From an uncultured Gammaproteobacteria bacterium (GTDB taxonomy: Bacteria; Patescibacteriota; Microgenomatia; JALYQM01): a stretch of 64,000 nt of DNA. The first letter of the stretch is position 1. Every line of letters starts with the position of its first letter. The notes under the pieces were generated by a model. That model was not told the DNA's origin, searched no databases, and saw nothing but the letters and a program-made list of their open reading frames with translations. Position numbers and translations under genes: made by a program. The stretch spans positions 1,472,826-1,536,825 of the forward strand of contig CAYOFQ010000001.1 in NCBI GenBank assembly GCA_964403585.1, given 5' to 3'. Positions 1 to 64,000 of the stretch are shown here, in pieces.

Positions 1-863
1 CACCATATCTCTTCGATACTCTGCGTTTTTGTATCACCCATAATCAGCTCATTCTTCATATAGTTCACACAACAAGTAGTCACTAAGCCATCCCACAACA
101 CCACCGGATTAAACCAGGTAACCAGACAGGGATAACGGCAGGCAGCTTTCTTTTGCGTCGCTAATGACCGGTCGGTGGCACCACCACCATAGTTATGATA
201 CGGAGAAATCAGCACCTGATCCGCTACACCCCTCCAATACTGCTTAAATTCATCCAACTGATCGGCATTCTCTGTCATACCAATAAACTTTGCGATAAGA
301 AGTGGCTTCTTCGCGCCCATCTCCTTTTTAATTTCTGCAAATCGCCGCATATTTTTTACTACGACAGGAAATTGATCACGCCCCTTAATCCGCTTGTACG
401 TCTCGCTGTTCATAGCATCCAGAGATACATTTAACACATCCAGACCTGCTTCGATCAACTTTATCGAACGCTCCTCATCCAATAAAATCGCATTAGAGAA
501 AATCTCAATACGATGAGCAGCTTTTCTATCTTTTGCATACTTTATTAACTCATGCACACGGGGGTGAATAAGTGACTCTCCATCCTTAATAAGCGTCAAT
601 ACTTGAACCCCTCCATGGTCGGCAATCTCATCAATCAATCGCTGGTACAGGCCATCATCCATCAACCCTAAACCCCGATCAGTTAAATGGCGGGGACACA
701 TAATACACCTGAGATTACAGTGATTGGTCGTCTCAAGATTAATAGACATTGGAAAGTTCCAGCGCAATTTTTGCTTGAAAAATTCCTTTTGAACAACATG
801 ACTTTTCTTTAAATGATTTTCTGCAGCAAAAACTGCATTTTCAATGGGGGTAGGCAGATACAT
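1..863 (-). CDS. radical SAM protein with C-terminal SPASM/twitch-like Cys cluster, truncated at the window edge
   Basis: Reverse-strand translation from ATG at 863 reads MYLPTPIENAVFAAENHLKK...TTNHCNLRCIMCPRH, a CxxxCxxC radical SAM motif. Near the edge it reads CRYPCLVTWFNPVVLWDGLVTTCCVNY, an auxiliary-cluster-like Cys motif. There is no stop before position 1. Confidence 0.7.
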   Translation of the reverse strand, partial: MYLPTPIENAVFAAENHLKKSHVVQKEFFKQKLRWNFPMSINLETTNHCNLRCIMCPRHLTDRGLGLMDDGLYQRLIDEIADHGGVQVLTLIKDGESLIHPRVHELIKYAKDRKAAHRIEIFSNAILLDEERSIKLIEAGLDVLNVSLDAMNSETYKRIKGRDQFPVVVKNMRRFAEIKKEMGAKKPLLIAKFIGMTENADQLDEFKQYWRGVADQVLISPYHNYGGGATDRSLATQKKAACRYPCLVTWFNPVVLWDGLVTTCCVNYMKNELIMGDTKTQSIEEIW

Positions 864-865
864 GA

Positions 866-1075
866 TTATTTTTTTAGCAAACGGCTTCCTTTTTCGCCGT
901 CATAAGGACAGTGTATACAATGATTACCACAACAGTATCCCCGTCGCAAGTGGTAACGCCTGGTAAAAACATATCGTCCAAGCGAATCAATTTCATAATC
1001 TACATGCTCCACTAAAGGACGAAATTTCCGCTGATCATTCATAGGAAAATGTATAATAACACAAATAAAAACCAA
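866..1075 (-). CDS. Cys-rich 69-aa protein (C-terminal YCCGNHCIHCPYDG), translationally coupled to the downstream radical SAM gene
   Basis: Its stop codon lies 2 nt before the rSAM ATG. It has 4 Cys in 9 residues, including a CxxxCxxC-like spacing. It may be a RiPP-type precursor or a split rSAM fragment. Confidence 0.4.
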   Translation of the reverse strand: MVFICVIIHFPMNDQRKFRPLVEHVDYEIDSLGRYVFTRRYHLRRGYCCGNHCIHCPYDGEKGSRLLKK

Positions 1076-1592
1076 AACTGATACAGTTGAAGCAACAATG
1101 AATACCTACACGTATGCCATAAAATAGTGTATAAAAAATTTTAAGGTATATTTAAGTTAAAAGAATTTGAATTTTATAACCTTGGCTTAGTTGCGACTCA
1201 AAGAATACCTTACTTGGAAAGTGCACAAAATTGCGTAAAAAATTCGAGGTGTTTGAGCGAGTTTTAACGAGCGAGTTCTCGAATTTTAGCAATTTTGAAA
1301 CTTTCATCACTTCTTTGCCGGAGCAATTAAGACAAGGTATAAAAAGAATATACAAATTTCCGCTTGACCGTGTTCATGCGTAATGATATATCTTAATTCT
1401 AACTATATTAGAATTTAAAATGATTCAGAGTAGCTCGATTACTTATTCATCACAAGCACCAAGAATAATACTTACATTGCTCTGGTGAACAGAAAAAAAG
1501 AAACGGTTATTTTGATACAACGAAAATTCTAAGTAAAAAAGAAATTATATATTATTTTTAATTAACTCGTCTCTCTATAAGGAGGAACCCGT

Positions 1593-2441
1593 ATGCTTGA
1601 TAAAGTAAAGTTAGGCATAGCCGCAGTAAGTGTTAGCTCTGCAGCTGCCTTAACATTTGTTCCCGCTGTGTTTGCACAGAATACTACAACACAAGCAGCT
1701 ACACCGTCTGCTTCACCCGCAGCAAATGCATCAGTCCGCGTAGTACACGCTTCACCAGATGCACCCGCAGTTGACGTATATATTGATGACAAGAGATTCT
1801 TGGCATCATTGTCATTCCGCCGTGTTACCGGTTATGCCAAAATTCCTTCCGGCCGACATACCTTAAAGGTATACCCAACATCAGCCGCCGGAAAAGGTAA
1901 TCCTGTTATTACTCAAGACTTGGATCTTAACGCAGGCTGGGACTACACCGTTGCCGTAAACGGAAGACTTGCTAATGTAGCAGCTAAAGTTTTCAGCGAC
2001 AATTTGAACGTTCCAGGCGCTGGTAAAACCAACGTTCGTGTATACCACCTCTCACCAAACGCTCCTGCTATTAACGTAGCAGTTAAAGGTGGAGATGCAT
2101 TAGTACGAAACTTAAGTTTCCCGAATGCAACTGATTACCTCCAGGTTGATAGCAAGGCGTACAACCTTGAAGTTCAGACAGCTACCGACAGCAAATCAGT
2201 ACTCGACATCGGCAGAGTATCTCTCCCTGCGAACGCAGTAGAGTCAGTATTTGCTTTCGGCTTCGTTGGTGGTGAAAAACCGGCATTATCAGTAGTTCCT
2301 GTTGTAGATCGCCGTGGTGCATCTGCAACTCCGGCTACCGGTGCTGAACAATCCTTCTCCTTCATGGCCCTTGTTGCCGGCATGGTAGCCGCATCAGGTG
2401 TTGTGCTTAAGAAGATTGCCACAATCTCAGAGCAGAACTAA
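1593..2441 (+). CDS. secreted DUF4397-like repeat protein with signal peptide and C-terminal hydrophobic anchor
   Basis: AAGGAGG RBS at 1578. N-terminal signal peptide ending AVFAQ. Two internal repeats (VRVVHASPDAPAVDVY / VRVYHLSPNAPAINVA). Hydrophobic C-terminus. Followed by a terminator. Confidence 0.6.
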   Translation: MLDKVKLGIAAVSVSSAAALTFVPAVFAQNTTTQAATPSASPAANASVRVVHASPDAPAVDVYIDDKRFLASLSFRRVTGYAKIPSGRHTLKVYPTSAAGKGNPVITQDLDLNAGWDYTVAVNGRLANVAAKVFSDNLNVPGAGKTNVRVYHLSPNAPAINVAVKGGDALVRNLSFPNATDYLQVDSKAYNLEVQTATDSKSVLDIGRVSLPANAVESVFAFGFVGGEKPALSVVPVVDRRGASATPATGAEQSFSFMALVAGMVAASGVVLKKIATISEQN

Positions 2442-2463
2442 AATTTCTATCTGAAAAAAACTA

Positions 2464-2496
2464 AAAGACGGAACTAACCTTCCGTCTTTTTTTTTG
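2464..2496 (+). terminator. rho-independent terminator
   Basis: Stem agacggaa / ttccgtct with loop ctaacc, followed by a T9 tract. Confidence 0.7.
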
Positions 2497-2520
2497 CGAT
2501 TTTTTTTGTGATAAAAATTA

Positions 2521-2549
2521 TTGACACCCATGATATAATATTTTATACT
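2521..2549 (+). promoter_or_regulatory. sigma70-type promoter (TTGACA-N17-TATACT)
   Basis: TTGACA at 2521, 17-nt spacer, TATACT at 2544. GGAGG RBS before the ATG at 2583. Confidence 0.5.
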
Positions 2550-2582
2550 GTACGTATTATAAAGTAGTAACGGAGGCTGTCC

Positions 2583-2882
2583 ATGAATACTACAGATAAT
2601 AATCTGCAGGATAATGCACTGAATAACAGTACCAATTATGGTAATACAGTGCCGAACCAGCCGGACAATACCGTAAATCCTGGATCCAAGAAGGATTACG
2701 ATACCGGTGCCGATACAGATCGCAGCGAGCATGACATCGCTGAAAATAAAATTAACGATTATAAGGATCGTGACGACGATCAGGATTTCGTAGTCGTTGG
2801 AAGATTTAATTCATCATCTCGCTATGATTCCGGACTCAATGGTTCGGCTGGCCAATATTTCGATGAAGAAGATGATTGGTAA
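2583..2882 (+). CDS. small acidic Asn/Asp-rich low-complexity protein
   Basis: ORF with its own promoter, RBS and terminator. Composition suggests an intrinsically disordered protein. Confidence 0.45.
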   Translation: MNTTDNNLQDNALNNSTNYGNTVPNQPDNTVNPGSKKDYDTGADTDRSEHDIAENKINDYKDRDDDQDFVVVGRFNSSSRYDSGLNGSAGQYFDEEDDW

Positions 2883-2902
2883 AACTCAGGTATATATCCT
2901 TA

Positions 2903-2930
2903 AACGGACTCGGAAAGAGTCCGTTTTATT
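2903..2930 (+). terminator. hairpin terminator between convergent genes
   Basis: aacggactc ggaaa gagtccgtt followed by ttatt. Confidence 0.5.
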
Positions 2931-2936
2931 GTTGAT

Positions 2937-3416
2937 CTAAATACTCAACTCACTTGCCCATTGTTCAATAGCGTCGGTATATAAATCAGCTACATCAATT
3001 ACTTTAAACACCGTTCCCACTAATTTCCCGTTTGCTTTCTTAACCGTTTCCTCAAGTAGAACTGCTGCATTACACGTAAAAGTATAGCTATAGTGACCAA
3101 CCCCAAAAACCGCAACCGGTTTCTGACCGAAGTCGTACGTCTGCAGTTGACCTGCAAAAGGCTTCATATCAACCTGCAGATTCCCCTGTATATTCTTATT
3201 CTGATCTTTTCCGTTCAAACCATCCTGACGCTTCCCATCCCAAGTTGAAGAACCCAGCACAACCAAATCATAATTCTTTAATTCATCAATCGAAGCGTTC
3301 TTCACATCCTTTACCGTAACCTCAAAACCGCCCTTTTCCAACCCCGCCTTCACAAACTGCGCCAGAAAAGCAGTATTTCCACTTGTACTTCCGTATATAA
3401 CTAAAGCTTTGTTCAT
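2937..3416 (-). CDS. flavodoxin (short-chain)
   Basis: MNKALVIYGSTSGNTA matches the flavodoxin FMN-binding start. Residues LVVLGSSTWDG also match. The internal Met at 3416 is preferred over the ORF start at 3440. Confidence 0.8.
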   Translation of the reverse strand: MNKALVIYGSTSGNTAFLAQFVKAGLEKGGFEVTVKDVKNASIDELKNYDLVVLGSSTWDGKRQDGLNGKDQNKNIQGNLQVDMKPFAGQLQTYDFGQKPVAVFGVGHYSYTFTCNAAVLLEETVKKANGKLVGTVFKVIDVADLYTDAIEQWASELSI

Positions 3417-3542
3417 AAATATAAATTCTGTCAAAACCACTGCAGCGAATCTTTTCTGTGCGACTCGAACGCATTAGTTGCGTGAGCGAGGGCGACAGCC
3501 CGGGAGCAACAGAAAAGTTCGCAAATAGGTTTTGACTCAATC

Positions 3543-3839
3543 TTAAAAGCTTTTCTTCACCCCAACCTCATCAATCGCCGGAAAAATCTTCTTCACCTCA
3601 TCTCGAAACTTATCAGCCAAATTTGAAGAAAACGTAGCCTTACTACCATTCTCCATATGCTTACATAATTTTCGCTCCCAGAACTGCGTAATATCAAGTA
3701 CCTCTTTACCCATAGTATCAAATTCTTCTTTAAATTTCTTCTTATCTTTCAAATAATCCTGATTCAGAATCATAAACTTCTGAAAAAGCTCCTTATTCTG
3801 ATCCACCATCATATTAAAAAATTCTTTGTATTTAACCAT
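3543..3839 (-). CDS. hypothetical Lys/Glu-rich protein
   Basis: 98-aa ORF. No recognised motif. Confidence 0.4.
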   Translation of the reverse strand: MVKYKEFFNMMVDQNKELFQKFMILNQDYLKDKKKFKEEFDTMGKEVLDITQFWERKLCKHMENGSKATFSSNLADKFRDEVKKIFPAIDEVGVKKSF

Positions 3840-3923
3840 AAGTACTCCAAAAAATCCTTACTGACTATATGTACCTGAAAAAAAGAAATTATTCAAGAAT
3901 TGTAAATGATATACTTAACACCT

Positions 3924-4781
3924 ATGCAGGAACCTACCATCGGCTTTATCGGACTCGGACTCATGGGCAAACCCATGGCATTCAATATTCTCAAACATGG
4001 ATATTCGGTAGTTGTCTACAATCGGACAATCGAAAAAACAAAAGAATTACAGAAACAGGGAGCTCACGTTGCAAACTCATTAAAAGAACTTGGTGCACAA
4101 TCAGATATTATCATCACGATGGTCACTGCAGCCGAAGATGTCCGTCAGGTACTGCTATCCGAAGAAGGCGCACTAAATACCGCCAGACCAGGAACAATAG
4201 TTATAGACATGTCTACTATTGGTCCATCGGCTACAAAAAAAATCAATGATGAAATTCTCCAGCGCTCCATGCATTTTATTGACGCCCCGGTTACCGGCAG
4301 CACCCCGGGAGCAATCAACGGCACCCTTACTATTTTCATTGGTGCAACCCAGGAAGATTTTCAGTCAGCCCAACCTGTTCTTGAGTCTATGGGCAAAAAC
4401 CTCCAACACATTGGTCCGGTAGGAACCGGCCAGGCCATTAAAATGATTAATAATCATCTCATCGCAGCCATCACTGAAGCAGTCGCCGAAGGTATGATTT
4501 TGGCAGATAATATGAACCTCCCCCGTGACAAAGTAGCCGAAGTAATAAAAACCACTGCTCTCGCCTCGCCATTAGTAAACATGCGATTGGATAAATATAC
4601 CAGCGAAGATTTTGCATTATTATTCAGCATGGCAAATATGCACAAAGATCTGGAACTCGCCTCAAATGAAAGCGCTGTCGAACTTCCTGTTCTTAATACA
4701 GTCAAAAAACAGCTCGAAAAAGGGATCACACAAAACCTCGCAGAAGAAGACTTCTCTACAGTAATCAAAACACTTACCTAA
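3924..4781 (+). CDS. NAD(P)-dependent oxidoreductase, 3-hydroxyisobutyrate dehydrogenase / 2-hydroxy-3-oxopropionate reductase family
   Basis: N-terminal IGFIGLGLMG Rossmann motif. Family-typical length and the ...DAPVTGS... core. Confidence 0.75.
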   Translation: MQEPTIGFIGLGLMGKPMAFNILKHGYSVVVYNRTIEKTKELQKQGAHVANSLKELGAQSDIIITMVTAAEDVRQVLLSEEGALNTARPGTIVIDMSTIGPSATKKINDEILQRSMHFIDAPVTGSTPGAINGTLTIFIGATQEDFQSAQPVLESMGKNLQHIGPVGTGQAIKMINNHLIAAITEAVAEGMILADNMNLPRDKVAEVIKTTALASPLVNMRLDKYTSEDFALLFSMANMHKDLELASNESAVELPVLNTVKKQLEKGITQNLAEEDFSTVIKTLT

Positions 4782-4823
4782 CGATTCATAGCTACCTGAA
4801 TAATTTTATGCTATCGTATATTT

Positions 4824-6122
4824 ATGGAAATACCCCGTATTCTTATCGTTGGTGGCGGCTTTGCCGGAATATTCTGTGCTAAAAAGCTCTACCAATTATG
4901 CGGGGATGCAGTACAAATTACCCTTGTTTCCAATAAACCCCATTTCGAATACCACGCTGCACTCTATCGGGTCGTCAACGAAGGCACTCCCCTTCAGGCG
5001 TGTATTCCATTACGGGATATTTTCAAAGACATGAATATAGAAGTTATTGTCGACACCATCGAGTCCGTCGACACTAAGGCTAATATCGCTTACAACACCA
5101 ACCGCGAAAGATACCGCTACGATCACATCGTACTCGCCCTCGGCAGCGAAAATGCCTACTTTGGAATCCCCGGAGTAAGTAAGTACTCCTATTCCATGCG
5201 CACTATTCCGGAAGCACTCAAACTGGCCAGGCATATTCATGAAACTCTAGAGGAACACAAAAATGACGATAATAGCAACCACTTAATGGAAATAGCTGTT
5301 ATTGGCGGCGGGCCTGCCGGAGTAGAACTTGCCGGTGAACTCGCTGTGCATACAAGAGAAGTTGTCGCCAAACACCACTTAAAAGATTCGGCCGTTCAAA
5401 TTGAACTTATAGAGGCAATGGATCAGATTATGCCGATGCTTTCTCCCCAGGAAACCCAACACATAACTGCTCGGCTTGAAGCATTGGGAGTAAAAGTTTT
5501 GACTAAAACCAAAGTTCAGGAAGGAATCGAAACCGGACTCAAAACAGATACCGGTATCATAAAAACCAAAACCGTCATTTGGACTGCCGGGGCTAAAGCA
5601 CACTGCAAATATACCGACTGGGGCTTTGTCACCGGCAAAGGCGGAAAAGTTGAAGTTAATAACTTCTTGCAAGCACAAATTACTGAACCCCAGGTTCCCG
5701 GACACGAAGCACTTGAAGGTAAACCGGTTGAGAACACCAATAAAAAATATCATTCCAACGTATTTATTGTCGGAGACGGCGCTAATGTTAAAGCCTCCGG
5801 ACAAGCGCTGCCTGCTAAAATCATGGGCGAAACAGCCGCCCGCAATATTTGCAACAGCCTCAATAAACAGTCACTCCAAAATTATGAGGCTCCCTTACCA
5901 CTGTTAATTCTTCCTGTAGGTCACCGTTGGGCCTTTGCCAAAATTGGCGCCTGGAAACTTTCGGGAATACTTGGGGCAATAGTATATAAATTGTGGAATC
6001 TCTACTTTTTTAGCGTCTTACTTTCGTTTTCAAAGGCACTGGGCATGTCCCGCCGCGAACATCAAACCTGCGATATCTGTGAGACCTGCATGCATCACCA
6101 TACACAACAATTAACCTACTAA
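4824..6122 (+). CDS. ndh: type II NADH:quinone oxidoreductase (NDH-2)
   Basis: Two dinucleotide-binding motifs (ILIVGGGFAG and IAVIGGGPAGVELAGE). C-terminal hydrophobic tail. Confidence 0.75.
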   Translation: MEIPRILIVGGGFAGIFCAKKLYQLCGDAVQITLVSNKPHFEYHAALYRVVNEGTPLQACIPLRDIFKDMNIEVIVDTIESVDTKANIAYNTNRERYRYDHIVLALGSENAYFGIPGVSKYSYSMRTIPEALKLARHIHETLEEHKNDDNSNHLMEIAVIGGGPAGVELAGELAVHTREVVAKHHLKDSAVQIELIEAMDQIMPMLSPQETQHITARLEALGVKVLTKTKVQEGIETGLKTDTGIIKTKTVIWTAGAKAHCKYTDWGFVTGKGGKVEVNNFLQAQITEPQVPGHEALEGKPVENTNKKYHSNVFIVGDGANVKASGQALPAKIMGETAARNICNSLNKQSLQNYEAPLPLLILPVGHRWAFAKIGAWKLSGILGAIVYKLWNLYFFSVLLSFSKALGMSRREHQTCDICETCMHHHTQQLTY

Positions 6123-9100
6123 ACAACGAAAGAAGCCAAGCGTTCTTTTTTATCCTGAACAAACGCATCAATTTCGCCCTTTAAGTTGATTGAATCCCAA
6201 AGACTAACCCGCGTTCCAAAGCGTTCATGTACCGAATAAATAGATTTCAACAGCTGAACACAATGCATTAATTCAGACAATGTTTCACAACGATCTAAAT
6301 AAGGCAAATACTCTTTAGTGCGTATATCCCAATATCTGGTATTTGCTGCGAAGAAAACAAAAAGCGGATCAGAAAAAAGTTTATCAATAGAATCGTTACG
6401 CTCATGACTTTGTTTTATATACTCACTCGGCAATAGCGAAGGAGGTCTGATATGAGACGCATAATCTTGATAAGTATCGGTAAATATATCCATTATGAAG
6501 GCTACCGTTCGATAATGACGATAGAGATTTATAACACCTTCAGGTGTAAGTACTTTTCCTTCAAGCTTAGCGGCATATTCAGTATTACGTTGCCTAATAA
6601 CCTCCAGAAGTTTCTTGTGTAAAGAATAGGGCCATTCACGACATGCCGACATATCATGGGTGTCCCGACGTACATCTCGTATTCCAATTTCAATATGAGA
6701 ATTATAGAAAAGATTTAAGCTATTCATCATAGTTAGAAAGGCTTCCTCAGTGAGTTCATCATCCAACCACTTCTCTACATTGCGCTGCAGATATTTACCA
6801 TAATCCCCTTGTTCCCAACAATCAATTACCTCATCAAAATAGTACTTCAAAGATTGATAACCTTTCTGTTCACGCAATGTCTTTAATGCTTCAAGTACAT
6901 TCTTTCTCGGACCATCAGGATGAGAAATCCATTCAAAAAATTCGGCAATACTCATTAATTCACGTCGCGCATATTTTTCATTAAGATCTATCAGAATATG
7001 CTCACTAACAAAGTCATGCATATGCCCCTGCTCACTATTTCGGGAAACCAATAAACCTTCTCGCATATCAATAAACCCGACAGTTCTTTCCAAACGAAGC
7101 CAATCAGCCTGCTGCTTATTTGACGCAACGATCATCACACCCTTAAACATTTTCATCCGCTCATCAACAAACGAAACTAATCCTCTTAAGTTACGCAAGG
7201 ATAAACTGTTCTCAAATTCATCAATAATCACAACTACCGGTTCATCAATACTTAAATGCACGGCATAATTAAGTACCGATCGTTCATAGCCAGACGGCTT
7301 ATACCCTTTTTTAAACCACTCCCGATTAATTCCTTCCAATAGGTTATTGTCCGAAAAGTAAGTTAAAATATCTTCTTCCAATTCCTCATCTTCAACCTGG
7401 CCGGTAACCCAAGTTCGTATTCTATCTGGACTATATGATTTGTGCGTTAATGTGTGGGTATATTTCAGCATCACCGTCCCAACTAACGTTCGCAAGTCAC
7501 CATTCATCTCATCAGTCAAGCAAAAAAACCTTCGCTTCCGTTCAGCCGCACTCATTGAGCGCAAGTCAGTTCCATTCCACCTGATTTGGGTATCTTCAAG
7601 TCGACCAACGTGAACACCACTGAGTGTATTTATAAGAGTACTCTTTCCATCTCCGTTTTCACCAATTAACAAGGCGATCTCCCCTGCATTAAGCGTTAAA
7701 GGATGCCCCGCATCCAGGATCGCCACAGTATCAATAGGTGCTTTTTTGCGACGATCAATATGCGGTAATCCAATTGACTGCATTTGCAAGCTAAATTCAG
7801 GTTGATTCCAATCAACCTCCAAACCTTTATACGGTTCAAGTAATGTATCGGTTAACGGACCACGGGCACCTTTAATCGATTCCAGGATACCTCGCAATCG
7901 GTCAAAGGCAGTCTCACGCTGAGCTAATGAAGATCGGAATTGTACATACGAGTCATTAATAAACAAAAACTGCTGCACAGCACGGCTCAATGCCAAAGCC
8001 GGACCTGCTGCCGAATCACCGATTCCAGCCAAAAAAGTAGCGGCCGACAATGAAGAAGGGAATAAATCACCTACTGCCGAGGCAACGTAATTTTTATGCA
8101 TGGCAATTTGTTGCCGATTATTTTGAAGAGTATCATCACCCTCAGTTAAGCCAACCTCATACTCTACTCGTGCTAATCTTTCTTTATTTTGCACCGCATC
8201 ATCAATCTTTTTAGCCACTTCACCAAATCTCTGGGAATACTCATCAAGTAAACTCACCCGCAAACGCCGGCCAAGGAATAACGATGGTATACCAATAATT
8301 CCTGAATAGAGTCCACTCCACAATAAACTTGCATTTCCGTCTTTTACAAATCCGGCAGTTCCAATACCCAAAGACAACCCCAACCAGGTAGAAAACGCAC
8401 TCACCCGAGCTGAACGGTACAAATACTCATTCGCATCAGCAACTAATATTTGGTTAACCAGAACATCCGCGACTAAATCAGGATCATAAGGCGATAATGT
8501 TCTCCGAATATCTGAAGCTAAATACCCGCTAACACCTCGCATCCGGTTCACAATATCAAAAGTCATTGCACTCAAAGCTTTATCCAATTGTCCAACCGGA
8601 ATTCGAGCCACAATAAACGCTGCAGTTGTCGGACCCGAAACAGTCGCAGCACCTTCCATCGAGGATAACAACAATGAAGTCAAACCGGTTCGAACAGGCG
8701 CATCGATCATGTCCCCGGCGATAGTATCAAAACGGTTACCCCAATATGCAGTAAATTCGGGACTTACCCGCTCATATTCCTTAAGAATACCTTTCTTAAA
8801 AAGAGCATCTGATAACCAATCGCGAACAATAGTTTTCTGATCAGTTTCCCGCAAATCACCACCACGCTCTTCAAACCAAACTTCCCATGGCAGTAAACCA
8901 ACGTGGACCCCTGTTTTTCTAATCATGGTCAGAACTTTAAGCGAAGCCTCAGTAATATTCTGGGCAGCATCATCAACTTTCTCTGCGACCGTAAAAACCC
9001 GGCGTACAAACCGATCTATAGCCCGACTTTCCTTTGCCTCTTGGAGCTCAATCTGGTAAGATCGTCTATCGGCAGCAAAGTCGCGCCCTTCCTGCCGAAA

Positions 9101-9160
9101 AATGCTTTCTAATTTAGAACTACCAGTCACGGTTTGAGATGCTAAATATTCGGGTATCAT
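6119..9160 (-). CDS. 1013-aa protein: hydrophobic N-terminal region + ABC-type ATPase domain + ~300-aa C-terminal domain of unknown function
   Basis: Walker A LLIGENGDGKST. Signature-like SGYER. Walker B VVVIIDEFENSLS. Several hydrophobic segments in residues 150-300. Monocistronic, flanked by a convergent and a divergent gene. Confidence 0.6.
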   Translation of the reverse strand: MIPEYLASQTVTGSSKLESIFRQEGRDFAADRRSYQIELQEAKESRAIDRFVRRVFTVAEKVDDAAQNITEASLKVLTMIRKTGVHVGLLPWEVWFEERGGDLRETDQKTIVRDWLSDALFKKGILKEYERVSPEFTAYWGNRFDTIAGDMIDAPVRTGLTSLLLSSMEGAATVSGPTTAAFIVARIPVGQLDKALSAMTFDIVNRMRGVSGYLASDIRRTLSPYDPDLVADVLVNQILVADANEYLYRSARVSAFSTWLGLSLGIGTAGFVKDGNASLLWSGLYSGIIGIPSLFLGRRLRVSLLDEYSQRFGEVAKKIDDAVQNKERLARVEYEVGLTEGDDTLQNNRQQIAMHKNYVASAVGDLFPSSLSAATFLAGIGDSAAGPALALSRAVQQFLFINDSYVQFRSSLAQRETAFDRLRGILESIKGARGPLTDTLLEPYKGLEVDWNQPEFSLQMQSIGLPHIDRRKKAPIDTVAILDAGHPLTLNAGEIALLIGENGDGKSTLINTLSGVHVGRLEDTQIRWNGTDLRSMSAAERKRRFFCLTDEMNGDLRTLVGTVMLKYTHTLTHKSYSPDRIRTWVTGQVEDEELEEDILTYFSDNNLLEGINREWFKKGYKPSGYERSVLNYAVHLSIDEPVVVIIDEFENSLSLRNLRGLVSFVDERMKMFKGVMIVASNKQQADWLRLERTVGFIDMREGLLVSRNSEQGHMHDFVSEHILIDLNEKYARRELMSIAEFFEWISHPDGPRKNVLEALKTLREQKGYQSLKYYFDEVIDCWEQGDYGKYLQRNVEKWLDDELTEEAFLTMMNSLNLFYNSHIEIGIRDVRRDTHDMSACREWPYSLHKKLLEVIRQRNTEYAAKLEGKVLTPEGVINLYRHYRTVAFIMDIFTDTYQDYASHIRPPSLLPSEYIKQSHERNDSIDKLFSDPLFVFFAANTRYWDIRTKEYLPYLDRCETLSELMHCVQLLKSIYSVHERFGTRVSLWDSINLKGEIDAFVQDKKERLASFVV

Positions 9161-9230
9161 AAATTAATTGCATAACTATATCATACTATAGGTCATTTTA
9201 CAATTATGCATTTTGAGGTAATATCACCCT

Positions 9231-10250
9231 ATGAAAACAATCACCAAAGAAATTTCCCAAAACAAAAAAGTTATTATTCGCTTAGATCTGGATATTCCGG
9301 CCGACGAATCAGGTAACCTTACCGATTTAACCCGACTCGAATGCGCTATTCCAACATTACAGCTACTTAATGACAGCGCCCAGCAGGTTGTAATCATTGG
9401 CCACCGGGGAAGACCAAAGGGGGCTGATCAATCTCTTTCCTTAAAACCCGTTGCAGCTGAACTTAAAAAACTATTTGGCCAGCCGATACAATTTATCGAA
9501 TCGATGGATTTTGCTAACGTCTCGGCACAAATTTCTTCCCGTTTTGTCATGCTGGAAAATATCCGCTTTGATGCCCGTGGTAACAGCAACGACGAATCCT
9601 TATCCAAAGAACTCGCTGCTTTAGGAGAACTATTTATTTTTGAAGCATTCTCCGTGGCACATCGTGCTGATTCTTCAACAGTTGGAATTACAAAGTATCT
9701 TCCTTCCTATGCAGGGCTTCGGGTAACTGAAGAAGTGGAACAGCTCGGCGCAGTACTTAAAAACCCTGAGCATCCGTTTCTGGTAATTCTTGGCGGCGCC
9801 AAAATCGAGACCAAGCTTCCAATGATTCAAAACATGGAACCTATTGCCGACAACATTTTTGTAGGAGGAAAGCTCCCGTACGAAATTAATCAGCAAGGAC
9901 TAAGCTTCAGTAACAAAGTTACGGTAGCAACAATGAACGAATCCGGTTTCGATATCAACCAGACAGCAACGGCACAGGCAGTCGAACTGATCAACAAGGC
10001 TTCACTCATCGTGTGGAACGGTCCTGTCGGAAAATTCGAAGATGAAACGGCTCGTGAAGGAACAAGAATTATTGCCCAAGCAGTCGCGCAATCAAAGGCA
10101 AAAGTAGTAACCGGAGGTGGCGACACAATTGCCGCAATGGAAATGTTCGGGATCAAAGATCAAATTGATTTTATTTCCGTAGGCGGTGGCGCAATGCTCG
10201 AATATTTATCCGGAAAACACCTTCCGGCACTTATTGCATTGGAATCATAA
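9231..10250 (+). CDS. pgk: phosphoglycerate kinase (compact 339-aa form)
   Basis: N-terminal ...KKVIIRLDLDIP..., ...IIGHRGRPKG..., C-terminal ...GGGDT... and GGGAMLEY. Confidence 0.85.
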   Translation: MKTITKEISQNKKVIIRLDLDIPADESGNLTDLTRLECAIPTLQLLNDSAQQVVIIGHRGRPKGADQSLSLKPVAAELKKLFGQPIQFIESMDFANVSAQISSRFVMLENIRFDARGNSNDESLSKELAALGELFIFEAFSVAHRADSSTVGITKYLPSYAGLRVTEEVEQLGAVLKNPEHPFLVILGGAKIETKLPMIQNMEPIADNIFVGGKLPYEINQQGLSFSNKVTVATMNESGFDINQTATAQAVELINKASLIVWNGPVGKFEDETAREGTRIIAQAVAQSKAKVVTGGGDTIAAMEMFGIKDQIDFISVGGGAMLEYLSGKHLPALIALES

Positions 10251-10283
10251 TTCTGCCTTAATTTATGTAAGGAGAATATATCT

Positions 10284-10847
10284 ATGCGATCATACGCATT
10301 ATTTATAGTATTGGGAATCACAGTAGTATTAACTGCGTGTACTAGTTCACAAAATACCACAGCCAATGTTACTACCGAACCTGAAGCAAGTCCGGTAGAG
10401 ATCGCCAAGAATACTCTGAGTTTTTCAGATAAAAACCGCGATATCGAATTCAAATATCCAGACAATTGGGTAGTCGGCCAGTTTAATAGAGACTGTGGCG
10501 AGGGATGCGAAAGAATCGAGCTGCACCCTAAAAAAGAAACCGGCCAGGGCCTTGACCCAACGCTCTCCATTATGATCAGGAAAACCGAGCCAACAGAACA
10601 GGAAATTTCATCGATTAATCCCTCCAACGATATCAAAGAAACTGCCTACGGCGGACTAAGTGGTAATTTACGAACAAATAACGCCTCAGGTGTTGGAGGA
10701 TCGATTACCCGACTGGACTATATTGTTCCCGCTGACGAAAGAACATACTGGTTTATTTACAGCACACCAAATCAGCAGTCGGATAAAATTCCATTTGAAA
10801 CAGTCGTCTCCACATTTAACAACCTGGATTATGAAAATACCGACTAA
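10284..10847 (+). CDS. lipoprotein of unknown function
   Basis: Signal peptide with lipobox LTAC. AAGGAGAA RBS. Confidence 0.6.
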   Translation: MRSYALFIVLGITVVLTACTSSQNTTANVTTEPEASPVEIAKNTLSFSDKNRDIEFKYPDNWVVGQFNRDCGEGCERIELHPKKETGQGLDPTLSIMIRKTEPTEQEISSINPSNDIKETAYGGLSGNLRTNNASGVGGSITRLDYIVPADERTYWFIYSTPNQQSDKIPFETVVSTFNNLDYENTD

Positions 10848-10922
10848 CACGAGTATGGAATAAATCACTAAAATAGAGTATAACTAGTGATGGTATAAAT
10901 GATAATAAAGGAGTAACGAGAT

Positions 10923-11921
10923 ATGAATCTTGCTATTAACGGTTTCGGCCGCATCGGCCGCAATGCTTTTAAGATCGCCTGGGACAAATTTAAAGACCAG
11001 ATCACAGTAGTGGCCATCAACGACATCACCACACCTTCAGTATTAGCTCACTTATTGAAATATGACTCCAACTACGGAGTCTGGGGTCCGGTAGTTACCT
11101 CCGATGAAAAAAACATCATTGTCGACGGAGTAAAAATCCCTGTTTACGCCGAAAAAGATCCGTCAAAACTTCCCTGGAAAGATCACAATGTCGATGTCGT
11201 TATTGAATCGACCGGATTCTTCACCAATGAAGCAGGCATGAAACTTCACCTGGATGCAGGTGCCAAAAAAGTTGTTCTTTCGGCTCCGGCTAAAGACGGC
11301 AATATCCCTACCTTCGTTCTCGGTGTTAACGACCACTCCTATGCCGGCCAGCAAATGATTAACAACGCTTCCTGTACCACCAACTGTATTACTCCGGTTG
11401 CCCAAGTTATTCATGAAACATTTGGTGTCGCTAAAGCAATGATGACAACCATCCATTCATATACAGCCAGCCAGGCCTTGCAGGATGGACCAAAGAAAGA
11501 TATTCGTGAAGCACGTGCAGCCGCCGAAAACATTGTCCCAACAACCACCGGCGCCGCAATCGCCACCACCCAGGTTATTCCTGAATTGAAAGGACTGTTT
11601 GACGGACTTTCCATTCGGGTTCCGACCCCGGTTGTTTCTCTCGCCGATTTTACTTTCGTAGTAAATAAAAAGACATCAGTCGATGAAGTCAATGAAGCTA
11701 TCAAAAAAGCCTGTGCCGAACCTCGTTTTAAGGGTATCTTTTCCTGGACCGACGAAGAATTAGTCTCATCTGACTTCAAAGGTAACAGCTATTCCTCAAT
11801 TGCCGACTTAAAACTTACCAAAGTTATTGACGGTGATATGGTCAAAGTAGTCGCCTGGTACGATAACGAATGGGGCTACAGCAATCGATTAGTTGAACAG
11901 TGCGTAAATGTAGCAAAATAA
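10923..11921 (+). CDS. gap: type I glyceraldehyde-3-phosphate dehydrogenase
   Basis: INGFGRIGR NAD-binding motif. Catalytic SCTTNC motif. Confidence 0.9.
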   Translation: MNLAINGFGRIGRNAFKIAWDKFKDQITVVAINDITTPSVLAHLLKYDSNYGVWGPVVTSDEKNIIVDGVKIPVYAEKDPSKLPWKDHNVDVVIESTGFFTNEAGMKLHLDAGAKKVVLSAPAKDGNIPTFVLGVNDHSYAGQQMINNASCTTNCITPVAQVIHETFGVAKAMMTTIHSYTASQALQDGPKKDIREARAAAENIVPTTTGAAIATTQVIPELKGLFDGLSIRVPTPVVSLADFTFVVNKKTSVDEVNEAIKKACAEPRFKGIFSWTDEELVSSDFKGNSYSSIADLKLTKVIDGDMVKVVAWYDNEWGYSNRLVEQCVNVAK

Positions 11922-12000
11922 GAGCAAAAACTCAGCTCTATCTCATTGCTTTTACTAGTAAAATAAGATAAAAATAGAGTAACCCTACAACACAAAAATA

Positions 12001-12026
12001 CCCCTCAGCAATGAGGGGTATTTGTT
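12001..12026. terminator. bidirectional hairpin terminator
   Basis: cccctca gcaa tgagggg flanked by T-rich tracts on both strands, between convergent gap and the surface-protein gene. Confidence 0.6.
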
Positions 12027-12044
12027 AATATTTGCAGCTTTGTA

Positions 12045-12881
12045 CTACTTCTCCAATGAATGAGCATATTTACGTAGCGAGACACCTGCAGCTAATATAT
12101 ATCCTGCAAACACCAGATAATCATAATTTGTACCACCGGTACTTGGTAACGTTAAGCCACCCTTAGGTACAGAAGAGCCGAGAACTTGACCCGAGGGGGT
12201 AGAACCACCATTGTTTCCACCACCACCATTCGGTGTTTCAGTTGGTGTTGGAGTCGCACTTGGAGCAGGAGTTGGCGTGCTTGTTGGTGCCGGCGTAGCG
12301 GTAGTAGTTGGAGTAGGTGTCGGATTTCCACCTCCCTGACCCGGAGTTGCACTTGGAGTAACTACCGGAGTAGGTGTCGGTGTTGAACTGGGAGCTTCAC
12401 TGGGAGTTGCGCTCGGAGTAGCCGTTGCACACTCATCTTTAGTATGCACAGCAGCTATTAAACGACTACCGTAACGTGCACCACCGGAAAAACTCTGTAA
12501 TACATCACCTTTAAAGAGGTCAACCTGACCCCAACAAGGAAGGTTAATAGTTAAATCCTTTTTGGAATGGGCATCAAGCGAGTAGATCACAGAATCAAAA
12601 AGAATCTGGTTATCAGTGTTATCATCTACTTTCTTATAACTTGCCAATCCGCCGGAAATGGGCGCATCACCAATGTTCTCAACAGTCGCTTTTGCTTGCG
12701 TACCATTAATAGTAATGAAGCCAATCGCCCCATCATTAACATCCTGGTCCCCTACGGGAACCTCATTTGGATCCAAGCTATACGCCGCGGCGCGGGTTAC
12801 CGAAGCTAGCAAGATCACCACGGCCAAACACATAGCCGCAGTCCACACAGTCCCGACTTTATGAGAAGCTGCCTTTCTCAT
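12045..12881 (-). CDS. LPXTG-anchored cell-surface protein (sortase substrate) with Thr/Pro-rich stalk
   Basis: Starts MRKAASHK with a signal peptide. Has a TPTPT low-complexity linker. C-terminal LPSTG, then a hydrophobic segment, then RKYAHSLEK. Confidence 0.8.
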   Translation of the reverse strand: MRKAASHKVGTVWTAAMCLAVVILLASVTRAAAYSLDPNEVPVGDQDVNDGAIGFITINGTQAKATVENIGDAPISGGLASYKKVDDNTDNQILFDSVIYSLDAHSKKDLTINLPCWGQVDLFKGDVLQSFSGGARYGSRLIAAVHTKDECATATPSATPSEAPSSTPTPTPVVTPSATPGQGGGNPTPTPTTTATPAPTSTPTPAPSATPTPTETPNGGGGNNGGSTPSGQVLGSSVPKGGLTLPSTGGTNYDYLVFAGYILAAGVSLRKYAHSLEK

Positions 12882-12919
12882 AAGACCTCCTTTGAGGTAA
12901 ACATGCTATTAAGGTGTTG

Positions 12920-12960
12920 ATTATAACAAAATCGGAATAGCGTGTCAAAAAACTATAGGA
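12920..12960 (-). promoter_or_regulatory. promoter TTGACA-N17-TATAAT with upstream conserved ATCCTATAG motif
   Basis: On the minus strand: atcctatagtttTTTGACA, 17-nt spacer, TATAAT, then AAAGGAGG and the ATG at 12881. Confidence 0.6.
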
Positions 12961-13039
12961 TAAGAGCCATTTGAAAACGTTTTAATGATATGTTACTATA
13001 ATAAAATTATACAATATTAATAGCATGACAGAGCCTGAG

Positions 13040-13250
13040 CTATACTATCCATCATCCCAAAGGACCGAAACCGAGGAAGCCGGGTGCTACGGCATTGGCG
13101 GTAAACCCGTCAAACCGGAACAACTACCCGGAATGGTATCTGTAGTTCGTCCACCACGGACAATTGAACGTTCACCGGCAGTTGGATGGAGTTTTCCACA
13201 AAACAAAAGCGCCCGCCCCAGGCAACACCGGGAAGTACACCTTACCGTAT
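13040..13250 (+). ncRNA. candidate structured ncRNA (GC-rich island; identity unresolved, RNase P-like sequence patches)
   Basis: Local GC is well above the flanking AT-rich intergenic DNA. Putative promoter TTGAAA-N18-TACTAT at 12971-13000. Segments GAGGAAGCCGGG, GGCGGTAAACCC..CCGGAACAA and CCACGGACAA..ACCGGC resemble RNase P CR-I, CR-III and CR-V. The ORFs called here lack an RBS. Confidence 0.3.
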
Positions 13251-13366
13251 AAAATTGAAAAAAATCAGTCGAGATGGTAAGATCGTATCTTGTGATTTAA
13301 AAGCATGAAAGGAAATATATGAAAGAAGACGCCTATTCCCACTTTACAATTTCACCGTACGATCCA

Positions 13367-13703
13367 GCGAGAGAGCGCCGACCACGCGCAACATACAACC
13401 GCGAATCCATGATGCCCGGAGACAGTTGCACCGGCAAAGAACTCATACCTGGTCCAGGCGCTGAAAGAAGGCTGACATTAGAAAGTGATTCCACATTTCA
13501 GGTTCCGTTACGGGAATTAGCCGTTGGTCGGTAATCTTTTGTATCAATCATTGACTAATTAGCAGTAACTTGATACCATTATTGAATAAATGAATAGCAA
13601 CAAAGCTCTTATTGTCGTCATTCTTATTAACCTCGCACAGCGGTGGTAATAAAGACGTACAAAAAAATCTTTAAAACCCCGCTTAACCAAGCGGGGTTTT
13701 TTG
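13367..13703 (+). promoter_or_regulatory. T-box-like transcription attenuation leader upstream of ilvB
   Basis: AGAGAG at 13370 (AG-box-like). CCGTTA at 13505 (F-box consensus). CAGCGGTGGTAAT at 13638 (T-box-like, with a UGGU bulge). Intrinsic terminator aaaaccccgctt aacc aagcggggtttttt at 13673-13703. AGCGG at 13639 can pair with CCGCT at 13679 to form an antiterminator. Confidence 0.5.
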
Positions 13704-13740
13704 TTATTTAGAATTATTTATTATTTTAGGAGGAGAATTT

Positions 13741-15480
13741 ATGGAAGCCACCTTCCACACCAGTACAACTTTCATCAGCCCACAGGCCAAGGAAGTCGTA
13801 CGCCTCCTTAGCGGATCACAAATCGTCTGCGAAACACTTATCGCTCACAACGTTGATACTATCTTTGGCTATCCCGGAGGGGCAATTATGCCCATCTACG
13901 ACGCCCTCACTCAGTATCCGGAACTAAAACACATCCTCATGCGTCACGAACAAGGTGCAGCTCATGCAGCCGAAGGCTATGCTCGCGCCAAACACCGTCC
14001 GGGAGTTTGTTTCGCAACATCCGGTCCCGGTGCAACCAACCTGGTAACCGGATTGGCTGATGCCTTACTGGATTCAACACCGCTGGTTGCCATTACCGGA
14101 CAGGTCTTTTCGTCGTTACTCGGCACTGATGCTTTTCAGGAAGTCGACGTTGTCGGAATAACTGCACCGGTTACCAAATATAATTTCTTGGTAACAAAGC
14201 CGGAAGATATTGAACACACAATTAGTGAAGCTTTCCGAATTGCGACAACCGGACGTCCTGGACCGGTATTGGTAGATATCACCAAGGACGCCCAGGTAAA
14301 TAAGATTGAGTATAAAGCTCGTAAAAAAAACTTCTCTATAACTGCGGCAGTACCTCCTCAGGAAAAACAATTTGCCGAAGCAATAGAAGTTATTACTTCT
14401 GCTAAGCAGCCATTAATCTTGGCAGGCCACGGCATTCACATCGCCGAAGCCTACCAGGAATTACAAGAATTTGTCGAAACAACCGGAATTCCGGTCGGTA
14501 CTACCCTCCACGGCATCTCCGCTATCGCCCGAAAACATCCACTGTGCTTCGGCATGTTAGGGATGCATGGTAATTACGCTCCCAACATGGCTACCGGTGA
14601 ATCCGATCTGATCATCGCCCTGGGAATGCGCTTTGACGACCGCGTAACCGGTCGGTTAAAAGATTATGCACCCCATGCCAAAGTTATCCATGTTGAAATA
14701 AATTCCCAGGAAATAGGCAAAAACGTTACCACACACATGGGATTCAACATGGACGTTAAAGAATGGTTGGAGCAAATCAATAAAGAACTGAAGTCTAAGA
14801 CATTCACAAACAAAGAAGCGTGGATAAATAAACTCAATGACTGGCAACAGCAGGAACAAATCGAAGTAATCGAAAAAGAAAACAGTAATCCTAATTTAAC
14901 CGCACCGCAGGTAATAAAAACCATCTCGGATATAACCAGAGGCAATGCAATTATCGTTGCTGACGTCGGACAACACCAGATGTTTGCCGCACGATACTTT
15001 GAATCAACCAAGCCAAACTCTTTTATTACTTCAGGGGGCGCCGGCACCATGGGATTCTCAATACCGGCAGCCATTGGTGTAAAAAAAGCCAATCCCGAAC
15101 GAGAGATATGGGTTGTTGTCGGCGACGGCTGCATCCAAATGACCATTCAGGAAATGCAGGTGCTCTCCCAGGAAAACCTCAATATTAAAATTGCCTTAAT
15201 CAACAATAACTTCTTAGGTATGGTTAGACAATGGCAGGAGATGTTCTTTGAACATAACTATTCACAGGTGAACTTGCATAATCCGGATTTTGTTGCACTG
15301 ACACAGGCCTTCGGGATCAAGGCGGAAAAAGTAACTGAAAAAAATACTGTCCAGGCTGCGGTTACCAACGCCCGCCGGCACAATGGACCGTATTTAATAG
15401 AATTTCAAACACAAAACGAAGAAGCAGTTTTTCCGATGATGGCTCCCGGAGCTGCTACTTATGAAATGAGATTGAAATAG
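13741..15480 (+). CDS. ilvB: acetolactate synthase large subunit (biosynthetic type)
   Basis: 579-aa ThDP enzyme. Motifs GYPGGAIMPIYDAL and ...GDGCIQMTIQE... AGGAGG RBS. Confidence 0.85.
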   Translation: MEATFHTSTTFISPQAKEVVRLLSGSQIVCETLIAHNVDTIFGYPGGAIMPIYDALTQYPELKHILMRHEQGAAHAAEGYARAKHRPGVCFATSGPGATNLVTGLADALLDSTPLVAITGQVFSSLLGTDAFQEVDVVGITAPVTKYNFLVTKPEDIEHTISEAFRIATTGRPGPVLVDITKDAQVNKIEYKARKKNFSITAAVPPQEKQFAEAIEVITSAKQPLILAGHGIHIAEAYQELQEFVETTGIPVGTTLHGISAIARKHPLCFGMLGMHGNYAPNMATGESDLIIALGMRFDDRVTGRLKDYAPHAKVIHVEINSQEIGKNVTTHMGFNMDVKEWLEQINKELKSKTFTNKEAWINKLNDWQQQEQIEVIEKENSNPNLTAPQVIKTISDITRGNAIIVADVGQHQMFAARYFESTKPNSFITSGGAGTMGFSIPAAIGVKKANPEREIWVVVGDGCIQMTIQEMQVLSQENLNIKIALINNNFLGMVRQWQEMFFEHNYSQVNLHNPDFVALTQAFGIKAEKVTEKNTVQAAVTNARRHNGPYLIEFQTQNEEAVFPMMAPGAATYEMRLK

Positions 15481-15532
15481 TTGCTTCCGCAGCAAAAAAA
15501 AATTAAACAAATGAATCATTAGAAAGGATTAT

Positions 15533-15766
15533 ATGACCTACACATTAGATATTATTTTTACCGAACAGGAAAGCACCTTAACCAAAATTATTACCACCTT
15601 ACGCAAACTTCAGTGCAATCTGCAACTCTTTCATATGGAGAAAGAGCCAAACACTTCCAATGCTTTTATCGAAGCCGAAATTAGCGAGGTAAGATCAATA
15701 GATTTACTCGAAAAGTCATTAAAAAGAGTAGAAGGAGTACAGGAAGTATGCAATACTACACAATAA
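15533..15766 (+). CDS. ACT-domain small regulatory subunit of acetolactate synthase (IlvM/IlvN-like, 77 aa)
   Basis: Short beta-alpha-beta-beta-alpha-beta pattern directly after ilvB. Overlaps the next gene by 19 nt. Confidence 0.5.
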   Translation: MTYTLDIIFTEQESTLTKIITTLRKLQCNLQLFHMEKEPNTSNAFIEAEISEVRSIDLLEKSLKRVEGVQEVCNTTQ

Positions 15767-17568
15767 AATGTTTCAATTGCAAGAAAATAACTGCTCAGGA
15801 TAAAATAGAAACCAACTGCCCTGATTGTAATGGCCCGCTGGATATCGAATACGACGAAGACAGCCTTAGAGAAAGAGTTAACATTCGGCTCCTGAAATCT
15901 GCCCCAATGCAATCCTACAAATATCTTGACTTTTTCCCTCTGGAAAATAAGAATTCACTTATTTCCCTCAACGAAGGGAATACACCCTTATATCCGCTTA
16001 AAAAAGTATTCAAAGACTTCCTTAACGTCTACCTGAAATATGAAGGTGCCAATCCTACCGGAGCTTTTAAAGATCGCGGTAGTTTTGTTGAATTAAACAA
16101 AGCCAAAGAGATGGGAGCTCAGGCAGTGGTCGTTGCCTCTACCGGCAATATGGCTGCGTCAGTATCAGCCTATGCATCCCAAATTGGTGTACCTTGTTAT
16201 GTTTTTATTCCCGAAGGTACTCCTGCCGGCAAACTTGCCCAGGCCATAGCTTTCGGTGCAAAAGTTATTCAGGTTCGGGGAACATATAACGACGCTCAAC
16301 GGTTAGCGGAAGAATCAGCTAAACAATTCGGCTTCTTTTTGTGCGGAGATTACGCCTTCCGCGCCGAAGGTCAAAAAAGCATTGCGTATGAAATTGTTGA
16401 GCAGCTTGGCTGGAAATCCCCTGATTATGTAGTTGTACCGGTGGGTATGGGTACCAATTTAGCCGGCATATATAAAGGATTTAAAGAATTTCATCAGTTG
16501 GGATTAATCGACAAAGTACCGAAATTTGTTGCAGTGCAATCCGATGGCGCGGCTCCTGCAGTTAATTCATACAATTCCCCCTCTAAAGAATTACAAAAAG
16601 TAACCAAACCACAAACAGTCTGCTCAGCCATAGCAGTCGGTAATCCATTAGACTATCCAAAGGTAGCTAAGTCGTTGGAAGAATCAAAAGGATATGCCGT
16701 TGCAGTACCGGACGAAACAACACTTAAACTGGAAAAAGAGCTGGCGGATAAGGAAAGCCTTTTTATCGAACCATCATCTGCTACAACAGTGTCGGCACTT
16801 ACGAACCTAATTGAACAAGGTAAGATTAAACCCGAAGACATCATTGTCTTAATCGCAACAGGCAACGGATTAAAGGATCCGCAAACTTTACTAAAAGTTT
16901 CAATTCAACCACCAACCGTCGAACCAATGCTTGAGGAAGTAGAAAAAATACTGCGTACCAACACCTTTGCAGTTCGCTCGCTCGGTATTCAGGATAAAGA
17001 AACTGTCTTGTTCGAAGCAGCTCCAAACGAAATAAAACTTGACGAGGTTCTGAAAGAAATTAATATAAATCTTTCTCCAGACAGTAAACAAGAACTCCAA
17101 AACCACATCGCCAGTTTTCTGCAAAAAGGTAAAAAAGTTACCAAAGCCGATTTAATGTATATTCTCGAAAGCACGCTAAAAAATTCTACCCAGTATCAAC
17201 AAGTGCTTAAAGTACAGGATTTCTCAGTCCAAACAACCAAACAAAAACCCCCACAGTCAACTGTAGAAATTGAATTTCTCGGCCACCAGCTGACCGGACA
17301 AAGTGAAGGTGTAGGACCCGTCGACGCCATCATTAATGCACTCACCCGCCTGGTAAATGGCAAAGGCGACTTTCAATGGAAACTCACTGATTACAAAGTC
17401 GAAATTAATAATGCCGGAACCAATGCTGTCGTTGAGGTAACTATGGTACTAGAAGACCAGGACAAAAATAAAGTCGTTGAAGTCGCCTCTTCACCAGATA
17501 TTATCGTGGCTAGTGTTGAAGCATTCGAAAAAGGCTATAATGCCTTATATTGGAAGAACCATTCTTAA
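15748..17568 (+). CDS. threonine synthase-fold PLP enzyme with N-terminal zinc ribbon, fused to a C-terminal LeuA-type allosteric (LeuA_dimer) domain
   Basis: CFNCKK...CPDCNG zinc ribbon. NPTGAFKDRGS, the PLP-lysine motif of threonine synthase. C-terminal tandem blocks QSEGVGPVDAIINAL and SSPDIIVASVEAFEKGYNAL match the two conserved repeats of the regulatory domain of isopropylmalate/citramalate synthases. Confidence 0.65.
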   Translation: MQYYTIKCFNCKKITAQDKIETNCPDCNGPLDIEYDEDSLRERVNIRLLKSAPMQSYKYLDFFPLENKNSLISLNEGNTPLYPLKKVFKDFLNVYLKYEGANPTGAFKDRGSFVELNKAKEMGAQAVVVASTGNMAASVSAYASQIGVPCYVFIPEGTPAGKLAQAIAFGAKVIQVRGTYNDAQRLAEESAKQFGFFLCGDYAFRAEGQKSIAYEIVEQLGWKSPDYVVVPVGMGTNLAGIYKGFKEFHQLGLIDKVPKFVAVQSDGAAPAVNSYNSPSKELQKVTKPQTVCSAIAVGNPLDYPKVAKSLEESKGYAVAVPDETTLKLEKELADKESLFIEPSSATTVSALTNLIEQGKIKPEDIIVLIATGNGLKDPQTLLKVSIQPPTVEPMLEEVEKILRTNTFAVRSLGIQDKETVLFEAAPNEIKLDEVLKEININLSPDSKQELQNHIASFLQKGKKVTKADLMYILESTLKNSTQYQQVLKVQDFSVQTTKQKPPQSTVEIEFLGHQLTGQSEGVGPVDAIINALTRLVNGKGDFQWKLTDYKVEINNAGTNAVVEVTMVLEDQDKNKVVEVASSPDIIVASVEAFEKGYNALYWKNHS

Positions 17569-17571
17569 GAT

Positions 17572-18228
17572 ATGACGAATAATCCGAATCTGCCTGCACT
17601 TATCATGCTATTTCTTTTTATTGAGCTCGGAGCCTTTGCTTTCGGATACCTGGCTAAAATCTTCAGCGATAAATATAAAAAGTTGGCTTTTTATATAGCG
17701 GTGGACAACATCAGAGCGATCCCTTTAGGTATGCCGGTAATTATTCGCGGGAAAATTAAGCCGGATAATCAACCATTACTCACACCGCAGAAAAATTTTC
17801 CCACTGTCTATTACAAGCAATATACCGATACCAAAGTTACTCAGGCTAATAGTGAACACTGGATCTCTTCCAATGACCCTCAAATTAAACGAACCGATGC
17901 TGTAATCTACGATGATACCGACGAAATTATAATAAATACCGCCTATGCCGAATTTGATATCAAGGGCATCGAATACAGTTACCTCGATGAGCACGACTCA
18001 AAGTTAAGACACCGGGTAGAGTACCTCCCTGCTAACAATAGCATCAACGTGTGTGGTATTACAGAACTGATAGGAAATGACCGTATCATCCAAGCAAATA
18101 AAACATATCACCTCGTCATCACCGACAAATCAATCGATCAAATCCGCAATCAATATAAATTAAAACAAATCGCCGCAGTAGCTGCTTGTGCAGCCTGCCT
18201 TATTATAGGAGTAGTAATTCTAATCTAA
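17572..18228 (+). CDS. membrane protein, N- and C-terminal TM helices
   Basis: 218-aa ORF contiguous with the preceding gene. Hydrophobic termini. Confidence 0.45.
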   Translation: MTNNPNLPALIMLFLFIELGAFAFGYLAKIFSDKYKKLAFYIAVDNIRAIPLGMPVIIRGKIKPDNQPLLTPQKNFPTVYYKQYTDTKVTQANSEHWISSNDPQIKRTDAVIYDDTDEIIINTAYAEFDIKGIEYSYLDEHDSKLRHRVEYLPANNSINVCGITELIGNDRIIQANKTYHLVITDKSIDQIRNQYKLKQIAAVAACAACLIIGVVILI

Positions 18229-18230
18229 CT

Positions 18231-18617
18231 ATGAAACAAGCCATCCAAACCTCATCCGCCCCTGCCGCTATCGGCCCGTATTCGCAAGCAATTAAAGTTG
18301 GAACAACGCTGTATATTTCCGGTCAAATACCACTCGACCGGCAAACCAATACACCCATAGAGGGAGATATTGCCGCACAAACACGACAGATTTTTAAAAA
18401 TATTGAAAATATTATTAAAACAGCCAACCCACATGCTTCATTACAAAATGTAGTAAAAACAACCGTCTTCTTAACTGATCTCAACGATTTCGCGGCGGTT
18501 AATGAAGTATTCAAGGAAGTATTTCAGGAACCCTTCCCTGCCCGTTCTACCATCCAGGCTGCAGCACTACCAAAAGGCATGACGATAGAAATCGAAGCTG
18601 TCACTTCACTTGAGTAA
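18231..18617 (+). CDS. ridA: RidA family protein (reactive enamine/imine deaminase, YjgF/TdcF)
   Basis: MKQAIQTSSAPAAIGPYSQAIKVG...ISGQIP matches the RidA signature. The internal Met is preferred over the ORF start at 18186. Confidence 0.8.
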   Translation: MKQAIQTSSAPAAIGPYSQAIKVGTTLYISGQIPLDRQTNTPIEGDIAAQTRQIFKNIENIIKTANPHASLQNVVKTTVFLTDLNDFAAVNEVFKEVFQEPFPARSTIQAAALPKGMTIEIEAVTSLE

Positions 18618-18623
18618 AAACTG

Positions 18624-18905
18624 ATGTATAATGCAAACATGAATGCAACAGTAGTAAAACGTGACGGATCCAAAGAAATTTTTAATCGGGATAAAGTATG
18701 TGGTGTACTTATGGCTGCCGGACTTCCTCAGGATCAGGCCGAGGGTATAACCAATACTGTAGAGTCCTGGATCCAGAGCAACAATTTAGAGGAATTCAAA
18801 TCACTCGAGCTACGAGATAAGATTCTGGAGGAATTAACAAAAGTTAATAAAGAAGTCGCCGACCTATATCAATGGTATGAAAGCACCAAAGATAAGAAAG
18901 CATAA
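18624..18905 (+). CDS. ATP-cone domain protein (stand-alone)
   Basis: ATVVKRDGSKEIFNRDKV matches the ATP-cone N-terminal consensus. Confidence 0.5.
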   Translation: MYNANMNATVVKRDGSKEIFNRDKVCGVLMAAGLPQDQAEGITNTVESWIQSNNLEEFKSLELRDKILEELTKVNKEVADLYQWYESTKDKKA

Positions 18906-18906
18906 A

Positions 18907-18946
18907 AAAGTCCCCTTTAGTTCTAAAGAGGACTTTTGTTGTTTTC
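18907..18946. terminator. bidirectional hairpin terminator
   Basis: aaagtcccctttag ttc ctaaagaggacttt followed by tgttgtttt. Confidence 0.6.
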
Positions 18947-18956
18947 AATGATTCTT

Positions 18957-19775
18957 TTAATTTTCCAGATAACGGGCTGTCTTAACCATTCCAACACCGG
19001 TAAGTAAGGTCATAAACGCATATACCAAAGGCATTACCGAGAAACTACCTGTTGAAGGCAACTCGGTAGCAACACCAAGTACTACTCCACCTTGTGGAAC
19101 AACATTCCCGCTACAATCCCGTACACTGCATCCAAGATTATCTGAAAGACCGCTACTTACACCAGCCACCGAAGCCACTGTTGTAGGTGCAGGTGTTACA
19201 GTCGGAACACTGGTTGGTGCTACGGTAACTACCGGAGTTGCAGTAGGAACAACAGTCGGTACCGGCGTTGCAGTAACAACAGGCGTTGCTGTTGGGGCAA
19301 CAGTCACTACCGGAGTAGCTGTCGGAGCAACCGTGGGTGTAGCAGTAGGGGCTACAGTAGCTGTCGCTGTCGGATTAGGGGAAGCTACCGTACCACAAGG
19401 ACCATGGGAAAGATTAAACTCTCCTCCCCATCCATTATATATAGAGGTAGTCGCAGATGTTACAGTCGAAGTAAGATGAGCCGTAGTGGTGTAGTGAGCG
19501 GTTTTACCGGTATATTTGTCTATACCAACCGACTGACTTCCTCCATTTGCCCATGAAACCTGAATCTGAGCAGGTGCATTAGATTGTGAGTCTATTTGAG
19601 TAATTACAAAATGCCATTCTGAAGAATCACAACTATGGCTGGTAAGAGCCTTAGCGGAAATTGAACTTGCAGCGCTTACACTAGCCACCATCGGGACCGA
19701 AACAGTCACCATCAGGGCAATAAGAGCCACACGCATAGATTGTACAAAAGAACGCTGAGAAGCTGCCTTTCTCAT
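18957..19775 (-). CDS. LPXTG-anchored cell-surface protein, paralog of 12045..12881
   Basis: Starts MRKAASQR with a signal peptide. PTATPVVTV repeats. C-terminal LPSTG + TM + KTARYLEN. Confidence 0.8.
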   Translation of the reverse strand: MRKAASQRSFVQSMRVALIALMVTVSVPMVASVSAASSISAKALTSHSCDSSEWHFVITQIDSQSNAPAQIQVSWANGGSQSVGIDKYTGKTAHYTTTAHLTSTVTSATTSIYNGWGGEFNLSHGPCGTVASPNPTATATVAPTATPTVAPTATPVVTVAPTATPVVTATPVPTVVPTATPVVTVAPTSVPTVTPAPTTVASVAGVSSGLSDNLGCSVRDCSGNVVPQGGVVLGVATELPSTGSFSVMPLVYAFMTLLTGVGMVKTARYLEN

Positions 19776-19806
19776 ACTTTGCCTCCTTTAGGCTATAATG
19801 GAGGCA

Positions 19807-19846
19807 ATAATAGCACAAATAAGCTTTTTTGTCAATACTATAGGAT
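19807..19846 (-). promoter_or_regulatory. promoter TTGACA-N17-TATTAT fused to conserved palindromic motif ATCCTATAGTAT
   Basis: Minus strand: ATCCTATAGTA TTGACA aaaaagcttatttgtgc TATTAT ... AAGGAGG ... ATG at 19775. Confidence 0.65.
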
Positions 19847-19849
19847 AAT

Positions 19850-20236
19850 TTACCCCACCACACGCTCGCGAGGTGGAATAAATCGTTGTGCCTGGAATAC
19901 CCAATACTCATCGCCGGTAACCAGTCGAAGTGCAGCTTTCTCTGGGCTCCCCACACCATGAAGAGCATACTGATCAGCCGTGACTGCATATTCTAAAGCT
20001 TGCATATCCACCAACCGGCGAATTTGCGGCGCATGCTCCTCAGGATATAACACTCTCCGTCCTTCCGGGGTTATCGCCATTCCTACCCAATGAGTCAAAT
20101 ACGCTACCCGGGTATCAACCATTTGACCTCGATAAGGCATCATATGCACATATACTATACCGAGATGATCAACAAATTGATCAAAATCTACCCCAATATC
20201 ATAGGCAGATGCTCCAACAGTGACCCGTGCAGGCAT
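19850..20236 (-). CDS. hypothetical protein (GC-rich), possibly the C-terminal part of a disrupted gene
   Basis: 128-aa ORF with locally elevated GC. It lies 27 nt downstream of, and out of frame with, the 73-aa ORF at 20264..20485. Confidence 0.35.
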   Translation of the reverse strand: MPARVTVGASAYDIGVDFDQFVDHLGIVYVHMMPYRGQMVDTRVAYLTHWVGMAITPEGRRVLYPEEHAPQIRRLVDMQALEYAVTADQYALHGVGSPEKAALRLVTGDEYWVFQAQRFIPPRERVVG

Positions 20237-20263
20237 CGTCTCCCGGGTTAAATAATACGGAGC

Positions 20264-20485
20264 TCACTCTCCTTCTTGAATACGTACAGTGTCAGGCGCA
20301 ATAACCTGTACCCCGCGGGCAACAGTATAAGCAGTAACCAGCGGATGAGTGGAAGCAATCCAATCACCATTGGTCCTGATCTTTAACCCCCTGCGCGGGG
20401 AAATCGGTACTAATTCGGCCGGAATTTTCTCAGTATCACTTGAAGGGATTGATCGTAATACCCAAATGCGCGATTCACCTTCCAT
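20264..20485 (-). CDS. hypothetical protein (GC-rich), possible N-terminal fragment
   Basis: 73-aa ORF directly upstream of 19850..20236 on the same strand. Confidence 0.3.
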   Translation of the reverse strand: MEGESRIWVLRSIPSSDTEKIPAELVPISPRRGLKIRTNGDWIASTHPLVTAYTVARGVQVIAPDTVRIQEGE

Positions 20486-20554
20486 ACTTTATATAATACA
20501 TGATTATAATATTTTTTTACAGTATTAGTTATATAATTAAATTCAAAAACATTC

Positions 20555-20584
20555 TTGACACCAAAGCACAAACTTTGTTACACT
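20555..20584 (+). promoter_or_regulatory. promoter TTGACA-N18-TACACT containing palindrome ACAAAcTTTGT
   Basis: TTGACA at 20555. Perfect 5+5 inverted repeat at 20568-20578 overlapping the spacer and -10. AAGGAG RBS at 20621. Confidence 0.5.
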
Positions 20585-20637
20585 AAACCCAAATAAAACC
20601 CAAATATAGTTACTTGCCCCAAGGAGTCTGACCTTTT

Positions 20638-20892
20638 ATGCAGGTAAACGAAAAAGTTTCGGTTCTGACCATCTTCAACGCCGCTCAAAACAAAGTATTG
20701 CCCTACCTTATAAAATGGCGCAATCGCAAATACACCATTACCAAAATTGGCTTCCGACACAAAGTCAACGTTGGCACCACCTTACACCACATCTTTTCCG
20801 TCACCGACGGCAACACCTTTTTCCGGCTCAATTTCGACACCAGCAATCTGCACTGGACCCTTGAGGAAGTAACCAACGAAGGAGAAACGTAA
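20638..20892 (+). CDS. small protein (84 aa) co-transcribed upstream of dinB
   Basis: Good RBS. Ends 220 nt before the dinB start. No recognised motif. Confidence 0.45.
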   Translation: MQVNEKVSVLTIFNAAQNKVLPYLIKWRNRKYTITKIGFRHKVNVGTTLHHIFSVTDGNTFFRLNFDTSNLHWTLEEVTNEGET

Positions 20893-21113
20893 ATTGAAAC
20901 GAAGTTCATTTGTTTTTGCCAGATCTGCCTGATTGGATTTGCGCAGCGAGGACATCCGCTGAAGGTCGCTCTGCAGTCGCGACCGAATGTAATGGTTACT
21001 GGTCAAAAGAGCCATTAGCAAGGGAACCGTTAAGCAAGGAAGAGCGAGCATCCGCAGCCAGCAAAACAATCAGGCAGATCAAAGACAAAAAACAAGTTTC
21101 AAAAGGAGCATCT

Positions 21114-22343
21114 ATGAACCTACCATTTAGCCCCGCCACCCCTAAAATCCTCCACATCGACATGAACTCCTGCTTCGCAACCATTGAACAGCAAGCCAAC
21201 CCCCTGCTCCGCAATAAACCCATTGCCGTCGCCGCATACACAACCCCCAACGCCTGCATACTCGCACCGTCATATGAAGCCAAGCGCTGTGGAATAAAAG
21301 TTGGCATGTCCGTATGGCAGGGACGACTCTTATGTAAAGATTTAATTATTCTTCCCCCTGACCCGGCTAAATACCGGGTAGCACATGTACAGTTTGTAAA
21401 CATACTGCAAAAATATGCACCGGTAGTTGTACCTAAATCAATTGATGAAGCTGTTCTGGATTTCCGCGACACCCAATACACCGATCTTGTCTCAATCGGC
21501 TACGCCATCAAAAAAGAAATTCGTAACAGCATCGGAGAATGGGTCTCCTGCAATGTTGGTATTGGCCCGAATAGATTCTTGGCTAAAACCGCTGCCGGCC
21601 TAAACAAACCTGACGGACTTGATATCATTACCCGCTACAATGCTGAAAATGTCTATCTCTTCCTCACACTTACCGACCTCTGCGGGATCAACACCCGCTT
21701 CGAGCGACGACTCCATAATGCCGGCATTTTTACCGTACCGCAATTCTATGAAGCATCACTTCAGAAACTTCATAAAGAAGTTTTCCAAAGCATTGCCGGA
21801 TTCCATTGGTACCACCGCCTCCGCGGCTACGAGGTAGATTCTATTGAATTTGAAAGAAGAAGTATTGGACACGAATACTCCTTACACAAAAAAACCGCCA
21901 ATCAATACGAACTTTCCAGGATTCTTATGAAAATGTGTGAGAAAGTTGGACGCCGGCTTCGACGAAACAACTTAATCGCCCACGGTGTCTACTTACGGGT
22001 CGGCTACACCGATAACGACGACTTCCACCAAAGCCATACGTATAATAGCATTATGTATTCCAGCCTGGATATATATAAACACGCGCAAAAAATCCTCAAT
22101 TCACAACCCGAACCAAAAACAGTCAGACTCCTCGCCGTGGGCGTCTTTGATCTCGAACCTAATCATCCGCATCAGATCGAACTGTATAATCCGTACAAAG
22201 ATACCTTAGTCAAAGCCATGGATACAATTAACGATCGGTATGGGGAATTCATTGTCACCACCGGAAGGATGATGGGAACCACCGGTGAAGCACCGGACCG
22301 TATTGCCTTTGGAAAAATGCACGACCTTAAATATGACGATTAA
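21114..22343 (+). CDS. dinB: DNA polymerase IV (Y-family translesion polymerase)
   Basis: ILHIDMNSCFATIEQ matches the UmuC/DinB N-terminus. AAAGGAG RBS at 21102. The upstream in-frame extension from 20910 has no RBS. Confidence 0.8.
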   Translation: MNLPFSPATPKILHIDMNSCFATIEQQANPLLRNKPIAVAAYTTPNACILAPSYEAKRCGIKVGMSVWQGRLLCKDLIILPPDPAKYRVAHVQFVNILQKYAPVVVPKSIDEAVLDFRDTQYTDLVSIGYAIKKEIRNSIGEWVSCNVGIGPNRFLAKTAAGLNKPDGLDIITRYNAENVYLFLTLTDLCGINTRFERRLHNAGIFTVPQFYEASLQKLHKEVFQSIAGFHWYHRLRGYEVDSIEFERRSIGHEYSLHKKTANQYELSRILMKMCEKVGRRLRRNNLIAHGVYLRVGYTDNDDFHQSHTYNSIMYSSLDIYKHAQKILNSQPEPKTVRLLAVGVFDLEPNHPHQIELYNPYKDTLVKAMDTINDRYGEFIVTTGRMMGTTGEAPDRIAFGKMHDLKYDD

Positions 22344-23119
22344 CGATTCTGCTCACGGCTTACAAACTGGTATGTTCCGATCATCAGGAAAACGACACCC
22401 ACCACCGCAATAACCAGTAAGTTAAGCCAAACCGGGAAAAGAACTACCTTATCATAAGTTGAACTTCCGGCATAATAAATGCCGCGCAGCAAATCCACCG
22501 CATAACGCATTGGCGAAATTAAAGACAAAATATCTAACGGAAATGGCAGCACCTTAATCGGATTGAAAATTCCTGCCAGAAAAAACTGCGGGAAAATAAG
22601 GAAAGGAAAAATTTCCCGACTCGAACGTCCACTACCCAAATTAGAAACAACTAAAATACCAAACGCCCCACCAAAGAAACAGCACAAAATCATAAAAGGC
22701 AGTAACTGTACCAACTGCAGTACGTTAAAAGGAATTTGCATCACAAATCCAAACAAAATAATCCCAATCACCTGAGCAAAGGCCACCAGTGATTCACCCA
22801 AGATCTTACCAATAATAATCGAGTACCTCGAAACCGGTGACACAAAAATCTCTTGGGAAAAATCCTGTTCCCGGTCTTCCATTAACGAAATAATTCCCGC
22901 TGCTGTTGATTGAAATAACGTCTGGCCAACCACACCAATAAACGTAAACAACATGAAATTATATCCAAGCTCCTTTCCAACATTTGCCTGGAGACTTCCG
23001 CCTAGAACACCAATGAAAATTATCGGAAAAAGAAACGTTGCCACAATTCTTCCCCGATCACGAAGAAACTTCAATAAATCACGATACGCGATGGCAATAA
23101 TTGCGTGCAGTTCCTTCAT
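22340..23119 (-). CDS. ABC-2 type transporter permease
   Basis: 6-TM ABC-2 pattern. 4-nt overlap with the upstream ATPase gene. Confidence 0.7.
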   Translation of the reverse strand: MKELHAIIAIAYRDLLKFLRDRGRIVATFLFPIIFIGVLGGSLQANVGKELGYNFMLFTFIGVVGQTLFQSTAAGIISLMEDREQDFSQEIFVSPVSRYSIIIGKILGESLVAFAQVIGIILFGFVMQIPFNVLQLVQLLPFMILCCFFGGAFGILVVSNLGSGRSSREIFPFLIFPQFFLAGIFNPIKVLPFPLDILSLISPMRYAVDLLRGIYYAGSSTYDKVVLFPVWLNLLVIAVVGVVFLMIGTYQFVSREQNR

Positions 23120-24051
23120 TGTTTCTCCTCTACAATAGTTAAGTACGCCTCTTCCAAACTCGGCGAATGGATACGCAACACCGATAACGGTACTGTAATT
23201 CCCTGAATCAACTGTTGGGCCGAATGTCCGTTCAAACGGATATGGAACGGCCCCTCTCCTTCAAGCTTCAATCCCAAAGCTTCAACATCAATCCGTAACT
23301 TCAATCGGTCTTCCGCATCGACAATCACATACTCAGTTGTTAAGTCATGTTTTATTGAATCAGGAGTACCTAATTTCACAACCTTACCTTTATTAATAAT
23401 ACATACCCGATCACAATCCTCTACCTCATCCAGATAATGTGTCGTCAGGAAAATCGTCGTTTTTTCTGTTTTACGCACATTTTGAAGATATTCCCACAAA
23501 CTCGCCCGTGCCAACGGATCAAGCCCTACAGTAGGTTCATCCAGAAACAATACCTTCGGATGATGCATTAAACTCCGGATAATTTCCAGCTTACGCTTCA
23601 TACCACCGCTGAATGTCTTGATTGGCTTAAATATCTCCTTCTTTAAATCCAGAACTTCGGCTAATTCATACACTCGTTTCTGGTAAATAGGTGACATACC
23701 TTTAAAAGTAGCTGCAAACGGCTCAATTCCGTACAAAACCGCATGCAGACGAATATTTTCCTCTGCGGTTAAATTTTGATCTAAACTCGGATTCTGAAAA
23801 ATAATCCCGACATTTCTACGTACCAGCGCTGCTTGTTTATCCAAATCAAACCCGGCCACCATCGCCGTACCACCGGTTTTAGAAAGCGTCGTCGTGAGAA
23901 TCGAAATTGTCGTCGTTTTGCCTGCTCCATTCGGCCCAAGCAACGAAAAGAACTCCCCTTCCGCTACATCAAACGAAACCCCATCCACTGCGTTTTGCTC
24001 AGCTTTTTTATATTTCTTAACTAAATTACTTACCGAAATTATTGCAGACAT
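23116..24051 (-). CDS. ABC transporter ATP-binding protein
   Basis: Walker A GPNGAGKTT. Signature LSGGMKRKL. Walker B LFLDEPTVGLD. Confidence 0.85.
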   Translation of the reverse strand: MSAIISVSNLVKKYKKAEQNAVDGVSFDVAEGEFFSLLGPNGAGKTTTISILTTTLSKTGGTAMVAGFDLDKQAALVRRNVGIIFQNPSLDQNLTAEENIRLHAVLYGIEPFAATFKGMSPIYQKRVYELAEVLDLKKEIFKPIKTFSGGMKRKLEIIRSLMHHPKVLFLDEPTVGLDPLARASLWEYLQNVRKTEKTTIFLTTHYLDEVEDCDRVCIINKGKVVKLGTPDSIKHDLTTEYVIVDAEDRLKLRIDVEALGLKLEGEGPFHIRLNGHSAQQLIQGITVPLSVLRIHSPSLEEAYLTIVEEKQ

Positions 24052-24296
24052 ATGCTAAGTATATCACTTAGGGAAGTGTAACACCCCGAATTAATATCCT
24101 GAGAGCAAAGCTTATTCTTTTTACAAAGTTGAACCCTTTCCGCCCTACGAAAAGATTATGGATATAGAAATCTAGATGTCGAGAAAACATTAAGGATAAA
24201 ATTACTGGAGCTTGTGAGGCACACAAAACGAATAAGCAAGCCTCAGCAGGCAAATAAAAGTAATTATTTCAATCAAAACGGTGTACAATAGATGCA

Positions 24297-26060
24297 ATGC
24301 CCAGACTAACCTTCTTTAGAATCATCCTCATAATCCTCGCACTCCCCATTGTCACCTTCCTGGCCTTCGAACTCTATTTCTTCAACGCCGCCTATCCAAA
24401 CCTGCGCATCGGGGATATTGACGTTGGAGGAAAAAGCCGCCGGCAAATCGAAGAAATACTCAAAAAAGAGACGGAATTCCGACAGAACAAAGTAGTTATC
24501 GTCTCAGTTAATAAATCCAACTATGCCTCGCTTAAATTAACCAAGGAATTGGTAACCTATAACATCTCCGAAACCGCTAATGAAGTAATCGCCTACGGCC
24601 GAACCGGATCTATTAATGAACGGATGCAGGAACGGCTCAATCTCTGGAACGGTCCTCGAACTATAAAACCAGTTTATACTTTCGACTCACTTACCTTTGA
24701 TACACTTTTAGCCGACGAACTTCGCCAATACGAAAAACCAATCATTGAAACAGAACTGATTTACACAGTCTCCGGACCGGTATTAACTCCATCTAAACCT
24801 GGTACTGTCGTAAATCGGGATAAAGCTACCCGGGCAGTAGAAAAATACCTGGACTTTAAAGGAGTGTTAAATACCATTGCGTTACAGACAGAAAATAAAA
24901 ATCCTAAAGTAACCAGAGAAAACAGTCAGGAAGTTCTCGAACTTGCCAGACGGGCTGTTTCCCGCCCAATAACTTTATATTCACCTAAAATTGCCGACAG
25001 GTCCTGGACTCTCGACGGACCACAATTATTTGATTTCCTGGAAGTTAAATATAATGAGGCATATAAAAAACCCACATTAATCATCGCCGATTACAAAGTC
25101 GCCTCATATTCGGGAAGAATAGCCCCCTTAGTTAAAAAAGATGTCAAAGAAGCTAAGTATGAAACAATTGGGAACAAAGTTGTAGTCATTGAACCATCCG
25201 CCAGCGGGCAGGAACTAGATACCGAAAAACTAACCCAACAATTATCGTGGGCACTCTTCAGTCCTTCGCAAAATAGTCGCATCGATCTGCCAATCAAAAC
25301 AATCGAGCCGGCTTTAGCCGCCAATACCGTTAATCAATATGGTATTCGTGAAGTAATCGCTTCAGGTACCACACATTTCCAGGGATCATCAGATGCCCGT
25401 ATTCACAACATCGAAACCGCCGCCGAAAAACTCAATGGAACAGTCATAAAACCAGGTGAGGTTTTCTCCATGTACCGTGCTATCGGCAACATCGAAAAGT
25501 CTACCGGATTCGAAGACTCGTATATTATTAAAAACGGCCGAACAGTCGTTGGTGTCGGTGGCGGAGTTTGTCAGGTATCAACTACATTATATCGTGCTGC
25601 CTTAAGCGCAGGATTTAAAATTAATGAACGACATCCGCACAGTTATCGTGTTAAATACTACGAACAGGATGCCCCACCCGGGCTCGATGCAGCCATCTTT
25701 TTCCCGACTGCAGACTTTAAATTTACCAATAATACCGATAATGTTGCCTTAATCCAAACCCAACTGGACAAAAAAAACTTCCAGCTGACCTTTAATATTT
25801 ACGGTGTAAAAGACGGGCGTACAGTGGAAATCAGCCACCCTGACATTCGCAACCGTGTTGCCCCACCAAAAGAAGTGCGCATTCAAAGTACCTCAGTTCC
25901 GAAAGGTATAATCCGCCAAACCGAATATGCTGCTGAAGGATCGGACATTTACTTCAGTCGCAAAGTCACTAAAAATGGCAAAGAATTAATTAATGAAACA
26001 GTCAAAACCCATTATTATCCTTGGCAGGCTGTATTTCTCATCGGGACCAAGGAAAATTAA
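24297..26060 (+). CDS. VanW family protein with N-terminal TM anchor
   Basis: VVGVGGGVCQVSTTLYRAAL matches the VanW domain core. Confidence 0.7.
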   Translation: MPRLTFFRIILIILALPIVTFLAFELYFFNAAYPNLRIGDIDVGGKSRRQIEEILKKETEFRQNKVVIVSVNKSNYASLKLTKELVTYNISETANEVIAYGRTGSINERMQERLNLWNGPRTIKPVYTFDSLTFDTLLADELRQYEKPIIETELIYTVSGPVLTPSKPGTVVNRDKATRAVEKYLDFKGVLNTIALQTENKNPKVTRENSQEVLELARRAVSRPITLYSPKIADRSWTLDGPQLFDFLEVKYNEAYKKPTLIIADYKVASYSGRIAPLVKKDVKEAKYETIGNKVVVIEPSASGQELDTEKLTQQLSWALFSPSQNSRIDLPIKTIEPALAANTVNQYGIREVIASGTTHFQGSSDARIHNIETAAEKLNGTVIKPGEVFSMYRAIGNIEKSTGFEDSYIIKNGRTVVGVGGGVCQVSTTLYRAALSAGFKINERHPHSYRVKYYEQDAPPGLDAAIFFPTADFKFTNNTDNVALIQTQLDKKNFQLTFNIYGVKDGRTVEISHPDIRNRVAPPKEVRIQSTSVPKGIIRQTEYAAEGSDIYFSRKVTKNGKELINETVKTHYYPWQAVFLIGTKEN

Positions 26061-26103
26061 TCGTTATTGCTATTCGTTAAAGCATAAATGATAATAGCCA
26101 TAT

Positions 26104-28629
26104 ATGTGGTGGATCATAGGACTCTCTATACCGATATTTTATTTCTATGGCATCATCAGTTTCATACTGTTTATTGTCCGGCGGGCTGAAAAGAAAACAA
26201 CACCTCCTCCAACAGAATCAGTTACTTCGCAGGAACAATTCCACGCCAAGTTCATACTTGAACTGGAGGATATTCAAAGTAAAACACCCGCCAAAACAAT
26301 AAGTGAAATAATTCAGGAATATAAACAGAAACTCAAAACGGTTGTTGCAGTTCAATCCATCCCGTTACAAACCTATCAGCAAGCCGCTCCGGTAACTCAA
26401 ACAACGGAATCACTTCAACCTGCTTCTGTTCCCTTAGCTATTAAAAAAGATCTTAGTGAAGCTTCTTCAAACTGGTATTCCGAAAATGCCATCAGCCTAT
26501 TACTCTATGTTGGAGCATTCTTTATCGTCGCTTCGGCCTCTATTTTTGTCGGGTTTCAGTGGGAAACAATTGGCGGTGTTGTTAAAGCACTTGTTATAAG
26601 TATATTAACATTGGCCTTTTTCGGGACGGGACTCTATTGCTATGGCATACCAAAAATAAAAACAGCCGGACGGGTATTTATTGCTATCGCTGCTTTGCTT
26701 ATTCCTTTCTGTGGACTCGCCTGGTACAACTTTGTACTGAAAGATGCCGGGTACACATTCGGATCCGTGTGGCTCATAACTTCAGTCGTAGCACTCGCCA
26801 CGTATATATCCCTCGCCTATTATCTTAAACACACGTTTTATCCGTATATTATTAGTGTCAGTGCCCTTTCACTAATGTTCTCAATCGTTAATGTAAACGG
26901 ACTCGAAAGTGACTATTACATTCTTTTCGGCATAGTTACCGCCTTCATCCTTTCGATCAGTGGCATGTTATTAAAGAATGCAGACTCCGAAGTTCAGACT
27001 ATTTTCAAATTTCCACTCGAAATTTCATCCCAGGTTATGATGCCGTTAGTACTCCTTTACGGTTTAAGCGTCGCCATCGCCGACGACAAGCTCTTAACCG
27101 CCCAGGGGACCATCAGCCTGCTGCTTGCCTCTGCTTTTTACTTGACTGACTATCTTATCAACAAACGACTCTGGAGTCTTGCCGCTGCTCAATTGCTCTT
27201 CCCGTTCACCGTCATCGTCTTTTTTAACTGGCAGGGTTACGACACGCTTTTACTGTTATATGTTTTGAGTCTGCTGTCGTTTACAGACCTCTGTCTCTCC
27301 TTTATCTTTAATAAATTTGGTCTGCTACGCGAAACCGATATCAGCGCCGGTCTCGGCATCATCAAACTGCTACTGATCTTCTTAATAAGCTTCGGTTTCG
27401 CACCTGATCCAATCCACAATGTGCTTTTTGCTACATTACCAGCGTTAGCCGGGGTACTGATCATGGCCATCAAACGGGATGTGCGCCACCTGGCACTAAC
27501 CTCTGCCTTTACCGGTATCACCATCTATTTGTATTTGAACATGGTTCTCAAACTCGAAGATCCAAGGTACACAGCCTACATTTTTGTGGCAATCGGCCTG
27601 CTGTGTTACGCACTCACAATAAAATATAAACAAACCAGAGACCTGTTCCAAATCATGGCTATCTCCACAACAGGATATCTCGCTGTCGCTCTGCTACTAA
27701 GTCTGGAACACGCAGGTACACTTACTATCCTAAATTGTAGTATCGCTGCAATTCTAACCAGTGCGACCTATTTCTTTACCAACAAGAACTTCATCTATGC
27801 GGGCAATGTAATGATTATCTTTGCTCTGGTATCACTACTCAAATATCTTAATGCTGATATCGCCTACACGCCACTCATTTTCACCGCTGTTTCCTTTGCG
27901 TTCTTTACTGCCGGACAAATGCTTCCTGAATCCGTGCGCCAGCAATACCGCTACACTGCCCTCCTCACAAATATCGGTACTCCGATAGTCTTTGGATTAC
28001 TATCAATTGACAATACCAGACAGGATTATAGCTATTACTACGGATTGCAGGCAGAACCCTCAGGAACAGGAAATACTTTTGAAAATAATGCACTCATCTC
28101 AGCGTATGCAGCCATTTGTATGACTGCACTGGATGCCGTACAGCGCAATTCAACTCTCATGAAATATGTTTCCTCTGCTGTTGCTATGTGTACATATCTA
28201 TGGCAAATTAAAGTGCTCGATGTCACTGAAACACAAATGTACACAGTCCCCCTCGGTATTTATTTCATGGTGTTAGCGTATATTCAACGACTCAAAAATA
28301 ACACGGAAAAATGGAACCTCTTAAATGCTTTAGGATTATTCTTATTGATCGTGCCGGGAATTTTCCAGTCCTTCGATATCGCCGGTGCCGGATATGCACT
28401 TTTAATAGGAGCAATCGGAATCATTATTCTCAGTCTTGGTCTCTCTTTAAACTATCGACTATATATATATGTAGGTATAGCTACTCTGGTATTGGCCGTA
28501 CTTTCTCAAACCTACGAATACTTGTCATCACTTCCTCGCTGGATAATCACCGGCGCCGTAGGAATCGGCTTCCTGGGTACAGCCACCTACTTATTACAAC
28601 ACCGGAAAGATCCACCGGAGCATAACTAA
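26104..28629 (+). CDS. large polytopic membrane protein (~20 TM), unknown function
   Basis: 841 aa, dominated by hydrophobic helices. Confidence 0.5.
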   Translation: MWWIIGLSIPIFYFYGIISFILFIVRRAEKKTTPPPTESVTSQEQFHAKFILELEDIQSKTPAKTISEIIQEYKQKLKTVVAVQSIPLQTYQQAAPVTQTTESLQPASVPLAIKKDLSEASSNWYSENAISLLLYVGAFFIVASASIFVGFQWETIGGVVKALVISILTLAFFGTGLYCYGIPKIKTAGRVFIAIAALLIPFCGLAWYNFVLKDAGYTFGSVWLITSVVALATYISLAYYLKHTFYPYIISVSALSLMFSIVNVNGLESDYYILFGIVTAFILSISGMLLKNADSEVQTIFKFPLEISSQVMMPLVLLYGLSVAIADDKLLTAQGTISLLLASAFYLTDYLINKRLWSLAAAQLLFPFTVIVFFNWQGYDTLLLLYVLSLLSFTDLCLSFIFNKFGLLRETDISAGLGIIKLLLIFLISFGFAPDPIHNVLFATLPALAGVLIMAIKRDVRHLALTSAFTGITIYLYLNMVLKLEDPRYTAYIFVAIGLLCYALTIKYKQTRDLFQIMAISTTGYLAVALLLSLEHAGTLTILNCSIAAILTSATYFFTNKNFIYAGNVMIIFALVSLLKYLNADIAYTPLIFTAVSFAFFTAGQMLPESVRQQYRYTALLTNIGTPIVFGLLSIDNTRQDYSYYYGLQAEPSGTGNTFENNALISAYAAICMTALDAVQRNSTLMKYVSSAVAMCTYLWQIKVLDVTETQMYTVPLGIYFMVLAYIQRLKNNTEKWNLLNALGLFLLIVPGIFQSFDIAGAGYALLIGAIGIIILSLGLSLNYRLYIYVGIATLVLAVLSQTYEYLSSLPRWIITGAVGIGFLGTATYLLQHRKDPPEHN

Positions 28630-28667
28630 CTATACTTTTAGAGAAATATAAAGGATATAACAACTAC

Positions 28668-29393
28668 CTAATAGGTAACTCTCGAAGAATTAATCAATGG
28701 ACAATATTCACTAATAAAAGAACTGTCCTTAATACATGAATTTCCTGGTGTGCACACTGGCTGACCTGCAGCCGAGTAAGAACTGGGACAACGCGCATCC
28801 GCTAACACCGTACGATTACCCATAAAGAAATATTCAGTTGAGGTAAACACATTTTTGTCCGAATGATATACCTCAATCTGGTAGCCAAACCCTTGCGTAA
28901 GTTGTGTTCGATCCCGGGAGTTAAAACGCGAACCGCGTACCATATAACTCTCCGTCTTCTGCCCTGGCTTTATCCACGTTAAAAACGTGGAATACGCTGG
29001 CGTATTTGTTGTATAGATTACCGAATCAGTTAATTCATAAATACCCGTTATTCGTAAAGAACCACCACTGTCATACTGATGATTCTTAATCGGTGAAAAA
29101 ACTGTCGGCGTTGGATAAACCGGGTAATAAGGAGTAGGCGTTGGCAAAATACCCCGTTCCAACCGGTCAATACGACTTTGCAATAAATTATTTCTCTGCT
29201 GGAGGGAACTGTTTTGAGCGGTTAATGAATCAATCGTCGCCTGTTGTGTATCAATTTTAGACTGCAGTTTCGTATTGGCAGGCTCACTGCGTAAATAGAT
29301 ACCCAGCCCGCCAACAATAATAACCAGAACCAGCACCATAATACCGATAACTATTTTGTCTGAAGAAATGTGCGTTGGTGATTCGGTATTCAT
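28668..29393 (-). CDS. membrane-anchored protein with coiled-coil and Cys-containing extracytoplasmic domain
   Basis: TM helix IVIGIMVLVLVIIVGG followed by a Gln/Leu-rich coiled-coil. The internal Met start is preferred. Confidence 0.45.
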   Translation of the reverse strand: MNTESPTHISSDKIVIGIMVLVLVIIVGGLGIYLRSEPANTKLQSKIDTQQATIDSLTAQNSSLQQRNNLLQSRIDRLERGILPTPTPYYPVYPTPTVFSPIKNHQYDSGGSLRITGIYELTDSVIYTTNTPAYSTFLTWIKPGQKTESYMVRGSRFNSRDRTQLTQGFGYQIEVYHSDKNVFTSTEYFFMGNRTVLADARCPSSYSAAGQPVCTPGNSCIKDSSFISEYCPLINSSRVTY

Positions 29394-29431
29394 AGCACTA
29401 CAATAGCGCAACAACAAATGGAGCGTCAATA

Positions 29432-30007
29432 TCACAATTGCTCAAGAAACACCTCCACAGACTGCTCAAGGTCTTCAAAGGAGCCGTTATTGTCAATCTG
29501 AAATTTTGCCAACTCAAAACATGCTTTGTAATTAACTGAATTTGGTGCGACCACGTTTCCTAATTCAATCTCATCAGCATACAGAAATTCCTCAAATGTT
29601 TCCGGGTCCCCCACCCGATTGCGCGCTTTCATGCGGTCATACCTGATCTTTGGGTCACAATAGACACGCACCACTACTACCGCGTCTGGGAATTTATCCT
29701 GAAGATAGTTGATCTCCTCTACCTGCCGACACCCGTCCACAACATAACTATGCAATCCTAAATCCATTGACTGAGATAAGAATTGAGTAGCAAAATCTTT
29801 TCCGTGCTCTGCTCGAAGAGCATTCGCCGTTGAACCAATATTCTGACGGGTTAAGGGAAGTCCCCGCTCTGCAGTAAACTTCCGGTACATGTCCGAAGTA
29901 GATAAATTAATAAACCCGTATCTTTTTTCAAGTATAGTACAAACATTTCCCTTACCGGAACCATTTAACCCCACCGGACATATAATGACATTTTCAGATC
30001 TCTTCAT
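29432..30007 (-). CDS. P-loop nucleoside/nucleotide kinase-like protein
   Basis: ICPVGLNGSGKG Walker A, similar to adenylate/cytidylate kinase. The Met at 30007 is preferred. Confidence 0.45.
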   Translation of the reverse strand: MKRSENVIICPVGLNGSGKGNVCTILEKRYGFINLSTSDMYRKFTAERGLPLTRQNIGSTANALRAEHGKDFATQFLSQSMDLGLHSYVVDGCRQVEEINYLQDKFPDAVVVVRVYCDPKIRYDRMKARNRVGDPETFEEFLYADEIELGNVVAPNSVNYKACFELAKFQIDNNGSFEDLEQSVEVFLEQL

Positions 30008-30185
30008 AGCCATCAGTGTACCACAACTATCAACAATAACAGCCCCGTAGAATTGACAAATAGCACTCACAGTGCTAGAATGCTATCCGTAAGAGAAAAT
30101 TATTATTCGTAATGTGAGCAATTTCTCACATTTGAGGCGAAAATAAAACTTCACCCCATTTGCCCACATCACATAACAACAAAAT

Positions 30186-31637
30186 ATGGAAAATCACACC
30201 GATCAATCTCAACCAGGTAGATTTGGGCGGCTACGTACTCAAGCTCAAAAAGCAGTTCTCGGACGCCCGTTTACTTCTTTTATTCTTGCCTTAGTTGCTT
30301 TGTTGGCACTAATTGGTATCGCTAACACTATTAATAAACCGCAGGAAACAACCAAAAAAACTGAAAAACCGCTCAAGGAAGTAAGTGTCTTTACTATTGG
30401 GACCAGTCCAAAAATAACCGCTCAGGCAACAATCAGAAAAAGTGGAACTATTTCTATATACGCCCAAACAGCCGGTGTAGTCCAAAAAGTATATAAAAAG
30501 GAAGGCGACAACGTCTCTAAAGGTACTAATTTAGTCTGGATATCCAACAATTACGCTGGTGGAACCGCTTCGTCATTACAACGCCAATTGGCCCAGAAAA
30601 ATTATGAATCAACCCGGAACAACTACAGCCTCAACGTCGATACCGTGAGTAAACAACGGGAACTAGCCGAGCTCAATCGGGATAACACCGAAGAACTACG
30701 CAAAATCAGTGAAAAATCCGCCCAGGAAACCAATGATCTTATTAACTTGAATCAGGAATTACTGCGAACAGTAGATACCGGCCTGCAGCAATTAGCATCA
30801 AATCCGGCACCAACAGCGACTGAATCTGCTCAGATCAACCAGTTAAAAGGACAACAGGCGCAGCTATCAGCCTCAATTAATCAGTTACGCAGTGGTGAAC
30901 GCGGCGCGTCCTATCAGGCCAATCCAAGCAATCCTCCAACATCCTTAGCAGATGCTCAACGCGATCTTACGCTTAAACAGTTAGAGCTTCAGGAACGCGG
31001 GCTTCTCCTGCAACTTGAAGTGAGCAAACTTAACTATCAAATCGCCCAGGTTTCCGAGGGATTAAACTACCCGGCATCACCGGTTGCCGGAAAAGTTGAA
31101 CGCATTAACGTCACTATCGGACAAACTGTTGCTCCCGGCGACCTGATCGCCGTAGTAACAACTGGTGAATCAAGTGCCATAGCTGATGCATTTGTTTCAA
31201 GTCAAACAGCTCAAAGAATTGCTAAGCTTGATCCCTCATTCCTCTACATCGGCAAAAACACCGTAGAGGTAACTCCGGCCTACGTCTCAACTCAACCAAC
31301 CAACGGCCAATTGTATAGCATTACCTACCAGATTCCTGAGGAATCAGTTAGCGCTGTCACAAATCAAAGTTACATCAAAGTTGAAATACCGGTTGGAGCT
31401 CCTGATACAACCGCCAGTACACCATTTATTCCTGTCGACGCTGTTTATCAAACCCAGGATGGAGCCTTTGTCTACCTTGTTGAAAAAAAGGATAACCGCG
31501 CAATTGCGAAAGGAAGAAAAATCGAACTGGGCACCATCACCGGAAGCTTCGTTGAAGTAACAAACGGCCTAACTAAAGAAGACCAAGTAATTACTGATCG
31601 CAATATTCTTGAAGGAGATAGCGTCAAGGTTAATTAA
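30186..31637 (+). CDS. efflux RND transporter periplasmic adaptor subunit (HlyD/MFP family)
   Basis: N-terminal TM, a long coiled-coil (QLKGQQAQLSASINQLRSG), and a C-terminal beta-barrel region. Immediately upstream of the RND permease. Confidence 0.7.
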   Translation: MENHTDQSQPGRFGRLRTQAQKAVLGRPFTSFILALVALLALIGIANTINKPQETTKKTEKPLKEVSVFTIGTSPKITAQATIRKSGTISIYAQTAGVVQKVYKKEGDNVSKGTNLVWISNNYAGGTASSLQRQLAQKNYESTRNNYSLNVDTVSKQRELAELNRDNTEELRKISEKSAQETNDLINLNQELLRTVDTGLQQLASNPAPTATESAQINQLKGQQAQLSASINQLRSGERGASYQANPSNPPTSLADAQRDLTLKQLELQERGLLLQLEVSKLNYQIAQVSEGLNYPASPVAGKVERINVTIGQTVAPGDLIAVVTTGESSAIADAFVSSQTAQRIAKLDPSFLYIGKNTVEVTPAYVSTQPTNGQLYSITYQIPEESVSAVTNQSYIKVEIPVGAPDTTASTPFIPVDAVYQTQDGAFVYLVEKKDNRAIAKGRKIELGTITGSFVEVTNGLTKEDQVITDRNILEGDSVKVN

Positions 31638-31640
31638 CCT

Positions 31641-34600
31641 ATGTCAGATCAAAACCTGTACCTTAACCGTCTTTCCTTCCCATCCAGGCTTAATACTGGC
31701 GTTGTTGCGTCATACTTACGTAACTTTCGGTTAACCCTCCTCCTGCTGATTTTCATCCTAATTGGAGGGATTGTCAGTTTTTTCAACTTACCCCAGCGCC
31801 TCAATCCGCCGATTAATATACCAATCGTAACTGTCGCGACTGTCCTGCCGGGAGCCTCTCCCCAGGACATTGAAACGCTCCTCACTATCCCGCTTGAGGA
31901 TCAAATCAACACCGTTAAAGGCGTAGATACGATCACATCCACTTCCCAGGACAATATGTCCTTAATTCAAGTTCAGTTCCTCTCCAACATCGATATCAAA
32001 CAGGCCGAATCCGATGTTAAATCAGCCGTCGATAAAGTATCCAGTCTTCCCGCGGATGCCCTCGATCCTTCCGTAAAGGCTTTGGACTTCGAAGACCAGC
32101 CCATTTGGACCTTTGCCCTTGGAACCCACGAAGAACTTCCGACATTAATGCGTGAAGCAGATAAACTCGAAAAAGCCATTTCCAAATCTCAAAAAGTTGA
32201 CCGGGTTGTAACATCAGGCTATGAAATCCAGGAAGTTCAGGTAGTACTTTCACCTGAAAAAATGCGCGAATACGGAATTAATGCCCAATCCCTGGCCCAA
32301 AGCATTAAACGTGCCGCCAACAGCTTTCCTCTCGGCAGCGTAAATACCGAAAACAACACCTTCTCGGTAACCATAAATCCGGAAATTGAAACCCTGCAGG
32401 ATATCCGGGATATCCGCTTAACCGTACACAACACCACAGTTCGTCTCGGTGAAATAGCCGAAGTATCAGAAAAACCAAAAGCGAACCAGACAAAATCCTT
32501 CCTCGCCTCAAATAAAGATACAGCCAAACGCGTGGTCCACTTCAGTGTATATAAAACACGCGATGCGGATATTAATCAGACATCTGACGAAGTTAAAAAA
32601 ATTGTTGACGATGAGTTAAAAACCACAGATAACCGGTTTACCTTAACAACAATTCTCAATACGTCAGACATGATCCGTACACAGTTCACCGACCTGTTGG
32701 GTGAGTTTCAAAGCACCATCATTCTGGTATTCATTTGTTTATTCCTGTTCATCGGCTTACGACAGGCAATCATTTCTGCCATAACCATACCATTAACATT
32801 CCTATCATCATTTATTTTCATGAGTATGGTGGGCATGTCCATCAATTTCTTGACCCTCTTTGCATTTTTGCTTTCACTCGGGCTGCTCGTCGATGACACC
32901 ATTGTCATTGTTTCGGCCATGACTACGTATTTTAAAACCGGAAAATTTACCATTAAGGAAACCGGATTACTTGTCTGGCGTGACTTTATCGTACCAATCT
33001 GGTCAACCACCATTACCACTATTTGGGCATTTGTACCCTTGCTACTGGCCAGCGGCATTATTGGTGAATTCATCAAGCCTATTCCAATCGTCATCTCTAT
33101 CGTCATGATCTCCTCTACTGCGATTGCTGTACTCATTACCCTTCCGCTCATGATGATCATTTTACGACCTCAATTTCCTGATCGGGTAAAAACACTCTTT
33201 AGAATATTGTTCTTTATCGTTGCAGTAGCGGTAATCATCCTTATCTCACCAAAGAATATTCTCCTGCCGTTTATTATCGTCGCCTACTTCGCGGTGCTCG
33301 GAATTATGATTACAATACGATCAATAGTCAAAGAGCGAACTCAAACAGTCATTGCAGGTAACAAACCGGCCAGCCGTGTTGCCGGAGTAATTAAGAAATA
33401 CATGGACAAACCGGTACTTAATATCGAAGTTGTTTCGCATGCGTATTATCGCCTAATCAACCGCATCCTGGAAAAACGCTCCAGCCGACGCAAAGTTGTC
33501 GCAGCGATCATTATTTTCGCTCTGGTATCATATGCGCTTGTGCCGCTTGGATTCGTTAAAAATGAATTCTTCCCGAAAACCGACGAAGACTATGTATATG
33601 TAAACATTGAGTATCCTGCCGGTACAAATACCGAAACACTCACTACCGAAGCATTGCAAATGCTCGACACCCTGCGTAAAACCAAGGAAACACAGTTTGT
33701 ATCGATGGAAATTGGCCATGCCGCAGGGAATTCATTTAGTGGTGGCGGGAATCAAAGCACTGTCTCATATACTTTCCACCTTTTACCAAAACACGACCGC
33801 AAAACAACCTCCATGGATATTGCACAGGAATTACGTAACAAATTAGAGAACTACGGCAAAGGGACTGTCTCCGTAGTTGAAGAAAGCGGCGGTCCACCTG
33901 CCGGATCGGATTTGCAAATCGAACTTTTCGGCGACGATTTAAATACTGTTGATTCTTATGCCAATAAATTAATGGATTACCTCAAATCCCGACCCGGAGT
34001 AACCAACGTCAGCAAATCTCTGAAACCGGGCACCAGTCAAATCGTCTTCGTCCCTAATCAGGAGGAAATGACTAAAGCCGGCGTTACCAGCGACGTTATC
34101 GGGTTCACCATTCGTACCTTCACCAGTGGCATGGAACTCGATAGCATTAAATTTAAAGGCAACGGCAATGATGAAGAAAAAGTAATGCTTATTGTTGGCA
34201 ATAGTACCAAAACGATGGAAGAATTAAACCAGATAACCATACCTGCCGGCCGAAATTCACTGCCCATTACTTCACTCGGCTCATTTGAAACTCAACAAAG
34301 TCCTACTCAGATCTCGCGTTCCGACCGCAAACGAACTATTACCGTCTCGGCCGGTATCCAGGCCGGGCAAGCCAACGTTACCGAAGAGGGCCAGAAACTT
34401 GAACAGTTTGCTACAGATAAACTAAATTTGCCGGACGGATATGCCTGGCAAACCGGTGGCGTTAACGAAGAAAATGCCAAGTCCATTCAATCAATTATCC
34501 AGGCTATGGGCGTAGCCTTCTTACTTATCTTAGTAACTATGGTGATACAGTTTGGATCATTTCGACAAGCCTTCATCGCACTTATCGTTATCCCGTTGGC

Positions 34601-34988
34601 GGTATCCAGCGTATTCTTTGTCTTTGCGTTGACCGGTACACCACTATCTTTCCCGGCACTCATTGGTGTATTGGCTTTATTCGGTATTATCGTCACCAAC
34701 TCCATGTTCATTATCGATAAAATAAACTTGAACAAACGCGAGGGCTTACCATTTAAAGAGGCAATCGCCGACGCGGGAGCTTCCCGTTTGGAACCAATTG
34801 TTTTAACAAAATTGTGTACAGTTCTTGGACTTCTTCCTATCACATTAGCCGAACCACTCTGGAGAGGATTAGGTGGCGCAATCATCGCAGGCGTTCTGTT
34901 AGCCTCAACTTTTATGCTGCTCTTTATCCCGGTAGTATACTATTCACTTTTCGTTAAAGAAGAAACCGCATCGGCTACCTCACAGTAA
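31641..34988 (+). CDS. efflux RND transporter permease (AcrB/HAE family)
   Basis: 1115 aa with a 12-TM pattern and two large periplasmic loops. Confidence 0.8.
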   Translation: MSDQNLYLNRLSFPSRLNTGVVASYLRNFRLTLLLLIFILIGGIVSFFNLPQRLNPPINIPIVTVATVLPGASPQDIETLLTIPLEDQINTVKGVDTITSTSQDNMSLIQVQFLSNIDIKQAESDVKSAVDKVSSLPADALDPSVKALDFEDQPIWTFALGTHEELPTLMREADKLEKAISKSQKVDRVVTSGYEIQEVQVVLSPEKMREYGINAQSLAQSIKRAANSFPLGSVNTENNTFSVTINPEIETLQDIRDIRLTVHNTTVRLGEIAEVSEKPKANQTKSFLASNKDTAKRVVHFSVYKTRDADINQTSDEVKKIVDDELKTTDNRFTLTTILNTSDMIRTQFTDLLGEFQSTIILVFICLFLFIGLRQAIISAITIPLTFLSSFIFMSMVGMSINFLTLFAFLLSLGLLVDDTIVIVSAMTTYFKTGKFTIKETGLLVWRDFIVPIWSTTITTIWAFVPLLLASGIIGEFIKPIPIVISIVMISSTAIAVLITLPLMMIILRPQFPDRVKTLFRILFFIVAVAVIILISPKNILLPFIIVAYFAVLGIMITIRSIVKERTQTVIAGNKPASRVAGVIKKYMDKPVLNIEVVSHAYYRLINRILEKRSSRRKVVAAIIIFALVSYALVPLGFVKNEFFPKTDEDYVYVNIEYPAGTNTETLTTEALQMLDTLRKTKETQFVSMEIGHAAGNSFSGGGNQSTVSYTFHLLPKHDRKTTSMDIAQELRNKLENYGKGTVSVVEESGGPPAGSDLQIELFGDDLNTVDSYANKLMDYLKSRPGVTNVSKSLKPGTSQIVFVPNQEEMTKAGVTSDVIGFTIRTFTSGMELDSIKFKGNGNDEEKVMLIVGNSTKTMEELNQITIPAGRNSLPITSLGSFETQQSPTQISRSDRKRTITVSAGIQAGQANVTEEGQKLEQFATDKLNLPDGYAWQTGGVNEENAKSIQSIIQAMGVAFLLILVTMVIQFGSFRQAFIALIVIPLAVSSVFFVFALTGTPLSFPALIGVLALFGIIVTNSMFIIDKINLNKREGLPFKEAIADAGASRLEPIVLTKLCTVLGLLPITLAEPLWRGLGGAIIAGVLLASTFMLLFIPVVYYSLFVKEETASATSQ

Positions 34989-35790
34989 CATAGTGTTGAT
35001 GCAGCTGTTCCATCACCCAGCCATAAAATGAACGATCCTTGTTAGCAAAGTAAGAATGTTTATATGGATTAGGTAGGTGTCTCATTACCACTCCATCTTC
35101 ATATAGTCGCTTAAATGCCGGATTTGTTCCTCTAATAAAAGGAAGTATCGGGGAGCTTTCCATATACTTGGGAGAAGAGTTGTTATACTTTCCGTTACGG
35201 TGCGTTTCGGCAATAAACCGCACTGCACTTTCAAAATAGTTTGACACATATCCATAACCGAGACCAAGATCGTCTTCAAAACTCCCAATGAGACTTCGCA
35301 CGTCAGGCACAATCCGCTGTAAAACATATTCAGGCAGACATTGCGCCGACTGTAGCCTGGTTTGGTGTGCACAAAAGAAACGATCCCAGATAACCAATCC
35401 TGCCATGGCCTGATGGACAAGTATTTCAATCTCACTCAGATTCCAATCGGCAACTAGCTTAGTTAAAAAAGGCGGAAAAGAATCCTGACCGGCCACCCAT
35501 TCGTATGGTACCGGTTCAAGTAACTCAGTGTTCGATTCAATCGGCAGCATCAGTGAACCTTCCACCGATCGTGCAAATCGACGAACCCGAACAGTATGAG
35601 CTACCATACTTCCACCAATACCGACTCTCCGTCTCAAACCAACAGGTACCGAATCCGGACTTGTCACACCACGCGTATCTAACTCTTTCTCAACCATAAA
35701 AAAAGGCGCTTCATCAGCGTCAGTTAATGTTAATTCTATTGGATAATTAGTCTTAGTATACCAATAACGAACACATAATAAAATATCCAA
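34975..35790 (-). CDS. hypothetical protein (271 aa)
   Basis: ORF overlapping the RND gene's 3' end by 14 nt. No recognised motif. Confidence 0.4.
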   Translation of the reverse strand: MDILLCVRYWYTKTNYPIELTLTDADEAPFFMVEKELDTRGVTSPDSVPVGLRRRVGIGGSMVAHTVRVRRFARSVEGSLMLPIESNTELLEPVPYEWVAGQDSFPPFLTKLVADWNLSEIEILVHQAMAGLVIWDRFFCAHQTRLQSAQCLPEYVLQRIVPDVRSLIGSFEDDLGLGYGYVSNYFESAVRFIAETHRNGKYNNSSPKYMESSPILPFIRGTNPAFKRLYEDGVVMRHLPNPYKHSYFANKDRSFYGWVMEQLHQHYVTVR

Positions 35791-35874
35791 TCTCCAGTAT
35801 CTAAAAAATAATCAAGCTTATAATTTACACCAATATACCATAATCAAACCAAAAGTATCCTGAATAACATATAT

Positions 35875-35902
35875 TGACAAGACCTATAATATTTAATATA
35901 AT
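35875..35902 (+). promoter_or_regulatory. promoter TTGACA-N16-TATAAT giving a near-leaderless transcript
   Basis: TATAAT ends 8 nt before the ATG at 35911. No Shine-Dalgarno sequence. Confidence 0.45.
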
Positions 35903-35910
35903 ACTGCTTT

Positions 35911-38115
35911 ATGACAGACCTCTTACGTGGTAGACCGTCCATACCTGAAGTAACGAGACAAATTGATCCATTGTCGCGCATAACCGATGTTTCAGATATA
36001 CGCGCAGCACTTGCTCGAACGGCCGAGCGCCAATTTGCTCCCCTTACCCGAGAACTGGGTATTCCTCCCGAACAAGTACTTCCTGAACTTATCGCAAAGC
36101 ACCAGGAACAATCTCTCGCTCCATTCAAAGAAAGTTTAGATAGGGCCTTAGGAGTTATGATTCTAAGAGGATCACTACTTCCCAGGCTTCCGGCAGAACA
36201 ACTCGATAACCAGTTCATACGAGAAGAGCGCAGCGAGTCACGGGTGTTCCGTTCATTATTTAGACCTGAAAATCGTGACTTAAGAGCACGAATACGCAAT
36301 CTAATTGACGACACTTTCGAGGATCAATCAGATAGAATTAAGCAACAAATAGCTGCCGAAAATGCACAGCGGAGAACACCCCGTTATGATATTGTCATAA
36401 TTGGAGACGGTCCTATTTCTTCCCAGATCGCCGAAGCTATTGGCTATGCCTATGAAAAGGTGCTCATTATTTCCAAGGAAGACCAGGTGGGAGGTATTTG
36501 GGATAGACACTTATCCGTTAACAACTCGGTTGAGGTAGTCAATCCAAAAGGAGCCTGTTGGCCATTCCAGGAAGGCTCAACAGGACCAATAGGAATTCAA
36601 GGTCTTAGCACTATCGGACTCGAATCTGCCTTAGAAGATAGCGATACTTATACCGTGCTCTGCGATGACGGGCAAACCAAAAAAACCTATATTAAAGGTC
36701 CTCAGTTTAGAGATGTTCTTAAATTCCGCGCGGCTCTACACGGTGTCCCGGTAATGCTGAACACCACAGTAGATGTTAGGCAAATCCAATTAGGTACAGA
36801 CCTTACCTCCTTAATTGAACTTCAGGACTCATTAGGCAATCGTAAACTTCAAATCTCTGCGTCTGCAGTATTTATAGCTACGGGAGGTGGCGAAGAAACC
36901 TGCAAACTCACGGATGAACAATCTCAAAAAGATTATGATCGAGCCGCTTCTTCGGTATTCAATCAAATTAAGGGAATACAACGTCGTAACCGAGCTGCAG
37001 TTACACAACTGAAACAATTAACCAATGTAGAGTCAACCAGCATTGTACGCAACATTGTCGAAAGAGTACGGCTACGCAAAAAGTTAATTCTAGATGAGGT
37101 AGCGAAAGCTCAAGGTTCAACAATCCCTAAAAAACCGGAGGAAGCAATCAGAATAGAGCGAGAAATTGAGAGTATCCTTACCTTAAACCGATCTGATCTC
37201 GACAACACAGGAATACTGAAATTACGCCGTCAGATAGAAGCAATTGTTGATCGAATGGACTTAGAATCCATTACATTACCGTCCATACTTTCTCGTACCA
37301 TGATTGATGCATCAATCAGTTGCTGGAAACGTTACATGAATAGTGATCCCGCCAGATTTCCTTTAAATCAGATCCGACTTGGTACTAAGTCTATTGGACT
37401 CGGCGGCCGCGGAGATACCGTTCTAACAACACTCGCATTACTTTTAGGAACCGATGACGTCCCTGAGGAGGCTAAACCTCAGGGTGTCCCGCAACTTGAT
37501 CCTGAACAAATAGTCATCTGCTCTGAAAAACTTACTGATACACCTGAAGAATTACGACAAGCATTACGACCACGATATCGCGAAGTATTAAGCCGAAGCA
37601 CAATTTTTCGAACCATTAAACGCAATGTACAAAGCTGTGTAAACGCTTTCTTAGGTGAAGATACTCCTGAAGAAACCGGGGTACTGGTACGACTTAATGG
37701 AGAAGCTACTCCACGCTTCTTCAGTTACTTCATACAGTCATTGGGAATAACTCGAGCTGATTATGAACAAGCGCTAAACTTAGAACCAATAGAAGCAACA
37801 ACAACCCAAGACGGAAATTTCCCGGTCGCCTTAGGGGATGAAATTAACCAACAATATCTGGTAGGTACGGCCTCGGGTATTAAACAATTTCCCCGTCGTC
37901 TATCACAAGCACTCAATATACTTAATATCGGAGAGAACACACAAGCGCTCTGGGTCTGGGCAGGAACGCTCAACCCACGTTTCATCTTACCGTGGTTCCG
38001 GGACCAATTAAGTTCTGGTTCAGTCGATGTCGAATACATCAAATTTAAATTAAACAAAGATCGTATCAATCAACAGGATCCCGCCGTCTTACCGCCGCGT
38101 CGGTTAAACAACTAA
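35911..38115 (+). CDS. 734-aa multidomain protein with FAD-binding amine-oxidase-like Rossmann domain
   Basis: YDIVIIGDGPISSQIAEAIG dinucleotide-binding motif. GG-motif KEDQVGGIW. Second motif VFIATGGGE. About 150 N-terminal and 400 C-terminal residues of unknown function. Confidence 0.5.
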   Translation: MTDLLRGRPSIPEVTRQIDPLSRITDVSDIRAALARTAERQFAPLTRELGIPPEQVLPELIAKHQEQSLAPFKESLDRALGVMILRGSLLPRLPAEQLDNQFIREERSESRVFRSLFRPENRDLRARIRNLIDDTFEDQSDRIKQQIAAENAQRRTPRYDIVIIGDGPISSQIAEAIGYAYEKVLIISKEDQVGGIWDRHLSVNNSVEVVNPKGACWPFQEGSTGPIGIQGLSTIGLESALEDSDTYTVLCDDGQTKKTYIKGPQFRDVLKFRAALHGVPVMLNTTVDVRQIQLGTDLTSLIELQDSLGNRKLQISASAVFIATGGGEETCKLTDEQSQKDYDRAASSVFNQIKGIQRRNRAAVTQLKQLTNVESTSIVRNIVERVRLRKKLILDEVAKAQGSTIPKKPEEAIRIEREIESILTLNRSDLDNTGILKLRRQIEAIVDRMDLESITLPSILSRTMIDASISCWKRYMNSDPARFPLNQIRLGTKSIGLGGRGDTVLTTLALLLGTDDVPEEAKPQGVPQLDPEQIVICSEKLTDTPEELRQALRPRYREVLSRSTIFRTIKRNVQSCVNAFLGEDTPEETGVLVRLNGEATPRFFSYFIQSLGITRADYEQALNLEPIEATTTQDGNFPVALGDEINQQYLVGTASGIKQFPRRLSQALNILNIGENTQALWVWAGTLNPRFILPWFRDQLSSGSVDVEYIKFKLNKDRINQQDPAVLPPRRLNN

Positions 38116-38215
38116 AATTAAGGCATTACGAACAAAGCTCCGCTTATTTGAATTTACCCGTAGCTCCAACCTGGTGGTAAATATCTTTAACTTTATCCAT
38201 ATCTTTAGAAAATAC

Positions 38216-38776
38216 CTATAATCCTTCATACTCTTGGACCTTTCCCGCTGCATAAAAATTACTAAAACCTCCACCGCCAGGTTTTATATCAAGAGATCCT
38301 GTCCACAGTCCTCTTTCTCGGCGCTCCAGAAGAACCCGATAATCATCTTCAGAAAAAACAGACAACCCCTCAAGTTGAACTCCAACCACTACTTGAGCTG
38401 GGATACTTGGCAACCCCATCATCTTGGCAACACCACAACGGGTATTCCCATCAGATAAAACAGCAAAAGCACCTCCCCATTCAAGAAGCTCTGGCCTTTG
38501 CTTTTTTAAATCCAATGTATCGTTATGTATAGCTTTTATCATCTCTGCAAGATACTTGCTGCCAAAACGGTCGATTTTATCCCAACTCGGGATATTCTGA
38601 GCAGCCACAATACGTTCTACCGGTACATCAATTTCCTGATGCTGCCCGCCAGTATAGAATGCCGCATGCATCAAATCGGTAGTTTCTACACACGGTAATA
38701 CTCGAATTCTTTCCAGGTGTCGCGGCATTTCTGCCTCGCTAAAACCTTCCGATGATAAATTTCCTGTTTCTGACAT
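38216..38776 (-). CDS. ParB/sulfiredoxin-fold-like protein (variant DGNTR motif)
   Basis: VLSDGNTRCGVAKMMGLPSIPAQVVVG resembles the ParB N-terminal domain core (DGHHR). Immediately downstream of rarA. Confidence 0.35.
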   Translation of the reverse strand: MSETGNLSSEGFSEAEMPRHLERIRVLPCVETTDLMHAAFYTGGQHQEIDVPVERIVAAQNIPSWDKIDRFGSKYLAEMIKAIHNDTLDLKKQRPELLEWGGAFAVLSDGNTRCGVAKMMGLPSIPAQVVVGVQLEGLSVFSEDDYRVLLERRERGLWTGSLDIKPGGGGFSNFYAAGKVQEYEGL

Positions 38777-38798
38777 ATTTTCCTCAAATTTACACTAT

Positions 38799-40004
38799 TT
38801 ACTCTTCCTTGCCTATATAATACTTTTTCCCTTTTAACTTTTCTGGCAACAAATCTTTATCTGTATATGCCTGATATCCCTTCCCATAGCCAACTTCGCG
38901 CATCAGTTTAGTTGGAGCATTTCGTAAATTCATCGGAATCGGCAAATTCCCTGTTTGCTTTACATCGGCCAGTGCCGCGAAATACGCTTCATACGATGCT
39001 CTGTTTTTCGGGGCGCTCGCCAGATACGTTACTCCATGCGCAAGATTTATCTGACATTCCGGATAACCAATCGTCTCACAAGCCTGAAAAACTTCATTTG
39101 CCACAACCAGCGCCGTTGGCTGGGCCATCCCAATATCTTCACTCGTAAAAATTACCATCCGGCGGGCAATAAACAACGCATCCTCACCGGCTTCAACCAT
39201 CCGGGCCAGATAATACAAAGCCGCATCAACATTTGAAGCCCGCATCGATTTAATAAACGCCGAAATAGTATTGTAATGCTCTTCTCCACCCTTATCGTAC
39301 CCAAGACTTCTCCGTTGCATTGACTCTTCAACTAATTCCTTAGTCAGGCGCACTGCTTCACCACCTGTTTCAGCAGTCACCATTACCGCTACTTCCAGAG
39401 TATTTAACAATCGTCGGGCGTCTCCATTCGAACCTTCAATTAAAAAATCAACGGCATCCTCATCTGCCGTCACGTTATACTCCGCCAGCCCGTTAACCGT
39501 GTCAGTCAATGCCCGTTGCACAACCTCTTTCAACTCTTCTTCAGATAACTGTTGCAGAACAAACACCCGTGCCCGGGATAATAAGGGGCCAATTACTTCA
39601 AAAGAAGGATTCTCCGTCGTCGCGCCAATTAGAATTATTTTTCCGCTCTCCACGAGAGGTAAAAAAGCATCCTGCTGGGCTTTATTAAATCGGTGGATTT
39701 CATCCACAAACACCACCGGAGTAAACAACTGCGAACGACTGCCATAATCACCTATAATTTTCTTAATCTCGGCAATTCTCGTTGTCACGGCACTAAATTC
39801 CAGAAAATCACTCTCGGTTTCTTTCGCTAACAACCGGGCCAATGTCGTTTTCCCTACTCCCGGCGGCCCCCATAAAATCATTGAAAAAAGCTTTTTCTGA
39901 TCAAGCGCCCGGCGCAACAGCTTACCTTCACCAAGCAAGTGTTTCTGACCAATATACTCTGCTATTTTTTGTGGGCGTAAACGGTCGGCCAGTGGAATCA
40001 TCAC
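38799..40004 (-). CDS. rarA: replication-associated recombination protein A (AAA+ ATPase)
   Basis: GPPGVGKTTLARLLA Walker A. VVFVDEIHRFNKAQQD. MgsA C-terminal domain. Confidence 0.85.
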   Translation of the reverse strand: MMIPLADRLRPQKIAEYIGQKHLLGEGKLLRRALDQKKLFSMILWGPPGVGKTTLARLLAKETESDFLEFSAVTTRIAEIKKIIGDYGSRSQLFTPVVFVDEIHRFNKAQQDAFLPLVESGKIILIGATTENPSFEVIGPLLSRARVFVLQQLSEEELKEVVQRALTDTVNGLAEYNVTADEDAVDFLIEGSNGDARRLLNTLEVAVMVTAETGGEAVRLTKELVEESMQRRSLGYDKGGEEHYNTISAFIKSMRASNVDAALYYLARMVEAGEDALFIARRMVIFTSEDIGMAQPTALVVANEVFQACETIGYPECQINLAHGVTYLASAPKNRASYEAYFAALADVKQTGNLPIPMNLRNAPTKLMREVGYGKGYQAYTDKDLLPEKLKGKKYYIGKEE

Positions 40005-40046
40005 TTAATTTTACCCAAATAAAAACCAAACATCAAGCACAACCGG

Positions 40047-40652
40047 CTATTTAGTATTATTAATATACAAAACGTACGGGAGTATGCTCGCAAGATTTAA
40101 TCCACCAATAAGCAAAAATAAAGTCATAAAACCAAATTGATGCGCAACCAGACCACCGGCAAAAGCTGCCAACGCCATAGTGAAAAAAACCAGTGCATCC
40201 TGTAAACCCCATTCAAATGTTTCTTTTTTAGGGTCCAAATGTGTCGCAAATAACGTGTTCTTCGCTGGAGAGGCAATACCTATTCCTAATCCGGCCACAG
40301 CGTAGAAAAGGTACGCCATTGGAACCGTTGTACTAAACGCAAATCCAAAATAGGCAATGCTAATAATAATAATACCGGTAATAGTGTAAACAAATTTCCG
40401 CAGGTCACCGGAATTCACCAGCAACCTTCCACTAATTAGTTCGACAATTACCCGGGTTATCAAATATATACTATACGCGAAGGCCGCAGTTTCTACACCG
40501 GCTCCAGGCAAAGTAACTGCAAACAGTGCAAAAATCGGCGAAAAAGCACTCCAGGCAGACCATAACATCATTTCCGAAAGCATAAATACTTTAAGAATAG
40601 GATTGATCTGCAGAGGAGTTTGTCCTTTACCAAAAAAGATCTCTTTAATCAT
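40047..40652 (-). CDS. 6-TM membrane protein, MFS-like half
   Basis: Hydrophobic profile. GRLLVNSGDLRKF resembles MFS motif A. Confidence 0.4.
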   Translation of the reverse strand: MIKEIFFGKGQTPLQINPILKVFMLSEMMLWSAWSAFSPIFALFAVTLPGAGVETAAFAYSIYLITRVIVELISGRLLVNSGDLRKFVYTITGIIIISIAYFGFAFSTTVPMAYLFYAVAGLGIGIASPAKNTLFATHLDPKKETFEWGLQDALVFFTMALAAFAGGLVAHQFGFMTLFLLIGGLNLASILPYVLYINNTK

Positions 40653-40689
40653 AGACCTAGTGTAGCAAAAAACGCTGCGATAGCACACC

Positions 40690-41304
40690 TTAATATCCTA
40701 AAACTTCCTTCACCAGAATTACGGTCACACGATCCTTATTCACTTCTTTATTCACGATAACCATCTTACTGACATAGCTACCTGCTACTCCATACGCTTT
40801 ACGCGCCCGCTCGGATTCCAGTTCCAGCGTGTGTTCATAAATTCGTTTAAAAGCCGCATCGAGATCGGATACGAGTTTCTGTGTACCCACAACCCACACC
40901 ACATGATCAGCACCATACACATGAGCAGCCAGCTGGCTTCCGGTATTTGACGCAATCACAACCTGCCCCTTCTCGGTAATAGCGTGAACACTTCCAATAC
41001 TCCACTCCGGGGCATTGGCATGCTGCTTCCGCTCCCGTGGCGACCATTTACTTTCCTCACTATACAGATGTGGCCGAACCGGATCAAACCGGTCAGTCTC
41101 ATTAATGTCATGTGTAATTCCCAGGGTATCCAGTGTCACCGAAGTCATCGACATCACTTCCGCTCCTTCGGGGATAACATCAAATACAGCCTTTTTGGCC
41201 TCTTCACCATTCTCAGCGACAATGACTCTCATCCCGTTAGCCTCAAGCGCAGCCGCTACCGTTTGTACCTGCTCCTCACTGGCTAAAACATTCCAATCAG
41301 TCAT
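40690..41304 (-). CDS. LUD-domain (LutC-like, DUF162) protein
   Basis: ~200-aa protein whose length and pattern are consistent with the LUD domain. Confidence 0.4.
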   Translation of the reverse strand: MTDWNVLASEEQVQTVAAALEANGMRVIVAENGEEAKKAVFDVIPEGAEVMSMTSVTLDTLGITHDINETDRFDPVRPHLYSEESKWSPRERKQHANAPEWSIGSVHAITEKGQVVIASNTGSQLAAHVYGADHVVWVVGTQKLVSDLDAAFKRIYEHTLELESERARKAYGVAGSYVSKMVIVNKEVNKDRVTVILVKEVLGY

Positions 41305-41436
41305 AAAACCTCCTTAAAAAGCATAAATAAAGGCTTCGCATCAGCGAAACCTGAAGTTAGTATAACTCAATACTATACAAAGTAAAGTAGTTACAAATAG
41401 TATAGTAAATATCTAATAATATGATATAATAACTCC

Positions 41437-41790
41437 ATGGAACATATTGCTACGGTCAATCGAGACAAAAAGCCGCGCCAAAAGTTACAACTCGACGAAA
41501 AGACGTGTGGCGTAACAAAAACAATTAAAATTATCGGGAGTAAATGGACCATCTTAATTTTATATAATCTTCTCGACGGCCACAAACGCTTTGGTGAACT
41601 TCAGCGCATACTAACAGGAATCAGCCCGCGCACACTATCGCTTCGCTTAACTGAACTGGAACAGGATGGATTAATCTCTAAAAAAGTCTTTGCCGAAGTT
41701 CCCCCACATGTTGAATATACGTTGACACAAAAAGGGCAAACGCTTAACGACATCATCTGCAAAATGCGTGAATGGGGCGAAAAGTCCTAA
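41437..41790 (+). CDS. HxlR family transcriptional regulator
   Basis: CGVTKTIKIIGSKWTILILYNL...FGELQR matches the HxlR winged-helix signature. Confidence 0.8.
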   Translation: MEHIATVNRDKKPRQKLQLDEKTCGVTKTIKIIGSKWTILILYNLLDGHKRFGELQRILTGISPRTLSLRLTELEQDGLISKKVFAEVPPHVEYTLTQKGQTLNDIICKMREWGEKS

Positions 41791-42248
41791 GCAGGATTTT
41801 TTAAATTAAGTTCAACAATTAAATCATCAACACATTTCTTAATCAAACCATAGGTTTCCTGGCTAATACGCACCGCTTCCACCGTTTCCTCAACTTCCAG
41901 CGTCTGCAGTTCATCCAAATCAGGAATATTCCATACCAAATATTTTCGCTCGGCAAAACCACACTGCTCAACAGCATACGTATGGTGCATCGGTTCCATA
42001 AATACCGTTACATCTACGCCGTTGAAAGAATCCGCCGTCGTTTGAGTCCACATTGGTGACATGAACGGGATTAAATGACAGGCTTCCATTAAGCGCTGGG
42101 CATACCAGCAAATAGGTCCACAGGTATTATCTACCGCTGCCGTCCCGCTTGAAGTTACACTTATCCCCGGGAAACTGTGCGAATTCAGATATGCTTCGGC
42201 CAGCCGACTGCGGTAAACATTCCCGGTACAAACAAAATGTATATGCAT
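41787..42248 (-). CDS. low-molecular-weight phosphatase family protein (ArsC-type arsenate reductase / LMW-PTP)
   Basis: HFVCTGNVYRS CX5R P-loop. Additional Cys residues at CGPICWY. Confidence 0.65.
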   Translation of the reverse strand: MHIHFVCTGNVYRSRLAEAYLNSHSFPGISVTSSGTAAVDNTCGPICWYAQRLMEACHLIPFMSPMWTQTTADSFNGVDVTVFMEPMHHTYAVEQCGFAERKYLVWNIPDLDELQTLEVEETVEAVRISQETYGLIKKCVDDLIVELNLKNPA

Positions 42249-42251
42249 AGA

Positions 42252-42434
42252 TTATTTCCGTTTCAATAGCTGCTTGATACTCTCCGGCATCTCACGACAG
42301 CCGCAGACTTTTGAATGTTCACGGTGCCACGCCACTCGTTGGTCCAGAGTAGCATTTTTTGGCATACGGTTTTTCAGATGCCATTCACGATTCAACATAC
42401 ATCTCCTTATCCAAAATAACTCATACTGACTCAA
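42252..42434 (-). CDS. small basic protein (60 aa), unknown
   Basis: ORF tightly following the ArsC-like gene. Confidence 0.3.
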   Translation of the reverse strand: MSQYELFWIRRCMLNREWHLKNRMPKNATLDQRVAWHREHSKVCGCREMPESIKQLLKRK

Positions 42435-42470
42435 CTTTTTAAGACTATATTATTACTCTTTAATAATAGA

Positions 42471-42719
42471 TTATGTTCTTTCAACAGAAATTGTACATTC
42501 GGTAATTAATGCAGCGACCGCTCCAACTGCCGCCAATACCGGTGCAATAACCGCACCAACCACACCCAGGGTCAAGGGAAACGTCATGATAACTTTATCG
42601 TCCTTATCTTTAATCGTTATTTTACGTGCGTTACCTTCGGCAATAATCTCCTTAACTTTTTTTAAGAGATTATCTCCACTTACTTTAAATTCTTCTGTTT
42701 TCTTGGTCTCTTCAGACAT
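42471..42719 (-). CDS. DUF4342 domain protein
   Basis: FKVSGDNLLKKVKEIIAEGNARKITIKDKDDKV...GVVGAVIAPVLAAVGAVAALITECTISVER matches the DUF4342 pattern. The internal Met is preferred. Confidence 0.6.
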   Translation of the reverse strand: MSEETKKTEEFKVSGDNLLKKVKEIIAEGNARKITIKDKDDKVIMTFPLTLGVVGAVIAPVLAAVGAVAALITECTISVERT

Positions 42720-42760
42720 AAAATCCTCCTTAAAGATTACATCTATAGTATAATACACCT

Positions 42761-43411
42761 ATGCAAAAAGTTATGTGTGTTTTCGCACACCCCGATGACG
42801 AAGCCTTTGGCCCGGGCGGCACCATTGCACTGTGGGCTTCTCAGGAAGCAGAAATCCATTTACTCTGCGCCACCAAAGGTGAAGCCGGTACCGATGATGA
42901 GGATCAACTTACAGCCGCCATCCGTGAGAAAGAATTAGCAGAATCGGCTAAAATTCTTGGTATCAAAGAGTTGGACTATTTAAATTATGTTGACGGCGAG
43001 ATCGGCAACAAAAAAATGATCGAGATTGAGGAAAAAGTAATTCAAAAAATTAACCGCTTTCAACCTGACACTCTCATCACCTTTAACTTGAATGGCGTTT
43101 CTGGACACCTGGATCATATAGCCATTGCTTCGGCAACCACCCAGGCCTTCAAAAAAACCGCCTCACCACAAAAGCTATACTACTTTTCAATTCCGAAAGA
43201 CATGTCCGAAGAAGAACGGGATTATTTTGTTTATTCTCCTCCCGGAATCCTCCGCGAACAGGCCGACGAAATTGTTGACGTGACATCAGTATGGGATACC
43301 AAAGTAAAAGCCATGTATTGCCATCAAAGCCAGATTAAAGATGTCCGGTGGATTCTTGGTTTGGAAGAAAAACGGGGCAAAGAAGAACTATTTTTAGTCA
43401 GAAAGAAGTAA
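42761..43411 (+). CDS. PIG-L/LmbE family deacetylase
   Basis: VFAHPDDEAFGPGGT motif. Confidence 0.75.
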   Translation: MQKVMCVFAHPDDEAFGPGGTIALWASQEAEIHLLCATKGEAGTDDEDQLTAAIREKELAESAKILGIKELDYLNYVDGEIGNKKMIEIEEKVIQKINRFQPDTLITFNLNGVSGHLDHIAIASATTQAFKKTASPQKLYYFSIPKDMSEEERDYFVYSPPGILREQADEIVDVTSVWDTKVKAMYCHQSQIKDVRWILGLEEKRGKEELFLVRKK

Positions 43412-44113
43412 CGCTCTAACCTCATCTTCCCGTAGCTCTCGCCAGGCACCTTCCTTCAGGGAACCTAACTGAACAGTACCAATAGCCACCCGAACCAAAC
43501 GCTCAACATGCAAATGCATTTCTGCACACATTCTCCTGATTTGCCGTTTCCTTCCCTCATGCAAAACCAGCTCCAGCCAGGTACCTTTCCCTTCTTTTTT
43601 CAAAACACGAACAGCCGCTGCCTTTGCTAATCCATCCTCCAAAACAATACCTGTCTGAAAATTCTCAAGTACTGCATCCGTTACTTTTCCCACCACCAGC
43701 ACCTGATACGTTTTGGCAACATGATACCGTGGATGAGTTAACTTCAAAGAAAGACTACCATCATTGGTTAAAAGCAATAACCCTTCCGAATCTTTATCCA
43801 ACCTGCCCACCGGATACACCCGTTCTTTACCTGGATACAAAGCAATAACCGGCTTTTCTGCATGCGGATCTTCAACGGTAGATACATACCCCCGGGGTTT
43901 GTTTACCGCAATATACACCAGCTTCTTCGGCACGGATTTAATATGTTTACCGTTTACGGTTATAATATCTTTGTCGGTATCAACTCGCATGCCAAGTACC
44001 GAAGGAACTTCTCCGTTTACTCGTACCTTACCCGCCGCAATCAATTCATCAGCACCACGGCGTGAGGCAATACCGCAGTCAGCTAAAAATTTATTAATTC
44101 GAACTAAACTCAT
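43394..44113 (-). CDS. pseudouridine synthase (RsuA/RluB family with S4 domain)
   Basis: N-terminal S4-like RINKFLADCGIASRR. Catalytic GRLDKDSEGLLLLTNDG. Confidence 0.8.
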   Translation of the reverse strand: MSLVRINKFLADCGIASRRGADELIAAGKVRVNGEVPSVLGMRVDTDKDIITVNGKHIKSVPKKLVYIAVNKPRGYVSTVEDPHAEKPVIALYPGKERVYPVGRLDKDSEGLLLLTNDGSLSLKLTHPRYHVAKTYQVLVVGKVTDAVLENFQTGIVLEDGLAKAAAVRVLKKEGKGTWLELVLHEGRKRQIRRMCAEMHLHVERLVRVAIGTVQLGSLKEGAWRELREDEVRALLLSD

Positions 44114-45627
44114 AAAGCATTTTCGATGGGAAGTCGCACGATAAATGTAGTTCCTTTTCCCTCAGTACTCTCTACTGAAATTGTACCATTATGACGCTTC
44201 ACAATTTCTGCGGAAATATATAGACCCAAACCCAACCCCGGATAACTCTCCCGCGCTACGCCATCCACCCGGTAAAATCGCTCAAAAACCCGCTTGATCC
44301 GGTCTTCCGGGATACCGATACCAAAATCCTGAATCCGCAGTTCCACCATTCCCTCCACTACTAAGCTGGAAACAATGACCCGTTTTGAATGAGGAGAATA
44401 TTTCGCCGCATTAGTTAATAAGTTGGTAATAACCTGCCCTATCCGATACGTATCTAGTAAAATAGGAATCGACGCATTTCCTTTTTTTATTATTTCATAA
44501 TCCGGCACCGAAGCGCTAACACTCTCTATTGTGGATTGCACCAGCTCATCAAAAATAACCGTTTCTACAGCAAGCTCAAGCCGACCTGATTCAATACGGG
44601 ACACATCAAGAAGTAAGTCCACTAGACGCGTAATCCGGTCCAGTTGTTCAGCAATTTTTACGGTATAACTAATCCCCCGGGCATCTTTCTTACGAATTAA
44701 ATAGCGTTCCAGTAGCTGGGAAAAAGCCCGCAAACTGGTTAATGGGGTTCGCAATTCATGACTGGCCACGCTGACAAATTCATCTTTACGTTTATCAAGT
44801 AAGATTCGTTCGGTAACATCACGTTGTGTACCCCACGCCCTTTTTAGAAAACCCTCTTCGATAATTCCCACCAGATTATTCTCAAAATACACGTCTTTAC
44901 CATGCGGCGTAACCTCATGACTCACAGCAGCAGACAAACGATATCCTGACTCTATAAATGCGCGAAGATACGCTACATTACGGGGGTCATCCCGCACTAA
45001 TAAATCAGAAATTCGTGCCCCTTTAAGTTCTTCGGCATTCCCCAAACCATACATTCGGGCAAAGGCGTCATTGCATTCGGCAAGATACACATCCCGGTAA
45101 ATTCGATCAAGTTGATCATCAACCGGCAAAGTAATATCCATCGGCTCCGCAGCTTCTACACACCAGATTCCCTCGGTACTATTGGCAATAAACGCACGAT
45201 ACCGTTGTTCACTCTTTCGCAATTCCTGTACAATCTCAACATTTCGCTGATACGTTGCCTCAGCAGCTTCGGCCAGTTTTTTCTGCTTGGTAACATCTCT
45301 GAAATATACGGCCAAACCATCCTTATAAGGATACAAGTGTAATTCAACCCAACGGTTCAGCGCATACGAATACTCAGTAAAGCTAACAGCTTTTCTTGTT
45401 TTTGCTGCCTTTAAATATTGTTTATATATTGGAGTTCCAACGGTTTGCGGATATACATCCCAAATTACTTTACCGAGCAGTTCATCAGAGGAGATATTTA
45501 AGAGTTTTTCCGCAGCGGCATTAACGTACACATACCGCCATGAAGAGTCTAAAGCAATAAAGGCTTCAGAAATATTTTCGAGTACTTCAACAGCATGCAG
45601 AGGTAAATTCCTCGCTGACTGTTTCAT
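44110..45627 (-). CDS. PAS-domain sensor histidine kinase (no adjacent response regulator)
   Basis: H-box HELRTPLTSL. HATPase_c motifs NLLTNAAKYS and GLGLGLYIS. Two PAS-like regions. Confidence 0.8.
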   Translation of the reverse strand: MKQSARNLPLHAVEVLENISEAFIALDSSWRYVYVNAAAEKLLNISSDELLGKVIWDVYPQTVGTPIYKQYLKAAKTRKAVSFTEYSYALNRWVELHLYPYKDGLAVYFRDVTKQKKLAEAAEATYQRNVEIVQELRKSEQRYRAFIANSTEGIWCVEAAEPMDITLPVDDQLDRIYRDVYLAECNDAFARMYGLGNAEELKGARISDLLVRDDPRNVAYLRAFIESGYRLSAAVSHEVTPHGKDVYFENNLVGIIEEGFLKRAWGTQRDVTERILLDKRKDEFVSVASHELRTPLTSLRAFSQLLERYLIRKKDARGISYTVKIAEQLDRITRLVDLLLDVSRIESGRLELAVETVIFDELVQSTIESVSASVPDYEIIKKGNASIPILLDTYRIGQVITNLLTNAAKYSPHSKRVIVSSLVVEGMVELRIQDFGIGIPEDRIKRVFERFYRVDGVARESYPGLGLGLYISAEIVKRHNGTISVESTEGKGTTFIVRLPIENAL

Positions 45628-45915
45628 AACTCTATTGTACTACCACAAATAGCAAGAAGAAATATAAAGATTTTTATAACTAAAGAAGTAAATTACATGG
45701 GGACAGATAGCAACAGAGTGTTAGGTTTTCAAAAAGATCAGAAACAAAACGCACAAGGCGCTGCTCTAAGTCCTCTCGACTCCTTCTCACTTGTTACAAG
45801 TTCCACACATGTTCCAATCGAAGGCAGGACCCGACGCGTATTGCGCCAGTGAGCCATCGGGCCCTGCCTTATCAAATCACCAGGTGCGCGCGGTCGGCGG
45901 CGAGGTCAGGATACG

Positions 45916-46671
45916 CTACTTGTCGCGGAGATCGTGGGGATCAATCATGGTGAAAAGCGTAGCTGCCGTGTAGATCAGGCTGCCAAACGTCACAGCGAGG
46001 CTGAGAACTCCAATGTGCATGTTGCGAACAAGCCCAAAGAAGGAATAGCCTTCGCCGTTGACAATGTAGGCGATGCCGACAATCAGCGACAGGAGAGCGA
46101 CACAAACCGTGTAGCGCGCTTGCCGGAGATCCGACAACTTGCACCACCAGTCCTTGAACGACTCCCACATCGCGCCAGCGACAATCCAGCCAACGATGGC
46201 CGTGAAGATCGTACCAATGACGGCACCGACGACGAACGCACCGATGGCGAACCCACCGAGAACAGTGAACAGGGCCAGGAAAAGATTGGGGATCATGGTA
46301 TTCACCAGATCCACCGCAGTCATCGGCCCTTGCACGTCCTTCAGATCCGTGTAGGTGAACGCCATCGTGACGCCGACAACCAGTGACATCAGCACGAACA
46401 GGGCGCCGGCGGCGAACAAAATCAAAGCGGTCTTGAGGGCGGTCTTGGCGGTCGAGTTGGTGGTCGAAGTCTTGGTGTTCATGCTGTTCTCCTTCTTAAT
46501 CATCGGGAAATAACCGGCGACACGAGCAGCCATGCAGATATCACAAAAGCAGTGAAAAAGCGGCGCTTCAGTTGGCGAGTGAACAGAGTACCCTTGGGCG
46601 CGAGCGGCCTTGCAGATATCGCAGCGGCAGAACAACAACGGCGCGGTGGTGGACGAGCTGTGCTTGAACAT
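45916..46671 (-). CDS. GC-rich membrane protein (4 TM) with N-terminal tandem CxCDIC Cys motifs
   Basis: FCRCDICKAARAQGY and FCDICMAARVAGY repeats, followed by MNTKT...4 TM helices. Both ATG 46671 and ATG 46482 have AAGGAG(G) RBSs. Confidence 0.5.
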   Translation of the reverse strand: MFKHSSSTTAPLLFCRCDICKAARAQGYSVHSPTEAPLFHCFCDICMAARVAGYFPMIKKENSMNTKTSTTNSTAKTALKTALILFAAGALFVLMSLVVGVTMAFTYTDLKDVQGPMTAVDLVNTMIPNLFLALFTVLGGFAIGAFVVGAVIGTIFTAIVGWIVAGAMWESFKDWWCKLSDLRQARYTVCVALLSLIVGIAYIVNGEGYSFFGLVRNMHIGVLSLAVTFGSLIYTAATLFTMIDPHDLRDK

Positions 46672-46963
46672 AGGACAGGGCCTCCTTTGTGTAGAACTGG
46701 GACACCAGCTTCAGCCTGAAAGGCTGCCTCGCACAACAATTGTGGGGTTGGAAAATCAGAAGGGTGTACTGCACAAACAGTACCTATCCGGTTCTCCAAT
46801 CCCACAACTGCGGGAGGATAGTGTCAAGTTCAAAGGAAGCAGGAACAAAGTAAAACTTGTCTGTTGCTATCTGTTAAAGAACTGTGAGCTCAGTTTGAAC
46901 TAAGCTCGTGCTCGGAGCCTCGATTGAGCTCAATTGAACTCATCGCTACTCTGAGCAACTAGT

Positions 46964-47004
46964 ATAGTAGCACATTTTAGTCCTTTTGTCAAATACTATA
47001 GGAT
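46964..47004 (-). promoter_or_regulatory. promoter TTGACA-N17-TACTAT with conserved ATCCTATAGTAT motif, driving a ~300-nt leader
   Basis: Minus strand: ATCCTATAGTAT TTGACA aaaggactaaaatgtgc TACTAT. The next minus-strand ORF starts at 46671. Confidence 0.55.
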
Positions 47005-47052
47005 ATTAATTACCTCTTTCCTGAGCTCAAAAAACTCGTATAATGCAGTTAA

Positions 47053-48354
47053 ATGAAATACAAAAAACGCCAGCTTGTCAGCGTCGCTAAAAAAGTGGAT
47101 ACCCAGCAGCATCTTACTCCTGCTGAAATTAATTTTCTTTTGGATTTCCAAAAGGTAGACAAAGATAATACTGCCCTCAGAATTCTTAAACGCATTGCCG
47201 TACCGGCTTCACTCATTTTCGGTTTCTTCTTCAGCGCCTTTCCCGGGTATTTCGACCATCTGGTTAAAACACTCCCCTCGTGGACGAATCTTACTCCTCC
47301 CGTACTAATGGGAGTAGACTGGATTTGGGACATCATCGGTGACCCGGTAGGCAAAGAAAATATTATCTACCACCTCCCCAACATTGTTCTCTACTCGTTT
47401 GGAATTGTTGGTGCCAAAAAACTGATCGATGCGATCGATCACCGAACCTGGCTGGATAAAGTCCTTGCATCACAAACCAAACTGGCCGAACGCATTCAAA
47501 ATGGCCAAACCAACTATCAAATGCTCGACGGCAGTTCCCTGCTCTTTGTTGGGAAAGGAGATTTTATCGGAACACAATTCGTTCTCAACCATACCGAGAA
47601 CGAGACAATAACGGTATCTCAGGTAAAACCCACCTATACCAAATTCTGGAACTTTTACGATGTCGAAACGCTCTACGAGGATTTAAAAAATGTTATTATT
47701 CGCTCCAGCGGGAAAAATGTCGGAGAATACATCTTCTTCCCGGTAAAAGACGACCAGATCTTTCTGCCAAATGAAAAAGCCTACGACCTCTCCCCGCACA
47801 AACTGGATATTCTCTGTCAAAACATCCGTATCATTGAAAAAGAAATGGGCTGGAAAAATAAACGCATTATCGTTATTGGAGATAAATTCCACAAAAGCTT
47901 TGTCCAATCTGAGGATCAACAACGAGTTATTGAGAAAAGTGAGGACATAATTTCTCTGGAATCGATTTCTAAAAAATATACCAACGTCACCCTTCTCGAC
48001 CCGACAGATATTGTCTTGAAAAAAATACTGGAAATCGCGCAAGGGAGAAAAATTGTTTTCCGCGCCACCAAAGAAGGATTACGGGAATATAAAGCCAGGT
48101 TCTATGAACGACTGGAATCACTCGGATACACACCGGAAAATAAAAACCAGGGAGTTCTTACCATTGGCTACGACCTCTTCGAAGACCAAACCGAACAGCA
48201 AACACTCTCCCGCAAAATTGATGACTATTATCCCGTTGTACTCTCTAAAAATGTGCACGACGCACTTATACGAAACGGGTACAAAAAGGAAGAATTCCTC
48301 TATGTACCCGACCTCGTTTTAGATACCTTAACGCATGCTGCCGCGCAGCAATAA
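47053..48354 (+). CDS. hypothetical membrane-anchored protein (433 aa)
   Basis: One TM segment near residue 50. TATAAT at 47039 lies 8 nt before the ATG (leaderless-like). Confidence 0.45.
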   Translation: MKYKKRQLVSVAKKVDTQQHLTPAEINFLLDFQKVDKDNTALRILKRIAVPASLIFGFFFSAFPGYFDHLVKTLPSWTNLTPPVLMGVDWIWDIIGDPVGKENIIYHLPNIVLYSFGIVGAKKLIDAIDHRTWLDKVLASQTKLAERIQNGQTNYQMLDGSSLLFVGKGDFIGTQFVLNHTENETITVSQVKPTYTKFWNFYDVETLYEDLKNVIIRSSGKNVGEYIFFPVKDDQIFLPNEKAYDLSPHKLDILCQNIRIIEKEMGWKNKRIIVIGDKFHKSFVQSEDQQRVIEKSEDIISLESISKKYTNVTLLDPTDIVLKKILEIAQGRKIVFRATKEGLREYKARFYERLESLGYTPENKNQGVLTIGYDLFEDQTEQQTLSRKIDDYYPVVLSKNVHDALIRNGYKKEEFLYVPDLVLDTLTHAAAQQ

Positions 48355-48356
48355 AT

Positions 48357-48944
48357 TTATTGTTGCATTCCACTGGGAAGTTTCATCCCGTTGATAGATT
48401 TCATCATTTCAGATAAATCGGTAAACGTGACATCCTTCGGTACGGCAAAATTAGAGTCGGCAAATGTCGCGTCATCACAGGTGTATGAATACCCGTTATC
48501 CTGGTACTTCTTCCAAACCTCATCTTTAGTGAAATCCTCATACTGTTGACTGCCTGAAGTAGTTGCATTCTCCAGATCCATCTTCAAGCCTTTTTTATCA
48601 GGCTCTGACCAGATATACGCGGTCTTGCCATCATTAAGTATATAGCCCATTCCTTTATTCCCGGATAACGATGCCCCATAAGCACGGGATTTTTTACCTT
48701 TAATTTCCAAAGTTATTTTTTCACTGCTGTCATTTTTAGTAATCACACAAGTCATCGCTGTTCCATTAGCCATTGCTTGCGCAATTCTCTGCTGCGGCAA
48801 TATCATTTCCTTCTGCATCACTACCGGAGCTTGAGTCGGAGTTGGAGTCGGCACTATGGTTGCTTCAGGAGCCGGCTTAGGAGTACATCCAACCAGAGCA
48901 ACAGTTAAAACAATAAAAGAAAAAGAGAAAAATTTGGTATTCAT
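48357..48944 (-). CDS. lipoprotein of unknown function
   Basis: Signal peptide with lipobox LVGC. Thr/Pro linker. Confidence 0.55.
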   Translation of the reverse strand: MNTKFFSFSFIVLTVALVGCTPKPAPEATIVPTPTPTQAPVVMQKEMILPQQRIAQAMANGTAMTCVITKNDSSEKITLEIKGKKSRAYGASLSGNKGMGYILNDGKTAYIWSEPDKKGLKMDLENATTSGSQQYEDFTKDEVWKKYQDNGYSYTCDDATFADSNFAVPKDVTFTDLSEMMKSINGMKLPSGMQQ

Positions 48945-49011
48945 ATGCCAGAATTTTACACCACTGCAGAACACTTAGCCATACCTATCCATTTGTGATA
49001 CTATTAATTAC

Positions 49012-49719
49012 ATGCTCATAGCAGTTTTCATTGCAGCATATACTCTCTGGACACAGCAACAGGTACCAGAAAATGTACCGCCGAAGCTCATCTCAGCTGT
49101 TCCAATCGAAGCTTCAGCACATCCGGTTGACACACCACTCGTAACCCCTATTCCGAATCTCGGCATGCCGGAAATTGTTCCCGCAGTCCTGGCCGCCGTA
49201 ACAACGAAACCGCAACCAACAGAAACGCCATCAAATAAAACGGTTATCAATTCATCACAACCGGTCAACACACCAACCGTAAAACCAAGCACTTCCCCAA
49301 CTACCGAACCGACAGCAACTGCCTCAGCAACTACCACCGCCAGCAGCACACCCACTGTAAGTCCATCACCTGTACCAAGTACCTCACCAACCCCTACTCC
49401 AACAACACCCAAACCAACTGTTAAACCGGTTAGTCAAACCGAACTGGATGGGCTTTTCACTAAGTATGCTGATGAATATAAAGTGGATAAGGAACAATTA
49501 AAACGAATTGCCAAATGTGAATCCGGCTTTAACACCAATGCCAAAAACTTATACTACGGTGGACTCTTCCAGTTCTCCGAAGCTTCGTGGAAAGGGTATC
49601 GTAAACAGATGGGGAAAAATACTGACCCGGAACTGAGATATGATCCTGAAGCCGCGATTAATACTGCAGCCTATCTCATCTCCACCGGCCGTGCCGGCGC
49701 CTGGCCAAATTGCAAATAA
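49012..49719 (+). CDS. secreted transglycosylase-like (Rpf-like) muralytic protein with Pro/Thr-rich linker
   Basis: C-terminal IAKCESGFNTNAKN...GGLFQFSEASW resembles the transglycosylase-like domain. Confidence 0.55.
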   Translation: MLIAVFIAAYTLWTQQQVPENVPPKLISAVPIEASAHPVDTPLVTPIPNLGMPEIVPAVLAAVTTKPQPTETPSNKTVINSSQPVNTPTVKPSTSPTTEPTATASATTTASSTPTVSPSPVPSTSPTPTPTTPKPTVKPVSQTELDGLFTKYADEYKVDKEQLKRIAKCESGFNTNAKNLYYGGLFQFSEASWKGYRKQMGKNTDPELRYDPEAAINTAAYLISTGRAGAWPNCK

Positions 49720-49891
49720 TTTACGGAGAGACAATAGCACACCAAATACAAAAACAGTCAAAAACAGCAGTGGTAAACCACCGGGCTTCATTCTGTTGTT
49801 ATACATGCTGATTGTCACGTTTCACCTCCTTCCAGGTAGAGCGCACGATGCGCGTGCAGAGCGTACGCTCCACCTGAAATAGAGATTGTCA

Positions 49892-50518
49892 CTAGCCACG
49901 GCTTCGGCGACGATTGATCCAGCCGACAATATGCAGCGCGAACGCCAAGATCACAAGGTAGCTAGCGATGCGCGCCATGCGCACCATCCAGATGAATTCC
50001 ATTACACCGGCTGTATTGGTGAAGGTAGCCGCTCGACGCTCGAACAAAACTTCAATCGCCTGAATAACGATACGGTGCCAATTGTGGCTCATTCGCGACC
50101 ACCGCCAGAAGGCGTCGACCGGGTCAGTAGCACCCCACGGATTCCCCATCGAGGGGTCAGCCGTCACAAGAACGACAAACGCCATCAGGTACAGCGCCAA
50201 CAGCACCAAAAAAACTGAAATCAGAACAACCCACCAGCGATACGGCAGCTTCATCGCAAACCGGTACGACTCTCGCACCAGCTCAAATAAAGCTAACCCA
50301 CCGGCAGTGGTAAGCACCGCCAAGACCCAGCTTCCGCTGAACCACAGGCTTGCCACGAACAGCGCTGCGAAGTAGATCCCCCAGATGATCGAATGTGGAT
50401 GCAACCGACGCGGACTTGGTGAACCAGCGGATTGGGTAGTCACAAGACCCTCCTTACATTTGTCCTGCCTTTTCAGGTTTGCGGTACATCCGCACAGCAA
50501 GGACTGCCAGAAAAGCAA
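49892..50518 (-). CDS. GC-rich integral membrane protein, unknown function
   Basis: 4 hydrophobic helices. A likelier start is GTG ~50440, preceded by AAGGAGG. Confidence 0.45.
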   Translation of the reverse strand: MLFWQSLLCGCTANLKRQDKCKEGLVTTQSAGSPSPRRLHPHSIIWGIYFAALFVASLWFSGSWVLAVLTTAGGLALFELVRESYRFAMKLPYRWWVVLISVFLVLLALYLMAFVVLVTADPSMGNPWGATDPVDAFWRWSRMSHNWHRIVIQAIEVLFERRAATFTNTAGVMEFIWMVRMARIASYLVILAFALHIVGWINRRRSRG

Positions 50519-50666
50519 ACAATTCTTTATTCACTTTTCAGACAGTCATTGCTACAGAACAAAGGAGATAAAACGTGTCTATTGTCTCTCTTTTAAAGAA
50601 CAAAAGCTCAATTAATAAAAATTGAGCACAGAGTAAGTATATCACATTTAAGCTCAAAAATAAATA

Positions 50667-51287
50667 CTATGGGATTATTAGACGTTCTTCACCTACAACA
50701 CAAACGGCATCGCCGTCGACAATAACTTCTTCACCATTCTTGAGAAGATACAACTTTTTGCCTTTGAAATTTTGCTGCACTACATCAAGCATCTGCTCAT
50801 CATAATGCGGAAAAATATCAAAGTCAACCAGGTTAAGCCACGGAATATACTGCGCTCCAAACTCATTTTCGCCAGGGTACCACACACTCATATCCGCAGA
50901 GGAACCCACTATCATTGCTCCGGCACTCGAACCGACATACACACTACCTTCATCCAACAGTTTCCTTAAATAAGCATCTATCTTCCGGCGTCGTATCCAG
51001 TACATCAAATATCCACACTGCCCGCCCCCAAACCAGATAATATCCTTCCCGGATAATTTCTCCATAGCTTCTTCTTCTGTGGCATGCTCTAATTCCAGTA
51101 ACGTTACCTGAGCACCCAAGGTAGGCAGTAATTTCCAGCTACCCCCTTCTTTCCATGACTCCCACCCTTCACCATTTGCAGCCGTGGGAATATAAACGAG
51201 AGATTTTGCTTCAAACCCGCCGACTAATTTTTTAAGTTCACTAATAGAATCGTGATGTTTTGCTTCCGAAGCAAGAAATAATTTCAT
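50667..51287 (-). CDS. peptidase S51 (dipeptidase E-like)
   Basis: VYVGSSAGAM nucleophile-elbow and S51 layout. Confidence 0.65.
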   Translation of the reverse strand: MKLFLASEAKHHDSISELKKLVGGFEAKSLVYIPTAANGEGWESWKEGGSWKLLPTLGAQVTLLELEHATEEEAMEKLSGKDIIWFGGGQCGYLMYWIRRRKIDAYLRKLLDEGSVYVGSSAGAMIVGSSADMSVWYPGENEFGAQYIPWLNLVDFDIFPHYDEQMLDVVQQNFKGKKLYLLKNGEEVIVDGDAVCVVGEERLIIP

Positions 51288-51547
51288 GACCCAAGTATAT
51301 CAGGTTTTTTAGGGGTAAAAACGAGAAGAGCCGGTAAGAGGGTTTTTGTGTGTACGTAATAAGCGTGATTGATGCTTCATTGCACCAGCCGCACTGTTCA
51401 GTACCCCTCCTACCGGCCTTCTCTCTGCCGATAAACGCTCACAACGCCGTACCCTAAGGCACGCGCAGCACCAATGCCTTAAGGCATGGCGTTGTGAGAA
51501 AGACAAGTCGAGGTCGAGGTCAGCGAGCCGCCGGCGCCGATCAGGTT

Positions 51548-52369
51548 CTAGGGGTGCCGATAATCGAGATTGATATACTGCCCGCAGCGCTCGTAGTCGT
51601 TAGTGAACACAAACACATCGGGCACACCGTCCTGTCGCCAACTCGCGTCAGCGTTGTTCAGCGTATCCCGCAGCCGAACCAGGTAACCCCAGTCGCCATT
51701 GGCAGCCGGCCGGTAGATGCTGTTGCACTGCTCGTCATAAGTCCAGAACATGAGCTGCATGTTGCTCAGGCCATCGACGACGAGAGGGTGGGTCTCACCA
51801 CTTACTTCCGGCACCGGCAGGAACACAGCTGAGTCGCCGCTCGTGTAGAAGCCGACCAGGTGGCCGGGCTGCACGGTCGAGCCGGCGGCCAGGTCATACC
51901 CCGTGTCCGTCCAGTCGCGCTGAACCCAGGTGATGATCTCGACAGCCGGTGCCGGCGTTGCGGTCATGACCGGGGCCTCGGTGGCCTCGGGTGTGGGCGT
52001 GGGCAGGTTGCCGACCGTCTCGTTGAACGCCAGTTCACGCGTGAGATCCATGGCGGCCATCGCCTTCGAGTAGGAATTGTCCAGCGCGCGGTCAGCCAGC
52101 GAGATCAGCCCAGTGATCAGATTGTACGAGAGGATGCCGACAACGATCAGCGTCAGAAAGTACGCCATGAACGCAAGAGCTGTACGACCTTCGCGGTTCG
52201 CGAGCTGCCTTCGCAACTCAGCGTTCTCCTCCAGCAGCTGGTCAAAACTGTCCGACAGCGAGCGGTGGTCGTCACGGAGCGTTGCACGGCTGCGAAGCAA
52301 CCGGCGATTATCCCGTTTCAGCTTGCGTACCCGTGACTGGAGTTGTTCGTACGTCCATTCGCGAACCAT
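51548..52369 (-). CDS. GC-rich membrane-anchored protein with N-terminal coiled-coil and extracytoplasmic domain
   Basis: One TM (ALAFMAYFLTLIVVGIL). GGAGG RBS. Confidence 0.5.
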   Translation of the reverse strand: MVREWTYEQLQSRVRKLKRDNRRLLRSRATLRDDHRSLSDSFDQLLEENAELRRQLANREGRTALAFMAYFLTLIVVGILSYNLITGLISLADRALDNSYSKAMAAMDLTRELAFNETVGNLPTPTPEATEAPVMTATPAPAVEIITWVQRDWTDTGYDLAAGSTVQPGHLVGFYTSGDSAVFLPVPEVSGETHPLVVDGLSNMQLMFWTYDEQCNSIYRPAANGDWGYLVRLRDTLNNADASWRQDGVPDVFVFTNDYERCGQYINLDYRHP

Positions 52370-52691
52370 GAGAATGCCTCCATATAGTGGTGAATCCGGT
52401 TCGGTGGTGTTTAACCTGCATTTTTGGCAACATTGCTGTCACCTCTAAACCACCTTTCATCAATTGCAGGCAAGCTGAGCTCAAGCATTTAAGCCCAATT
52501 TGCCTGCTGAAAGGTGGAAAATATTGTCTTTCTCACATTGTGAGAGAATTAGCAGAGAGAAATTGACCACGCCAAAGGATAATATCGTACTTAATTGAGG
52601 TAAAATCACCCCATTAAGGAGAGATAAAATAGCCTTTGCCTGACCAATAGCCTCTCTACTATGAATGTCAAAGTGCCAAACTAACCAGGGA

Positions 52692-52731
52692 AGTATACCA
52701 AAATTTAACCTAAAAGTCAATACTATAGGTT
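52692..52731 (-). promoter_or_regulatory. promoter TTGACT-N17-TATACT with conserved CCTATAGTAT motif, driving a ~310-nt leader
   Basis: Minus strand: AACCTATAGTAT TGACTT tttaggttaaattttgg TATACT. The downstream ORF starts at 52369. Confidence 0.55.
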
Positions 52732-52741
52732 ATAAATGAAA

Positions 52742-53584
52742 TTATTTGAGGGAATTACACGCGGCTAAGGAACCACCTTCATAACCACGATTAAAGGCAG
52801 CCACCCGCTGCGCGGAAGAACCATGCGTCCAGGATTCAGGAGAAATCCTACCGGTCACCTTTTTTTGAATTCGATCATCACCTACCGCCGCTGCCGCATC
52901 CATCGCCTCTTCTATTTCACCGGCTTCAAACACATTCCGATCCCGAATCGAATGAGCCCACAATCCCGCAAAACAATCCGCCTGCAGCTCAAATTGCACT
53001 GAAAGTTCATTTGCTTCATTGGGATTGGACTGCTCTTCGGCATGCACCGAATCCAAAATACCTAGCAAATTTTGTGTGTGATGACCTGCCTCATGGGCAA
53101 TAACATACGCTTCGGCCACATCACCACCCCGCGCACCAAATCGCTGGCTAAGTTCATTAAAAAACGTTTCATCCAGATAAATTGTTTGATCTCCTGAGCA
53201 ATAATGAGGACCAACCGCACCACTGGCACCACCACAAGCAGACTGAGTTGCAGTCCTAAATAATACTAAACGTGGCTCATCAAAAGTACGGTTAGTACGG
53301 GCAAAAATACTCCGCCACATATCATTGGTTGAACCAAGAACCGTTGCAGCAAAAACCTCGTAACTGTCCTGCCCTTCAAATTCACTGCCCTGTATACTCT
53401 GTTGCTGCTCAATTGGAACATTTTCCAGTTGGCTCAATACATCACCAACATTGCCTCCGGTTAATAAAGTGAAGAGCGTATAAATAACCACACCGGTCAA
53501 ACTCAAACCACCAAAAGCCGCCGGTCCAAAACCCCGCCGGTCCTCAACATTACCACGACTGCCAAGATTACCCCAGTTAGCCAT
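52742..53584 (-). CDS. neutral zinc metallopeptidase (YpfJ-like)
   Basis: N-terminal TM. HExxH within VIAHEAGHH. Confidence 0.65.
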   Translation of the reverse strand: MANWGNLGSRGNVEDRRGFGPAAFGGLSLTGVVIYTLFTLLTGGNVGDVLSQLENVPIEQQQSIQGSEFEGQDSYEVFAATVLGSTNDMWRSIFARTNRTFDEPRLVLFRTATQSACGGASGAVGPHYCSGDQTIYLDETFFNELSQRFGARGGDVAEAYVIAHEAGHHTQNLLGILDSVHAEEQSNPNEANELSVQFELQADCFAGLWAHSIRDRNVFEAGEIEEAMDAAAAVGDDRIQKKVTGRISPESWTHGSSAQRVAAFNRGYEGGSLAACNSLK

Positions 53585-53715
53585 AAGAAGTTATCGAAAA
53601 AATATTACATTAATAGTATAACATTATTTTTACAAAGAAACAAACAAACGATATAAAAAGTGCAGTCGACCGTACCGGCGGCGATTATGCCTAAAATTTG
53701 ATATACTTTCGGTAG

Positions 53716-54345
53716 ATGAACCAGACCGAAATTTACAATGAGTTTGACCGCCAGCTACAGACAATAATTAAAAATAAATATGCTGAACTGGTACACATCT
53801 CCGAAGATCAACTGATTGATCAGGTAACGTCACTAAAAACAAAACTGCCTGATTCTCTTCCGGATATCGACATTGACACCGGAAAATTACCCTTCGTTAT
53901 CGTACTTAATACCGGTAACACCGCTACCGAAAAAATGATGGATGCCGTTAATTATGGCGGGAAGACCGGAGTAGTTAATTTATACCCGATAGCTTCCGAA
54001 AAATTTATTACAATTGACAAAGTTTCTTTACCCAATACTTCTGCATATCTGCTTATGAACATCGATCGTGGCCGGGCAACGGTGAATATAACTCCTGAAA
54101 AAGCACTGCAAATTATTGAAAAAGAGAACCGTTCCCCACTCACCATCGACGAGGGATTGGCAATAATGACTCATTTTCCTCAATTCCTGATCAAGAATAA
54201 CTGTTTTTCACTGCTGGCCTCCCGTTGTGGAGATCAGCGGGTACCGGCTATTTGGATTAGTGAAAAACGTCCGAAATTAGGCTGGTGTTGGGATCGCAAT
54301 CCACATACCTGGCTGGGATCAGCTTCATGTGCAACTCGAATATAG
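53716..54345 (+). CDS. hypothetical protein (209 aa)
   Basis: ORF with a C-terminal Cys/Trp-rich tail. Confidence 0.4.
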   Translation: MNQTEIYNEFDRQLQTIIKNKYAELVHISEDQLIDQVTSLKTKLPDSLPDIDIDTGKLPFVIVLNTGNTATEKMMDAVNYGGKTGVVNLYPIASEKFITIDKVSLPNTSAYLLMNIDRGRATVNITPEKALQIIEKENRSPLTIDEGLAIMTHFPQFLIKNNCFSLLASRCGDQRVPAIWISEKRPKLGWCWDRNPHTWLGSASCATRI

Positions 54346-54481
54346 CACCATCTCATTGACACACCGTGAATCTAGCAGTATTCTCACAGTAATCATTGTA
54401 GCGAAGTCTGTGCAAATCAGACACTGGGACGCAACCGTAAAAGTCGGGTCGCCTACATGAAGTACCTTCGTTACCAAGGCT

Positions 54482-54898
54482 ATGAATGTTAAGAAATTAC
54501 TCGCACCAGTACTGGTCCTCATTGTCACAAGTATAATTTTTTATACGTTTCCCAAAACAACCAATAGCCCTACCCCACCCCCATCAGCCGTATCAGCGCC
54601 AAAAATAACGATTACCCAAAAAGTAAATTATGGACCGGCCAAAGCAACCGAAAGTGCGCAATTGCAGATTACTCCGGGCGAAAATGCCCTTGAGATTCTA
54701 GGACAAACAAAAAAAATTGAAACCAAAGAATTCTCCATCGGCAAAATTGTCGAAAGCATCGAAGGAATTAAAAATGGAACGGATAACAAGTACTGGATTT
54801 ATTACGTTAACGGTAATGAAGCCAAAGTCGGAGCAACTGAATATAAACCCGCCGCCAATGACCAAATCGAATGGAGATTTAAAACCTATGCAGAATAA
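54482..54898 (+). CDS. DUF4430 domain secreted protein
   Basis: Signal peptide. C-terminal YWIYYVNGNEAKVGATEYKPAANDQIEWRF matches the DUF4430 pattern. Confidence 0.6.
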   Translation: MNVKKLLAPVLVLIVTSIIFYTFPKTTNSPTPPPSAVSAPKITITQKVNYGPAKATESAQLQITPGENALEILGQTKKIETKEFSIGKIVESIEGIKNGTDNKYWIYYVNGNEAKVGATEYKPAANDQIEWRFKTYAE

Positions 54899-55403
54899 AT
54901 ATCTACCGGTAGTAATGATACTGTCCGCCATTCTATTGCGGCTGCTCCCCCATATTCCCAATGTCTCCCCAATTGCCGCCCTTGCATTACTCACCGGCAG
55001 TTATTACTCCGGTAAAAAAGCAGCCATAATAACCTTTATATCAATGTTTGTTTCTGATCTTTTCCTCGGATTCCATCCCACCATGCCATGGGTATATGGT
55101 GGTTTCGCTGCAATAATTATGCTCGGGAAATATGTACAACCAAAAACAGAGTATCTATGGGCATATTCTTTGATTGGATCACTTCTCTTCTTTGTAATAT
55201 CCAATCTCGGTGTATGGGTTACCACAGCCAGCTACTCCAAAGATCTGGCCGGATTACTGGAATGCTATGCTTTAGCAATTCCTTTTTTCCGCAACACCAT
55301 ACTTGGCGATCTTTTCTACACCTACACACTATTTAGCCTGCCGCATATAGTATACTTTTTAAATGAACGTCACCACGCTCTCCGTAGTTATACCGGTATA
55401 TAA
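54888..55403 (+). CDS. small polytopic membrane protein, possible ECF-type transporter S component
   Basis: 171 aa with 5-6 TM. Starts at ATG 54888, overlapping the DUF4430 stop. Confidence 0.4.
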   Translation: MQNKYLPVVMILSAILLRLLPHIPNVSPIAALALLTGSYYSGKKAAIITFISMFVSDLFLGFHPTMPWVYGGFAAIIMLGKYVQPKTEYLWAYSLIGSLLFFVISNLGVWVTTASYSKDLAGLLECYALAIPFFRNTILGDLFYTYTLFSLPHIVYFLNERHHALRSYTGI

Positions 55404-56070
55404 CGAAGTCAAAACCGTTCAAAACGTCATCGACGCAGTTGAAGAAGCAGACATAGGCAACATCAATAAGGAAATTATCATCGTCGATGACCTTTCTACC
55501 GATGGAACACGTGATATATTAAAAAAACTTAACCCCGAAAAGTATAAAATAATTCTGAAAGAAAAAAATGAAGGCAAAGGAGCAACGGTAAAAGTTGGAA
55601 TTTTGGCATCAACAGGTGACCTGCTGATCATTCAGGACGCCGACCTCGAATACGATCCCCACGAATTCTCAATTATGCTTGAACCGTTTCTAAAAAACAA
55701 AGCCGATGTTGTGTACGGTTCACGCTTTCGCGGCGGCCGTCCCAGTCGCATGATTTATTACCAGAACCAGCTGGCCAACAAAGTAATTACTGCCCTTTCA
55801 AATCTCTTTACCAAATATAATCTCAGCGACGTTGAGACAGGGTATAAAATGTTTAAAGGCGAACTAATTCGAACTATCGCTCCTAAACTGGAATCAAAAA
55901 AATTTGGCTTTGAACTTGAAGTGACTGCCTACCTCTCCCGCACTAATGCCCGTCTCTATGAAGTTGGCATTGCGTATTACGGCCGATCCAAAGAGGAAGG
56001 TAAACATATAGGGATATCTGATGGATTTCTCGCCATCTGGGAGATTTTTAAGTACAACCTTTTTCGGTAA
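55363..56070 (+). CDS. family 2 glycosyltransferase (polyprenol-phosphate sugar synthase-like)
   Basis: LSVVIPVYNE and DxD (IIIVDDLSTDGT) motifs. Confidence 0.8.
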   Translation: MNVTTLSVVIPVYNEVKTVQNVIDAVEEADIGNINKEIIIVDDLSTDGTRDILKKLNPEKYKIILKEKNEGKGATVKVGILASTGDLLIIQDADLEYDPHEFSIMLEPFLKNKADVVYGSRFRGGRPSRMIYYQNQLANKVITALSNLFTKYNLSDVETGYKMFKGELIRTIAPKLESKKFGFELEVTAYLSRTNARLYEVGIAYYGRSKEEGKHIGISDGFLAIWEIFKYNLFR

Positions 56071-56089
56071 ATATGGTATATATAAACCA

Positions 56090-57619
56090 ATGATCAAAGA
56101 CCTATTCCGGAAATATCGGTACCCTCTCTCAATTCTGGTAGTCTTGCTCATTGCTTTCCTCACCAGATTTTATAACTTCCACCAACACTATGGACTCGGT
56201 GGCGACGACGCCCGCGATGTTATGATTGCCCGTGAAGCACTCCAGCGACACGAAGTTCCATTAATCGGTTCTTTCAGTTCGGCCGGACCCTTTGTTTTTG
56301 GACCATTATTTTATTGGACTATTATGGCCAGTATTCTGGTGCTGCCCTTCCCGTTTATCTCACCCTGGATTGTTATCGGCAGTATGAGCATCGTCACCAT
56401 ACTCATACTTATGCGCGCATCATACCTGATTGCAGGTGAACGATTCGCCTTACTCACCGGAATTCTTGCCGCAACTTCTCCGCAAATGATCAGTCGCGCA
56501 CTATCCTTAGGACAACATTCCTACATATCCTTTATCGCATCCTTGTTGATACTGAATTATATTTTGCTCTGGCAGCGAAAGAAAATAAAATACGGTATAT
56601 TTATCGGGTTATGTCTTGGTATTGGATTAAGCATGCACTACCAGGCAATTAATTTACTGATCTTTATCCCTGCGACCCTGCTCGTTCCCGGTATAGAACT
56701 ACGAAGAAAAATCCGCATGATTGTAGGTCTAACAGTAGCCTTGCTCATCCCTTCACTTCCAATCATATTCTGGGATGCGCAACAAAGTTTTGCCAACACC
56801 CGAAACATTCTGGACTACTTACTGATCGGACAATATCGGCTCTATGTCCCAAACAGCTGGAAACTATTTCTGTCACAATACTTTCCTACCTATTGGTCCT
56901 TTGTACTCGGTGCGTTCAAACCAATTGGCATACTCCTCATGATCAGTACCGGATTATTTATTCTACGGCAGGTCATAAAAAAACAACTGCCCTCAGTCCT
57001 GACCATGATTTCCGTAGTATTTCTCTGTATGGTTATAGTCAACCGGTATTACCACGGCGAACGGTCCGAAGGCTATCTCCTGTATCTACAACCATTCATT
57101 ATCCTGCTCACCTCTTACTGCATATATCTCCTGATTGCCAAAACCCGGTACCCGGACTGGTATGACATACTCGTAAGAACCGGCGGCATCATGCTGCTCT
57201 TCTTAGCTTTAATTGGCAATCTCGTCTATCTGCAAAAACATATTCAATATAAAAGCACAGTCGGCGCCATCGAAAAAAGCGTTGCCGAACTAAAACACAA
57301 ATATCCGAACACCAAATTTTCAGTCTACGACTACGGCTGGCAAAGTGGTAACTGGAGTCAGTCACTCAGCTTTATTCTGGAAAGAGAGAACCTCATCGAC
57401 AAAAAAGGCATGCCAATCGGGTTCAATTGCATCAAAGGGTGTACCGAAACCTATCCGGTTATAACCGACATTGCCGGTGCTCCGGTCGTAGATTTACGGG
57501 AAGCTCAGGATCTCAATTCCAAAACCTGGATGAATGTTAACCAATCCAGTCTGTACGACGACCTGATGAGCTGGACAAAAACCGAAAAGCTCAAATCCAA
57601 TTTTCAATTCTTCAAATAA
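56090..57619 (+). CDS. GT-C family membrane glycosyltransferase (ArnT/PMT-like)
   Basis: ~12 TM with an N-terminal loop GLGGDDARD. ATG 56090 is preferred over the upstream extension. Confidence 0.65.
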   Translation: MIKDLFRKYRYPLSILVVLLIAFLTRFYNFHQHYGLGGDDARDVMIAREALQRHEVPLIGSFSSAGPFVFGPLFYWTIMASILVLPFPFISPWIVIGSMSIVTILILMRASYLIAGERFALLTGILAATSPQMISRALSLGQHSYISFIASLLILNYILLWQRKKIKYGIFIGLCLGIGLSMHYQAINLLIFIPATLLVPGIELRRKIRMIVGLTVALLIPSLPIIFWDAQQSFANTRNILDYLLIGQYRLYVPNSWKLFLSQYFPTYWSFVLGAFKPIGILLMISTGLFILRQVIKKQLPSVLTMISVVFLCMVIVNRYYHGERSEGYLLYLQPFIILLTSYCIYLLIAKTRYPDWYDILVRTGGIMLLFLALIGNLVYLQKHIQYKSTVGAIEKSVAELKHKYPNTKFSVYDYGWQSGNWSQSLSFILERENLIDKKGMPIGFNCIKGCTETYPVITDIAGAPVVDLREAQDLNSKTWMNVNQSSLYDDLMSWTKTEKLKSNFQFFK

Positions 57620-57625
57620 CAGGGA

Positions 57626-57991
57626 CTAGGCTTCCCACGGAGTCATCAGCTGGAAATAATTTCCGTCAGGATCAGCAAGGGTAGCGATCCATGCGCCCCC
57701 CATCTCGTACGGCTCTTTCACAACTTTCGCCTGAGGAATTGCTTTGATTCGTTCAAATTCTTCTTTCACTTCTTTCGTTTCAAAGTTAAACATTACCCGA
57801 CCCGGATCTTTTGTCGGCCCACTCATCTCTGAATGTTCACCAACAGATAAGAAGGTCGACCCAACACTCCACCCCCAGTAACCGCCATCCTGCATATCTG
57901 CCGCTTTACCAAACACTTTTTCATAAAAGTCAGCCAGTATTTTCGGCTGCATCGAACCAATCATTATCGAGTTTAAGTTTAAATTACTCAT
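57626..57991 (-). CDS. VOC (glyoxalase/bleomycin resistance) family protein
   Basis: 121-aa protein with the paired beta-alpha-beta-beta-beta pattern. Confidence 0.55.
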   Translation of the reverse strand: MSNLNLNSIMIGSMQPKILADFYEKVFGKAADMQDGGYWGWSVGSTFLSVGEHSEMSGPTKDPGRVMFNFETKEVKEEFERIKAIPQAKVVKEPYEMGGAWIATLADPDGNYFQLMTPWEA

Positions 57992-58025
57992 ATGCGCCTC
58001 CCTTAATAGTTATACTAAGAGTATA

Positions 58026-59540
58026 TCATTCCAGAGCACCAATCAACAATCCGTTCTCTAACCTGTCAAACTTCAATGGCCGTTCCGGCTTTACAACGGT
58101 TTCCAGCCAACCGTTATAGGTCCAGGGGCGTGCAGCATCAGGCTGTACAATAACAAAATATAAACTCTCTTTCGTAGAGGTAGGAACATAATGATATTTT
58201 CGCTGTCCATGCCACCACAAAATATAATCATATTCGTAGGTATACACCGGAGGGGTGAATATTAATAATCCAAACGGTTTTCCTGCAGCTTTCGCGTACA
58301 CCCTATCGATTGCCTTAACTTTATACGCATACGATTCCATACTTGCCGGAGCACGAAGCTCCCGAACAAAATACGTCGTACCAAAGTACAAACTATAAAC
58401 CACAAAAACTCCCAATATACCCCATAATGCACAGGTCAACCAGACCAATCCCTCATGTAAAGATTTCATAAGTACATACGCAAAAATAAAGATATATGCA
58501 ACATTCAGTTCCATTAAATAATAGGTATAAACCGAATTCCGCAAAAATGAAAATATCAGGAAGCTGCTGGGAATGAGTACCAACAAATACAAATAGAACT
58601 TTCGTAGCGAGACATCTTCTTCCGTTCGCAAATAGCGCCATATCGCATAAGCCAACACTAATGCCAGAAGTATCAATAACCACACCTGCGGTCTGGGGAA
58701 TGTATCCAAGAAACTGTACCAGAAAGAATTTAAATGGTCGGCTAAATAATAACTCAGACTATGGGAATCCTTTGAGGTAGCTTTACTTCCCCCTCCTGCA
58801 ATAACAGCCGTAAGCGCAAAAGATTTATGTTTAACCCAGAACAACAATTGTGGAGAAAAAGCTATTACAAAACCAACCAGAGATACACCATACGATCGAA
58901 CTCGTCGCTCCTTAGTAATCACCAGCCAAACCAGCAACCCCAAACACATCGGCACCGCCACCGCTGTCTGAAAGTTATACACAAAACCGCACAAAAACGC
59001 CGTAAGCAGAAGTAACCACCACCGTTGTCGTACTATATAAAAATAGAGCGACGCTAAAGCCAGGAGAATAAACACCGTCGAAGGATGCGTATTCCATATA
59101 TACCGCGTTTGCTGAATAAATGTTGGTGAAATGGCAAACAGCACCGCCACCAGTAATCCACCACCTGTGCCCAACACCCGACGCCCCAACCAGTAACTAG
59201 CAGCAATTGAAGCCAGTGAAAACACCAGCATTAAAACAATACCACCATACGGATCCCCATTAAATAAAATAAACGGTATCGTTAAGAGATAGTAATACCC
59301 CGGCCCCTGGTAAATTCCTCCCAAGCCGGCAAAACCGCCACCCAACTCCGATCCGATTAACCGGGGTTTATGATCAACCACAATCGATTTAGCAACTAAA
59401 TAATCTCTTCCCTGGTCAAAACCAAAGATGTAGTCTCCTTTGAGTGCAGTTAGTATTCGCGGCACTAAAGCAAGATACACAATCAAAATAATAATCAGGA
59501 AAAGAATTTTCTTTTTGTGAAGAAGTAGTGTCGAAAGCAT
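58026..59540 (-). CDS. GT-C family membrane glycosyltransferase (ArnT/PMT-like), paralog of 56090..57619
   Basis: Similar topology. N-terminal loop GFDQGRDYLVAKS. Confidence 0.6.
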   Translation of the reverse strand: MLSTLLLHKKKILFLIIILIVYLALVPRILTALKGDYIFGFDQGRDYLVAKSIVVDHKPRLIGSELGGGFAGLGGIYQGPGYYYLLTIPFILFNGDPYGGIVLMLVFSLASIAASYWLGRRVLGTGGGLLVAVLFAISPTFIQQTRYIWNTHPSTVFILLALASLYFYIVRQRWWLLLLTAFLCGFVYNFQTAVAVPMCLGLLVWLVITKERRVRSYGVSLVGFVIAFSPQLLFWVKHKSFALTAVIAGGGSKATSKDSHSLSYYLADHLNSFWYSFLDTFPRPQVWLLILLALVLAYAIWRYLRTEEDVSLRKFYLYLLVLIPSSFLIFSFLRNSVYTYYLMELNVAYIFIFAYVLMKSLHEGLVWLTCALWGILGVFVVYSLYFGTTYFVRELRAPASMESYAYKVKAIDRVYAKAAGKPFGLLIFTPPVYTYEYDYILWWHGQRKYHYVPTSTKESLYFVIVQPDAARPWTYNGWLETVVKPERPLKFDRLENGLLIGALE

Positions 59541-59570
59541 ATCAAGTAGCCAAAGTATAGTACAAAAATG

Positions 59571-60083
59571 CTATTTCTGCTGAAGTACTTCGGCAGCCAT
59601 ACGAATTCGGGGAATATCATTCTCAATAATATCTTTGGGAAGATTATCAATAGCAAACAAGTCCCCTACTTCAGGGTTCTCGGCTATTTCAATTCGGTGA
59701 ATCAGCGATACTTCTTTTCCGCGCACAATTTCATCAAAAACATAGCCAACAAATACCGGATTAGCCGCAATCGTCGGATTCAATAATTCCTTCGCCAAAA
59801 TTCGAAGCACCGCATCCTTAATTGTTTCATCACTTGCCCGCAGTATGGTTCCGGGCGGATGATACAAGCCGGGGTAAAACGGATCAGCTGTATCCCGACG
59901 TAATAGCAAAACTTTCTCACTGCCATCAGCCTGTTTCACAAAAGGTATCAATACAACCGTACACGTAGTCATAAGCCGGGCAATCGAACGGAAAATATCT
60001 ACCGGCAACAATCCCGGCTCCAGTTTACCTAATATAGCCACAACACTTTGGATCTCTTCAGGAGTTAATTCAGCCATAAGCAA
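59571..60083 (-). CDS. NUDIX-like hydrolase (degenerate Nudix box)
   Basis: GLYHPPGTILRASDETIKDAVLRILAKEL resembles Gx5Ex7REUxEE. Confidence 0.35.
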   Translation of the reverse strand: MLMAELTPEEIQSVVAILGKLEPGLLPVDIFRSIARLMTTCTVVLIPFVKQADGSEKVLLLRRDTADPFYPGLYHPPGTILRASDETIKDAVLRILAKELLNPTIAANPVFVGYVFDEIVRGKEVSLIHRIEIAENPEVGDLFAIDNLPKDIIENDIPRIRMAAEVLQQK

Positions 60084-60105
60084 AGTATATCAAAATACTT
60101 CAATA

Positions 60106-60687
60106 TTAGTAAGATTCGGGACCATTCGGTTTACTTTCCGAAAGCCCGCGCACCGTGACAACCGTCTCCTGAGAAGCCTCACTGCAAACAGTCATTTTTA
60201 GTAAGGTATTTCTATCCTGATCATGAAAAATAAGCACCTCACTTGGCGAGGTCTGATACATAAAAGAAACCTCCGTCTGCTCAACAAGGCTTTGACACTG
60301 CGGTCCATTTGGATAATGCACCAGCGAATAAACACTCCTACCGGGCGCAAGCACCAGCTGTTCATTCCCTGTTTTTCCCTCCGAACGAACAGTAATATTT
60401 GTAGACGAATAAACCGGCTTGACAAAATTATTGCCGGTGATTTCACAGGATCTCCCGGAAACATTTTCCATTGTTAAAGTAGTATAAACAGTCCCAGCTG
60501 CTGCCTCCTGCTGCGCTACAGCATCAAGTTCATTTAGAGAACAATATTTCGCTGCCTCACCTGAAGAAGGTATTGTCGGACTGGGATGCAAGCTCGACTG
60601 AATAGTATTTTTTCTCTGTACAGCGATTATTGCCCCGACAGCAACTACCCCGGTTAATATAATAATCAATAGTAATCGCTTCACCAT
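60106..60687 (-). CDS. secreted/membrane-anchored protein with conserved Cys residues
   Basis: N-terminal TM/signal. Confidence 0.45.
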   Translation of the reverse strand: MVKRLLLIIILTGVVAVGAIIAVQRKNTIQSSLHPSPTIPSSGEAAKYCSLNELDAVAQQEAAAGTVYTTLTMENVSGRSCEITGNNFVKPVYSSTNITVRSEGKTGNEQLVLAPGRSVYSLVHYPNGPQCQSLVEQTEVSFMYQTSPSEVLIFHDQDRNTLLKMTVCSEASQETVVTVRGLSESKPNGPESY

Positions 60688-60690
60688 AAA

Positions 60691-61449
60691 TTATGGCCTC
60701 CGATAAGGAATGGCATCAAACTCTGCCGGGATAACTACTTTCCCCGGACATATAACATCTCTCATACTACGCCGCTGTTCAAAGAATTTCTGAGGATCAT
60801 TTGTATATAATTCCATACCTAGTAAATCCGTACCGGTCATAATAACATTCCCTGCTTCGTCTCGGACCGTAGCGCTTAGTTGCGTACCGGATGTGTAGAC
60901 AAAAGGCGAATTATTTATTGGATTTACCGAATACGAAGAAAATTCTTCCAACTTTTGCGGATAAGCCCGATTTCGAAAATAATACGTTGCAAAATCTATG
61001 GCTACCTGCTCCTTAAGGCAGGTAAATCTCCAGTTTGCCTGTTTCTCAAACTGCTTAACCCATATACCAAACAATACGGTACTAAAAACTACATAAATCA
61101 GAAGAAAACGTATGAGATCTAAAATAATACGAGCGTATTTATAACTAAAGAAATTTTTCCCTGCTTGTACCCGCGCCCACAGCAGCAGCAAAAGAGACGT
61201 TACAAAGTCGGCTATAATAAACAACAAAATGAAGGGAGGGAGAACAATCGCACCTTTAACCACTGTAAGCCGCAAATAATATGAATAAGAATCCTGCAAC
61301 TGAAAATTTACGTAGATTCCTGCTCCTGCCATTAATAAAGAAAAGAACGGATGGAGTTTAGTTACCGAATTTTTGAACAAACGCGACAAAATAGAATCTT
61401 TAAAGGAGAAGTACACAGCAGTAATAATAGTCCATACCCAACCATCCAT
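60691..61449 (-). CDS. membrane protein with extracytoplasmic C-terminal domain (start uncertain)
   Basis: The ORF runs to 61785 but overlaps a well-supported divergent gene. The internal Met at 61449 or 61332 is more plausible. Confidence 0.4.
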   Translation of the reverse strand: MDGWVWTIITAVYFSFKDSILSRLFKNSVTKLHPFFSLLMAGAGIYVNFQLQDSYSYYLRLTVVKGAIVLPPFILLFIIADFVTSLLLLLWARVQAGKNFFSYKYARIILDLIRFLLIYVVFSTVLFGIWVKQFEKQANWRFTCLKEQVAIDFATYYFRNRAYPQKLEEFSSYSVNPINNSPFVYTSGTQLSATVRDEAGNVIMTGTDLLGMELYTNDPQKFFEQRRSMRDVICPGKVVIPAEFDAIPYRRP

Positions 61450-61468
61450 ATTATAATAGTAGCACGCT

Positions 61469-61972
61469 ATGTACAAATTCAAAGCAACTATCCGTATCAT
61501 TGGCATCAACCCGTTTGTCGAAATACCACACGCTATTTTGCAAAAAATTTTCCACGACGCCGCCAAAGAAAAAGGACCAATTCCGGTCCACGGAACCATC
61601 AATGGACATCCGTTCACACAAACACTGGTTAAATATAAAGATCTGTGGCGCCTGTATCTCAACACACCTATGCGCCAAGCCTCCAGCACTACTGTCGGCG
61701 ATACCGCAACTTTTGAAATTGCCTTCGATCCCCAACCAAGAAAAGAACCGGTCAACAAATACTTAACCCAGGCACTCACTACCAACCAGTTCGCAAATAT
61801 CGCCTTTGACCAACTTCCTTCCTACCGCCGGAAAGAAATTAACCGGTACTTAAACGGACTCAAATCTGAGGAAAAAATCCGGGAAAACATCGACAAAATC
61901 ATCCGCCACCTCGAGGGCGAAGAAGTAGACAGTATCCTCTTTTACCAAAGAAAGTCAAAACAGTCTTCATAA
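61469..61972 (+). CDS. DUF1905 / YdeI-OmpD-associated family protein
   Basis: N-terminal MYKFKATIRIIG. C-terminal LPSYRRKEINRYLNGLKSEEKIRENIDKII matches the YdeI C-domain pattern. Confidence 0.6.
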   Translation: MYKFKATIRIIGINPFVEIPHAILQKIFHDAAKEKGPIPVHGTINGHPFTQTLVKYKDLWRLYLNTPMRQASSTTVGDTATFEIAFDPQPRKEPVNKYLTQALTTNQFANIAFDQLPSYRRKEINRYLNGLKSEEKIRENIDKIIRHLEGEEVDSILFYQRKSKQSS

Positions 61973-62049
61973 ACGAAAAAATTGTGCTTTTGCAATTATT
62001 ATAACAATGTTGTATAATAATCATACATTTTCATAGTACATTATATAGC

Positions 62050-63006
62050 ATGAAAATAAGACTTTTACTTACCATAATAATATTATCCGTGCTTGGGCTT
62101 ATTGCAGCCAAGTCCGTAGATTTTCAGCAGCTGAGCTCAAATATTCGTAAATTTCCTCAGATGCTGCTGATTGTGGCAATACTCTTGTCTTTAAGCCTTA
62201 CGGTGATCAAAACCTGGCGATTACGCGTCCTGCTCAAAAAGAATAATATCGAACCACCCGTTTGGCCATCATATCGCCTTTTTGTCGCAAGTCAGGCCAT
62301 TACTGCCCTCCCCGGAGGCGAAGCCTCCCGGGCATATTTGGTTACCAAAGAAAGCCACGCCGCCCTGCACGAAGCAGCAACTCCTGTGCTACTCCAGGCA
62401 CTATTAGAACTCTTCCCAGCAGTTGTGGTAGTCATCTTTTGTAGTTTTTTCTATCCGCAAATGTTAACAGCTGGGCTCATTGCACTGGCTCTGCTGCTTA
62501 TCACCTTAGTCATCCTTACCAACAATAAAATTCTCACATTCTTACTCGAACAAGGTTCACGCTGGTCCGTAATTAAGTCACACCAACTCCAAATCCTTAC
62601 CATGCAAAAAGATCTCAATACCACTATCTTTAAAAACAACTCCTACCTGCCAAGCCAAACAATCATCTATGCTTTTCTGCTCGGCATTCTCACAGATATT
62701 GTCGGGGGGGTTCTTATCAAAGTCATTGCTCAAGGCTTTGGACAAAGCATCTCTTTATTCAATAGCGTCTTTGTCTACGCCGGCGGAGTTGCCATCCAGG
62801 GTCTTTCCACTGTCTCGCCTGGCGGAATTGGCTTTACTGAAGGCGGAATGACTGGAATCTTAACGTTTTTCGGCATTAATAGTGCCCTGGAAATCGTCCT
62901 TATTTATCGCTTCGTCACATTTATTTTCTATACACTTATTGGCTTGTTATTTATTATACTTTTCTATCGGAAAGATCTGCTCTTCGCTAAAAAAACCAGG
63001 GAGTAA
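62050..63006 (+). CDS. lysylphosphatidylglycerol-synthase TM-region / flippase-like membrane protein (UPF0104)
   Basis: 8-TM profile. Conserved ALPGGEASRAY and GGIGFTEGGM motifs. Confidence 0.65.
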   Translation: MKIRLLLTIIILSVLGLIAAKSVDFQQLSSNIRKFPQMLLIVAILLSLSLTVIKTWRLRVLLKKNNIEPPVWPSYRLFVASQAITALPGGEASRAYLVTKESHAALHEAATPVLLQALLELFPAVVVVIFCSFFYPQMLTAGLIALALLLITLVILTNNKILTFLLEQGSRWSVIKSHQLQILTMQKDLNTTIFKNNSYLPSQTIIYAFLLGILTDIVGGVLIKVIAQGFGQSISLFNSVFVYAGGVAIQGLSTVSPGGIGFTEGGMTGILTFFGINSALEIVLIYRFVTFIFYTLIGLLFIILFYRKDLLFAKKTRE

Positions 63007-63053
63007 ATATGAAACTCGGTACAGTCTTATAAAAAATAAGATTCTATAGATAT

Positions 63054-63755
63054 TTGATGGCTTTTGTATTAGTAGCCGTAGCACTATTTGGATTTATCTT
63101 TATCGGTAAATTCATTCAAATCGACCCTACGGTCAAGACCTTCGATAGCTTTGTCTACGAAGCAATCCATCACGGCCCTCACTTCAAACTCCTCGACTGG
63201 CTGATTTACCCGTTCAATTTTAATTTTCTCCCCTGGGGTGGTACCATGCCAAGCTATTTTTACTTCATGCTGGGCTTCTTCTTTATCTATCTACTCATCT
63301 ACAATCGCAAAGTTTTCTTATGGGCACTCCTGGCCATTATTGTCGGATCGCTTATCGATATGAAAATTACCTCAATTCACTGGGATTATGTCCAGCGCGA
63401 TCGACCATTTTTAACACTACCCAACACCGTTGATGAATTCGGACAACGAGCTTGGCGCGGGTGGAACTCGTTTCCTTCCGGGCATGCCCGGGAAACCACC
63501 TTATACTCAATTATCATTGCCTCCTTCATCCCGCAAATACGTATATTCATGTATATATTTGTACTGTTCGTTGCCTACAGCCGCATCTACTTGGGAGCAC
63601 ACTTCCCTACCGACGTCATCTCCGGCGTTATCATTGGCTATTTAATTGCGAAAGCCACCATTATTCTTATCGGCGAATTACAAGTACTTAATAAACTCAG
63701 GAAGGGAGATACCCGTGTCACAAACCAGGACCCCGGCGAAGTCGATACCAAATAA
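63054..63755 (+). CDS. PAP2 family phosphatase
   Basis: FPSGHARE and SRIYLGAHFPTDV motifs. Confidence 0.8.
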   Translation: MMAFVLVAVALFGFIFIGKFIQIDPTVKTFDSFVYEAIHHGPHFKLLDWLIYPFNFNFLPWGGTMPSYFYFMLGFFFIYLLIYNRKVFLWALLAIIVGSLIDMKITSIHWDYVQRDRPFLTLPNTVDEFGQRAWRGWNSFPSGHARETTLYSIIIASFIPQIRIFMYIFVLFVAYSRIYLGAHFPTDVISGVIIGYLIAKATIILIGELQVLNKLRKGDTRVTNQDPGEVDTK

Positions 63756-64000
63756 AGTAAAACTCATTTATAATCCTAATGCTGGCAAAAAACGTAAAAA
63801 GTTCGCCGGACAACAGGGTGTATCTCTGGAAGAGATTAAAGATCTTTTGATTCAATACCAGATCGAGGCAGATTTCTTTCCCACTAAAAAAGCCGGCCAC
63901 GCTACCACCCTTGCGCAGGAAAGTGTTAAAGAAGGATACACCACAGTATTAGTCGCCGGGGGCGATGGTACTGTCGGTGAAGTAGCTAACGGGCTCGTCG
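63715..64000 (+). CDS. diacylglycerol kinase catalytic domain protein (YegS/DagK-like lipid kinase), 3' truncated
   Basis: GTG start after a GGGAG RBS. KVKLIYNPNAGKKRK...VLVAGGDGTVGEV. Runs off the window. Confidence 0.65.
   Translation, partial: MSQTRTPAKSIPNKVKLIYNPNAGKKRKKFAGQQGVSLEEIKDLLIQYQIEADFFPTKKAGHATTLAQESVKEGYTTVLVAGGDGTVGEVANGLV

What the first reader, a model, noticed from the sequence alone, without database searches (positions are those of the whole stretch)
19807..19846. Recurrent palindromic motif ATCCTATAGTAT fused to the -35 box defines a small regulon
The near-palindrome ATaCTATAGgAT occurs at least five times on the same strand. Positions are 12950, 19835, 46993, 52721 and a variant at 50659, with a weaker copy at 9184. 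Each abuts a minus-strand TTGACA-N17-TAnnAT promoter (D at 50659 and the weaker copy at 9184 lack a clear -35). A random 12-mer of this composition is expected well under once in 64 kb. Downstream genes are the two MRKAAS...LPSTG surface proteins and three GC-rich membrane-protein genes (45916..46671, 49892..50518, 51548..52369). The position directly upstream of -35 suggests a class I activator or an UP-like site for a dimeric regulator.
Basis: seen in the sequence. Interest (0 to 1): 0.6.

Follow-up and report, generated by a model that had tools for sequence, protein, structure and literature searches.

The report
Conserved promoter box heading inserted gene cassettes
The repeated 12-mer is real: it is a short, one-directional DNA box sitting just upstream of very strong promoters in a group of uncultivated ultra-small bacteria, and in this genome three of its five copies head foreign, GC-rich gene cassettes whose leaders resemble those of ribosomal RNA operons.

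Summary
Observation confirmed. ATCCTATAGTAT occurs 5 times at no more than 1 mismatch (0.31 expected), all on the minus strand, plus a weak sixth copy. Each lies 2-4 nt 5' of a -35 hexamer, N17, and a TGn-extended -10 (four consensus-like TTGACA/T, one degenerate TTTATT).

Interpretation partly supported. It is a promoter-upstream site, but not a palindromic operator private to five genes. The conserved core is the asymmetric, oriented CCYATAGT. The same box-plus-promoter occurs in at least 120 metagenome contigs. It also occurs in 7 of 7 Gottesmanbacteria-type DEAD-box helicase promoters chosen without regard to the motif, and before infA. I read it as an UP-like or activator box of a conserved strong-promoter class in Microgenomates-type Patescibacteria; the binding factor is unknown.

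The larger result concerns the three GC-rich genes. They are ORFans with foreign codon usage (GC3 0.75-0.77 for islands 1 and 3, against about 0.40 for neighbours). They sit in cassettes that are absent from a syntenic relative (L003). Each cassette starts at or within a few bases of the box. Each then carries a leader hairpin, an exact or near boxA (GYTCTTTAANA), and a 12-29 bp long-range stem enclosing the cargo, with compensatory changes between copies. This is the layout of an rRNA operon leader applied to protein genes. Function is inferred, not shown.

The parts
19807..19846 (-). Box ATCCTATAGTAT (19835-19846) + -35 TTGACA (19830-19835) + N17 with TGc + -10 TATTAT (19807-19812); promoter of LPSTG protein gene 18957-19775
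12920..12961 (-). Box ATCCTATAGTTT (12950-12961) + -35 TTGACA (12943-12948) + -10 TATAAT (12920-12925); promoter of LPSTG protein gene 12045-12881
46964..47004 (-). Box ATCCTATAGTAT (46993-47004) + TTGACA (46987-46992) + TACTAT (46964-46969); first element of cassette 1
   Evidence: junction with the empty site
50636..50675 (-). Box ATCCCATAGTAT (50664-50675; ATC CCA TAG are also the last codons and stop of the S51 peptidase gene) + degenerate -35 TTTATT + -10 TATACT; first element of cassette 2
52692..52731 (-). Box AACCTATAGTAT (52720-52731) + TTGACT (52715-52720) + TATACT (52692-52697); first element of cassette 3, 10 nt after the Zn-peptidase stop
   Evidence: junction
9183..9194 (-). Weak copy GACCTATAGTAT between the divergent ABC-ATPase (6119-9160) and PGK (9231-10250) genes; only a poor -35 (aTGAtA) follows
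12045..12881 (-). Sortase-substrate surface protein (signal peptide MRKAAS..., T/P-rich linker, LPSTG + TM anchor), 278 aa
18957..19775 (-). Second LPSTG surface protein, 272 aa; only a distant paralogue of the first
45680..47004 (-). Cassette 1 (right end approximate): promoter, hairpin 46886-46907, boxA GTTCTTTAACA 46872-46882, stem 5' strands 46860-46874 and 46850-46859, cargo ORF 45916-46671 (251 aa, multi-TM, GC3 0.75), GC hairpin 45823-45868, stem 3' strands 45797-45806 and 45703-45717
49722..50675 (-). Cassette 2 (left end may lie up to ~27 nt further upstream, inside the altered S51 C-terminus): promoter, hairpin 50606-50627, boxA GTTCTTTAAAA 50591-50601, stem 5' strands 50579-50590 and 50561-50577, cargo ORF 49892-50443 (GTG start, 183 aa, multi-TM), GC hairpin 49833-49876, stem 3' strands 49816-49832 and 49726-49737
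51309..52731 (-). Cassette 3: promoter, degenerate boxA-like ATTCTCTCACAA 52538-52549, stem 5' arm 52524-52537, cargo ORF 51548-52369 (273 aa: coiled coil, one TM, C-terminal domain; GC3 0.77), stem 3' arm 51493-51506, 24-nt-arm hairpin 51438-51498

Best explanation
The motif is the upstream module of a conserved class of very strong sigma-70-type promoters: CCYATAGT, then 0-5 nt, then TTGACA-N17(TGn)-TATAAT. This class is used by a clade of Patescibacteria (Microgenomates type: Gottesmanbacteria and relatives). Most likely it is bound by a lineage-conserved protein that raises RNA polymerase recruitment. That protein would be either the polymerase itself through a flexible contact such as the alpha C-terminal domain, or a dedicated activator centred near -41.

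In this window the box heads two sortase-anchored surface-protein genes and three horizontally inserted expression cassettes. Each cassette is box promoter, then leader hairpin, then boxA, then the 5' strand of a long-range stem, then a GC-rich ORFan membrane-protein gene, then the 3' strand of the stem. By analogy with rRNA operons, boxA would load the Nus factors. That would protect transcription of the foreign gene from premature (Rho-type) termination and keep the 5' strand near the polymerase until the 3' strand is made. The resulting duplex would then clamp the mRNA ends or be processed by RNase III.

Shown here: the non-random motif, its position and orientation, its conservation in orthologous promoters, the insertion of the cassettes, boxA enrichment, and complementarity with compensatory changes. 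Inferred: binding factor, activation, antitermination and processing.
For: Motif statistics. Promoter geometry.

Spread beyond this genome:
The same pattern and two scrambled-core controls each gave only 1-2 hits in the viral collection.
- In sequence not selected by the pattern, CC[CT]ATAG is followed by TTGAC within 9 nt in 10 of 79 cases. Control heptamers give 0-1.4%; the one-mismatch variant CCTATAA gives 3.7%.
- No such case occurs in 1.26 Mb of other genomes.
- 7 of 7 helicase orthologues picked blind to the motif carry CCTATAG 4-5 nt 5' of TTGAC, and the sequence 5' of the box is not conserved.
- Downstream genes are heterogeneous: 21 helicases, 3 with an IF-1 domain match, and many proteins with no Pfam match.

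Cassettes:
- Only three GC-rich islands exist in the window, and all are behind box promoters.
- GC3 is 0.75-0.77 for the island 1 and island 3 ORFs, against 0.37-0.41 for five of six neighbouring genes (0.47 for the sixth).
- The island 3 protein is an ORFan in two searches and the island 1 protein in one.
- The syntenic locus L003 lacks all three, and the junctions lie at the box.
- The only two exact boxA matches in the window are both in island leaders.
- 9 boxA lie within 250 nt of 111 box promoters against 0.17 expected.
- The hairpin-then-boxA order matches rrn leaders (PMC6614797). The boxA consensus is taken from PMC5725501.
- Perfect 15-, 12- and 14-nt flanking complements, plus second helices of 10 and 17 bp with sense-strand G-U pairs and compensatory changes between cassettes 1 and 2.
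Against: - There is no transcription-start or expression data, so the promoters are consensus predictions only.
- The core promoters are already near consensus, so an activator is not obviously needed.
- Box-to-(-35) spacing varies by up to 5 nt, which is awkward for a fixed protein-protein contact.
- The box is rare in the Gottesmanbacteria loci, about one per 20 kb and only at the helicase gene. It is absent from the closest syntenic relative over 20 kb. It therefore behaves more like a regulon site than a general promoter feature.
- I could not inspect any rRNA operon of these organisms, so the 'rrn-like' reading rests on E. coli knowledge.
- Long-range stems are not universal: most helicase loci, L117 and the two LPSTG genes lack them. 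In a broad search, 12-mers alone are at control level.
- Cassettes 1 and 2 are paralogous, so their shared features are not independent observations.
Confidence: 0.6

Rival explanations
1. Operator of a specific transcription factor: a sequence-specific regulator binds the near-palindrome and switches a defined regulon on or off. The regulon would include envelope proteins, the DEAD-box helicase and IF-1. It could be a repressor that blocks the upstream edge of the promoter, or a cold- or growth-responsive activator.
For: - The box is present at few promoters per genome and is strongly conserved at one orthologous gene.
- CTATAG is a palindromic core.
- The box centre near -41 is a class II activator position.
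- From background knowledge, the helicase deaD and infA are both cold-shock genes in E. coli.
Against: - The conserved core is asymmetric and strictly oriented.
- CCCATAG variants destroy the palindrome.
- Spacing to -35 varies from 0 to 5 nt.
- The core promoters are consensus, unlike typical activator-dependent promoters.
- No candidate regulator gene is linked to the sites. One HxlR-type helix-turn-helix match was found among the 44 other window ORFs but was not located or followed up.
Confidence: 0.25
2. Terminus or recombination site of a mobile element. Here the box is what a recombinase or transposase recognises at the left end of promoter-bearing cassettes, and its promoter association is secondary.
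For: In cassettes 1 and 3, homology with the empty site in L003 stops at the box or within a few bases of it; cassette 2 is bounded only to within about 27 nt. There is no spare flank. The element is a near-palindrome. The scaffolds of cassettes 1 and 2 are homologous while their cargo is unrelated.
Against: - No matching sequence, inverted copy or target duplication occurs at the right ends.
- No recombinase is present in or beside the cassettes.
- The same box sits at the core helicase promoter in 7 of 7 species, where conservation likewise begins at the box. That is what a promoter boundary in a streamlined genome would give.
- Five independent assemblies of this strain are identical, with no inversion or excision variants.
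Confidence: 0.08
3. No function of its own: the copies are similar because the promoters are recent duplicates of one another (paralogous promoters), or because CTATAG is a restriction-modification or methylation site that is avoided elsewhere.
For: - Cassettes 1 and 2 have homologous leaders.
- The two LPSTG genes are distant paralogues.
- CTATAG is a 6-bp palindrome that is rare in the window: 9 loci, of which 5 are box sites.
Against: - Outside the box and the two hexamers, the five promoters share little sequence.
- The box is conserved across species whose helicases are only 63-75% identical, while the flanks are not.
- Site avoidance would not place the remaining copies 2-4 nt from -35 in one orientation.
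Confidence: 0.04

Closest known systems
UP element of strong bacterial promoters (E. coli rrnB P1 type; bound by the RNA polymerase alpha C-terminal domain)
   Same: Lies directly 5' of the -35 hexamer of the strongest sigma-70-type promoters. It is orientation-dependent and tolerates small changes in spacing. In the cassettes it occurs together with boxA leaders, as in rrn operons.
   Different: Not an A/T tract: the conserved core is CCYATAGT, with C and G positions. It is only about 8-10 bp, covering the proximal subsite region. It is seen at few promoters per genome. Binding by alpha is untested.
Class II activator sites (CRP/FNR family, centred at -41.5)
   Same: The centre of the 12-mer is about -41. 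It abuts or overlaps the -35 hexamer. It has a partial dyad.
   Different: It is 12 bp rather than 22 bp. The dyad is not conserved. Spacing is variable. The core promoters are consensus rather than -35-deficient.
rRNA operon leader: boxB hairpin, boxA, then the RNase III processing stem that encloses 16S rRNA (Nus-factor antitermination/chaperone complex; PMC6614797, PMC5725501)
   Same: Cassette leaders have a hairpin, then 3-4 nt later an exact GYTCTTTAANA, then at once the 5' strand of a helix whose 3' strand lies about 0.8-1.1 kb downstream. The helices are 12-29 bp and show compensatory changes.
   Different: The enclosed cargo is a protein-coding ORFan gene with foreign codon usage, not rRNA. 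No alternating-GU boxC is evident. Cassette 3 has only an 8-of-11 boxA-like match. Nus binding and RNase III cleavage are untested.
boxA in front of non-rRNA targets (suhB, a toxin-antitoxin gene in Citrobacter; PMC5725501)
   Same: An exact boxA consensus in the 5' UTR of protein-coding genes.
   Different: There boxA lies within 50 nt of the start codon and represses. Here it is 150-200 nt upstream and is paired with a long-range stem.
Morons, reused or mobile promoters, and integron gene cassettes (promoter reuse: PMC3575422)
   Same: Small units inserted between resident genes, carrying a single gene of unrelated function. There is a conserved scaffold with variable cargo.
   Different: Each unit brings its own promoter, unlike integron cassettes. 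The inverted repeats flank the gene rather than forming a 3' attC. No integrase, phage context or array was found.

Membership tests
UP element (alpha-CTD site) | A/T-rich sequence between about -40 and -60 | tested here: not met
   The conserved core CCYATAGT contains invariant C and G. Flanks are A/T-rich in the window copies only.
UP element (alpha-CTD site) | Immediately upstream of -35 of strong promoters, orientation-dependent | tested here: met
   Lies 0-5 nt 5' of TTGAC. It is present on 4 of about 6 of the best promoter matches in the window. The inverse orientation is not associated with TTGAC.
UP element (alpha-CTD site) | Bound by the alpha C-terminal domain and stimulates transcription without other factors | not testable with these tools
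   Needs in vitro transcription or footprinting with the cognate polymerase.
Class II CRP/FNR-type activator site | Conserved inverted repeat bound by a homodimer | tested here: not met
   Only one half is conserved. The C/T variant breaks the dyad, and the bases 5' of CC vary.
Class II CRP/FNR-type activator site | Fixed position near -41.5 | tested here: inconclusive
   The centre is about -41 in most copies, but spacing ranges from 0 to 5 nt.
rrn-type Nus antitermination leader | boxA matching GYTCTTTAANA in the transcribed leader | tested here: met
   Exact matches at 46872-46882 and 50591-50601 are the only two in the window. Across loci, 9 were found against 0.17 expected downstream of box promoters. 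Cassette 3 has only a degenerate match.
rrn-type Nus antitermination leader | Hairpin (boxB) 5' of boxA, the rrn order | tested here: met
   Hairpins at 46886-46907 and 50606-50627 end 3-4 nt before boxA.
rrn-type Nus antitermination leader | Long-range helix flanking the product, substrate of RNase III | tested here: inconclusive
   Complementarity and compensatory changes are shown. Cleavage is not testable here.
rrn-type Nus antitermination leader | NusB/NusE binding and read-through of terminators | not testable with these tools
   Requires biochemistry or transcriptomics.
Integron gene cassette | Promoterless ORF followed by an attC hairpin, next to an integrase/attI platform | tested here: not met
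   The cassettes carry their own promoter, the repeats flank the ORF, and no integrase was found in the window.
Invertible (phase-variable) segment | Both orientations present in populations | tested here: not met
   Five independent contigs covering cassette 3, from five sequencing runs, are 100% identical and collinear with the window.
Known RNA families (Rfam 15) | Match at the gathering score | tested here: not met
   There was no hit in the window and nothing credible at E up to 5 in 45500-52800.

The most novel reading that the evidence does not exclude
Microgenomates-type Patescibacteria possess a previously undescribed modular 'expression cassette' for newly acquired genes. The module is a portable unit made of a lineage-specific promoter box, a consensus promoter, an rrn-style boxB-boxA antitermination leader and a covarying long-range stem. 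It wraps unrelated foreign ORFan genes, mostly envelope proteins, so that they are transcribed and processed the way ribosomal RNA is. The CCYATAGT box would then be the recognition element of a dedicated high-output transcription mode shared with ribosome-biogenesis genes (DEAD-box helicase, IF-1).
Probability: 0.3. Interest if true: 0.8.

Novelty: new variant of a known kind. Interest (0 to 1): 0.62.

Why it matters
Almost nothing is known about transcription signals in Patescibacteria, which make up a large share of bacterial diversity and have only recently become genetically tractable.

A short box that is conserved at orthologous promoters gives three things: a concrete cis-element for building expression tools, a handle for identifying the factor that reads it, and a marker for highly expressed or co-regulated genes in metagenome-assembled genomes.

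The cassettes suggest how a streamlined, low-GC genome gets GC-rich foreign genes expressed. It would reuse rRNA-operon logic, namely boxA antitermination plus an end-to-end stem. That bears on horizontal gene transfer, on Rho-mediated silencing of foreign DNA, and on the origin of the envelope proteins these organisms may use to attach to hosts.

Tried and rejected
- **Known RNA or tRNA genes under the GC-rich islands.** There was no Rfam hit at gathering score or at a relaxed E-value, and no tRNA. A strong GC3 periodicity shows the islands are protein-coding.
- **Degenerate rRNA remnants.** No similarity to 16S or 23S probes was found in any locus.
- **Invertible segments flanked by inverted repeats.** Five assemblies are identical and collinear.
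- **A T7/SP6-like phage polymerase promoter.** ACTATAGG is the reverse complement of the box core, which I noticed through primer hits. There is no consistent plus-strand downstream gene, only 8 nt of resemblance, and no single-subunit polymerase context.
- **DnaA box.** TTATCCTAT resembles TTATCCACA, but the TTAT part is not conserved outside the window.
- **Phage or defence origin of the cargo.** There were no meaningful PHROG or PADLOC matches; only low-complexity T/P-linker hits for the LPSTG proteins.
- **Homologues of the cargo.** None was found in 5.8 billion clustered proteins or 1.84 billion representatives.
- **RNAduplex on whole leaders and trailers.** Uninformative.
- **A general 5'/3' UTR stem at all box promoters.** Not supported: most loci are at control level.
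- **A boxA-like start in the helicase leaders.** Dropped after the unbiased loci showed only a conserved hairpin there.
- **Naming the organism or extending the window.** Failed.
- **Literature.** I found no description of a promoter motif for Patescibacteria.

Full report
**1. Observation**

The 12-mer ATCCTATAGTAT, read on the minus strand, is exact at 19835-19846 and 46993-47004. One-mismatch copies are at 12950-12961, 50664-50675 and 52720-52731. That is 5 matches at no more than 1 mismatch, against 0.31 expected from dinucleotide shuffles, and no shuffle reached 5. A 2-mismatch copy sits at 9183-9194.

All five CCTATAG heptamers in the 64-kb window, counting both strands, are at these sites. 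None is in coding sequence.

On the minus strand each of the five good copies is followed after 2-4 nt (measured from the G of ATAG) by a -35 hexamer, exactly 17 nt, and a TGn-extended -10. Four of the -35 hexamers are TTGACA or TTGACT; the fifth (50659-50664) is the degenerate TTTATT. Four of roughly six promoter matches in the window that combine TTGAC with an extended -10 carry the box.

The window has 43.6% G+C, no Rfam family at gathering score and no tRNA.

**2. Organism**

The genes flanking the sites are ordinary cellular genes: PGK, Zn-peptidase, S51 peptidase, GAPDH and others. The Zn-peptidase is 56-72% identical to genome bins labelled Patescibacteria, Levyibacteriota, Woesebacteria and Saccharibacteria. 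Exact-protein look-ups find the strain only in five sequencing runs and on an unnamed 1.57-Mb NCBI contig. I therefore treat it as a Microgenomates-type patescibacterium. This is inferred, not proven.

**3. The box is not private to this genome**

In the viral collection the same pattern gave 1 hit and two scrambled-core controls gave 1 and 2. Chance level for such a pattern is therefore low. The two collections differ in size, so I rely on internal evidence instead of the raw counts.
- *Co-occurrence in unselected sequence.* In the 568 kb of those contigs outside the selected hit, CC[CT]ATAG is followed by TTGAC within 9 nt in 10 of 79 cases. Ten of the eleven control heptamers give 0-1.4%. 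The inverse orientation, CTATAGG, gives 1 of 142. The one-mismatch variant CCTATAA gives 3.7%. Of 17 further strict promoters in the same contigs, about half carry a CCYATAG-like sequence at the same place.
- *Other genomes.* In 1.26 Mb from other genomes, including the nearest patescibacterial relatives, there is no such pair.
- *Downstream genes.* Of 88 downstream ORFs, 21 are DEAD-box helicases and 3 match the IF-1 domain. A ribosomal protein S13 match and translations seen suggest one or two more infA operons. The others are single instances of unrelated families, and most have no Pfam match.
- *Blind orthologue test.* The helicase of locus L104 belongs to Candidatus Gottesmanbacteria. All seven have CCTATAG 4-5 nt upstream of TTGAC in the promoter that lies 200-400 nt before the helicase start codon. 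The sequence 5' of the box is unrelated between species. This phylogenetic footprint is independent of my search pattern.

**4. What the box looks like**

Spacing to the -35 hexamer ranges from 0 to 5 nt, with 2 nt the most common and 4-5 nt at helicase genes. The centre is near -41.

These features fit an oriented promoter-upstream element better than the operator of a symmetric dimer. The variable spacing and the already-consensus core promoters favour a flexible contact (UP-like) or a loosely positioned activator over a classical class II activator or a repressor.

The box is nevertheless rare: one per 20-kb locus in the Gottesmanbacteria loci, and always at the helicase gene. The set of box promoters is therefore regulon-sized. 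Which protein reads it cannot be decided here.

**5. The three 'GC-rich membrane protein genes' are inserted cassettes**

- *Composition.* Only three stretches of the window exceed 52% G+C, and each lies directly downstream of a box promoter. The ORFs of islands 1 and 3 have GC3 of 0.75-0.77, against 0.37-0.41 for five of six neighbouring genes (0.47 for the sixth). They are therefore coding and compositionally foreign.
- *No homologues.* The island 3 protein found only itself among 5.8 billion clustered proteins and, with phmmer, among 1.84 billion representatives. The island 1 protein found only itself in the first of these searches.
- *Empty sites in a relative.* Locus L003 (JALYQM010000016.1, 40% G+C) is syntenic with window 43.4-53.6 kb. 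It has the order Zn-peptidase, S51 peptidase, g49012, g48357, g47053, a g44110 fragment and g43394, at 50-77% amino-acid identity. It lacks all three islands. The Zn-peptidase to S51 gap is 30 nt (1454 nt in the window). S51 and g49012 abut. The g47053 to g44110 spacer is about 200 nt (1425 nt in the window).
- *Junctions.* Alignments put the left end of cassettes 1 and 3 at the box or within a few bases of it. In cassette 2 the box overlaps a new stop codon of the S51 gene, whose last nine codons differ from L003. The right ends lie 10-70 nt beyond the 3' arm described below.

**6. Cassette anatomy** (coordinates)

After the promoter comes a terminator-like hairpin (46886-46907; 50606-50627). 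Then, 3-4 nt later, comes an exact match to the boxA consensus GYTCTTTAANA of Baniulyte et al. (PMC5725501), at 46872-46882 and 50591-50601. These are the only two exact matches in the window. Cassette 3 has an 8-of-11 match in the same relative position.

Hairpin-then-boxA is the order found in rRNA leaders (PMC6614797). Across all box promoters, 9 exact boxA lie within 250 nt downstream, where 0.17 are expected (P about 3e-13). That is half of all exact boxA in those contigs. Examples include L117 and L189, which also have GC-rich cargo, L141 (a lipoprotein gene) and the L091 family.

Overlapping or directly following boxA is the 5' strand of a helix whose partner lies beyond the cargo.

| Cassette | Helix 1 (perfect) | Helix 2 |
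|---|---|---|
| 1 | 15 bp: 46860-46874 with 45703-45717 | 10 bp: 46850-46859 with 45797-45806 |
| 2 | 12 bp: 50579-50590 with 49726-49737 | 17 bp: 50561-50577 with 49816-49832 |
| 3 | 14 bp: 52524-52537 with 51493-51506 | none found |

The leaders and trailers of cassettes 1 and 2 are homologous, while their cargo is not. Between the two copies, helix 1 shows two double substitutions (C-G to T-A, T-A to G-C) and one paired insertion. Helix 2 shows one double substitution (A-T to C-G). I read these off the sequences.

Helix 2 contains two U-G wobbles in cassette 1 and three in cassette 2 on the sense strand. These would be A-C mismatches on the other strand, which points to pairing in the transcript.

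Similar end-to-end complements flank the cargo of L189 (12 nt), a small ORF in L162 (15 nt), and the helicase of L104 (20 nt perfect plus a 29-nt helix). They are absent at most other box promoters and at the two LPSTG genes. In a wide search space, 12-mers alone are at control level.

**7. Mechanism**

Established knowledge of rRNA operons (PMC6614797) is as follows. NusB/NusE bind boxA RNA. The Nus complex makes RNA polymerase resistant to Rho-dependent termination. It also keeps the leader looped to the polymerase, so that the distant strands of the processing stem meet and are cut by RNase III.

The cassettes have the same parts in the same order, wrapped around a protein gene. My reading has three steps:
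- The box promoter gives high initiation.
- boxA secures read-through of a C-rich, poorly adapted foreign gene.
- The stem clamps or processes the mRNA ends.

All three steps are inference from sequence.

The fact that the box marks the exact left boundary of the insertions could mean it is a recombination site. However, the same sharp boundary is seen at the core helicase promoter of seven species, and no matching right-end sequence, target duplication or recombinase was found. I therefore think it simply marks the upstream limit of functional DNA in streamlined genomes.

**8. Comparison with known systems and novelty**

The box works like an UP element or a promoter-proximal activator site, but it fails the sequence definition of both. 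I found no description of it in the paper library.

boxA upstream of protein genes is known (PMC5725501), and promoter reuse is known (PMC3575422). I did not find a described case of the full rRNA-leader layout, including the enclosing stem, used as a portable scaffold for unrelated foreign genes.

I rate the finding as a new variant of a known kind. It has a credible, but unproven, path to something more novel.

Noticed in passing
window 45680-47004, 49722-50675, 51309-52731: Three GC-rich (55-64%) ORFan gene cassettes are absent from the syntenic relative L003. Each has a box promoter, a boxA and a long-range stem enclosing the cargo. This became the main extra result.
   Followed up: yes
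window 46523-46579 and 46601-46657 (minus-strand ORF 45916-46671): The N-terminus of the cassette 1 ORF holds a tandem 78-nt-spaced repeat that encodes two C-x-C-D-I-C-x-A-A-R motifs. These come before a second possible start (ATG 46482, good RBS) for the membrane part. This may be a separate small Cys-rich peptide or an upstream ORF.
   Followed up: no
window 50664-50693: The last nine codons of the S51 peptidase gene differ from the L003 orthologue, and the gene now ends at a TAG inside the box. The insertion of cassette 2 therefore appears to have replaced the gene's 3' end. In L003 the S51 gene and the convergent g49012 gene overlap.
   Followed up: partly
L091 1852-3270 (also L108, L152, L188, L191): A box promoter is followed by about 1.2 kb with no convincing ORF, an exact boxA at +208, many hairpins, and then a CRISPR array (37-nt repeat GTTTCAGTCCCCTGACGGGGATTTCTTTTTGTCCGAG). 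This may be a long structured leader or guide-processing RNA of a patescibacterial CRISPR system.
   Followed up: no
L211 9800-10000, L213, L214, L215, L218-L220 (helicase 5' UTRs): The DEAD-box helicase genes of Gottesmanbacteria-type genomes share a conserved 160-390-nt 5' UTR. It has a hairpin AACAGATTTAAA...TTTAAATCTGTT at the start and a second conserved pair, GATAAAGATACCC...GTATCTTTCTCC. The earlier helicase loci sharing the start hairpin gave no Rfam match. It is possibly an autoregulatory or temperature-sensing leader.
   Followed up: no
L104 (minus orientation; helicase gene 5123-6310): This one helicase mRNA has a perfect 20-nt complement and a further 29-nt helix between its 5' UTR and the region 45-73 nt after its stop codon (z about 10). 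Other helicase loci lack this.
   Followed up: partly
window, all six box copies: All copies are on the minus strand, and GC skew is negative in nearly every 300-nt window across 44-54 kb. The box genes may be co-oriented with replication.
   Followed up: no
window 9183-9230: The weak copy lies between divergent genes. Read on the plus strand, ACTATAGG sits 2 nt before a TTTACA-N16-TAATAT match that ends 6 nt before the PGK start codon. If that promoter is used, PGK would be translated from a nearly leaderless mRNA.
   Followed up: no
L189 2207-3245 and L117 7232-8652: Other contigs show the same pattern of a box promoter, an exact boxA, a long leader and GC-rich cargo. In L189 the cargo is 58% G+C in a 42% contig and has a DUF2807 adhesin-head domain. 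In L117 it is a 337-aa ORF with no Pfam match.
   Followed up: partly
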